Assembly: GCA_035297365.1 (NCBI GenBank)
Contig: DATGZA010000048.1
Location: 1-33,809 of the forward strand
Length of the DNA stretch: 33,809 nt
Reading direction: 5' to 3'
Source of the DNA: Nitrososphaeraceae archaeon
GTDB lineage: Archaea; Thermoproteota; Nitrososphaeria; Nitrososphaerales; Nitrososphaeraceae
In this document: in pieces, positions 1 through 33,809 of the stretch
Layout of the letters: every line of letters begins with the position of its first letter
Numbering within the stretch: the stretch's first letter is position 1
Program-made: the position numbers and the translations under genes
The notes under the pieces: model-generated
What the model was told of the DNA's origin: nothing
The model's database searches: none
What the model saw: only the letters and a program-made list of their open reading frames with translations

Positions 1-45
1 ATTTGTAAATTAAAAATTTTAATCCTATTTTCAAAAAATAATTAC

Positions 46-447
46 TTATTTGTTGTTGTAAGATCTTTCCAATTCTTTTACATAGTTGAAATAATTTTGA
101 TAATTAAAATAATTTTGAGTTGTATCATTGAAATATCTTTGTGCAAATTCAATATTTCTGGCAAATTTTTCTATATTTTCCAATATCATTTCATTTATGA
201 AATTTGTTCGGTTAGTGATATTATCTACAACATTTTTGTTAATTGTATCGTATGCTTCAAAAAATCTTTCCGGAATCCTTGAATTATTCCAGTAAAACTT
301 CGGTATATTTTCAAGAAATTGTCCATATGTTGATTGACAGGAATAGAATACGTTTTTTTGTAATTGGATATCATTTTCATATAATTTTCTAGTTTCATCT
401 TGAATTTTACTGATTGCTTTTGTAACCTCGTTTGTAATTGTAGACAT
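46..447 (-). CDS. Hypothetical helical Asn/Gln-rich protein resembling a multicopy Nitrososphaeraceae family
   Basis: ORF 46..459; ATG at 447 (MSTITNEV) is the more plausible start. Amphipathic helical sequence with a small C-terminal duplication QNYFNY-QNYFNY. Confidence 0.7.
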   Translation of the reverse strand: MSTITNEVTKAISKIQDETRKLYENDIQLQKNVFYSCQSTYGQFLENIPKFYWNNSRIPERFFEAYDTINKNVVDNITNRTNFINEMILENIEKFARNIEFAQRYFNDTTQNYFNYQNYFNYVKELERSYNNK

Positions 448-599
448 TAACATTAACACGTAATTTAGTGATATTAAGATTGATACTATTATCTATTTAT
501 TTTTGCTTTAATTATGTACAATACGGACCGCTTTTAATTTAACAAAATAGATTTAGCTATGAATGTTCTATTTCTAACCTATGATCAGTAGATTTCTTA

Positions 600-835
600 A
601 GAAACTGAACATCCATTGCAACAATTATGTACTCTATTTATTAGCATTTGCTTAGCCTCGATCTTGGAAAGCCTTGGAAGGTATTAGAATAGGCTGTAAG
701 GAACAAACCTGAACCAGGTTGTTAATGAACCGTATTCTCAATAGGTTTTGTTCTTTGATTCTTGAATGTCCAGTATTCTTTTTTGTATGCATCTTGAAAG
801 TTATGAGGACCATCAAAAATAGATAAATTTGTTTT
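600..835 (-). pseudogene. Possible highly decayed TnpB (IS200/IS605 OrfB) fragment
   Basis: Minus-strand fragments in shifting frames (FDGPHNF / KKNTGHSRIK / EYGSLT / PGSGLFL / RLSKIEAKQMLINR) occur in the order of the TnpB motif LDKAFxNF..GYPRFK..YxSxTYPQSGF..LSKIGxIxIxLHR. Weak, by eye only. Confidence 0.35.
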
Positions 836-890
836 TTTCCTTAAAGAAATAATTGATATTGCCCTGAATAATATATTTAAAAGAACAGTC

Positions 891-1190
891 ATGATAACCT
901 TAAAAGATGATTTGGATCAAGTCGTATCAATATTACATGAAACTTTTGAATTACCAGGAATACAAAGAAAATATGATGAATCTTTTGGTCAGATTTCTAA
1001 TATTTTAAATAGATACGGCATAAATGAAAATCCAAAAAACCTACGTGTTATGTATACTCTATGCATGCAACAATTTTTTGAATCTATACCTCAAGATAAA
1101 TGGAGATTAAATGACCCTTCATTTATTAAAGAATCAGAAGAATTTGGAATTATAAAATTCAAAGAATGGATAATAGAACAAATAACTTGA
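891..1190 (+). CDS. Hypothetical protein
   Basis: 99-aa ATG ORF with protein-like composition and an upstream TATA-like atatttaaaa; no recognisable motif. Confidence 0.6.
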   Translation: MITLKDDLDQVVSILHETFELPGIQRKYDESFGQISNILNRYGINENPKNLRVMYTLCMQQFFESIPQDKWRLNDPSFIKESEEFGIIKFKEWIIEQIT

Positions 1191-1555
1191 TATATTTAAA
1201 AACTTCATAGAATAAGAATATAACCAACCAACTAGATGTTTTATTATTTAAAATTCTTTTGGAAAAGTAAAAACGTTATTATTCTACGTGTTTATAAATT
1301 TTAAAAAAATAAATTTGATTGTAATCTTTGCGTTGTTGTACAACTATGAAAATCAATAATATCATCATAACGTAATTATTGAATTTAGTCTCATCTTTAT
1401 TATGGCATGAGATAATTTAAGCGCTATATTAAAGAACAATACGAATTTTATTTGAAATCTATACTATATTTCCAGGATAGTATCTGTTTAGCGAATTCAT
1501 TTTAGTTGCTATAGTTTTACATAAACAAAAAATCTAGCATATAGTTTCATTATAT

Positions 1556-1879
1556 CTATTTGTTGAATTTACGATATTGTGCTATTGTATTATTACAAAT
1601 CATGCATTTGTATTCTCCCTTTTCTAGTAAAATAACATCTTGTGTAATATCCTCATTTGGATTCTCATATGTTATTAGAGGAGATCCAAGATATTCTTTT
1701 CCACATTTGTTACAATAATACCTTGTTAATCTTTCTTTGTCTAGTCTACCTATATTTCCCAAGAATAAATGTGGTACTCCTAGGCTGAATTTTAATTCCT
1801 CATCCTCTGTTAGGTATGCAAAAGCATAACCACCTGAGCCTAACAGTTTCTTCTCTTCCAAATCTTCATTTTTATGCAA
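1556..1879 (-). CDS. Small zinc-ribbon-like protein, likely a conserved thaumarchaeal hypothetical
   Basis: Two CxxC pairs (CNKC, CMIC) in 107 aa. Confidence 0.8.
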   Translation of the reverse strand: MHKNEDLEEKKLLGSGGYAFAYLTEDEELKFSLGVPHLFLGNIGRLDKERLTRYYCNKCGKEYLGSPLITYENPNEDITQDVILLEKGEYKCMICNNTIAQYRKFNK

Positions 1880-2189
1880 ACGTATTATCTATTCATAAAT
1901 AATAAATTGTAAGATTAAAGGTTTAACTGAAGTAGAATCCAAAAACAAAGGACATGATAGTTTGTTAATAAGTGATTTTGTTATTGTTTCATATGGCAGT
2001 TATGGTAAAGTCATAACCGTTACACAATATTCTGATAATCCACTTAAGGATAATTAAATTTTTTTACATCTTATTTTGATGTTGAAATGTACTTTAAGAT
2101 TATAAAAAATAAAATAAGATTTCTACCTTTGGCCAGGAGTAATTCAAATCAAGAAAGCTAAATATATCTTTGACAATATATAAGCATAT

Positions 2190-2240
2190 GACAGAATCGA
2201 TCTTCTGTCGAACCAAGCGTGCAAATGCTGCCCGGTCCAT
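2190..2240 (+). other. Hairpin followed by a degenerate tRNA 3'-end-like fragment
   Basis: Stem-loop gacagaa-tcgatc-ttctgtc (2190-2209), then gcgtgcaaatgctgcccggtcca, which resembles an archaeal tRNA T-arm plus acceptor 3' strand (GGTTCAAATCCCGCCCGGTCCA). No 5' half is present. Confidence 0.4.
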
Positions 2241-2351
2241 TACATGATGTTCCTGTGCTGACAAAAAGACACAAACATAAACGAAAATATCAATCTTCTG
2301 AAAATTAATTTATACATAAGATACGAATGAAAATTGAGTATAATATTATTT

Positions 2352-2666
2352 TTATCGGAGTACCTCAAGTGGTTTTGTGGCATTGAAGGATTCCAATGTG
2401 TCCTTTAATTGCTGGTCTAATTCTTGTTGCTGCATTTTCAAATCTCTTTCGAATTCATCTGTCACATTATAGGATTGTGTTATTTCCGTTGTTTGCTTTA
2501 ATTGTTCGTCTAATTCTTGTTGCTGCATTTTCAAAATCCTTTCGAATTCATCTGACGCGTTTGAAGTTTGGGCTTGGATATTTTGACTGCATAATCCTAT
2601 GAAGAGAGCACTAAAAATGGCTAAAATACTAAAATTCTTAAAAATTAAAAACATTATCGGTAGCAT
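2352..2666 (-). CDS. Small exported protein with two 31-aa repeats
   Basis: Hydrophobic N-terminus ending IQA-Q; repeats DEFERILKMQQQELDEQLK and DEFERDLKMQQQELDQQLK. Confidence 0.75.
   Translation of the reverse strand: MLPIMFLIFKNFSILAIFSALFIGLCSQNIQAQTSNASDEFERILKMQQQELDEQLKQTTEITQSYNVTDEFERDLKMQQQELDQQLKDTLESFNATKPLEVLR
2417..2554. repeat. Intragenic direct repeat, 93-bp period
   Basis: ctaattcttgttgctgcattttcaaa...ttcgaattcatctg at 2417 and 2510. Confidence 0.85.
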
Positions 2667-3025
2667 TATTCTGTTTCTAGCATTTATATATTATAGTAAC
2701 CATTTATAATTTTCATTATAAATCCACTAGAAGGTAGATGTTTTAGTTTTCATAGGTATCTAGATATATAATTAGATTAAAATAAATTCGTTTTATAGCC
2801 TTTATTGGCAGCGATATTATCACCACTTATAATGCTTCCAAACATACCAATTAGTTACGAATGTAGAAGCACAATATTGATGAATGCGGATATGATAATT
2901 ATTAGAAAGATAATATGGACGTGGATAGGAGAACTGATATTTAGAAAAATATAAAAAACTCGAAATTTTCGTATTTAATAAAAGTTTAACCACATAGTGA
3001 AATTGTCATTCCCTCACTCTCACTT

Positions 3026-4066
3026 CTACTCTGACAATACTTCTTTAAGTGTATGAGATGCTTGGTCTATTGCACCCCTCGCTGCAGGAGTATCGGTAAT
3101 CGCATTCAGCATCACAAAGTCATGAATCGTGCCAAGATAGCGGGTTGCAGTCGTTATAACTCCAGCCTGCATCAGTTTATGAGCATAGGCCTCACCTTCA
3201 TCACGAAGTACATCATTCTCTCCGACTATGATAAGTGTAGGCGGTAATCCAATAAGCTGCTCAACAGATGCTTGCAGGGGACAAACAGTTGGCTCTTTTC
3301 TATTAGTATCATTTGAAAGATAATTATTCCAAAACCATTTCATTGCTTCACGGGTAAGAAAGTAACCTTCTTGATATTTCAAATACGATGGAGTGTCAAA
3401 ATTCGCATCTGTTACTGGATAAAAGAGTAATTGGAACGTGATAGGATTTCCACCCCGTTCTTTGGCGAGTAGTGCAACTGCAGTAGCGATGTTGCCACCT
3501 GCACTGTCACCTGCCACAGCTATCCGTGAAGGATCTACATTGATAGTTTGACCATTTTCTGCAATCCATTTTGTAGCAGCATATCCTTCTACTACAGGAA
3601 TTGGATACTTAGCCTCTGGGGAGCGAGTATAATTTACAAATATAATGGCTGCATGTGCCCCGTTAGCAAGTTCCCTTAACAGTCTGTCATGAGTATCAAA
3701 ACCACCCAGGACCCATCCACCACCATGGAAGTACATTACAACAGGTAGAGTTTCATTTCTGCTACCTTGGGGTCTGACTATCTGAATAGATATTTCACCA
3801 CTAGGACCACCTGGAATAGTCTTGTTTTCAATTTCAGCTGGAAGTTTTTGAATTTCACCGGACTGAAGACCAGAAAGTACATTGCGAGCTTCATTGGGTG
3901 TCAAAGTATAGAGGGGAGGACCGGCATTCTTTTGTAGACTCTCTAAAAATATTCGAGTATTACGTTCTACAGTAGAGTAATTGTAGTTATGCACTGCATA
4001 TACTAGTGGATTGGTATTATTTAAAAAGAATGAAACGCTAATTCCAAATGTTATTGCAATAACCAT
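3026..4066 (-). CDS. Alpha/beta hydrolase, HSL-family esterase/lipase
   Basis: HGGGW oxyanion motif, GDSAGG nucleophile elbow, and D(VLRDEG) and H(DF) catalytic residues; hydrophobic N-terminal extension. Confidence 0.93.
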   Translation of the reverse strand: MVIAITFGISVSFFLNNTNPLVYAVHNYNYSTVERNTRIFLESLQKNAGPPLYTLTPNEARNVLSGLQSGEIQKLPAEIENKTIPGGPSGEISIQIVRPQGSRNETLPVVMYFHGGGWVLGGFDTHDRLLRELANGAHAAIIFVNYTRSPEAKYPIPVVEGYAATKWIAENGQTINVDPSRIAVAGDSAGGNIATAVALLAKERGGNPITFQLLFYPVTDANFDTPSYLKYQEGYFLTREAMKWFWNNYLSNDTNRKEPTVCPLQASVEQLIGLPPTLIIVGENDVLRDEGEAYAHKLMQAGVITTATRYLGTIHDFVMLNAITDTPAARGAIDQASHTLKEVLSE

Positions 4067-4699
4067 AATTCATAAAAACAAGAAGCAGGTTTGACTTTCA
4101 TCTTATTATGATTAGATTTTAGTATTTATTTTTTTATTAACTTGTTAATAGTCAATAATATAGACAAAGAGCAAATAAACTAACAGTTTCTAAATTGAAA
4201 TGATTCATAAAAAAAACTAAATATACTTTAGACTACATAGCATGAGAATATCACAGAATCATTATTCTGTCATACCGAGCGGGTCAATACCCATCAATTT
4301 TTATTCCACTACCAACATCTTTTTTCTTACCAAATTACATATTAATAAAACAAGATTTTGGAAAAGAAAAGCGATTACCCTCTTTTTCATTCATAATAAA
4401 TTGAATGTAACAAAAAGAAAGTATCGAGTATTTTCATAATGGTAAGAACTGTGTTAATTTAAGATTAATTCACCTCATTTTTTTAAAAGGGATAATAAAA
4501 TAATTTTTCTTAGATGTCATATCATCATTGTACATGAAAATAAAGAATTATATCCAGTTATGTCCATGAAATAGGTCACCTTTATTTTGCATACATGATC
4601 ACTAGTCATCAAAATTCTATATTCTGTCGTGACTCATTGTAAGGATCACTTGATCTTATCAGGAGTCAATCCTATTTGATGTTACAAGGTTAGAATTAA

Positions 4700-5030
4700 A
4701 ACGATAGCTTTTTAAACAGTATTATTGCTTTGATTCATGAAAATCCTTTCTGGATTATCTGAAACAGATACAGAAGGTTTCCAAAATGTTACCTATACTG
4801 GATAAAGCAAAAGAACATTACAAATCAAAAGAAGTACTGGAATATTTCGATGAATACAAACAGGATCTGATTCCAGTATATTTTCCAAATGGGTCTCCAG
4901 AGTTTATGGTACTGGAACGGATATGAAGTATATCCAAAAAAGATCTTCTTGTCCTACAGAATTATTTATCCTTCACAGATTGGATAATTAAAATATCTAG
5001 ATATTATAGAAAAAAAAAGATCCAATCTGT
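4700..5030 (+). mobile_element. IS630-family transposase remnant (pseudogene)
   Basis: From 4795: ILDKAKEHYKSKEVLEYFDEYKQDLIPVYFPNGSPEFMVLERI*SISKKDLLVL, matching the DDE_3 pattern LDxAxxH..PxxSPExxxxExxW with TGA at the Trp position (4924). Frameshifted upstream pieces SFLDYLKQI / FPKCYL. Confidence 0.75.
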
Positions 5031-5092
5031 TTTCAAGAATACCTCATCTGAGGTGAGAAGCATATTAAGCTTAATTGCTATAATATCTAGTT

Positions 5093-5290
5093 TCATACGT
5101 ATAGATTTAGTTCGGTTATGATTGTAGATACCGTTTGCAAGTTATATTTCTCTTCCTCTATGTAAGAACAACAGTAATATTGAATATTTTTGACATTTTC
5201 GTTTTGTGCCAGTACGCTAGACACTGGTATCGCAAGCATTGCAATAACCATTCCTGAAATCAGGAAAACCAATGGGTATTTTTTTTCCAT
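5093..5290 (-). CDS. Short signal-peptide-bearing ORF, probably a truncated exported-protein gene
   Basis: From ATG 5290: MEKKYPLVFLISGMVIAMLAIPVSSVLA-Q is a typical signal peptide followed by under 40 residues; it lies between IS remnants. Confidence 0.45.
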   Translation of the reverse strand: MEKKYPLVFLISGMVIAMLAIPVSSVLAQNENVKNIQYYCCSYIEEEKYNLQTVSTIITELNLYV

Positions 5291-5499
5291 ATTTATTTCT
5301 GTAATTATATACTGAATTCTTATTTTTAAAGATATTGATAAATAGACTGACACCCTTAAAAGAAGATATTTTATAGTGCTAACTAGCCATATCCTAGCTT
5401 AGATTATAATAAAATTTAAGAAAATCTATATTATTACCTTATTAAGCATACACAACATGTTTAGTTCTATATTTTGTTGTTCCGAATATAGATATTAAT

Positions 5500-6170
5500 C
5501 AAATTCAAGGGAAATAAAAAACATTCAACATTTATTGTAATAGAATTTGTATTTGTTCTACAAGAAATCAAAGGTACTAGTAGTATTTAGAGATGAGAAA
5601 TGGAATCGTTTCTGTTTGTAATTTGATTCAGGAATTTGGTTCATATCAAATATATTGTAAAAGAAAAAGAGTATCGCATTTATTATAGATGAAACTCCTA
5701 TTCAGATTGGAAAACAATATTACTACCTGTTATGGATTTATGATGAACCAGTATTCATTATATGCTTAATATTCTTATTTTATATGATAAAAACATGCTT
5801 GTTGATGAAAATTAATTTGATCTGGTTGAGACGTGTGTAACATATTGTCTATTAGGAGGGTGCTAGTAAATGATATTCACAGAAATTTAATTTTGAACAA
5901 CTAAATATAGACAAAATTCTGCAGTGGAAAGGTGATCAATTGATATTTATGCATTATATAAATAAGAGAAACGAAATTTTGATCATCAGATCATTAATAA
6001 ATAACAGAGTATACCATTAACATATAACAGAGATATGATCTATCACAAGTATACAATTATACATGTATACAATTGGATCAAAATATCCATGTACAGGTAA
6101 GATACTAAAATAAAAAACAACATTTCATTCCTCAAAAGAGATGAATTATCCTAAAATTTACAGGAACGCT
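5500..6170 (+). mobile_element. IS6-family transposase remnant (pseudogene)
   Basis: Frameshifted pieces LVVFRDEK / VSVCNLIQEFGSYQIYCKRKRVS / AFIIDETPIQIGKQYYYLLWIYDEPV (IS6 DET motif) and C-terminal HVYNWI. Confidence 0.75.
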
Positions 6171-6450
6171 ATGAACTAATAGAGAAATTTATTGGCAAAT
6201 ATATTATATTTGTATTAAATTATTTATTAACATACTCTTTTGAATTATCGAAAATTCCCTCTACTAAAAATTACATAGTTTTAGAAGCATTCCTTAGTAT
6301 TTAATTAGTATTACAACAAAATAGGGAAATTTTAAAATATCTTATAGCATTTTCTCCAATTATATAGAGGATAGATTGATAAATTCAGTATCCATTATAT
6401 TTTGACAATGGAATTAATTCTGGCAGCCTGAATTATTTCTAGGAAACTAA

Positions 6451-6476
6451 AATATTTTTCGGCGCCGAAAAATATT
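6451..6476. repeat. Perfect 26-bp palindrome, copy 1 of the TTTTTCGGCGCCGAAAAA motif
   Basis: aatatttttcggc|gccgaaaaatatt is its own reverse complement. Confidence 0.9.
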
Positions 6477-6485
6477 CACAATTAT

Positions 6486-6533
6486 ATTTCAGATATCATA
6501 TCTGGTCTTGTGAATTACAGAATAATGAAGAAT
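6486..6533 (+). mobile_element. C-terminal fragment of an IS5/ISL2-like transposase
   Basis: Translates to ISDIISGLVNYRIMKN, resembling the C-terminus of this family and the end (LDLVNYMII) of the adjacent minus-strand remnant. Confidence 0.55.
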
Positions 6534-6777
6534 AGTGTTTTACAGTAATTTGATATATCAGGATTAAGAATAAGATATAGCGCTAGTGTAATTGCGCAAT
6601 AGATCTATTTTATATTTATATTTGACATAACTGACACGGTCTATCACTAACTCTCCAGCTAGTCATTATATAACTTCATTAGACGTCTTCCGTAATTGAA
6701 CAAGTTTTACTTTCTACTGTTATTTTCATCTTTTTTGTATTCTTACTATTATTATGACAGTTTATTGCTATTCCTCC

Positions 6778-7380
6778 TGATAATCATGTAATTCACAAGA
6801 TCAAGTACAATTTCTGTTCCTGTATCTTAGCCATTAAACAGAATTTCGTTATCCTGCAGATGATATGTTCTACTATTGTCATCTGTTTACTCTGTTTTCT
6901 ATTGGTAAGATCAAAATTGTATTTTTTCTTTACTGGTAATGCTACTTTCAGATTGGGAAATTTTTTTTTATTCGTTGGTATCCAAGATCAAAATTGTGTT
7001 CTACTTGTTGTAGTGTTATTTGATGTTCATCGTTGTAAAAGGCATAGTCATGCTGTATTGACTAATGATTCTATGTATGTGTCTTATATCTCCGAACACG
7101 TTGCTCTGGTCAGGATCGAACAGAAATCGTGAAGGTGTATTTGTAATGGAAAATCTGTAGTACACCAAAAGTACTAGAAATCTTTCTCTTACTTTCAGTT
7201 CGAAATGATTCCTGCACCTACTCTTCTTGTTCTGTGATTTCTTTTACATAGACGTTTTATTTCGTATTGTAGATATCTGGATTCTATTTCCTTGTAAATT
7301 AAATCAATTTCAGATAATTCGAGACCCGTTAATCACCTGAAGAATTCTGATTTTCTTGATAAACGAGTGTAATTTAACAA
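6778..7380 (-). mobile_element. IS5/ISL2-like (HTH_Tnp_4 + DDE_Tnp_4) transposase remnant, internally deleted
   Basis: Minus strand: LLNYTRLSRKSEFFR*LTGLELSEID..RRVGAG / FELKVRERFLVLLVYYR..FLFDPDQSNV, then FDLGYQRIKKNFP..LPVKKK..IVEHIICRI. Contains stops, frameshifts and a missing central part. Confidence 0.8.
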
Positions 7381-7549
7381 ATCTATGAGTAATCATGTTT
7401 GAGAAGAGCGATGCAGCTGCAAGCTATCTAATCATGCAAGAGATCTAATTATGAATATTGCGTAAGAATATCATAATTACAAAAATTGGTCTAAGAAGCA
7501 GTCAAAAAACTTTAAAAGTTAATGGAGAATTAAATATTATATTGAAATA

Positions 7550-8944
7550 ATGAGTACAAATAATGACCTAAAATATGAAGATCAAAAGCAACACCAAATT
7601 TTCATTAGTTATGCACATGATGACTCAAATGCGGCTAACCGCCTTTTTAATGATCTGAAAGAGTTTGAAAAAGAATTTAAATTAAAATTTTGGTTAGATA
7701 AAGACAGTCTTTTACCTGGTCAAAATTGGTCAGAAGTTATACAAAATGTTATTAAAGAAAGTAAATATTTTATTTTGCTATTATCTAAAAATGCGATTGA
7801 AAAAAATACATATGTACAAGAAGAATTAAGAATGGCCCTAGAAAAGGCTGAAAACCATCAAAAAGCTGAAATTTATATCATACCCATACGTTTAGATGAT
7901 TGTCAAATATCAGAATCGATCCAAAAGCTTCATGTTGTCGATTTATTCCCCGATTGGAAACATGGATTTGAAAAAGTATTATTGGCAATGAAAATTGGAG
8001 CAAAACCTAAAAAATTAACTGACGTTTATTGGGAGAATTTATTAGATGCTATAGATAGAAAAAATTGTATCCCCTTTATTGGAAGCTCGGCCCTTGAATT
8101 TTTTAATCAAGTGGATGATAATGCTTTTCTTACCATCGACGAATTAGCAAAGGAATGGGCAGAAAAATATGACTATCCGTTTGAAGCTCCATATGAATTA
8201 CCGAAAGTAGCCCAATATGTAGCAATAAATGAATTAGGTAACGAGATGGAAGCTAAGCAGAATGTCAGTACCAGATTTAGAAGAATGAAACCACCTAATT
8301 TTTTATCAAATAAATTTAATAAATCTCCACATGCAATTCTTGCCGAACTAAATTTACCTATTTACATCACAACAAATTATGATTTTTTTATGGAAGAGGC
8401 ATTAAAAAGTCAAGAAAAGAAACCGGTCAGTGGATTGTGTAGATGGAACGATGAATTGAAAAACTCAATTGAAGAGAGAACAGAACAAGATCAATATCGA
8501 CCTACAAAAGATGAACCATTGGTATTTCATTTCCATGGTTGCATAGATTATCCTGAATCATTGGTTTTAACCGAAAGAGATCATTTTGAATTTGTTATTT
8601 ATACCAATAAAGAAAGTGAGAAAGATATGATACCAACATTTTTGAGAAAAGCATTGCCTACTTCAACATTATTATTTATCGGATACAGATTAGATGATAT
8701 CAATTTCCGCTCAATATTTCAAGGGGCTCTCAGCTTCATGTCTAGTGTCCGTAAACGCAGAAATAGCATAGCTGTCATACAAATCCCAGTAGAAAATGAT
8801 TCTGTAAAAAAGGAAAAAGTTACTAAATATTTGGATCGCTACACAAAAGAGATGTTTGAAATAGTAATCTACTGGGGAGAACCAAATGATTTCATCGAAG
8901 AATTACAGACAAGATGGAAAGAATTCAAGGAAAATAAGAGTTAA
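7550..8944 (+). CDS. TIR domain - SIR2-like domain fusion protein (putative NADase effector)
   Basis: TIR: IFISYAHDD, WLDKDSLLPGQNW, FILLLSKN, YVQEEL (putative catalytic Glu). SIR2-like: CIPFIGSSA, YITTNYD, FHFHG, LLFIGYRLDDINF. Confidence 0.9.
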   Translation: MSTNNDLKYEDQKQHQIFISYAHDDSNAANRLFNDLKEFEKEFKLKFWLDKDSLLPGQNWSEVIQNVIKESKYFILLLSKNAIEKNTYVQEELRMALEKAENHQKAEIYIIPIRLDDCQISESIQKLHVVDLFPDWKHGFEKVLLAMKIGAKPKKLTDVYWENLLDAIDRKNCIPFIGSSALEFFNQVDDNAFLTIDELAKEWAEKYDYPFEAPYELPKVAQYVAINELGNEMEAKQNVSTRFRRMKPPNFLSNKFNKSPHAILAELNLPIYITTNYDFFMEEALKSQEKKPVSGLCRWNDELKNSIEERTEQDQYRPTKDEPLVFHFHGCIDYPESLVLTERDHFEFVIYTNKESEKDMIPTFLRKALPTSTLLFIGYRLDDINFRSIFQGALSFMSSVRKRRNSIAVIQIPVENDSVKKEKVTKYLDRYTKEMFEIVIYWGEPNDFIEELQTRWKEFKENKS

Positions 8945-8958
8945 GGGTTGACTGATAT

Positions 8959-11900
8959 ATGGACCGTATAGAGAACTATAAACACACACAAACTTCTAAC
9001 CAATTGAATAACATTGATAAAAAAAATCTCGAACCTTACATTGGTCCTCGTCCATTTTATAGGGATCCAGAGGATCAAAAAAGATTTTTTGGTAGAGATT
9101 ATGAAACTGAGGAAATTGTATCTCTAATTTCTAGCCATAAACTTGTTTTGATATATGCCCAATCTGGAGCTGGAAAGACGTCTATATTTAATGCACAAAT
9201 AATTCCCACTTTAGAACAAGATGGATTTGAGGTCTTACCTGTTATCAGATTAAAATCATCAAATATTATTACTAATTTGGACACGAATGATGTTAAAAAT
9301 ATATGCATTTTTAATAGCTTACAGAGCCTAAGGCCAGATCTTGATCCAAATATACTGAAGGATAAATCACTGACAGAATTCTTACAAGAATATTTTCCAA
9401 TAAAGAAAGATAAAAACGATAGGGAAATGCAACAAATATTAATATATGATCAATTGGAAGAAATCTTTGACATCCTTCCAAGAAATTGGAAAGAACAAAG
9501 AAAGGAGTTCTTTAAGGAAATTGTTCAGGTATTGAATGATATTACTCCGCTTCAAATAGTCTTTATCATTAGAGAGGACTATTTGGCACAATTAGATCCC
9601 TATAGTAATATCCTCCCTGAAAAATTAAGACCTCGTTTTAGACTTGAACGATTACGAGCGGATTCGGCTTTGTTAGCAATAAAAGGTCCACTAAAAAATG
9701 TTCCGAAAGATGTTATTCAAAATTATGAAGGAGACATAGATAAAGATATAAATGAGATAGTTCACGAATTGATGAAAATTCAAATAGAATATTTGCCTGG
9801 GAAAACACAACAAATAGAAGGAGAATTTATAGAACCAATTCAGCTTCAAGTCGTTCTCAAAAGATGGTGGGAAAAAATAACTAATCCTAATAGTAAAATC
9901 GTTAAACAAAATTTAATTTATGTTTCTGATGTAGATACTGCTTTGGAAGAATTCTATGAAGATGCTATAAATGATGTCATTAACAAAGACAAGATAAAAG
10001 AAAGCGAAATTAGAAAATGGTGTGAAGAAAATTTAATTACACAAGCAGGTACTAGAGGTATTGTTCATAAAGGTTTGGATTCAACAGCAGGCCTTAGAAA
10101 TGATTTAATTGATATTTTACAAAAGAAATATTTTATCAAGGAAAATCGTCGAGCAGGTGGGAGATGGTGTGAGTTAACTCATGATAGATTAATCAAACCA
10201 ATAATAACATCCAATCAAAAATGGAGAAAAGAACAGCAAAAAAGAAACAAATTAAACTTTGTAAAAATTTCAATACCTGTGGTAATTTCCATTATTGTGA
10301 TATTTGTAATTTTCGAGAATCTGTATCTAATACCAGTAGTTGAATCATTTTCTGCAGGCTATTTACCCTACATTCTGTCAGTTGATCAAAGTTCAGGATT
10401 AGTATATGTAACCAATCCTACATCGGACACGATCTCAGTTATAAATGGGAAAAAAAATGAACTTGTTAGGACTATAAACGTCACAGATAATCCGCTTGAT
10501 ATAGCTGTGAATTCACAAAATAATATAGTCTATGTTTCTATTCCAAAGAACCAAAGTATATCAGTGATACAGAGAGATAATTTAATGAACGTTTTAAATC
10601 CGTTCATCAAAAAGATACCAATAATTCAAGGAATTTTTGACTACAATATAACTAGCATACCCTTAAATTATTCACCTCTTTCGTTGGGACTCGACTCTGT
10701 TAATTCCAAATTATATGTAAGCTCCCAGAATCTGGTGTCTGTAATTGATACACATACTAATAAAATCAATAAAACTATAAAAATAGGATATACTCCATAC
10801 GAGGTCTCCGTTGATACGCAATCAAATAAAGTATATGTTGCTAATTATAAAGGTGATACTGTATCTGTTATAGATGGAACTAATTACAAGATATTACAAA
10901 ATATTACTGTGGGAAAAAATCCAAGTAGTATAGTATTTAATCCTAATGATAATAAAGTATATGTTGCTAATAGTGGAGATGATACTGTATCTGTTATAGA
11001 TGGAACTAATTACAAGATATTAAAAACAATTACTGTGGGAAAAAATCCAAGTAGCATGATATTTAATCCTAATGATAATAAAGTATATGTTGTTAATAAA
11101 GGAGATAACACAGTATCTGTTATAGATGAAAGAAATAATAATGATATAGCAGTAGCTATTTTCGAAGTTGGAAATAATCCTACGAGTATCAATATCAATG
11201 AAGATCAAAATATACTTTACATAGTTAACAATTTGGACAATAAACTAACAGCAATAGCTATGGGTAACAATTTAATGAAAAATATCATCAGTTTCTTTAA
11301 TATGGGTAACCAACCATCAGAATTTGTTATAAATAAAATTCCTGTTGGTATTCACCCATCAGGAATAGCTACAGATGCTGAAACCACAATGATATATGTG
11401 GCTAATACTGATTCCGATACTGTATCTGTTATAGATGGAACAAAAAATGAAATAAAAGAACAATTTAATGTAGGAGAAAAACCCCGAGACATAGATAGTA
11501 TAAATGATACGATATATGTAACCAATTCTCTTTCTAATACGGTATCAGTTATAGACAGAGAAAAAGGATCTATAAAGGATATTACCACTGAAGGTAAATA
11601 TCCTACGGGTTTGGCAGTTAATGAAAAAACTAATTTAGTATATGTTGCTAATACTGACTCAGATAATGTATCAGTAATAAATGGTACAACAGAGAAAGTT
11701 CAATCCACAATTCAAGTTGGAAATGCTCCAACCAGTATAGCATTTGATAAAAGTAATAATTTGATATATGTAACTAATTATGAAAATGATAACGTATCAG
11801 TAATAAATGGTACAACAGAGAAAGTTCAATCAACAATTCAAGTTGGAAATGGTCCAACCAGTATAGCATTTGATTCTGAAAAGAATTTAGTATACGTAGC

Positions 11901-12261
11901 TAATTATCTTGATGATACTATATCCGTAATAAATGCTACTGATAAGGTGAATTATGGAAATATAAATATTAGTAGAGATTTTCCAGGGAATGGTCCCACA
12001 GCAATAGCCGTTGATTCAAAAAATAATAAAATTTACGTATTAAATGTGTTCAGTGACAATATATCAGTTATAGATACCCGCATCATAACGGATTCATTAC
12101 AAGATAGTAAAACTATTAATGACAATCAGAAATATGTAATGTATGTTATTCCTGCAGGAGATTCTCCAAGTGATATATCGATTAGTTCTGAAAAATTATA
12201 TGTATCCAATCGAGGTAATAATATAGCAGACATATTGAATGTTCCAGTTTCTAATAGGTAA
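8959..12261 (+). CDS. nSTAND1-type STAND NTPase with a single TM helix and a double YVTN beta-propeller
   Basis: PYIGPRPF..FFGRD, Walker A AQSGAGKTS, Walker B ILIYDQLEE, IIREDYL, ELTHDRL; TM ISIPVVISIIVIFVIF (10267-10314); 14 YVTN-type blades. Starts 14 bp after the TIR-SIR2 stop. Confidence 0.9.
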   Translation: MDRIENYKHTQTSNQLNNIDKKNLEPYIGPRPFYRDPEDQKRFFGRDYETEEIVSLISSHKLVLIYAQSGAGKTSIFNAQIIPTLEQDGFEVLPVIRLKSSNIITNLDTNDVKNICIFNSLQSLRPDLDPNILKDKSLTEFLQEYFPIKKDKNDREMQQILIYDQLEEIFDILPRNWKEQRKEFFKEIVQVLNDITPLQIVFIIREDYLAQLDPYSNILPEKLRPRFRLERLRADSALLAIKGPLKNVPKDVIQNYEGDIDKDINEIVHELMKIQIEYLPGKTQQIEGEFIEPIQLQVVLKRWWEKITNPNSKIVKQNLIYVSDVDTALEEFYEDAINDVINKDKIKESEIRKWCEENLITQAGTRGIVHKGLDSTAGLRNDLIDILQKKYFIKENRRAGGRWCELTHDRLIKPIITSNQKWRKEQQKRNKLNFVKISIPVVISIIVIFVIFENLYLIPVVESFSAGYLPYILSVDQSSGLVYVTNPTSDTISVINGKKNELVRTINVTDNPLDIAVNSQNNIVYVSIPKNQSISVIQRDNLMNVLNPFIKKIPIIQGIFDYNITSIPLNYSPLSLGLDSVNSKLYVSSQNLVSVIDTHTNKINKTIKIGYTPYEVSVDTQSNKVYVANYKGDTVSVIDGTNYKILQNITVGKNPSSIVFNPNDNKVYVANSGDDTVSVIDGTNYKILKTITVGKNPSSMIFNPNDNKVYVVNKGDNTVSVIDERNNNDIAVAIFEVGNNPTSININEDQNILYIVNNLDNKLTAIAMGNNLMKNIISFFNMGNQPSEFVINKIPVGIHPSGIATDAETTMIYVANTDSDTVSVIDGTKNEIKEQFNVGEKPRDIDSINDTIYVTNSLSNTVSVIDREKGSIKDITTEGKYPTGLAVNEKTNLVYVANTDSDNVSVINGTTEKVQSTIQVGNAPTSIAFDKSNNLIYVTNYENDNVSVINGTTEKVQSTIQVGNGPTSIAFDSEKNLVYVANYLDDTISVINATDKVNYGNINISRDFPGNGPTAIAVDSKNNKIYVLNVFSDNISVIDTRIITDSLQDSKTINDNQKYVMYVIPAGDSPSDISISSEKLYVSNRGNNIADILNVPVSNR
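10825..11128 (+). repeat. Tandem 126-bp blade repeats (two full, one partial)
   Basis: Units start at 10825, 10951 and 11077; the first two match at 115/126 nt by manual count. Confidence 0.9.
11662..11874 (+). repeat. Second blade duplication, 126-bp period
   Basis: 11662-11748 and 11788-11874 match at 84/87 nt by manual count. Confidence 0.9.
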
Positions 12262-12336
12262 TAACTTTACTATTATAAAAAATGAACTCTAATGTCATGG
12301 AAATAGTTTAATAATATAGATTTCCAGATAAGTATT

Positions 12337-13290
12337 GTGCAATTTATCATAGTGTTAATTATCATTTTCCTATCCTTTGTAATATCATTCGAATCTAGCT
12401 TCATATACGAATCATATGGTGAAAAAGATTTAGTAATAGATGAAAAAGTACATATTACAATATCTAAAGATAATGAAACTCTAATTGTTCCCGCGAAAAT
12501 AGGAATTGATCCAAAGTTATGGAAAGACCATTCATTAGACTATTATAGTTTTGATCCTAATGGTAATCATAATACTTCTCCTTTAAACACAAAAAATTAT
12601 AATGGAACTATTTACATGGAATCAATTTACGATAGAGAGTTTACTTTACAAAATTTTTTAGATGTGTGGGGCTTTGACAAAACTAAAATAAAAAATATTT
12701 TTTGTAGTGAAAAACAATTATGCGATCTTGACTTAACTTTAACTGATGGTCAAAATTTAACATTAGAGCTCAAAAGTGATAAAACTCCAGATAATTTTAC
12801 GAAATATATACATCCAAAAATAACTTTTGAATATCCTTCTCAATGGAAAATAACTAATTCAATATTAGGGAATGAAACATTCTATGATGACTTGATTAAA
12901 GTATTCCCAAAGGAAGCAGAATATATGACTACTCCTTTCTTTTCTATACAAATCAAAAAATTAGATTCGAATATGACTACGTTAGACGAATATTATATGA
13001 ATAATTTACCTGATTTATTACAGGCAGATGAAAATACTTTTCCTCACTTTATACATTATAATAAAACTGAAATCGATGGTAATCTAGCATACCTTATATT
13101 ATTAGATACTACTTTAGTTGCAGAACCTGGTTCATCTGAAAAAGGCAATGAGATTACACAAAAAGAATCTCATATTTGGACCATAAAAGGTGGTTATTTT
13201 TATGATATATCATATAAGGCTTTGAATGGACTTTACAATGACTACTGGTCTATGCAAAAAAAAATCATTAATTCAATAAGAATCCAATAA
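12337..13290 (+). CDS. Exported or membrane-anchored protein with a C-terminal PsbP/Mog1-like domain
   Basis: GTG start; hydrophobic N-terminus; N-domain VPAKIGI..SPLNT..GTIYMES..FTLQNFLDVWG; C-domain FEYPSQWK..TEIDGNLAY..IWTIKGGYFYDISY..KIINSIRI. Confidence 0.75.
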   Translation: MQFIIVLIIIFLSFVISFESSFIYESYGEKDLVIDEKVHITISKDNETLIVPAKIGIDPKLWKDHSLDYYSFDPNGNHNTSPLNTKNYNGTIYMESIYDREFTLQNFLDVWGFDKTKIKNIFCSEKQLCDLDLTLTDGQNLTLELKSDKTPDNFTKYIHPKITFEYPSQWKITNSILGNETFYDDLIKVFPKEAEYMTTPFFSIQIKKLDSNMTTLDEYYMNNLPDLLQADENTFPHFIHYNKTEIDGNLAYLILLDTTLVAEPGSSEKGNEITQKESHIWTIKGGYFYDISYKALNGLYNDYWSMQKKIINSIRIQ

Positions 13291-13481
13291 CAAATATGAT
13301 TATACATGCTACAAGATATATTCCTTTGAATCTATTGCAAGGTCAAAATGGTAATTGATTTGTTTGCCTCAATACCAAATGCTTCAGTTGTGGATGATAG
13401 AGATTCTTTATTTGATGTAAATTTTGTTCTGTGATATTCTTCATCTATTAGAAACAATTTTCTATTAATATCAATGATAAA

Positions 13482-13506
13482 AAATTCTTTCGGAGCCGAA
13501 AAATTT
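13482..13506. repeat. Imperfect palindrome, copy 2 of the TTTTTCGGCGCCGAAAAA motif
   Basis: aaattctttcggagccgaaaaattt. Confidence 0.75.
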
Positions 13507-13581
13507 GACATATTACGCACTCTGGTTTTAGTATATTATTATGAAATCTCTTTTTTAACATTATCTCACTATTTATAATAT

Positions 13582-13731
13582 TTACATATGATCCTCTATT
13601 GACAGACCTATATAATTTAAGCATTTATCATATTCTGATTCCAAAAGTTCGTTTTTGAATGCTTCGGTTTCCTTTTTGAGATCGAGATGACACATACCAG
13701 ATGGTACTGATGAAACCAATAATAATGACAT
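13582..13731 (-). pseudogene. Truncated CHAT-like N-terminal fragment (49 aa)
   Basis: MSLLLVSSVPSGMCHLDLKKETEAFKNEL aligns ungapped to ITILFLSANPAATDPLELIKECNIINEKL of the neighbouring CHAT protein (8/29 identical). The ORF stops before any catalytic residue. Confidence 0.45.
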
Positions 13732-13935
13732 TTTTATTAATATTGAATATCAAGCGGTTAATGTTTTTTAAATAAAAAAACAAACACCATGTTTAAGAAA
13801 AAAGGTTTAATTGTGAACGATATATATTGTAACTAGTTCTACAAGTTAACGAAAATTTTATAGTTCATTATGAAAACTATCTATGGTAGTATTTGGTGTA
13901 TTTTTAAAATAATCCTTTAATCATTAAAAATCTAA

Positions 13936-14883
13936 TTATCTGCAGATCTCATCTAATTTTTCAATTATATCCCTGGCAACCACTACGGATTGATTTTCAA
14001 CAATTCTTGCCTTATCGTCATTACCTATTGACGTTAAGTTATTATATTCCCTAACTTTCCCTGATAAATTGATCAATAATAAATTCAAATCATTACTTTT
14101 AACTTCTCCAATTTTCTTCTTATTAATAGGATCTGAAAGAAAATGAAAAATAGGATCTGCGATTGTTTCAAATAATTCTCTAATAGTCATTTTCTGCATT
14201 AAAAGCTTTTGATGATTCTGTTTGAGTCCATCTACTAGGCTACATATATTAGGAGATTCATTTATTTTATCATCCCCAGATGGTTTATCACCACGAGGTA
14301 TGACTATTTTAGATGGATCCATACCATCCTTAACTTTCAGGTCCGGTGTCTTACTTTCTGGTATACCCAATAACTCTAATTGTACTTTTGCAAGTTCAAA
14401 TGCCTCTTTTACACTTTTTCCAAATCCAAGGGAAGAATAAAACGTCGATGCAAACTCTATTGCTGCCTTATCTGAGACAGCATTTGACATTCCGATAACA
14501 CAGTTAACATGTTTAGATATTGCTTTTGCTTGTTTTTCTGAATAACAAGCATTCAAGAAAACTAGATCTATTTTATGTCCTAAAATTTTGAACACATTTG
14601 ATAATGCAGAAGGTGGAACCTCTTCGATTTGACCAGTATTCTCGTTCTTAAATATCAATGAACTATTTGGACTACCATGTCCTGAAAAATGTAATATTTG
14701 AGGATCATAGTTAAGTAATTCTTCAATTAACCACTTGATAGAGATATCGTGTCTTTGTTCTAACTTGAAATCTGCTTTATTTGTGGCAGATCTCAGTTTT
14801 TCATTTATTATGTTACATTCCTTTATTAGCTCTAAAGGATCGGTCGCGGCAGGATTTGCAGAAAGAAATAAAATTGTTATCAT
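13936..14883 (-). CDS. CHAT (caspase HetF-associated) protease with a C-terminal helical adaptor-like domain
   Basis: ILFLSANP, ILHFSGHG (His), VFLNACYS (Cys), VIGMS..AIEFASTFYSSL. ATG at 14883 preferred over the TTG at 14928. Confidence 0.9.
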   Translation of the reverse strand: MITILFLSANPAATDPLELIKECNIINEKLRSATNKADFKLEQRHDISIKWLIEELLNYDPQILHFSGHGSPNSSLIFKNENTGQIEEVPPSALSNVFKILGHKIDLVFLNACYSEKQAKAISKHVNCVIGMSNAVSDKAAIEFASTFYSSLGFGKSVKEAFELAKVQLELLGIPESKTPDLKVKDGMDPSKIVIPRGDKPSGDDKINESPNICSLVDGLKQNHQKLLMQKMTIRELFETIADPIFHFLSDPINKKKIGEVKSNDLNLLLINLSGKVREYNNLTSIGNDDKARIVENQSVVVARDIIEKLDEICR

Positions 14884-15153
14884 AGCAAGTCTCTGCGCTA
14901 GATCTATAAAACCATTTCCTTTTAACAAACTTAAATCTGATGCAATTAAGCAAGATTGATAGTAGTTCTAAATTAAGTGATAGTGAAATGATATGTTTGA
15001 ATGTGAAATACTAAACCAGTGTTGATTACACTTTATTAAGTATCACATATTAAATTATTTATTATTTTATCATAACTGGAAATATTGTTCGTGTATGATT
15101 ATTTATTTATAAAAAGATTTAAAAGACTTACGAACAAGTATCTTTTAATATTT

Positions 15154-17058
15154 TTGTCAACAGATGAAAAATATATAGACATATTTTTAAAGAAAAAACA
15201 GGAATTAAAAGAACTAAACCAAAAATACATTATGGGACTAATTTCAATTGATGAATTCCATAATAAAATCAGCAATTTTCTGATTGATTTTACTGTTAAT
15301 ACAATAAATAAAGAATTTTTTGGCTACTTAAATATCGAATCCCTTAGCAGACAATTAGCAAATATCGCTACACTCTCATCTAATTTAAAAAAGTATAGAG
15401 AATTAACAGATGAAGAGAAGGAAGGACAGATAACAAAAGAACTTTCATTATCGAATTTTCGGATATTAGAAAGGCTTGAAAAATGTAGTGAATATTATAA
15501 ATCAGAGTTTCAGACTTCAGAGCAATCTACTTTAATAACCGAAATCAACACTATTCGGACACAAGCCGTAACTTCTGGTCCATCAGATAAACGCGATTTT
15601 GTACAAGAAAGTATTGGTATAAAAAAAGATAAAACCAGCGATCAAAAATCCACGTTAAATAAACTTTGTTTTGTGGATATGCCTTTTGGTAATAAAAAAG
15701 ATCCTTATACAGGAATCAAAGTAAATTTTGACCAAATATATGAAACTGCTATAAAACCGGCAATAACTGGTGCAAATCTAGAACCGTTGCGAGGAGATGA
15801 AGAAAATAGAGGCGGAATAATTCACCAAGCGATGTTTGCTAGACTTTTGCTATCTGAATATGTTATAGCTGACCTGACCACTGCAAATTCCAATGTATAC
15901 TATGAATTAGGCATTAGACATGCTGCTCGTCCATTTACAACTATCCTATTACATGGAAATTTACATCCTCTTCCATTTGATATTGCCCCAAATAGAACAA
16001 TTATGTATAACATTGAAAAGGATGGAACCATAAGTGAAAAATCCTGCCTTGATTTGAAAGAAGAAATTCTGGCTAGATTGGAGACAATCATTAGAGATGG
16101 AGCAAGATCAGATAGTCCTTTGTTTGAATTGATCAAGAATTACAAAAAAATAGACCTACCTCATGAATTGACAGATACCTTTCAAGATAGAATAAGATTA
16201 GAAAAAAATTTTAATGACCAATTGGAAAGGGCTAAATTACATAAAAATGACAGCGAAAAGGTAAAATCCTTACAGGAAATTAGATCCAGTCTTGGAAATA
16301 TTAAGGATAAAAATGATAACATACTTACAAGTCTCCTGCTTGCGTTTAGATCTGTTAGTGCATGGGAAGACATGATTCAATTATGTGAATCCTTTTCATA
16401 TGATTTAAGAAATTCATACATGATACAACAGCAAGAAGCATTTGCCTTAAACAGAAGAAATAGTGCTAACGACAGGGAAACAGCTATAAAAATTCTTGAG
16501 GAGCTAAGACAGATTTACGGTGACGATCCCGAAACTATGGGTCTACTCGGTAGAATATACAAGGATATGTTCAAAGACGCTAGGAAGAACAACGACCAAT
16601 TTAGTTCACTAGGATTTCTCGAGAAGGCCATAGATACATATACGAGGGGTTTTTACTCGGATCCACGTGACTATTACCCAGGAATAAATGCCGTCACACT
16701 TTTAATCGAAAAAGGTGGCAAGCAATCATATGATAAATCAAAAGAATTGATTACATCAATAAATCTTGCATTAGCTAGGAGAGGAGGACTTGATTCACAT
16801 AATTATTGGGATCTTGCAACAATTCTTGAAATAGCATGTATTGAAAACGATTCGGAGTTGATAGATAGGGTGTTGCCCAAAATTTCTATTTCAGCTAAGG
16901 AGACTTTCATGCCAGAAACAACACGAGACAATATAAAGATGCTAAGATATTCGTTACCTGGACTTTATGAAAAGGAAAAACAGGAATCATTGACTTCTAA
17001 CCTTGACAGGGTAATATCCTTTTTGGATTTTTATCACAAGAAATTGAAGAGCGGATGA
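15154..17058 (+). CDS. Helical N-domain + DRHyd (nucleoside deoxyribosyltransferase-like) + DUF4071/MAP3K TRAFs-binding TPR protein
   Basis: CFVDMPFG..FDQIYETAIKPAI..RGDEE..GIIHQAMFARL..VIADLTTANSNVYYELGIRHA; then AFALNRR, ETMGLLGRIYKD, YYPGINAVTL, YWDLAT. The ORF is open from 15085; TTG 15154 is my preferred start but is uncertain. Confidence 0.88.
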   Translation: MSTDEKYIDIFLKKKQELKELNQKYIMGLISIDEFHNKISNFLIDFTVNTINKEFFGYLNIESLSRQLANIATLSSNLKKYRELTDEEKEGQITKELSLSNFRILERLEKCSEYYKSEFQTSEQSTLITEINTIRTQAVTSGPSDKRDFVQESIGIKKDKTSDQKSTLNKLCFVDMPFGNKKDPYTGIKVNFDQIYETAIKPAITGANLEPLRGDEENRGGIIHQAMFARLLLSEYVIADLTTANSNVYYELGIRHAARPFTTILLHGNLHPLPFDIAPNRTIMYNIEKDGTISEKSCLDLKEEILARLETIIRDGARSDSPLFELIKNYKKIDLPHELTDTFQDRIRLEKNFNDQLERAKLHKNDSEKVKSLQEIRSSLGNIKDKNDNILTSLLLAFRSVSAWEDMIQLCESFSYDLRNSYMIQQQEAFALNRRNSANDRETAIKILEELRQIYGDDPETMGLLGRIYKDMFKDARKNNDQFSSLGFLEKAIDTYTRGFYSDPRDYYPGINAVTLLIEKGGKQSYDKSKELITSINLALARRGGLDSHNYWDLATILEIACIENDSELIDRVLPKISISAKETFMPETTRDNIKMLRYSLPGLYEKEKQESLTSNLDRVISFLDFYHKKLKSG

Positions 17059-17211
17059 AGTAAAAAAGATTTTTACATTTATTTAACATAACATGATTTT
17101 CACTTTTATTATTATTTTGGAACCGTTGGTCAGGTATATATTTTTCATTTTTGGTATAACTATTATAAACCAGATCAAAAAAGATAAATACTATATTTTG
17201 ATAATTTTTTT

Positions 17212-17916
17212 ATGTCTAATGTTAATTGTGATTTCGATGGTGATGGACGTGCTGAGATTTTGGTCACAAGTCCCTGGGGAATAGGAATCCTCAAACTTTC
17301 TGGCAGTACACTAACTGCTCCTATGATGGCACCCAATGGAACAAGGTTTGGTGGTTGGTTGTTAAACACTGCCGATAACTATTTCACCATAGGTGAAGAG
17401 TGTATTAGACTGCATGTAAAAATCCTTACAAATCCAAGTATTAGTATTGAAAACATGATTGTATCCATGCAACTTGCGTATGAATCTGTTGGAATACGTG
17501 TTCATAGAGTAAGTACAGAAAATCTGAATCTACCAAATTTAAACGATGTAGATGTCGGGAATTGTACTCTCGGTTCAGTTACTCAAGAACAAATTGACCT
17601 ATTTGCTAATCGAAATAATGCTGGACCGAATGATGTGGTTGTTTATTTTGTAAGGTCTACAGTACCACCGTTCAACGGTTGTGCTTCTCATCCGGCCGGT
17701 AGACCCGGTGCAGTTGTAGCTAGAGGTGCAACCATTTGGACATTGGCACATGAGGTAGGACACACATTGGGCCTTTTCCATATCAATGATAACAATCGAT
17801 TAATGACTGGAAATGGCACATCCAATATAACTAATCCTCCTCCTGACCTAATTTCACAGGAAGTATTAACTATGAGGAAAAGTAATTTATCTCATAAAAG
17901 CGGAGAGGGATTATAA
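17212..17916 (+). CDS. Metzincin zinc metalloprotease with an N-terminal FG-GAP-like repeat unit
   Basis: DFDGDGRAEILV Ca-binding-type motif; HEVGHTLGLFH followed by the Met-turn RLM; no signal peptide. Confidence 0.85.
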   Translation: MSNVNCDFDGDGRAEILVTSPWGIGILKLSGSTLTAPMMAPNGTRFGGWLLNTADNYFTIGEECIRLHVKILTNPSISIENMIVSMQLAYESVGIRVHRVSTENLNLPNLNDVDVGNCTLGSVTQEQIDLFANRNNAGPNDVVVYFVRSTVPPFNGCASHPAGRPGAVVARGATIWTLAHEVGHTLGLFHINDNNRLMTGNGTSNITNPPPDLISQEVLTMRKSNLSHKSGEGL

Positions 17917-18368
17917 TGTCAGTAACCATGAATGATGTATTAGCATATCTGGAACCAGATGAACCTAGTTATGCACAAGCTGCGAAGCTTGGTCCAGATG
18001 CGCTGCCCTATCTTAAAGAGATTATCGATAAACCAGATGTAATGCTAGCTTCAAAAGCTGCATATCTAGTCAGCTTAATTAAAAGTGATAAATCTATTTC
18101 TATTTTAGAGCACGCAGCACGCAATAAAGAACCAATAGTAAGAATCGCAGTTGCGTCAGGAATTCGTAATATTTCAGAAAGAGATGCAAACATCTTGCTA
18201 GACGAGTTTATAGAAGATAAAGATGTTGGAGTGCGTAAAGTAACGCTTAAATCAGTTGCAAAATTCAAGTCTGATTTAATAGCATCAAAAGTCCAAAAGT
18301 TACAAGAAAGCGATCCAGAACCCTATATTCGTGAATTGGCTTCTAATGTAATAGAGAAAATGAAATAA
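17916..18368 (+). CDS. HEAT-repeat protein
   Basis: LGPDALPYL, EPIVRIAVA, DKDVGVRKVTL, DPEPYIRELA; TAATG overlap with the upstream protease. Confidence 0.85.
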   Translation: MSVTMNDVLAYLEPDEPSYAQAAKLGPDALPYLKEIIDKPDVMLASKAAYLVSLIKSDKSISILEHAARNKEPIVRIAVASGIRNISERDANILLDEFIEDKDVGVRKVTLKSVAKFKSDLIASKVQKLQESDPEPYIRELASNVIEKMK

Positions 18369-18915
18369 CTTTTTTTGAAGTACACCGTGAAGAAATACTG
18401 CCTGAATTTGTAGATTGTATAATAATAAATTGCAACAAGATAGCAAAAACTGATATAATGAATTGTAAATACGGCAGGTAAAAATTTTCTTTATATTACC
18501 TAGACATAGTAACAGGAAAAAGGGAAAAAAATTACTGGTGGAATAAACGAATCGCTATGTAAGAAAGAATAGAATAATGTAAAAAAAATTTGGAGAGTCT
18601 AATAGCAAAGTTGTTTTTGATGAGAGAAACTATCTGTTATGAGGTGGCAGCTAGCATATTGTACGTGGCATATAATGCATGAGTTAATTGGTTGGTATAC
18701 CTCTAATAGATTTTTTCGGCATTGTTCATCTCCGTTGAGATAGCTAGTGATATTATTGTAAAAAAGTAAAAAGAAAAGAAGGGTGGAAAGAAAAATTTAG
18801 TAATATCTACATTCGATACAATTATTTTCACGACAGAGGAAACAAATTATAAGAATTTTACATCATATCTAAAATCTAAATATACTTTTATTTTGCACAT
18901 ACAATTTTTCCTATT

Positions 18916-18935
18916 ATTTTTCGGCGTCGAAAAAT
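18916..18935. repeat. Near-perfect palindrome, copy 3 of the TTTTTCGGCGCCGAAAAA motif
   Basis: atttttcggcgtcgaaaaat, 70 bp upstream of the carboxypeptidase ATG and next to a TATA-like tataaata. Confidence 0.8.
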
Positions 18936-19005
18936 TTGCTATAAATAAATTCCTGTAATTTAAACAATCAAAATACTTATGAATTAGGAATCTAAATAAA
19001 ATTTA

Positions 19006-20373
19006 ATGACAACGAGATTTTTTGTTCAAATTATAGCAAAGAATAAACAGCAATTAATGGATTTACAGAAATTCGAGCTCGACCTATTTCAATCTACAGG
19101 AAAATCCATTGAGGATAAGAAGTTCTCAATTGACGGGTTAATTACATTAGAAGACGTAAATAAATTGGTACAAAATGGCTACAAGGTAATGGTAAAGAAA
19201 GAATCAATGAAGAGAACTCCTGCTATAGATGAAACCATGTCTTTTGAGGAATGGAGCGAAGTAGTCAAAAAAGAGGAAAAGGAAGAAAAGGAAGAGGGTC
19301 TTAGAGAAGCAAAGCCAGAAAAAGCACTCACATTTAAAGGATATTTGACTTCAAAGGGTATACATTCTGCATTACAGTATTTAGCTAAAACATATCCATC
19401 CATAGTACAATTGATATCTCTACCAGAAAAGACATATGAAGGATATATGTCAAAAGCAATAAAAATAGGTGTAAAAAACGCGACTCCCAAAAACGGCATT
19501 CTTTTCTTGGGAGGAGTACATGCGCGCGAAATTCTGAATCCTGACCTTTTGGTAAAACTAACACTAGATTTATGTCAAGCATATTCATCAAATAATGGTC
19601 TGACATATGGCGGAAAATCGTTTACTGCCGAAGATGTAAAACAGATAGTGGATAATCTAGAGCTTTTTGTTTTTCCATTGGTAAATCCCGATGGTAGATC
19701 ATTCGTACAGGCACCCAATGGAGATGTATGGTGGAGAAAGAACCGAAATCCTAATCCCGGTCTCGAACAGAAAGGTGTAGATCTAAACAGAAATTATGAT
19801 TTTCTTTGGCAGAGTGGAATAGGTACAAGCACAAATTCTACTACTGAAATTTATAAAGGGAAAGAACCAGCTTCAGAAAAAGAAACAAAGAATGTTCTCC
19901 ATTTGATAAACAAATACAAAAACATCACCTGTGTATTTGACATTCATTCCTATTCAGAGGTTATTCTCTATCCATGGGGTGACGATGACATCCAGACAGA
20001 AGATCCAGATATGAATTTTGGAAATCCCGATTATGATGGGTCACGCGGTATCCCTGGAGACAGTATTTACAAAGAGTATATCCACAAGAAAGATCTAAAT
20101 TGGTATGAGAGTACAGGTAAAAGGATAAGAAACGCAATTGCAGCAGTACAAGGAACTGTTTATGAAGCTCAGCACAGCATTGGCCTATATCCGACATCCG
20201 GTAGCTGTGATGATTATATATACAGTTTAAGGTACAATGGTGCCAATAGAGAAATAAAGGGCTTTACTATAGAAACAGCTAAATTATTTCAACCTACGTA
20301 CGAAGACGCAATAAAAGTTATGTCTGAAGTATCAGCAGGACTGGTTGAAGTATGTAAAATACACCTTGAATAA
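19006..20373 (+). CDS. M14 zinc carboxypeptidase (carboxypeptidase T-like)
   Basis: GVHARE, NPDG, WRKNR, GVDLNRNY, DIHSYS, YPTSGSCDDY, FTIE; N-terminal pro-like region; no signal peptide; T-rich tract after the stop. Confidence 0.93.
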   Translation: MTTRFFVQIIAKNKQQLMDLQKFELDLFQSTGKSIEDKKFSIDGLITLEDVNKLVQNGYKVMVKKESMKRTPAIDETMSFEEWSEVVKKEEKEEKEEGLREAKPEKALTFKGYLTSKGIHSALQYLAKTYPSIVQLISLPEKTYEGYMSKAIKIGVKNATPKNGILFLGGVHAREILNPDLLVKLTLDLCQAYSSNNGLTYGGKSFTAEDVKQIVDNLELFVFPLVNPDGRSFVQAPNGDVWWRKNRNPNPGLEQKGVDLNRNYDFLWQSGIGTSTNSTTEIYKGKEPASEKETKNVLHLINKYKNITCVFDIHSYSEVILYPWGDDDIQTEDPDMNFGNPDYDGSRGIPGDSIYKEYIHKKDLNWYESTGKRIRNAIAAVQGTVYEAQHSIGLYPTSGSCDDYIYSLRYNGANREIKGFTIETAKLFQPTYEDAIKVMSEVSAGLVEVCKIHLE

Positions 20374-20846
20374 CTTTTTTCTTCTCTTTTTGATTATAAA
20401 ATAGGGAAATATTATGGATTGATTTGAGCTGATATCACAAATAAGGGAAATTACTTTTTTCATGTGATTGTGTATAGTAAATTGAGTACAAAATATTAAA
20501 TTCATTTTATTTTCCTATTATGTTCCAATATTCAAATTGGATTTTTTTTAAATTTAATTCATAAATTTTCCTTGTCTTCAGACATGTTATTAATAATGAT
20601 ATCATAATACAGATGATTTATTGTCGTTCAAACCTGTGATTTGTTCTCTCTTACAGAGCTTTCCTAGTTTTTTGATTAATGATATTGACAATGTGACAGG
20701 GATTTTATACGTATTCAATAATAATTGTGTGATAAGGAATGATAATTATCTGATATTAATAATAATTATTATAATTATCTATTACAATTATCATAGGATA
20801 ATAATATTCGATGTGAACGAGGGAAATACAAATATCAAGTTTGGGT

Positions 20847-21686
20847 TCAGTAAACACGTCTTGGTTGCTTATGAATATAAATTGGAATGGGGATATTCCT
20901 CCTCAACTCATTAGAATTCAGATCCAAAAACATATCTTTATCAAAGTCAAAGGTACTCAGTTCTTTCCTTACTTTTTTTAATAATGAAGTAAATTCATAG
21001 GAATTGTTAAGTGAATCAATCATAATAAATTTCTTGAAGCCATTGTAGGGCACACCTTGCACCGATAGCATTTGATCCAAAATATTTGTGTCCAAATGAA
21101 ATTCAGATCGATGTTTATAAAGATAGGCATTTGCAAAGGATTCCTCTATACAATGAATTGAGTTAAATGAATCTAGATAAAAATCAATATAATATTTATT
21201 GAAAATATTTTTATTGTTTTTGAGTTCAATATTACTTATAAAACATTCCAAGATATAATGAAAAAATCCATGTAAATACAATATTAAAAACGAAGAAGTT
21301 AAAGATTCTTTTTTATTAAAAGGAACATTGTTTTTAAGGTAAGATGAAAGTTTCATCCAGCTAGAAAATCTCAAATGGATACCCCATTTTGTTCTAGGAA
21401 TAAAATGAAATGGCTGATACCACATACAGAAACTCTTTTCAAAAATAAAGTCTCTCTGAATAGCATCAGATCTGGTGCTATTTCTAGAAATATCTTGTAT
21501 AACTGACGAGTTCAATACAGAATCCCATGTTATTTGAATTTTCTCAAAGATTTGATCAGATTCAGAAAAGTACCACTCAGGAGTAATTAATTCAGAAACT
21601 ATGTTTGGTGATTGAATACTGTTAAGATTATTTGTTTTATTCAAACTGTCAATTGAAAAAATTAACTCTTCTAAATCTGAAATCAT
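20847..21686 (-). CDS. Hypothetical zincin-like protein with a degenerate HExxH motif
   Basis: WYQPFHF..WGIHLR..YLHGFFHYILE..IEESFANAY: HxxxH plus a downstream EE helix, with Gly at the catalytic Glu position. Confidence 0.65.
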   Translation of the reverse strand: MISDLEELIFSIDSLNKTNNLNSIQSPNIVSELITPEWYFSESDQIFEKIQITWDSVLNSSVIQDISRNSTRSDAIQRDFIFEKSFCMWYQPFHFIPRTKWGIHLRFSSWMKLSSYLKNNVPFNKKESLTSSFLILYLHGFFHYILECFISNIELKNNKNIFNKYYIDFYLDSFNSIHCIEESFANAYLYKHRSEFHLDTNILDQMLSVQGVPYNGFKKFIMIDSLNNSYEFTSLLKKVRKELSTFDFDKDMFLDLNSNELRRNIPIPIYIHKQPRRVY

Positions 21687-21818
21687 TTTATGTTAAAACT
21701 GTATATTTTAAAAAAAGATTCTTTGCAGAAAATGGTGTCGACATTATTAACAATAGCTATATTAAATAAGATGTAAAAAAAGTATAGTTTTCGATGCGAA
21801 TCCCAGATTCAACTAAAA

Positions 21819-22550
21819 TCAAGTTTTTATACGAGGATACTGTTCACTCATAAATTTTTTGTCCAGTTGAGAAGGGGTCGTGTTTCTTGCGCCTATAGCT
21901 ACATGATTTGTAGTAAATTCTGCAGGTATTGGATAAAGCATGATCGACTTTGGGTCAAATTTTGTGAAATTGGTAATAGTTTTGCTGTACCTTGCAAACA
22001 GATTATGATCTATGTCTTTTTTTGACCAATTATTAGGAGGTCCCATGTAATATTTGTAAACTGCCTCCTTATCCCAGGGAATATTTCCGGCAGGATTTTG
22101 ATGTTCATGGATTGCCCCAAGTGCATGACCAAATTCATGTATTACAACTCTGGAATATTCGTCATCAGGGGTATTAGGTTTTAGCCATCCGTAGTTCATG
22201 GTGCGTTCATTTTTAGGAATATCTAAAGCATCTCGGCCAATGTAAGACCATGATCCGTCTCCCATATTAAATCCGATCCTAATTTCCGCATCACCGCTGG
22301 GAACGAAAACTAAATTTACATTCGCGTATTCCATCCACGATAATGCATATTTTTTTACCTTTTGTTGGACATCTGATTGTCCTTCCATAAACCTGACCCG
22401 GATCGTAGCCCCAACATCCCACATCTTTTCTCTAATTAAGGCCATTCGTGCAGATGCACCAGATCGTGTTGCATCGGCGGATGGTCCACTCTTTGTATAT
22501 TTCGTCGGTTCTTTTCCTGGTATCAATTTATCTATGCAAACTTGTACCAT
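21819..22550 (-). CDS. Metzincin zinc metalloprotease (astacin/M12A-like)
   Basis: SWSYIG, HEFGHALGAIHEHQ, Met-turn DPKSIMLY; no signal peptide. Confidence 0.92.
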   Translation of the reverse strand: MVQVCIDKLIPGKEPTKYTKSGPSADATRSGASARMALIREKMWDVGATIRVRFMEGQSDVQQKVKKYALSWMEYANVNLVFVPSGDAEIRIGFNMGDGSWSYIGRDALDIPKNERTMNYGWLKPNTPDDEYSRVVIHEFGHALGAIHEHQNPAGNIPWDKEAVYKYYMGPPNNWSKKDIDHNLFARYSKTITNFTKFDPKSIMLYPIPAEFTTNHVAIGARNTTPSQLDKKFMSEQYPRIKT

Positions 22551-22899
22551 ATGCTTTCCCCATTATCTTTCGATTTAAATATATTGGTAGAAATCATTAC
22601 GAGAAATACGTCTGATCTGCTAGAGTTTTATTTTATTGTCTTTTTTTTGATTGACTATTTATGCTGCTTAGTTTGATGATAATTTTCTAAAAAAGCTAAA
22701 AATCACTCCGAAAATAAGATGAGACCCAGAGAGAAATAAATTGCGTATTTGAATTCCGAATTCATAAAGCAATAATTTCGAAAAAAAACAGTAGAAAAAT
22801 AGAGATCTAAAACACTTCTGTACATCTAGTTCAAACTTGAAAAATTATATTTTTGTAGTAATCAAACAATCAATAATCCTTCATTTTACAAGTCGGAAT

Positions 22900-23250
22900 A
22901 TATTTATTACTTTTCCAATGAAGTTCATAAATTGAACCTACTACTAGAGTCGCACCTGCTGACAAAGTCTGTTGACCATATCTGTATGCAATATATTTAC
23001 CGCAGAAAAAGATAAATGGTAGATGTTAATTTTTGGTGATTTGATCTCATCTAAAAAAAACGTAGCTCTTCATGTTCATTGTCCTTGTTCATTGTCCTCT
23101 CTATTCATATCTGAAATGACTAGGTCATAATGAGTATTTGATATTTTTTGTAACTCTTCTTTTCGTTCCAAATCAAAATTTATTATTTTTCTATAATTAT
23201 CTACAATTTTCTTATTATTTTCGTGATGATCGTATATCCAGATAATCTAG
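22900..23250 (-). pseudogene. Decayed response-regulator receiver (REC) domain gene
   Basis: Minus-strand fragments IIWIYDHHENN (cf. ILWVDDxPxNN), HYDLVISDMNRE and LPFIFFCGK..AGATLVVGSIYEL. A 13-bp tandem duplication tgttcattgtcct (23073-23098) breaks the frame. Confidence 0.65.
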
Positions 23251-23862
23251 GGGAATGTTTTCTTTTGTATGTTAACGAAAGGGTTTATTTAAGGAAAATA
23301 TTTGTTTAGATCATTCCAACATTCCCCTCTAATGGATTCCTGCATCTCGTTTAATTATATGCCTGGATATTCAAATCTCGATTTCAATTTAATTTCTGAG
23401 ATTGTTGTTTTTATGTTAAAGAATTTCTATTTGAACCTCTACGTCTCTTACTTTTTGAATGAAGGTGATGGGTGTCGTTTCTTTATCTGGTGCTTATCTC
23501 CAACCCTTTACTTGCCTAGTCCATTAAACGTGTGTTCGAAGTACCAAAACAAAAAAGGAAAAAGCTATAAGATCTCTTCAGCATATACATATACAAACAA
23601 CGGTTTTAAGATACGTGCCATCATTTGTTATGAATACTTTTTATTAAATCAAAAATGTGATATTTTACAAAAGACCAGATTCAATTTCTTATTTCTTTAA
23701 ATAATCATGAAAATTTATTATTTATTTTTTAGTAAAGTATAAGAAATATATTTAAAAAAGCGCAGATTACTGCAAGTTAACCCAGGGAGAATATTTGTTT
23801 TCTTAATAATTCTCTGCTTTCGAAAATTAACAGATATATTCTTAAAACATAGAATATTTTTT

Positions 23863-24291
23863 ATGAAGGATAAACCATTTGATTTTCATGGAGCAAAGTT
23901 TACTATCAAGGTTCTTAGTTCTGAAACTAGTGGTACCTATACTATCCTAGATATAATGCATCCACCTAATATAGGACCTGCATTACATATACATCCCAAA
24001 GGTTCAGAAACCTTTTACATAGTTGAGGGAGATTATGAATTTATTTTAGATGGGAAATCAGTAACGGGTAAACCTGGAGATGTAATTTTTGTTCCTGAAG
24101 GAGTACCACATAGATTTATTGTGGGCTACAAAGGCGGACATGCCCTTGTAATCAGTCCTCCAGAGCTCGAATTTTATTTTTTTAAAGTAAGCGAATTACT
24201 TGCCAAGGGCGAGGTTTCATATGAAACAGAATCAAGCATAGGAAAACATTATGGTCAGGTTTTCTTAGACAACACAAAACACTGGAAATAG
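23863..24291 (+). CDS. Cupin domain protein
   Basis: GPALHIHPKGSETFYIVEG and GDVIFVPEGVPHRF cupin motifs. Confidence 0.92.
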   Translation: MKDKPFDFHGAKFTIKVLSSETSGTYTILDIMHPPNIGPALHIHPKGSETFYIVEGDYEFILDGKSVTGKPGDVIFVPEGVPHRFIVGYKGGHALVISPPELEFYFFKVSELLAKGEVSYETESSIGKHYGQVFLDNTKHWK

Positions 24292-24609
24292 TCAAAATCT
24301 AGAGACCTACACTTTTACAAACTAATTGAAAATAATTTATTATTTTATTGTGGGTGCTTATAGTTATACTAGTGGTTTTATTTTTTTAATTTAAAAGAGC
24401 AAGATAAATAGCACACTCATTAAAAAGTGATGCTATCAAAATTAAGACATATATTTCAAGTACTTTTTATAGACTTAAAGTAACCTATTCAGGAAAGTCT
24501 ATTATAGTACTGGTTCTGGTTACAAATTTTTGAATCTCTTATGGGTAAACCACTAAATTAGACTAAAAATCTTAGATAGTTTAAAAAGTTATTTACATTA
24601 TCATCATTA

Positions 24610-25152
24610 TTAGTGTCCATGTGGAGGTGGTGCACCGGATTTTGAAAGACTTTCGTTATAGGTTCCTGAAGCCTTCTCGTGAAATTCCAAATTTGACTGG
24701 TCCACCTTGATTGCCTGCGGAGGACAAACGGAAACACATGCCATACACCATATGCAATCATGTTCTCTGATTGGGTCTGACTTGTCAGTATAATCTTTTC
24801 GTCCATCTTTTAGGGATTGTTCTCCTGTCCCATCACTTGTAGCGTTAACCATCTCTGAAGCCGGTACATCATTCTCTGTTCTATACCATTGAAAAACTTG
24901 TACAGGACATGCCTCAATACATGCTCCGTCCGCATAGCATGAATCCCAGTCTACTGCGACCATTGTACCATGTACACCTAAAGGAACATATTCTTCACCT
25001 CTCTCTTTGTATGCTGCCTGAACATCCGATTTTGTTGATGTTTCTGCATCAGATCTTCCTGGACCCCAGACGAAATGATAATGCTCTCCGTCGGAGTGGC
25101 TATGTTTCCCTATTACACGATGATTTTTTGGAAATTCCCCGTCAATTGGCAT
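24610..25152 (-). CDS. zfx: Zinc-containing dicluster ferredoxin
   Basis: [12 protein letters not shown] and [12 protein letters not shown] cluster motifs; His-rich N-terminal extension with HFVWGP and [13 protein letters not shown]. Confidence 0.9.
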
Positions 25153-25929
25153 ATTATTTTTTTCTCATCATTATATTTAACAGTTAGAGTGTATAGACTT
25201 TGTAGAAAATACCCAAGGTATGAGGACATTTCTTAGGTATATTTTGATGGGTATTGGATTTTAGCCTTTAAATATTTCTAACGTATACTTTACTTTTCCC
25301 ACACACAACACATTTGTTAATATCGTATACAGCTTTTAAATTAGTTGCACACCAATAACATGAATTACAGAAGACGAATTTACAGTTATTTCTATCGTAA
25401 AAATCTTTATTTAAAACAATAGTTTTATTATCATATATTCTCATTCAGTAATTACTTTTAATTTTAATTATATATTGATTAGTTAACTAGGTTAACAGAC
25501 CTGATTATCTACAATTTTAGAACCTTTAATCATTTTAAACATCATCGATTTTTGAAGACACTTCAATAGAAGGTTGTGGTTTACAATAAAACATTTCCTT
25601 TGGAATTCTTTATAGAGGTAATTCAATATTTATTGTGAGCATTGACATCGTCCTCTTGTAAACGTAATTTGACCCCTAGAGAGAAATGTGCTGTATGTCT
25701 CTTCTATTGGTAATAGTAGCAGTCATTGTGGTCATGATGCGATACGATATGTCTGTATAATTATTCTTCTTATTGTGTTATAACACTTAGTTTTAGTGCA
25801 GCCAGAATATGTCTTTGTTGTTGCTTCCTTCTCGTCTTTACTATTTTTGTTGTAATGTTTTTATTTGATAAAATAATAAATTGATGACTTGAATAATGTC
25901 TTATATTTGGTGTTAAACATATTTTTTCT

Positions 25930-26952
25930 ATGATTATTAATCGCGGTATATTTTTTACATTGTTACTTGGATTTGTTCTTTTAATACTTTTTGTTTCTAA
26001 TTGGTTTCATTCACTCGACAAAGTATATGGGCATGGCATTAGCAGCGATAAATCTATTCCTTTTGATATTTCCGGGAGACAAATCGCAGTTGAAGGAAAA
26101 CGCGAACCTCCATTTTTAAACGAAACCCGTCAAACACCCACTCTAATGATTAGAGCTTTTGACGAAAAAACTAACGAAACTATAGCTGATATAAATTATA
26201 GAATAATGGCCAAATTTAAGAACGAAACAATAATTGATCAACGATTTCATTCCATTGATGGAGTCATTTCATCAGATCTTATACCTTCGAAGGATTCCAA
26301 TAAACACCAAATAGTAACTAAAGATAAAGTACAACAAAATTTATCAAAGGATGATTTAGTAGAAGTGAGTTTGAGGAATCCGGCTGTTATAAAAAGTAGA
26401 GTACTTGCAGATGGTGGATTGTATGATATATCTGTTGTTCTTGAAAAATCAAGCAAAGGTTTGAAATTAGATTCAGATAAAAATGTAAATCTGTTTATTA
26501 GTATTGGAAAAACCTTTACCTATGTAATAACACAAGAAAAAGATAGTAGCGATACTAATAATGGCACTAGTCCTGGTAGTTTGACATTGAAAGTTAAAAC
26601 TTTTTATGACGAAATTAGAAATTTCACCTACGATGAACAGATGTCAAGGATTTCATTTGAAATGCCATTTAGATGGAATTTAGATTATGTAAGTCAGGTT
26701 GTTAATTTACATGAAGAACTTATTATACCAAAATCTTATGTTCCCTTATCTACAGTTTCCTCATTTATCGGTAAGGTAAATGGCTTGGAAATTTTAAGTA
26801 ATTTTATTTTAATTGATGATTTTTCAGATCAAAATGATAGAATTGTACACATAGTGATTCCAAATTTTAAATTAAAAGAACTTACTAATCAAATTATAAA
26901 AGATGGCGAAGAGTCTTCTGCGACCTTTGAAGTACAGGCGATTGAAACCTAA
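25930..26952 (+). CDS. Thaumarchaeal-type exported or membrane-anchored hypothetical protein
   Basis: N-terminal TM/signal followed by VYG-HG; motifs KTFYDEI..ISFEMPFRW..HEELIIPK recalled from a conserved thaumarchaeal surface protein family; no C-terminal anchor. Confidence 0.7.
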   Translation: MIINRGIFFTLLLGFVLLILFVSNWFHSLDKVYGHGISSDKSIPFDISGRQIAVEGKREPPFLNETRQTPTLMIRAFDEKTNETIADINYRIMAKFKNETIIDQRFHSIDGVISSDLIPSKDSNKHQIVTKDKVQQNLSKDDLVEVSLRNPAVIKSRVLADGGLYDISVVLEKSSKGLKLDSDKNVNLFISIGKTFTYVITQEKDSSDTNNGTSPGSLTLKVKTFYDEIRNFTYDEQMSRISFEMPFRWNLDYVSQVVNLHEELIIPKSYVPLSTVSSFIGKVNGLEILSNFILIDDFSDQNDRIVHIVIPNFKLKELTNQIIKDGEESSATFEVQAIET

Positions 26953-27017
26953 TTTTTTTGTGGAATCCATGAGACAATGTTAGAATAATAAGTTCCTTTT
27001 CTAGAATCATTTATTAG

Positions 27018-27201
27018 TAAATCATGTCCTCATGTTTGTTCTGCTTCCTTAACTCGTACCGTTCCAAGATAAAGGTATTAGTCCGACCCAAAGAGCAGTG
27101 GATGTAACACGCAAGATAATATCTTCTTTATCTTTTATTTTTGATTTCGGTTTATCATCGATCCTTACGTCTTTTGCACCATGATAAACTAATACTTTCA
27201 T
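27018..27201 (-). pseudogene. 5' fragment of a zinc-dependent MDR alcohol/formaldehyde dehydrogenase
   Basis: MKVLVYHGAKDVRIDDKPKSKIKDKEDIILRVTSTAL, frameshift, then GSD*YLYLGTV..QT*GHD (cf. CGSDLH..LGHE); the remainder is absent. Confidence 0.85.
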
Positions 27202-27425
27202 AAATGTACATGTTTACAACATCCATCATAGGTATTATGTAGGGAAAACAATGCAGGATGTAAGAATATTATAAATAGACACTATGGCGAAAAAATTAAA
27301 AAAACAATTTGACAGCAAAACTGTTAGCAAATCTTTATGGCATCGCTTACTCTATAATGACAGTTAACAAATATGTTCTGGATTAGCAACTGTACGCTTA
27401 AATTTCTTGTTTGCGCCTATAAAAT

Positions 27426-28679
27426 ATGGATATATATCCTCCGATAGATCAAAGATTTTCTCCTTTTGAATTCTATTCATCGATGAGAAAAAATAACCCT
27501 GTTGTATATGACGATAAAAATGAACAATGGGGATTATATCGTTATAGTGATATTGAAGAAATATTAAGAGACCCTCTGAAATTTTCGTCTAAATTCGGGC
27601 CATTTCTAGTACCTCCGGAATTTCAAAAAAATCTTAATCGGCCGAGCATATTGAATTCCGATCCTCCATATCACAGGAAACTTCGTAGTATTGTTGATAC
27701 ATTATTTGTTCCTATAGAAATATCCAAGTTAGGTCCACGTATTGAAGATATTGCAAATGGGTTGATCGACAATATTGTTGAAAAAGGTAATACTACAATG
27801 GATATAGTAACAGATTTTGCCTACCCGTTACCTGCAACAGTGATTGCAGAACTATTGGGGGTACCGTCTGAAGACCAGGATACTTTTCGTCAATGGGCGG
27901 ATAATATAGTGAGCCTTGAGGTTACTACTGGTAGTAGTGGTATCGATTCCATTAGAAAGGCAGACGAAACAGTAGCTGATATGGACATTTATTTTAGTAA
28001 ATTAATAGAGAAAAAAAAGAAGATACCAACCAATGATCTCATTAGTCATATCATCAGAGCTAAAGTAGACGAACAATCTTTATCTGAAACAGAAATACTT
28101 AGCTTTTGTAGTCTTCTTTTGAATGCAGGACATATTACTACAGTTAATCTGATAGGAAACTTGGTATTCTCATTACTTGAATATCCTGAAGAGTTTAAAT
28201 GTTTACAAGAAAACCAAAATTCCTTAATAAAATCTGCCATAGAGGAGTCTCTACGCTACAGGTCGCCGGCACAATTCGTAACTCGTGTAGCAAATACTGA
28301 CGTAACTTTATCTGAACCAGTAGATGAAGAAAGACAGCATACACGAGAGATAAAGAAGGGTCAAAAGATTGCATTATTTCTGGGATCTGCCAATCACGAT
28401 GAGACCGTATTTACGGATCCTGAACGATTTGATATCACTCGTAAAAACTTACGTCATTTGGGTTTTGGGACTGGAATTCATTTTTGTTTGGGAGCTCCTT
28501 TAGCTAGACTTGAAGCACAAATAGCACTAAAAGTAATGCTTGAAAGATTTGAGAATTTTCAATTTAATTTTGATTATAGCGATAGACAAGATCTATATAG
28601 AAAAGTTAGTCCACTCAAAAGTTCTTTTTTACTTGGATTATCCCATTTGCCTTTGCGTTTCCAATGTAAAAATAAATGA
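27426..28679 (+). CDS. Cytochrome P450
   Basis: DPPYHRKLR, AGHITT, EESLRY (ExxR), heme motif FGTGIHFCLG. Confidence 0.96.
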   Translation: MDIYPPIDQRFSPFEFYSSMRKNNPVVYDDKNEQWGLYRYSDIEEILRDPLKFSSKFGPFLVPPEFQKNLNRPSILNSDPPYHRKLRSIVDTLFVPIEISKLGPRIEDIANGLIDNIVEKGNTTMDIVTDFAYPLPATVIAELLGVPSEDQDTFRQWADNIVSLEVTTGSSGIDSIRKADETVADMDIYFSKLIEKKKKIPTNDLISHIIRAKVDEQSLSETEILSFCSLLLNAGHITTVNLIGNLVFSLLEYPEEFKCLQENQNSLIKSAIEESLRYRSPAQFVTRVANTDVTLSEPVDEERQHTREIKKGQKIALFLGSANHDETVFTDPERFDITRKNLRHLGFGTGIHFCLGAPLARLEAQIALKVMLERFENFQFNFDYSDRQDLYRKVSPLKSSFLLGLSHLPLRFQCKNK

Positions 28680-28811
28680 TAAAATTTGGACAAATTCATT
28701 CATTTTGTCCGGACATCCTGTATAACATACAGAACAGTACCCATCAATCAAGCAACACTTTATAATCACGAAATTCACACATAAGGAAATTCATTTAACT
28801 TCATTTCTACA

Positions 28812-29876
28812 ATGGTATATATGGTTGCGACATGGATTAGCCGAGAGATTTGCCTAACCGAATATCCAGTAGGAATGCCTACAAATAATAATTTTAAACT
28901 TGTACAGGTAGAGATTCCAGAGCCAACAAAAGAAGGAGAATTCTTGGTACGAAACATTTGGATGTCTGTAGATCCATACATGCGGGGCCGCATGAGGAAT
29001 GAAGGTGGAGGAGGAGGAGCTAGAGTTAATACCTTTATACCTTCCTTCAAATTAGGTCAGCCTTTAGAAGGAGCATGCGTAGGTCAAGTTATAGCATCGA
29101 GAAACAATCAGTTTGTTGTAGGTGATTATGTCTTAGGAATGTCAGGATGGCGTGAATATTGGCTGTCAAATGGTTCGGATGTTATAAAGGTCGATCAAAA
29201 GATAGCTCCAATTCGATCATTTCTTGGAACATTTGGTATGACTGGTCTTACGGCCTATGTCGGGCTATTAAAGATTGGCGAGCTCAAGGATAAAGATACA
29301 GTATTTGTTTCAGCAGCATCAGGAGCAGTAGGCTCTATTGTATGTCAAATCGCAAAGACCAAAGGCTGTCATGTTATAGGAAGCGCTGGATCAGAAAAGA
29401 AAGTAAAGTGGCTAGTTAACGAAACAGGAATTGATTATGCCTTTAATTACAAAGAGGTGGATGATATATCTGCTGAGATCATAAGGGTCTGTCCTGACAA
29501 AATTGATATTTACTTTGATAATGTAGGTGGAGGACACCTAGAAGCGGCCCTCGATAACATGAAAACATTTGGTAGAATTGTTCTTTGTGGCATGATATCG
29601 CAATACAACTCCAATTCTCCAATTCCTGGTCCATCTAATCTTTTCTTGGCTATAACTAGTCGACTCAAACTTCAAGGCTTTATTGTAGGCGATCATTACG
29701 ATATGCTAAACGAGTTTCATGCCGCTATGACCAAATGGGTTGCGGAAGGAAGAATCAAGTGGAGGGAAACAATATTAGAAGGTATAGAGAATGCACCAAA
29801 AGCTTTCATTGGTCTTTTCAAAGGAGAAAATTTTGGTAAAATGCTTGTAAAGCTTTCAGAAGAACAAACTGTATAA
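28812..29876 (+). CDS. NADP-dependent oxidoreductase (prostaglandin reductase/CurA-like MDR)
   Basis: SVDPYMRGRM, GMTGLTAYVGL, VSAASGAVGS, YFDNVGG, CGMISQYN, GENFGKMLV. The start may be ATG 28821. Confidence 0.93.
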   Translation: MVYMVATWISREICLTEYPVGMPTNNNFKLVQVEIPEPTKEGEFLVRNIWMSVDPYMRGRMRNEGGGGGARVNTFIPSFKLGQPLEGACVGQVIASRNNQFVVGDYVLGMSGWREYWLSNGSDVIKVDQKIAPIRSFLGTFGMTGLTAYVGLLKIGELKDKDTVFVSAASGAVGSIVCQIAKTKGCHVIGSAGSEKKVKWLVNETGIDYAFNYKEVDDISAEIIRVCPDKIDIYFDNVGGGHLEAALDNMKTFGRIVLCGMISQYNSNSPIPGPSNLFLAITSRLKLQGFIVGDHYDMLNEFHAAMTKWVAEGRIKWRETILEGIENAPKAFIGLFKGENFGKMLVKLSEEQTV

Positions 29877-30022
29877 ACATGACATAACAAAACAGGTCGG
29901 TTGTATAGTGAGTCATTATTTACTTTAAAGAAGAAATGCTCTTATTTTGAAAATTACAAGATAATTTAATATAATTTTTGGATAATCAATAGGCATATTT
30001 GCGTCCTATTAACAAGGGATAC

Positions 30023-30072
30023 TGACCGAATGACGACGTTTTGACTAGAAAATGGCGAAAAAATGACGGATT
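30023..30072 (+). promoter_or_regulatory. Phased 11-bp direct repeats with a TGAC core upstream of the HTH/coiled-coil gene
   Basis: aatgacgacgt / tttgactagaa / aatggcgaaaa / aatgacggatt at 30029, 30040, 30051 and 30062, with an extra TGAC at 30023. TATA-like ttaaata at 30103. Confidence 0.5.
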
Positions 30073-30135
30073 TCTTGTATTTAGATCTGATTTTCGTAAG
30101 CCTTAAATATTCAGTTTTTGAAACTCTAGCGTATA

Positions 30136-31700
30136 ATGTTCCTAGATAAAAAACCTCTTATAATACAGGCTTGGATTATGGGAAAAACAAGAGATAAGAT
30201 AGCATCAGAGCAGAATGTCAGTACAGGGACTGTTTCAAACACTATTTATGAATGGAAAAACGGAATTGGTTCCTACAACTCTGATGATATTAGAGAATTG
30301 GCAATTGGAATGAAAAAAGCGAATATAAAACCTCAGGAGTGCCATTCTGGGCTAAGGATATTAAATCTAATTCGTTCAACGGGAATCGACGAAGAACAGC
30401 TGGAATATTTTCTAAACGATTTCTGTAACGATTGTATCGCTCAACAATGAGTCCCGGAGACCTAGCAAGAGTCGTAAAAGAGGTAATTTCTCTTCCGAGC
30501 ATAAAATCAAATAGCCTTGAGGACATAACAAGCTGTATTAAAGAAAGATCACGTAAAAAGACAGAGCTAGATATACAAATTTATAATACCAGACAGAAAA
30601 TTAACAATTTGAATAATGAAATAAAAAGAAAAGAAAAAAAGATACAAGATCTAGAGAAGGAAGAAGAATCGTTCAAGCAAAAGAATCAAGATCAGGAAAA
30701 AGATTTTTTTCTTTTCTGCTATGTGAAAGAGGAGCTGCAAAAAAATAACATCTGTATACAGGACGTAAAACAACTCGCTAACATAATACGAATTTTCAGG
30801 GATCTTGAATTCTATCCTCAAAAAATTCTTAATCAATTTTCAAACATTGAAAATTATAAACTACACCTGCAGAAAATTGACGAAGAATTGAAAGTGAAAG
30901 GTATCGTTCTTAAAAATTTAGAAACAAGGCTTTCTATGTATAAAGAAGAGATATCTCCACATCATATAATGGAAGTTGCACTAATGGATTTAGCAAATAT
31001 TGGATTTGGTTTGCCAGATTTTGAGAAATTTATTTCAGTGATTCAAGAAATTGCAGATGAAAATCAAATCGATACACAAGAGGTTAAAGCCATATTATTC
31101 CGATTACTAGATGAATACCGCGACATATCTCTATTAGAAAAATTGAAATTGGAAAAACAAAATGAAAATTCTTTATTAGATGAAAACTTACAATCGAAAC
31201 GTGATACAATAAAAGCACAACCTCAGCTATTTTCTACTTTGAACTATTTATTAAAAAACGGATTTACCGGGGATCACCTACTGTCCGTCCTGATATTATT
31301 TAAAAAAGACCATCTGAATAGAAAGCCTAGCAATAATAAAGAATACCTTAATGGTCTTTCAAAAGATCTAGATAAGTATTACACTCTACAGAATACTTTA
31401 AAAGACATGAAATTAAAAATCGTCATTGAAGAATCAAGGATAGATGAATTGTCTGAACGTAAATCCAGTATACAAGATTTCATTTATTTATCGCTTATGG
31501 GCATTTATTTTAATCATTTCCTGTTAAAGTTACTGCACAGACAGATACAAAAAAGGTTTATAGAAATTTTTTCTGTAGATTACGCTTACTATTTAATTAT
31601 TCTTTGCTGTTATAAAACAAATGAAAGTTCGAATGTATCAAAGAAAAGAAACAAAAATGGTAAAAAATTTGCAAAGAGAAAGAAGAATCAAGAAAAATAA
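30136..31700 (+). pseudogene. HTH + long coiled-coil protein split by one frameshift (ORFs 30136..30450 and 30432..31700)
   Basis: The first ORF has an HTH (TRDKIASEQNVSTGTVSNTIYEW). The second overlaps in the -1 frame and continues as coiled coil; adding 1 nt near 30436-30447 fuses them. Confidence 0.7.
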
Positions 31701-32342
31701 TATATGAATAATTGAGACTCAATAAATAACAGTTCTATATAGAAGTCCCACGGGTCAAAAATGAGTATTAATACTGCTTTCGATTAAAAAGTTTACCATA
31801 TCTTTAATATTGTCTGCAAGCAAATGGGCTGAAATGCAAATACATTATAAATTTGAACATTTGGGAAATCAGGTCTTTTTAGATAGAGAACAAAATTTCC
31901 TGTATTTGAGCAATATCTAAAAAAAGATTAGAGAAGATTTTAAACATAATGATATTGATATTGATAGCGATCAAGTAAATTGGATTCCAAAGATCGATGG
32001 GAACTTTTGCGGCAAATGTCATATTAATCATAATCTAAGAAAATCTTTATTCGTTCGCTAGATATCGTATGATAAAAATAAATAATGTATAGAATAATAT
32101 ATTCTTAAAGCTTTTTTATTCTTTCGGTTCTTGCCTTTGTTTTTGAAACCTGATTTTAGCCACATATTTTATGTCTACATATTTTTTGTATCAGGTGAAA
32201 TATAAAACAATTTATTTTAATAGATGGGATCGATTTTAAAATATAAAGATCTAGTAGAGATATTAGATAACTACAGAGGATTAGGTAACATAGTCAAGGG
32301 CGTTAAACCAAAATATCATATTATTATGATAAAATAATATTA

Positions 32343-32789
32343 TTAATTTACTTTTATAGATATTTTTGGGTTGTCGCTATCTGAATCGGTAAAAGCTTCT
32401 GTTCTTTTATCTTGTCCTATATATTTCACAGATGGATTATCTTTCAGTTTTTCTAGTACTTTTTCGTTAGGAACCTTTATTGCAAATCCTTTTGCAACAC
32501 TATCATAGACATGTAATAGTTCTGTTCCAGTATCTTTCAATTCAGAATTAAAAAATTCAAGTGGGTCAATAGTATTGCTACCTTGTTTATTATCGTTTAG
32601 ATATATAATATATTGATTAGGAATTACATTGTTGTCTTCTGATTTACCTTCATCCATATCTTCCTGTTTGGTAGAATTGTCAGAATCATCTTTTGTATAT
32701 ATATTTTCGAATAGAGGAAAAGCTAAAAAGATACCACAAATGGCAATCATTACTAATAAAATTATATTTAAATTATATTGATGATTCAT
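32343..32789 (-). CDS. Stand-alone peptidase inhibitor I9 (subtilisin propeptide-like) protein, membrane-anchored or exported
   Basis: Hydrophobic N-terminus; IPNQYIIYL..LHVYDSVAKGFAIKV..LKDNPSVKYIGQD. Confidence 0.85.
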   Translation of the reverse strand: MNHQYNLNIILLVMIAICGIFLAFPLFENIYTKDDSDNSTKQEDMDEGKSEDNNVIPNQYIIYLNDNKQGSNTIDPLEFFNSELKDTGTELLHVYDSVAKGFAIKVPNEKVLEKLKDNPSVKYIGQDKRTEAFTDSDSDNPKISIKVN

Positions 32790-33273
32790 TTCCCCTGATA
32801 TGAATACATATTAAAATTATTAATATTTTTAGAAATTTTTTTATCTATCAAATTTAGGGTACGAAGGAGAGTCAAATTTTTCTTACATTCGTTAAAATTG
32901 ATTCCTCTATTTTCTGAATGTTTCGTCCCCTGATAGCAATGAATTTCCGTAAATCCCTCCTTTCTTGTCATTCTTCTGCTAATATGAATAAACTGAAATA
33001 AATTACAATATCCATCTAAATTCTATTTTTCAAACACATGAATTTTTTCATCAATATACAAAATATTACCTCTGCATTCTAAGTTATTCATATGAACTGT
33101 ATCATGTACATGTTTTTTTTTGTGAATTATTAAAGATTTAATCTCTAATAACTCATGAGATTTGAATAAATGACTTTATAATTTGATTTTAAAATCAATA
33201 AAGGAGTGTATTACTCTTTTTTTACAGCTTGTTCCATTTTTTTAATAAAGCAAATTTCGATAAAGAACTCAAC

Positions 33274-33809
33274 TTATATATTTTCACAATTTAAATTTAC
33301 AGTGTCTTCTTTCGAATTGAAATCCAACACTGCATCAATTCCCTCGTTACAATCAAAAAAATCCTTGCCAGAGCCACCTTTAAATATATCGTTTCCAGAG
33401 CCTCCAAACAGATGATCGTTTCCAGAACCACCGATTAAGATTCCTAGATTCATATTTTGTAACTCTGTAGTGGAATTTAAGATATTGGAAAGTTTCGACG
33501 ATCCAAATGGAATCTCATCATCCAATATCTCAAGTAACCCTTCCTCTTCTATTATCCTGATAACCTCGTCTTGTAATCGAAATTCCTGTGCCAGACTGTC
33601 TTCAAAATCCAGATTCTGTTGATTTCTTAGCAAACTTATTGCAGAATTTGGTGAATCTGTATATAGGAAGTCATCACCATCTTGACCAAAAATAACATCA
33701 GAACCTTCTCCGCCTTGTATCGTGTCATCTCCCTCTCCTCCGTATATCTCGTCTGTTAACAATCCACCTTCAATTAGATCATTTCCTTCAAAACCTAAAA
33801 TCAGATCAG
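33274..33809 (-). CDS. RTX/hemolysin-type calcium-binding repeat protein (5' end beyond the window)
   Basis: GGEGDDTIQ, GGEGSDVIF, GQDGDDFLY, GGSGNDHLF, GGSGNDIFK and GGSGKDFFD nonapeptides. The frame stays open to the window edge (DLILGFEGNDLIEGG). Confidence 0.9.
   Translation of the reverse strand, partial: DLILGFEGNDLIEGGLLTDEIYGGEGDDTIQGGEGSDVIFGQDGDDFLYTDSPNSAISLLRNQQNLDFEDSLAQEFRLQDEVIRIIEEEGLLEILDDEIPFGSSKLSNILNSTTELQNMNLGILIGGSGNDHLFGGSGNDIFKGGSGKDFFDCNEGIDAVLDFNSKEDTVNLNCENI

Follow-up and report, generated by a model that had tools for sequence, protein, structure and literature searches.

General features of the P0002–P0001 gene pair

The window analyzed (the whole 33,809-nt stretch of contig DATGZA010000048.1 from a Nitrososphaeraceae archaeon) carried two adjacent genes: P0002, encoding a protein with TIR and SIR2 parts, and P0001, encoding a STAND protein with a predicted transmembrane helix followed by two YVTN propellers. 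The features of this pair and the basis of each assignment were as follows:

7550–8944, + strand: TIR-SIR2 partner gene P0002, 464 aa, predicted NADase effector (ORF; Pfam; PADLOC single-domain models)
7598–7978, + strand: TIR domain (aa 17–143), a variable addition within the partner family (Pfam TIR_2)
7997–8941, + strand: SIR2 module (aa ~150–464), the part constantly paired with the STAND gene (phmmer alignments, motifs, profile matches)
8945–8958, + strand: 14-nt spacer between P0002 and P0001 (sequence)
8959–12261, + strand: nSTAND1-TM-YVTN receptor gene P0001, 1100 aa (ORF)
9034–10218, + strand: predicted cytoplasmic nSTAND1 NTPase plus helical and winged-helix parts (aa 26–420; Pfam PF20703, motifs, model)
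10219–10251, + strand: basic juxtamembrane stretch KWRKEQQKRNK (aa 421–431; sequence, family-wide K+R excess on the same side)
10258–10314, + strand: predicted single transmembrane helix (aa 434–452; Kyte-Doolittle 2.83, conservation, model helix)
10339–11259, + strand: first 7-bladed YVTN propeller (aa 461–767), predicted extracellular (28 model strands; TIGR02276, Pfam)
10825–11128, + strand: tandem 126-bp DNA repeat (one blade), 2.4 copies, 90% matches (Tandem Repeats Finder; self-shifted blastn matches)
11326–12240, + strand: second 7-bladed YVTN propeller (aa 790–1094), predicted extracellular (28 model strands, pLDDT mostly >90)
11662–11939, + strand: another tandem repeat of a 126-bp blade unit, 2.2 copies, 84% matches (Tandem Repeats Finder)

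The P0002 stop codon (8942–8944) and the P0001 ATG (8959) were 14 bp apart, as the initial annotation had it. A P0001 orthologue with 94% identity was found in the same context in genome G112. The pair was flanked by ordinary metabolic genes (esterase, cupin, ferredoxin, and P450) and was found at the corresponding position in a second genome; next to it lay a variable insert of 10.2 kb that carried CHAT and TPR-S genes. P0003 (PsbP-like, 12337–13290) was considered as a third component and rejected: it also adjoined the pair in G112, but it had no homologue among the ORFs of 78 loci (see below), the same-family loci being too short to cover its position. Rfam gave no matches over the whole window. 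A weak hint of expression came from 19 RNA-library contigs on the two genes (four libraries from three studies), although such contigs can contain DNA; two of them spanned the junction (X16, 8863–9013; X17, 8798–8990), and a two-gene contig does not prove a single transcript. No RNA-library contig lay on 7000–7562 or 11489–12700, where lack of cover proves nothing.

The predicted cytoplasmic STAND module of P0001

Pfam PF20703 (nSTAND1) matched residues 26–254 of P0001 (E 4e-24; 86.4 bits, cutoff 27.1), and residues 1–22 were disordered in the AlphaFold2 model (pLDDT <50), so that there was no space for an N-terminal effector; the earlier claim that nSTAND1 begins about 25 residues from the N-terminus with no effector ahead of it was thus borne out. 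The median position of Walker A among 126 relatives was 52. Nine residues were invariant in 41 cytoplasmic sequences: (i) G70, G72, K73, and S75 of Walker A; (ii) D164, Q165, and E167 of the Walker B region; and (iii) R205 and E206. The NTPase motif residues were likewise invariant across 24 full-length sequences, and judged by this conservation the P-loop NTPase motifs of P0001 (Walker A, Walker B, and sensor arginine) are intact.

The cytoplasmic part was modeled with a pLDDT of 90 and a pTM of 0.87. Its fold resembled those of PAB2304 (Z 14.9), Orc1/Cdc6 (14.1), NRC2 (12.5), NLRP3 (12.0), and ZAR1 (11.9), and Apaf-1 was among the Foldseek matches; overall, Z ranged from 10.8 to 14.9 across Orc/Cdc6, PAB2304, NLRs, Apaf-1, and Avs3/4/5. 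As modeled, this part is an AAA+/STAND module composed of an AAA+ core, a helical domain, and a winged helix. When solved structures were searched by sequence with this STAND region as the query, nothing meaningful was returned (best E 0.63 with the single sequence and 0.041 with a 41-sequence profile), and PADLOC found nothing on it beyond a weak mad8 match (E 0.0072), mad8 being matched in 3 of the 41 members.

Predicted membrane helix and topology

Stretches of 19 residues with Kyte-Doolittle hydropathy of at least 1.6 were confined to residues 430–465 of P0001, with the peak of 2.83 at 434–452, and the AlphaFold2 model displayed an unbroken 48-residue helix (409–456) isolated between two folded parts. 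The basic stretch KWRKEQQKRNK at residue 421, followed by this sole strong hydrophobic segment, matched the initial description of a basic stretch preceding one TM helix. The hydrophobic helix was kept at a constant position with drifting sequence in all of the 120 homologues listed, and it was also found in 73/80 genomic STAND ORFs and 103/127 new cluster representatives. Counts of K+R in the 15 residues before and after the helix averaged 6.78 versus 1.07, with the excess on the N-terminal side in all of the 120 homologues listed; the corresponding values for genomic relatives were 5.44 versus 2.41, with the same direction in 68/73. Hydropathy and charge bias together support the single-pass N-in/C-out topology proposed earlier, with the propellers predicted to be extracellular.

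Pfam matches after the helix were listed for 60 of 68 ectodomains of relatives. Among the matches listed, types expected outside the cytoplasm were Amidase_2 (peptidoglycan-amidase/PGRP-like; 3), PD40 (1), and YNCE (1), while the commonest types were WD40 (31) and TPR (4), both classically cytoplasmic, which counts against an external sensor. Moreover, four complete relatives (L037, L050, L069, and L082) had no helix and yet retained the SIR2 partner, so that STAND-SIR2 pairing is independent of membrane insertion.

The predicted ectodomain of P0001

The TIGR02276 (beta_rpt_yvtn) profile matched P0001 in nine stretches (E 4.9e-77; 253.7 bits, cutoff 27.85); there were further Pfam matches to Lactonase, YNCE, and NHL, and 11 strict xxTVSVID-type motifs were counted. 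The AlphaFold2 model (pLDDT mostly >85) contained 28 + 28 strands of at least three residues, i.e., 14 four-stranded blades in two propellers, which coincided with the 14 blades counted earlier from the sequence. YVTN repeats are characteristic of surface-layer proteins in archaea, and 6 of the 11 other YVTN ORFs in the same genome started with a hydrophobic signal or anchor.

Relatives carried WD40, TPR, NHL, PGRP-like amidase, FGE-sulfatase, or other domains after the helix (60 Pfam matches listed), in accordance with the view that YVTN repeats here replace the usual WD40/TPR. The ectodomain was somewhat less conserved than the NTPase part (89% versus 94% in one comparison and 73% versus 85% in another). 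Sensor turnover was also evident in the exchange of ectodomain types from one relative to another and in recent blade duplication, seen as the tandem 126-bp repeats.

The sensor had further been proposed to be glycosylated, given 14 N-X-S/T sequons after the helix and none ahead of it. The count itself stood: all 14 sequons of P0001 lay beyond residue 506. However, shuffling gave 14.8 ± 3.3 expected sequons for the ectodomain (P of at least the observed number, 0.65) and 2.3 for the cytoplasmic part (P of none, 0.08), and the ectodomains of 119 homologues held 1125 sequons, fewer than the 1437 expected. The sequon count thus equals the compositional expectation and provides no evidence of glycosylation, and sequon enrichment was rejected as a sign of an external glycosylated domain.

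The TIR-SIR2 partner and its linkage to the STAND gene

P0002 matched Pfam TIR_2 at residues 17–143 (E 1.7e-23; 83.9 bits, cutoff 28) and SIR2_2 (PF13289) at residues 271–417 (E 1.4e-27; 96.9 bits, cutoff 24.5), and beyond these two Pfam identified neither SLOG nor Macro nor any other domain for ligand sensing. The PADLOC models for ThsA-type SIR2 and TIR matched P0002, the ThsA matches being limited to the SIR2 part; these were single-domain models, no whole-system model matched, and neither P0001 nor P0002 corresponds as a whole to a validated defense system. The region aligned by 90 partner ORFs (aa ~150–463; phmmer) displayed the conserved motifs TTNYD (N276), HxHG (H327, H329, and G330), and GYxLxDxxFR. 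Of 31 sequences, at least 90% had N276, and H329 aligned with the histidine altered in the deposited KomC(H146N) chain; to judge from the name of that mutant, this histidine is probably catalytic. Glutamate E92 was common to all four aligned TIR-bearing partners. The partner profile matched the solved chains 7uxt_B (1.8e-22), KomC (5.6e-17), ThsA (8e-17), and DSR2 (1e-4). By profile and by the putative catalytic Asn/His residues, P0002 is a predicted SIR2_2-type defense NADase.

The 78 loci compared came from Chloroflexota, Acidobacteriota, Verrucomicrobiota, Planctomycetota, Nitrososphaeraceae, and Methanosarcina. In 77 of them, the gene immediately upstream, on the same strand, encoded a P0002 homologue (E <1e-20), and in the same-family loci such a gene was found wherever the flank spanned that position. 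The TIR part accompanied it, window aside, in only four of the 78 loci (L009, L017, L027, and L035) and was also seen in the family loci L088, L095, and L090, while a scan of 17 partners identified CHAT in eight and EAD7 in three. Compared at sequence level, the constant partner is the SIR2 module, to which TIR, CHAT, and EAD7 are variable additions. The initial annotation, which tied the STAND gene to an upstream TIR-SIR2 gene, was supported as to the upstream link, with the correction that SIR2 and not TIR is the conserved part; it had also named homologues unlinked to TIR/SIR2 genes as a refuting result, and this check did not refute it.

The P0001-type family comprised 3094 clusters at 50% identity (E ≤1e-30). 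Within Nitrososphaeraceae, the gene was present in 8/151 genomes of the family and 1/21 other genomes of the genus. In a quick tree of 41 cytoplasmic parts, the window grouped with L009, L010, and L025 (SH-aLRT 100) amid mostly Chloroflexota rows; the tree was midpoint-rooted and so names no donor or direction.

Proposed function and alternatives

Direct support was available for the domain make-up, the conserved helix with its charge bias, the integrity of the ATPase and SIR2 motifs, and the almost invariable pairing of the two genes. On balance, and by a modest degree of confidence above even, we favor the pair as a two-gene, NLR-like conflict (defense or programmed-death) module of this Nitrososphaeraceae archaeon. 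Its conflict-system character was drawn from the resemblance to defense NADases, N276/H329, the CHAT/EAD7 fusions, the patchy occurrence, and the adjoining variable insert. The second gene product would be a single-pass membrane protein with an nSTAND1 ATPase switch in the cytoplasm and a 14-blade YVTN double propeller outside the cell as the ligand-binding part. A surface cue (virus particle, envelope damage, or foreign cell) might be bound by the propellers, upon which the receptor would be released or clustered and its cytoplasmic NTPase domains would oligomerize in an ATP-dependent manner, as in other STAND proteins; the oligomer would then activate the co-encoded TIR-SIR2 protein, which would destroy NAD+ and cause growth stop or cell death. 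Five elements of this scheme are what we infer: topology, signaling direction, the type of trigger, physical contact of P0001 with P0002, and NADase activity. More tentatively, and at less than even confidence, the pair may be read as a prokaryotic counterpart of the Toll-like receptor pathway, in which an NLR-type ATPase with a swappable ectodomain would pass the presence of an outside ligand, such as a virus during adsorption or a foreign cell, through a single helix to a TIR-SIR2 effector that destroys NAD+.

Three other explanations were weighed. The pair might serve non-immune transmembrane signaling, relaying an ordinary environmental or envelope signal to SIR2/TIR as a regulatory NAD-dependent enzyme (deacylase, ADP-ribosyl transferase, or signal-nucleotide maker) instead of a suicide effector. 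Such a role would suit the setting amid esterase, cupin, ferredoxin, and P450 genes at the same site in a second genome, as well as the lack of any matching PADLOC system model; we nevertheless regard it as unlikely, since the gene is patchy even within its family, the partner family is nearer to the ThsA, KomC, and DSR2 defense NADases than to protein deacetylases, sensor domains are swapped and blades duplicated, and CHAT proteases and EAD7 adaptors, both typical of conflict systems, occur as fusions in partners (for the role of EADs, see the available text of PMC7159879).

Rather improbable, in our estimate, is that helix and propellers merely tether the complex at the envelope, e.g., at the S-layer, with an intracellular trigger sensed by the NTPase part or the partner. 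A plain anchor needs neither 14 blades nor swapped PGRP-like amidase and FGE-sulfatase domains, the post-helix position varies most in domain type, and C-terminal repeats are the ligand sensor in STAND proteins according to the available portions of PMC7159879 and PMC13581612. What speaks for tethering is the surface-layer character of YVTN repeats and the four complete helix-less relatives that keep the SIR2 partner, two of which (L037 and L050) pass straight into TPR-like repeats; these relatives indicate that a cytoplasmic mode of the same pair exists. A third alternative, in which the hydrophobic segment is not transmembrane and the whole of P0001 lies in the cytoplasm like characterized Avs proteins, appears highly improbable: the segment is far more hydrophobic than every other one in the protein, its position is held in all of the 120 homologues listed while its sequence drifts, the positive-inside bias is strong and family-wide, and the predicted model places an isolated helix between two folded parts, all of this to be set against the facts that the topology was deduced from hydropathy and charge bias and that relatives carry WD40 and TPR sensors, which usually reside in the cytoplasm.

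Should the topology and coupling of the favored conflict-module reading hold, NLR-like switches could relay outside-to-inside signals, and the family would offer natural sensor swaps (YVTN, WD40, TPR, NHL, and PGRP-like) for probing prokaryotic surface sensing. If the Toll-like reading were true, archaea and many soil bacteria would own an immune receptor acting before, or independently of, foreign entry. The family is large, its sensor is predicted to lie across the membrane from the NTPase, and a SIR2 NADase gene accompanies almost all of the closest relatives; the archaeal member brings ammonia-oxidizing soil archaea into the picture. To our knowledge, almost nothing is known of virus defense in these archaea. 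The value of the present analysis lies in the proposed mechanism and not in discovery of the architecture, since the layout has already been tabulated in print (see below).

Comparison with known systems

The nSTAND1 clade was named by Kaur, Iyer, Burroughs and Aravind (eLife 2021; PMC8195603), and P0001 belongs to the same NTPase family, above the Pfam cutoff. The available main text of that paper describes nSTAND1 together with FGS sensors and with effectors or EADs fused at the N-terminus, and membrane topology is not discussed in that portion. Its Figure 2 source data 1 contains the string 'nSTAND1+TM' 461 times, including nSTAND1+TM+BetaPropeller and 'TIR+DrHyd -> nSTAND1+TM'; a membrane-spanning nSTAND1 without an effector, preceded by a gene that carries TIR, was therefore already on record, and the novelty implied by the initial annotation did not survive. 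In the same source data, 'SIR2' occurs eight times and never beside an nSTAND1+TM gene, although the DrHyd label (one row of which bears a DUF4062 defline) may or may not cover SIR2_2, and 'thaumarchaeota', 'Nitrososphaer', and 'YVTN' each occur 0 times. The P0001 pair is an archaeal member of this large, catalogued, uncharacterized family, and the layout itself is not new.

The antiviral STAND entries compared were Avs1–4 and Avs5 (SIR2-STAND), with the solved entries 9jap, 9nc9, 8dgf, and 8dgc. What the archaeal pair shares with this group is the combination of a STAND NTPase, a repeat sensor at the C-terminus, and a SIR2 NADase, and Avs chains resembled the cytoplasmic model with Z of 11.4 (Avs4), 11.3/10.8 (Avs5), and 10.8 (Avs3), while the solved STANDs had no sequence-level match to P0001. 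Two differences were evident: (i) in Avs5 the SIR2 domain forms the N-terminal part of the STAND chain itself (entry title 'EfAvs5(SIR2-STAND)'), whereas P0001 has no fused N-terminal effector and SIR2 is encoded by a separate upstream gene; and (ii) characterized prokaryotic STAND/Avs receptors sense molecules inside the cell, according to the available text of PMC13581612, whereas in P0001 a helix parts the sensor from the NTPase.

P0002 shares its profile and the TTNYD and HG motifs with ThsA, KomC, and DSR2, but it has no SLOG/Macro domain and its SIR2 part is fused to TIR. Its activation would come from the STAND partner and not from a signal nucleotide. Thoeris pairs a SIR2 protein bearing a SLOG or Macro sensor with a TIR on the separate ThsB, whereas P0002 joins TIR and SIR2_2 in one chain. 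Other YVTN proteins (TIGR02276) share the repeat with P0001 but are secreted or anchored and have no cytoplasmic NTPase.

In animal Toll-like receptors, repeats outside the cell act as the sensor, a single helix crosses the membrane, and the cytoplasmic side carries a TIR-domain module. They have no homology to P0001 in the sensor or the membrane-proximal part, and the likeness is an analogy of logic, in which a sensor outside would act through one helix on TIR-domain chemistry; in the archaeal pair, an ATP-driven STAND switch is interposed and the TIR domain resides, together with SIR2, on a separate protein.

Candidate receptor: architecture and predicted fold

The receptor candidate P0001 and its TIR-SIR2 partner P0002 were encoded by neighboring ORFs, with a gap of 14 nt from the end of P0002 to the start of P0001, on an AT-rich contig (GC about 0.26–0.42); the nearest named homologues came from Nitrososphaeraceae, Nitrosocosmicus, and Nitrosopolaris. 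The following features were annotated:

7550–8944, +: ORF of P0002, 464 residues, with Pfam domains TIR_2 (residues 17–143) and SIR2_2 (residues 271–417)
8959–12261, +: ORF of P0001, 1100 residues
P0001 residues 26–254: nSTAND1 (PF20703), Pfam, 86.4 bits (cutoff 27.1)
P0001 from residue 421: KWRKEQQKRNK stretch ahead of the hydrophobic segment
P0001 residues 434–452: single outstanding hydrophobic segment, Kyte-Doolittle 2.83
P0001 residues ~480 to 1090: Lactonase, YNCE, and NHL propeller models, Pfam

The YVTN repeat model TIGR02276 (NCBIfam) also matched P0001, at E 4.9e-77. In the full-length AlphaFold2 model (24-sequence alignment, mean pLDDT 82.3), residues 1–22 were disordered and preceded a folded NTPase region, residues 409–456 formed one unbroken helix, and 28 strands at 461–767 plus 28 at 790–1094 made up two seven-bladed propellers. 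The initial annotation had counted 14 blades and had seen no room for an effector at the N-terminus, and both statements were borne out, the former by the modeled strands and the latter by the disordered start and the position of nSTAND1. The gene harbored two tandem DNA repeats of 126 bp, each equal to one blade (90% and 84% matches), pointing to recent blade duplication. The aligned P0001 relatives showed no variation in Walker A (K73 in P0001), in Walker B, or at the sensor arginine.

Predicted membrane helix and topology

A homologue search over 5.8 billion clustered proteins gave 1445 matches at E ≤ 1e-3, with 7996 candidates scored. All 120 listed homologues had one strong hydrophobic segment shortly past a conserved HDRLI motif, which marked the end of the NTPase module; homologues P0019 and P0096 carried an insert between the two. 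The 15 residues before the segment contained a mean of 6.78 K+R versus 1.07 in the 15 after it, and the bias had this direction in 120/120. Among the genomic loci, the segment was present in 73 of 80 STAND ORFs (of the other seven, three were truncated by the contig end and four were complete), with mean K+R of 5.44 before and 2.41 after it, more before it in 68 of the 73, equal in two, and reversed in three. When the cytoplasmic part was searched exhaustively against 1.84 billion cluster representatives, 17076 proteins reached E ≤ 1e-3, of which 7369 also reached 1e-10 and 3094 reached 1e-30; 127 of the top 150 representatives were new, and these had the segment in 103 cases, lacked it in 23, and were too short in one, with Walker A at a median position of 52. 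The ATPase requires cytoplasmic ATP and a single helix separates the two halves across the membrane, so N-in/C-out, as initially proposed for P0001, is the best reading of these computed criteria, supported by family-wide helix conservation and K+R bias.

The accompanying count of N-X-S/T sequons, 14 after the helix and none before, was correct, but the glycosylation argument built on it failed because composition accounted for the split: the ectodomain had 13.7% N and 17.4% S+T versus 6.9% and 8.1% in the cytoplasmic part, and shuffling yielded 14.8 ± 3.3 and 2.3 sequons, respectively. Over 119 homologues, ectodomain sequons fell below expectation (1125 observed versus 1437 expected). Glycosylation of P0001 is possible, yet unsupported by this statistic.

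Variation beyond the helix

Past the helix, metagenomic homologues had YVTN, NHL, or TPR. A Pfam scan was applied to 68 post-helix regions, and the first 60 of them displayed WD40 (31), TPR (4), Amidase_2 (3; peptidoglycan-amidase/PGRP-like), one each of YNCE, FGE-sulfatase, PD40, and Peptidase_C39_2, or no match (18). The P0001 ectodomain showed somewhat lower conservation than its NTPase part, with identities of 89% versus 94% to the orthologue in the same-genus genome G112 and of 73% versus 85% to homologue P0005.

Complete STAND ORFs with the SIR2 partner kept and the hydrophobic helix absent were seen in loci L037, L050, L069, and L082 (5980–8349): the NTPase ran directly into TPR-like repeats in L037 and L050, while in L082 it was followed by a GGGYRG stretch that, read by eye, was reminiscent of patatin-like lipases. 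Six of 11 other YVTN ORFs in the genome containing the window started with a hydrophobic signal/anchor. Two YVTN-repeat ORFs of 1691 and 1194 aa on contig C2 of G000 (around 35–2413 and 10692–11630, minus strand) started with soluble, TPR-like N-termini in place of a signal peptide, and may be additional receptor-like proteins.

The SIR2 partner

One genome per GTDB species was scanned with the 24-member family alignment, yielding 607 matching stretches; tblastn confirmed 562 of these, and the top 80, representing 78 loci, were taken forward. These were mostly bacterial (Anaerolineae and other Chloroflexota, Acidobacteriota, Udaeobacter, Pirellulales, and Scalindua), with some Nitrososphaeraceae and Methanosarcina as the archaeal ones. 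Phmmer against all ORFs of the loci identified a P0002 homologue (E < 1e-20) in 77 of the 78, on the same strand and ending at or overlapping the STAND start; the exception, L079, had only a fragment (E 5e-8). Within the same archaeal family, the partner occurred in every locus whose flank spanned the position. The upstream-partner link claimed for P0001 was supported in both sets of loci.

The matched portion of P0002 in the 78 loci was residues about 150–463, the SIR2 module; matches to the TIR part were confined to four loci, L017, L027, L035, and L009, in the last as a separate piece. The same-family partners displayed three arrangements: (i) TIR-SIR2 in L088, L095, and L090; (ii) split in L089 and L092; and (iii) SIR2 alone in L091, L093, L094, L096, and L099. 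Pfam assigned 17 partners to CHAT-SIR2 (7), SIR2-CHAT (1), EAD7-containing forms (3), and SIR2 alone (6). Because the matched part was SIR2 while TIR, CHAT, and EAD7 varied among partners, the SIR2 module behaves as the constant partner, and other effector/adaptor domains are additions to it.

Two tandem SIR2 genes lay upstream of STAND in L022, L029, L031–L034, L036 (the first truncated by the contig start), L038, L046, L074, and L086, which were Udaeobacter-type and some other loci; their ectodomains matched no Pfam family. In three Chloroflexota loci (L054, L056, and L062), STAND-TM genes formed arrays of two or three.

Solved defense NADases matched the partner profile: 7uxt_B (1.8e-22), KomC (5.6e-17), ThsA (8e-17), and DSR2 (1e-4). 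Among 31 aligned partners, at least 90% kept the TTNYD asparagine N276, and P0002 H329 aligned with the histidine altered in the deposited KomC(H146N) chain. This histidine was replaced by Y or F in the partners of L012, L017, L027, and L035; three of the four carried an N-terminal TIR, and the same three had Amidase_2 (PGRP-like) STAND ectodomains. In such partners, SIR2 may be inactive and TIR the working enzyme. P0002 itself retained the SIR2 motifs as well as the TIR.

Distribution, neighborhood, and expression

Of 151 genomes of the family, 8 carried the NTPase part; within the genus, 1 of the 21 other genomes did, namely G112, which had the TIR-SIR2, STAND, and PsbP-like ORFs at the corresponding position with 91% DNA identity. 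The contig of the window and the G112 contig C54 were otherwise collinear, except for a 10.2-kb insert (13599–23793) absent from the latter. Neighboring features were as follows:

4067–7549 (about 3.5 kb): no ORF of at least 100 aa and no Rfam match; collinear with G112 within a block averaging 91% DNA identity
12337–13290: P0003, a 317-aa ORF directly downstream of P0001, hydrophobic at its N-terminus and matching PsbP_2 weakly, below the cutoff
13936–14928, −: CHAT gene in the insert
15085–17058, +: gene for a 657-aa protein with MAP3K_TRAF_bd and TPR-S domains and a weak PADLOC TIR-effector match

P0003 was retained beside the STAND/TIR-SIR2 pair in G112 and had no homologue among the ORFs of the 78 related loci. 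The rest of the insert, which may be a second conflict island, contained FG-GAP/metallopeptidase, HEAT, M14 carboxypeptidase, and astacin-like genes, with several metallopeptidases among them. Soil and wetland metagenomes from numerous studies contained near-identical DNA. Nineteen RNA-library contigs (four libraries, three studies) lay on both genes and two of them spanned the junction, a weak hint of co-transcription since RNA libraries can include DNA. A TATA-like TTTAAAA was present at about 7511–7517, close to which a joint transcript of the pair may begin.

Proposed mechanism and alternatives

The reading we lean towards is that P0001 and P0002 constitute an NLR-like conflict system in a form that is split and spans the membrane, with the following proposed steps of binding, signaling, and catalysis: (i) a swappable repeat domain outside the cell would act as the sensor; (ii) the STAND module, driven by ATP, would act as the switch; and (iii) an NAD+-degrading enzyme from the same operon would be the effector. 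A non-immune role in ordinary signaling has a real but minor chance. There is a slimmer chance that the ectodomain is an anchor and the trigger internal. That the helix does not span the membrane is highly improbable, given its conservation across the family and the K+R bias. If demonstrated, the mechanism of the split conflict system would be of real interest.

Comparison with known systems

The feature was real and had been aptly described at the outset, except that the nSTAND1-TM architecture, whose novelty had been implied, was already cataloged: the string "nSTAND1+TM" occurred 461 times in PMC8195603 Figure 2 source data 1, nSTAND1+TM+BetaPropeller and "TIR+DrHyd -> nSTAND1+TM" being examples, with no Thaumarchaeota, Nitrososphaera, or YVTN entries in that file. 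An excerpt of PMC10907252 predicted periplasmic CLec sensors for certain DGR targets, one of them a NACHT protein. Pairing of a SIR2 gene with an nSTAND1 that spans the membrane was not described in the excerpts of PMC10907252, PMC8195603, PMC13581612, PMC7159879 (0 occurrences of the word SIR2), PMC12803255, 10.64898/2025.12.03.692087, and 10.64898/2026.10.19.760177. What is new is an archaeal, YVTN-bearing member of an uncharacterized kind.

Sequence search of solved structures detected no relatives of the P0001 STAND part. The cytoplasmic part was modeled separately (41-sequence alignment, pLDDT 90, pTM 0.87), and among AAA+/STAND structures this model aligned with PAB2304 (Z 14.9) and Orc1/Cdc6 (Z 14.1), with the NLRs NRC2 (Z 12.5), NLRP3 (Z 12.0), and ZAR1 (Z 11.9), and with Avs4 (Z 11.4) and Avs5 (Z 11.3); Apaf-1 was among its Foldseek matches.

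Follow-up and report, generated by a model that had tools for sequence, protein, structure and literature searches.

A terminal helical domain shared by divergent CHAT protease and DUF4071/TPR-S genes of a Nitrososphaeraceae archaeon: a putative adaptor family resembling effector-associated domains

The window analysed here, the whole stretch of 33,809 nucleotides from a Nitrososphaeraceae archaeon (genome G000, 2.52 Mb), contains two divergently oriented genes that each encode an enzyme part joined by a linker to a terminal helical domain. The features of the locus are as follows:

13936..14883, minus strand: CHAT (caspase-like) protease gene, 315 residues from ATG 14883, also 315 residues as predicted by the gene callers (P0003)
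13939..14244, minus strand: C-terminal helical domain of about 100 residues, putative adaptor, CHAT-C subfamily (profile match E 6.6e-39)
14245..14376, minus strand: polar linker between the CHAT domain and the putative adaptor, read from the sequence
14377..14823, minus strand: CHAT catalytic domain (Pfam PF12770, residues 36-184 of a 330-residue open reading frame)
14884..15084, no strand: AT-rich intergenic spacer between the divergent genes, read from the sequence
15085..17058, plus strand: gene for putative adaptor, DRHyd/TIR-like, MAP3K_TRAF_bd (DUF4071) and TPR-S regions, an open reading frame of 657 residues
15196..15498, plus strand: N-terminal helical domain of about 100 residues, putative adaptor, DUF-N subfamily (profile match 15196-15489, E 6.7e-30)
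15499..15690, plus strand: polar linker between the putative adaptor and the enzyme part, read from the sequence

The longest open reading frame of the CHAT gene begins at TTG 14928 and encodes 330 residues, which matched Pfam PF12770 with E 7.2e-10 (39.2 bits against a cut-off of 24), and the protein was also recognised by the PADLOC 'chat' model (E 8.6e-12). Its sequence contains the motifs HFSGHG and FLNACYS, which we take to be the His/Cys dyad of clan CD proteases. The start of the DUF4071/TPR-S gene is uncertain and may be TTG 15085, GTG 15091 or TTG 15154; the first helix of its N-terminal domain is kept in orthologues without an internal methionine. The product matched PF13281 (E 5.2e-43, residues 272-621, 147.9 bits against a cut-off of 24.1), TPR-S PF20308 (E 5.9e-27, residues 427-540, 94.7 bits against a cut-off of 27.6) and the PADLOC TIR-type effector model (E 9.9e-9, residues 203-309), while the linker at 15499..15690 matched no family in Pfam or PADLOC. 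The matches to PF13281 and PF20308 are shared with the N-terminal module of ASK1 (MAP3K5), but the archaeal protein has no kinase domain, carries the N-terminal helical domain instead, and is paired with a CHAT protease gene. The spacer presumably holds both promoters. Both genes are overlapped in part by short contigs, mostly 99% or more alike, from four RNA libraries that may also hold DNA; these contigs, which give neither ends nor strand, are a weak hint that both genes are transcribed.

A preliminary description of this DNA had claimed that the CHAT C-terminus and the N-terminus of the DUF4071 protein share a helical domain of about 91 residues. The two segments translate exactly as quoted there and are identical at 20 of 91 ungapped positions, and BLASTP of one against the other gave 27.7 bits with 21 of 68 residues identical (E 4e-6 for a single comparison). 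The Smith-Waterman score of 78 compares with 29.6 +/- 5.6 (sd) for shuffles of both sequences, none of 5000 of which reached it, and a Gumbel fit to the shuffle scores gave p of about 1e-5; the gapless full-length score was 66 against -68 +/- 21 for shuffles. When the six-frame translation of the whole genome was searched with each segment, the sole other match was the neighbouring partner (E 0.0445 and 0.0336). At the level of profiles, hhalign of the CHAT-C profile (9 sequences) against the DUF-N profile (7 sequences) returned a probability of 97.8%, E 1.3e-12, over 95 columns with no gap, and an HMM of 62 metagenomic members of the family, made without the CHAT-C and DUF-N subfamilies, found both copies in the six-frame translation of the window (E 8.1e-25 and 4.6e-12). 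With a 72-sequence HMM the values were E 1.3e-31 for the CHAT-C copy and E 1.5e-17 for the DUF-N copy (residues 41-141 of the open frame).

Two Lys/Asn/Ile-rich helical segments from a genome of 31% GC could resemble each other by chance or through composition, and both the low pairwise identity and single-sequence genome-wide E-values of 0.03-0.045 would fit such an artefact. The shuffles, the profile-profile comparison, the recovery of both copies by the subfamily-free HMM, and 85 family members with conserved motifs in register refute this explanation, to which we give practically no weight. The two termini are therefore homologous domains of about 100 residues, with boundaries slightly beyond the segments first aligned (about 13939-14244 on the minus strand and 15196-15498 on the plus strand), and the evidence supports a single non-enzymatic, all-helical domain, which no enzyme family matched in the library searches. 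The polar linker that the preliminary description saw between this domain and the enzyme is plain in both sequences; in the two proteins the linkers are polar or proline-rich, and the position of the CHAT linker is rich in proline in the homologues P0031 and L084.

Searching 1.84 billion proteins with the profile yielded a family of 85 cluster representatives at E <= 1e-3 (48 at E <= 1e-10), and in the longer proteins the match spanned almost all of the profile. The copy is N-terminal in 34 representatives and C-terminal in 23, and the remaining 28 are proteins of 163 residues or fewer; its position is always terminal. Its partners include the enzymes CHAT (6), SIR2 (3), TIR (2), Peptidase_C14 (1) and DUF4071 with TPR-S (1), the NTPases NB-ARC/NACHT STAND (7) and KAP (1), and single instances of TPR, PKD, Big_9 with pYEATS, and DUF7352, while 57 of the 85 have no Pfam family. 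All ten family members looked up by cluster were metagenomic, and the ESM Atlas gave unnamed clusters only, with a low recognition value. In a phylum sample of 401 genomes the family was found in G000 alone, apart from one partial match of 20.5 bits that we regard as chance. Scanning genome contigs with a single peptide pattern matched 50 stretches, none of them confirmed, a narrow test that does not amount to absence.

The domain had been described as unannotated, and it indeed drew no match from the Pfam, NCBIfam or PADLOC libraries. Of 24 family members, no more than 2 matched any one Pfam family at E <= 10; P0001 matched none at that threshold and P0002 matched SHOCT only. A literature search, in which subscription journals were thinly covered, found no description of this domain. 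By these searches the family appears new to the protein-family libraries consulted, its comparison with models of effector-associated domains (EADs) being by HMMER only. Several candidate relatives were set aside. Single-sequence searches gave many matches at E 0.01-1 that the profile search did not recover and that we treat as chance, among them the chance-level matches that were all G168 and G077 offered and on which nothing here depends. In a recurrent protein of about 303 residues (G082, G043 and others) the match region was internal and the protein of another type, again treated as chance, and the best match in a sequence search of the PDB, S100-A16 (E 0.002), covered a partial stretch and was judged noise.

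Adjacent genes that both carry the domain occur in four different pair architectures. Besides the window, these are a divergent pair on contig C79 of genome G096, with a 557-residue protein (adaptor plus caspase-like) opposite a 342-residue protein with a copy of its own; a tandem pair of CHAT and CHAT-like genes at locus L080; and, at L084, a protein like P0087 followed by CHAT. A transposase-like identity guessed for a fragment upstream in L080 was dropped after no Pfam match was found. Orthologous divergent CHAT/DUF4071 pairs are present at five further loci (L078, L079, L081, L082 and L083), with CHAT identity ranging from 98 to 76%. Both G000 and G096 contain exactly two copies, adjacent in each case. 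The exceptions are G053, with a single copy and none in about 0.9 kb of upstream sequence, and G051, whose one copy is degraded.

The copies that make up a pair come from separate subfamilies, which the tree supports with SH-aLRT values of 95 and 100. Between neighbours, identity is 18.6-29.2%, whereas the median for the family, taken over 2556 pairs of representatives, is 23.3%; neighbouring copies are thus no more alike than random family pairs, and they fall in different well-supported clades. The CHAT-C subfamily is accompanied by a DUF-N-subfamily copy even where the fused enzyme differs: P0087 and the DUF4071 protein of the window have the adaptor alone in common (40% identity over 117 residues). 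Neither the C-terminal part of P0087 nor the N-terminal portion of about 230 residues in G096 and G053 matched a Pfam family. Charge complementarity between the CHAT-C and DUF-N subfamilies was looked for and none was seen.

Two other explanations can be weighed against these patterns. Helical bundles often oligomerise, and the domain might serve only for self-association, each protein dimerising or polymerising alone while the genes are linked for other reasons; its terminal position on flexible linkers would suit such a module, as would the many members that are short or have a single known partner domain. Self-association leaves the adjacency in four different architectures without explanation, however, and does not account for the only two copies in G000, and again in G096, being neighbours, and we consider it improbable. 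Alternatively, the CHAT protease might act on the domain as its substrate, or the domain might be a regulatory pro-domain; it could, for instance, be an inhibitory cap cut off at the linker, so that the same protease controls both proteins. Exposed polar linkers do adjoin the domain, and in the window, G096, L080 and L084 the pair includes a caspase-like protease, but the domain is also found on STAND, KAP, SIR2 and TIR proteins, and a proteolytic role of this sort seems to us very unlikely.

AlphaFold2 models of the two copies (pLDDT 93.8 for CHAT-C and 93.7 for DUF-N) have the same layout of five helices, four long and one short, in an up-down bundle, and the same structural neighbours; as both were built largely from one alignment, they do not corroborate each other independently. 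The best superpositions of both were on the bundles of FAT, p130Cas, vinculin and talin (Z 11.1-11.6, rmsd 1.9-2.3 A, 94-95 of 100 residues), although the structure-search tool notes that the helical-bundle background reaches Z of about 13. Foldseek against the PDB, run with the CHAT-C model, found nothing at E <= 0.001 (best E 0.89), and no Death-fold chain was among the 50 matches listed for either model in the VIA search, a result compatible with a distant relation. The predicted fold is a generic helical bundle. The four-helix bundles of FAT, the p130Cas CCH domain and the vinculin, talin and alpha-catenin group are protein-docking modules, and those of FAT, p130Cas, vinculin and talin bind helical peptide motifs. 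Sequence identity to them is only 4-14% and Z lies under the tool's kinship level; there is no evidence of common descent.

This likeness bears on another explanation, in which the two copies share a third docking partner, which might be a hub protein, an invader component or some helical peptide motif, and the adjacency of the genes reflects shared targeting. The nearest structural neighbours (FAT, p130Cas, vinculin and talin, at Z 11.1-11.6 and rmsd 1.9-2.0 A over 95 residues) would agree with docking of this kind, as would the divergence of the paired copies, which are about 20% identical, the single copy in G053, and the STAND and KAP proteins that carry the domain elsewhere in the family. 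On the other hand, the structural match lies within the generic-bundle range, G000 yielded neither a third copy nor a candidate hub, and the recurrent pairing of two particular subfamilies is more simply explained as cognate contact. We therefore regard docking onto a third partner as a minority reading that deserves to be kept in mind.

Our preferred reading is that the domain is an EAD-like adaptor and that the two copies at this locus probably bind each other, coupling the protease to the TPR protein. The family behaves like an EAD because its members are terminal, are fused both to effectors and to NTPase switches, and have second copies in adjacent genes. In the most likely arrangement, the adaptors sit on flexible linkers at the C-terminus of the caspase-like CHAT protease and the N-terminus of the DRHyd/TIR-like and TPR-S (ASK1-like) protein, and would bind each other directly. 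Such binding would couple the CHAT protease to the TPR-bearing protein, recruiting it to the ASK1-like module, as the preliminary description had supposed; one sensing or switching event, at a putative sensor protein, would then deploy both enzymatic activities as the presumed outcome. Because the paired copies represent different subfamilies that are repeatedly found together, their contact is probably a cognate subfamily pairing and not the self-association of identical modules. Evidence that counts against this reading includes the low similarity of adjacent copies, the single copy in G053 and the degraded one in G051, the lack of the domain on any NTPase of G000, the missing charge complementarity and the generic nature of the bundle. 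The adaptor had been proposed to be homotypic, but with partners from different subfamilies any binding between them would not be strictly homotypic.

EADs were defined by architecture, with terminal copies on a core or switch and on effectors, and their neighbouring copies are closest relatives (Kaur, Burroughs, Iyer and Aravind, eLife 2020, PMC7159879); EAD1-EAD12 are described mainly in multicellular bacteria (PMC7159879; eLife 2021, PMC8195603). The new domain is likewise small, non-catalytic, all-helical and terminal, occurs both on effectors (caspase-like, TIR and DRHyd-type) and on NTPase switches, has a second copy in the adjacent gene except in G053 and G051, and keeps a constant adaptor while the effector behind it is swapped between relatives. 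It differs from what they describe in that, in the genomes searched, it was found only in Nitrososphaeraceae archaea, and in that neighbouring copies come from different subfamilies and are not closest relatives, a departure from the EAD picture. It also differs in that no MoxR-vWA, GTPase or STAND core in G000 carries it. A genome-wide search of G000 found no NTPase with the domain, the neighbouring nSTAND1 protein included, so the usual core-plus-effector layout is absent from this genome; other members of the family are fused to NTPases. By HMMER the domain matched no Pfam model, those of EAD1, 6, 8 and 11 included. A loose resemblance of its second half to EAD11 had been suggested, but this was not borne out: in a six-frame search of the whole genome PF19964 gave no match to the window's contig (C48) at E <= 10, nor did EAD1, EAD6 or EAD8 (PF19955, PF19958 and PF19961) at the same threshold, the other EAD models being covered solely by whole-library hmmscans. 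With the Death-fold adaptors (DD, DED, CARD and Pyrin; bDLD1-5) the domain would share a role, that of a small helical module uniting a caspase-like protease with signalling enzymes, but the Death fold is a six-helix bundle whereas the predicted fold here has four long helices and one short.

Adaptor domains reveal the wiring that joins individual immune genes in a common pathway, and naming a new one may allow the partners of many otherwise uninterpretable genes to be read from sequence. In the Nitrososphaeraceae, which are abundant nitrifiers of soils and whose defence systems have received little study, the family described here connects a caspase-like protease and an ASK1-like DRHyd/TPR module with TIR, SIR2 and STAND/KAP NTPases. 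For the hypothesis of direct EAD-type pairing, the locus is a compact two-gene test case with two domains of about 100 residues each, and here it may be members of different subfamilies that pair. More speculatively, soil ammonia-oxidising archaea might possess an adaptor system of their own, independent of the Death fold, in which cognate subfamilies of one four-helix-bundle family form a wiring code for the assembly of signalosomes; we hold this broader proposal tentatively and think it rather doubtful. Under such a code the CHAT-C type would pair with the DUF-N type and the caspase type of G096 with the type of the 342-residue protein, and the archaeal signalosomes would unite caspase-like proteases, DRHyd/TIR/SIR2 enzymes and STAND/KAP switches. 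If true, this would be an independent invention of immune scaffolding in the style of death domains.

The CHAT protease gene and the DUF4071/TPR-S gene are arranged head to head in the window, which is AT-rich (31% GC), and each carries one copy of the adaptor domain, at the C-terminus of the CHAT protein and the N-terminus of the DUF4071/TPR-S protein:

13936-14883, minus strand: CHAT protease gene, 315 aa by the gene callers, longest ORF to 14928
13939-14244, minus strand: adaptor copy on the CHAT side, ~100 residues
15085-17058, plus strand: DUF4071/TPR-S ORF, 657 aa
15196-15498, plus strand: adaptor copy on the DUF4071 side, ~100 residues

The 657-aa ORF matched MAP3K_TRAF_bd/DUF4071 (E 5.2e-43) and TPR-S (E 5.9e-27), and its residues 203-309 matched a PADLOC TIR-type effector model. 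For a close homologue of the CHAT protein, the source gives a Nitrososphaeraceae archaeon as the organism of origin. Candidate starts for the DUF4071 gene were TTG 15085, GTG 15091 (predicted protein P0033) and TTG 15154, the last of which lines up with the first residue of the related protein P0087; the start Met of the orthologue P0068 is ACG in the window. One caller began the protein at an internal Met (P0034), which would remove the first helix of the adaptor, but since the orthologues at metagenomic loci L081 and L083 lack this Met and yet conserve the upstream helix, we concluded that the first helix of the plus-strand adaptor is truly coding.

The two segments quoted in the preliminary description translated exactly as given there, and their ungapped identity was indeed 20/91. 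Their similarity also withstood the shuffle check proposed for it, with a local score of 78 against 29.6 +/- 5.6 for shuffled sequences and none of 5000 shuffles as high, and BLASTP of the two segments as a single comparison gave E 4e-6. Stronger than these pairwise statistics is the evidence from profiles and the complete genome, which draws on more than the two segments. When the 2.52-Mb genome was searched in six frames, each segment matched only itself and its neighbour, and a profile of 62 metagenomic relatives, from which both subfamilies had been removed, recovered both copies (E 8.1e-25 and 4.6e-12). Profiles of the subfamilies of the CHAT copy (CHAT-C) and the DUF4071 copy (DUF-N) aligned over 95 gap-free columns with 97.8% probability (E 1.3e-12), and beside these results a chance similarity can be disregarded for practical purposes.

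AlphaFold2 modelled the two window copies confidently, with pLDDT of 93.8 and 93.7 and pTM of 0.83 and 0.82, placing the same helices in both (2-13, 19-35, 37-43, 45-70 and 74-99), an agreement that is not independent evidence because the underlying alignments overlap heavily. Foldseek found no solved structure for the CHAT-C model at E <= 0.001. An exhaustive structural aligner returned the same top chains for both models, namely four-helix bundles of p130Cas FAT-like, vinculin, talin, TLNRD1 and alpha-catenin, with superpositions (Z 11.1-11.6, rmsd ~2 A, 94-95 residues) that lie within the helical-bundle background according to the aligner's own note. We take the predicted fold for an up-down four-helix bundle to which one further helix is added at the N-terminus, without implying kinship to the bundles matched. 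No Death-fold chain was among the structural matches listed for the adaptor models.

Run against 1.84 billion cluster representatives, a seed profile of six sequences, from the window and the genomes G096, G053 and G051, defined a family of 85 proteins at E <= 1e-3, including 48 at E <= 1e-10, with near-complete profile coverage in the longer members. The adaptor was N-terminal in 34 of the 85 and C-terminal in 23; 24 were no longer than 140 aa (stand-alone domains or fragments) and four measured 143-163 aa. Fusion partners among the representatives were NB-ARC/NACHT STAND NTPases (7), CHAT (6), SIR2 (3), TIR (2) and, once each, Peptidase_C14, DUF4071 with TPR-S, KAP NTPase, TPR, PKD, Big_9 with pYEATS, and DUF7352, while 57 had no Pfam family as partner. 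Beside a set of partners in which proteases stand with TIR, SIR2 and NTPases, it seems very improbable that the adaptor is a pro-domain controlled by the protease.

No Pfam family fell on the adaptor in the 85 members, except for one sub-threshold overlapping Snapin/Pallidin match, and NCBIfam and PADLOC had no match on it. When the 24 domain-only members were compared with Pfam at E <= 10, no family matched more than two of them, and EAD and Death families were absent among the 25 of 38 families listed. The Pfam models of EAD1, EAD6, EAD8 and EAD11 had no match on the window's contig at E <= 10, which leaves the loose resemblance to EAD11 suggested for the second half of the domain without backing. 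Of 238 species-representative genomes of Nitrososphaeraceae, 4 contained the family by profile search, and G037 gave a fifth, partial and weak match; among 400 phylum-sampled genomes besides that of the window it was not found, apart from one marginal partial match. The CHAT/DUF4071 locus was present in DNA runs from at least 10 soil and related studies, and short contigs from four RNA libraries mapped onto both genes, a weak hint that both are transcribed.

Adjacent genes that each carry the adaptor occurred in four different architectures:

Architecture 1, divergent: CHAT-adaptor and adaptor-DUF4071/TPR-S, in the window and metagenome loci L078, L079, L081, L082 and L083
Architecture 2, divergent, contig C79 of G096: a 557-aa adaptor and caspase-like protein and a 342-aa protein with a C-terminal adaptor, whose N-terminal part matched no Pfam family
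Architecture 3, tandem, L080: CHAT-adaptor, then another, CHAT-like protein that also bears an adaptor
Architecture 4, tandem, L084: a P0087-like protein upstream of CHAT-adaptor

CHAT identity among the architecture 1 loci ranged from 98 down to 76%, and the caspase-like 557-aa protein had a weak NF047832 match (E 0.0018). The upstream protein of L084 was 96% identical to P0087 over the 200 aa present, and P0087 had only its N-terminal 117 residues in common with the window DUF4071 protein (40% identity). To judge from these sequences, the DUF-N subfamily is constant beside the CHAT gene and the enzyme behind it varies. Beside the adaptor pair of G096 (L063, C79, 1-6206) lies a TPR-repeat gene (1-549, minus strand) that is truncated at the contig end, and ~2 kb away come a C2H2 zinc-finger protein and a transposase of the IS4/5 type that is broken over two frames (5473-6206).

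The genomes of the window and G096 hold exactly two adaptor copies apiece, adjoining. With no third copy in the genome of the window, we think it unlikely that both dock onto a common third partner. Exceptions to pairing were G053, with one copy and none in ~0.9 kb of upstream sequence, and G051 (L070, C633, 6863-8501), with a single adaptor that lacks its first helix and start codon and has stops around and upstream. A TIR domain comes after this adaptor; the frame of the TIR domain closes, and a 319-aa ORF carries on in a different one. We take the degraded copy for a pseudogene or a product of misassembly. In L086 (167-1375) and L087 (646-1851), CHAT orthologues whose protease part is 67-69% identical have a receiver-like domain where the adaptor would be (Response_reg E 1.8e-6 in L086, just under the cut-off), as if the C-terminal module had been exchanged.

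In a tree of 83 adaptor sequences from a quick search (109 alignment columns kept, many forks unresolved), CHAT-C formed a clade of 10 rows (SH-aLRT 95) and DUF-N one of 7 rows (SH-aLRT 100) that included DUF4071, caspase (P0096) and P0087 proteins; the remaining clades held SIR2 mixed with TIR, or STAND proteins. The adaptor copies of neighbouring genes fell into different clades in every case, and their identity (18.6-29.2%) was no higher than that of family pairs taken at random (2556 pairs with a median of 23.3% and an interquartile range of 20.2-26.7%). We give little weight to the idea that the copies self-associate separately. Between orthologous loci (the window and L081-L083) the CHAT-C copies were 74-78% identical and the DUF-N copies 49-56%, so that by sequence identity the two partner adaptors evolve at unequal rates.

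The neighbourhood of the gene pair looks like a defence island:

7550-8944, plus strand: TIR and SIR2_2 fusion gene
8959-12261, plus strand: nSTAND1 NTPase with beta-propeller/NHL repeats, 14 bases after the TIR-SIR2 gene
12337-13290, plus strand: 317-aa protein between the nSTAND1 and CHAT genes, with a hydrophobic N-terminal segment; its PsbP-like match (E 4.2e-5) is below threshold
17212-17916: FG-GAP and zinc-metallopeptidase-like gene, abutting the next
17916-18368: HEAT-repeat gene
19006-20373: M14 carboxypeptidase gene
21819-22550, minus strand: astacin-like gene

The TIR-SIR2 and nSTAND1 genes are probably a separate two-gene defence system, and the adaptor is absent from both proteins. 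The genes at 17212-22550 form a peptidase-type cluster.

The adaptor principle is already known from EADs and Death-like adaptors (Kaur et al. 2020, PMC7159879; 2021, PMC8195603). By the EAD criteria of Kaur et al. 2020, our family resembles EADs in being fused at protein ends to switches as well as effectors, in having a further copy in the gene next door, and in its small, non-enzymatic, helical character, but its neighbouring copies are not closest relatives, and whereas EAD systems usually have an adaptor-bearing NTPase core, the genome of the window has none. The family also differs in that none of the EAD models tested showed a detectable match to its sequence, although it may be distantly linked to a named EAD. 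Searches of the open literature gave no description of it. With moderate confidence, we consider the best explanation to be that the domain is an adaptor by which the CHAT protease docks onto the DRHyd/TPR-S protein. Such a contact would join two cognate subfamilies, CHAT-C with DUF-N; we infer direct binding of the copies, as well as the identity of the sensor and the downstream effect, and for the sensor the name TPR-S in Pfam points to the TPR part. Pairing between distinct subfamilies is possibly a new feature of this adaptor family.
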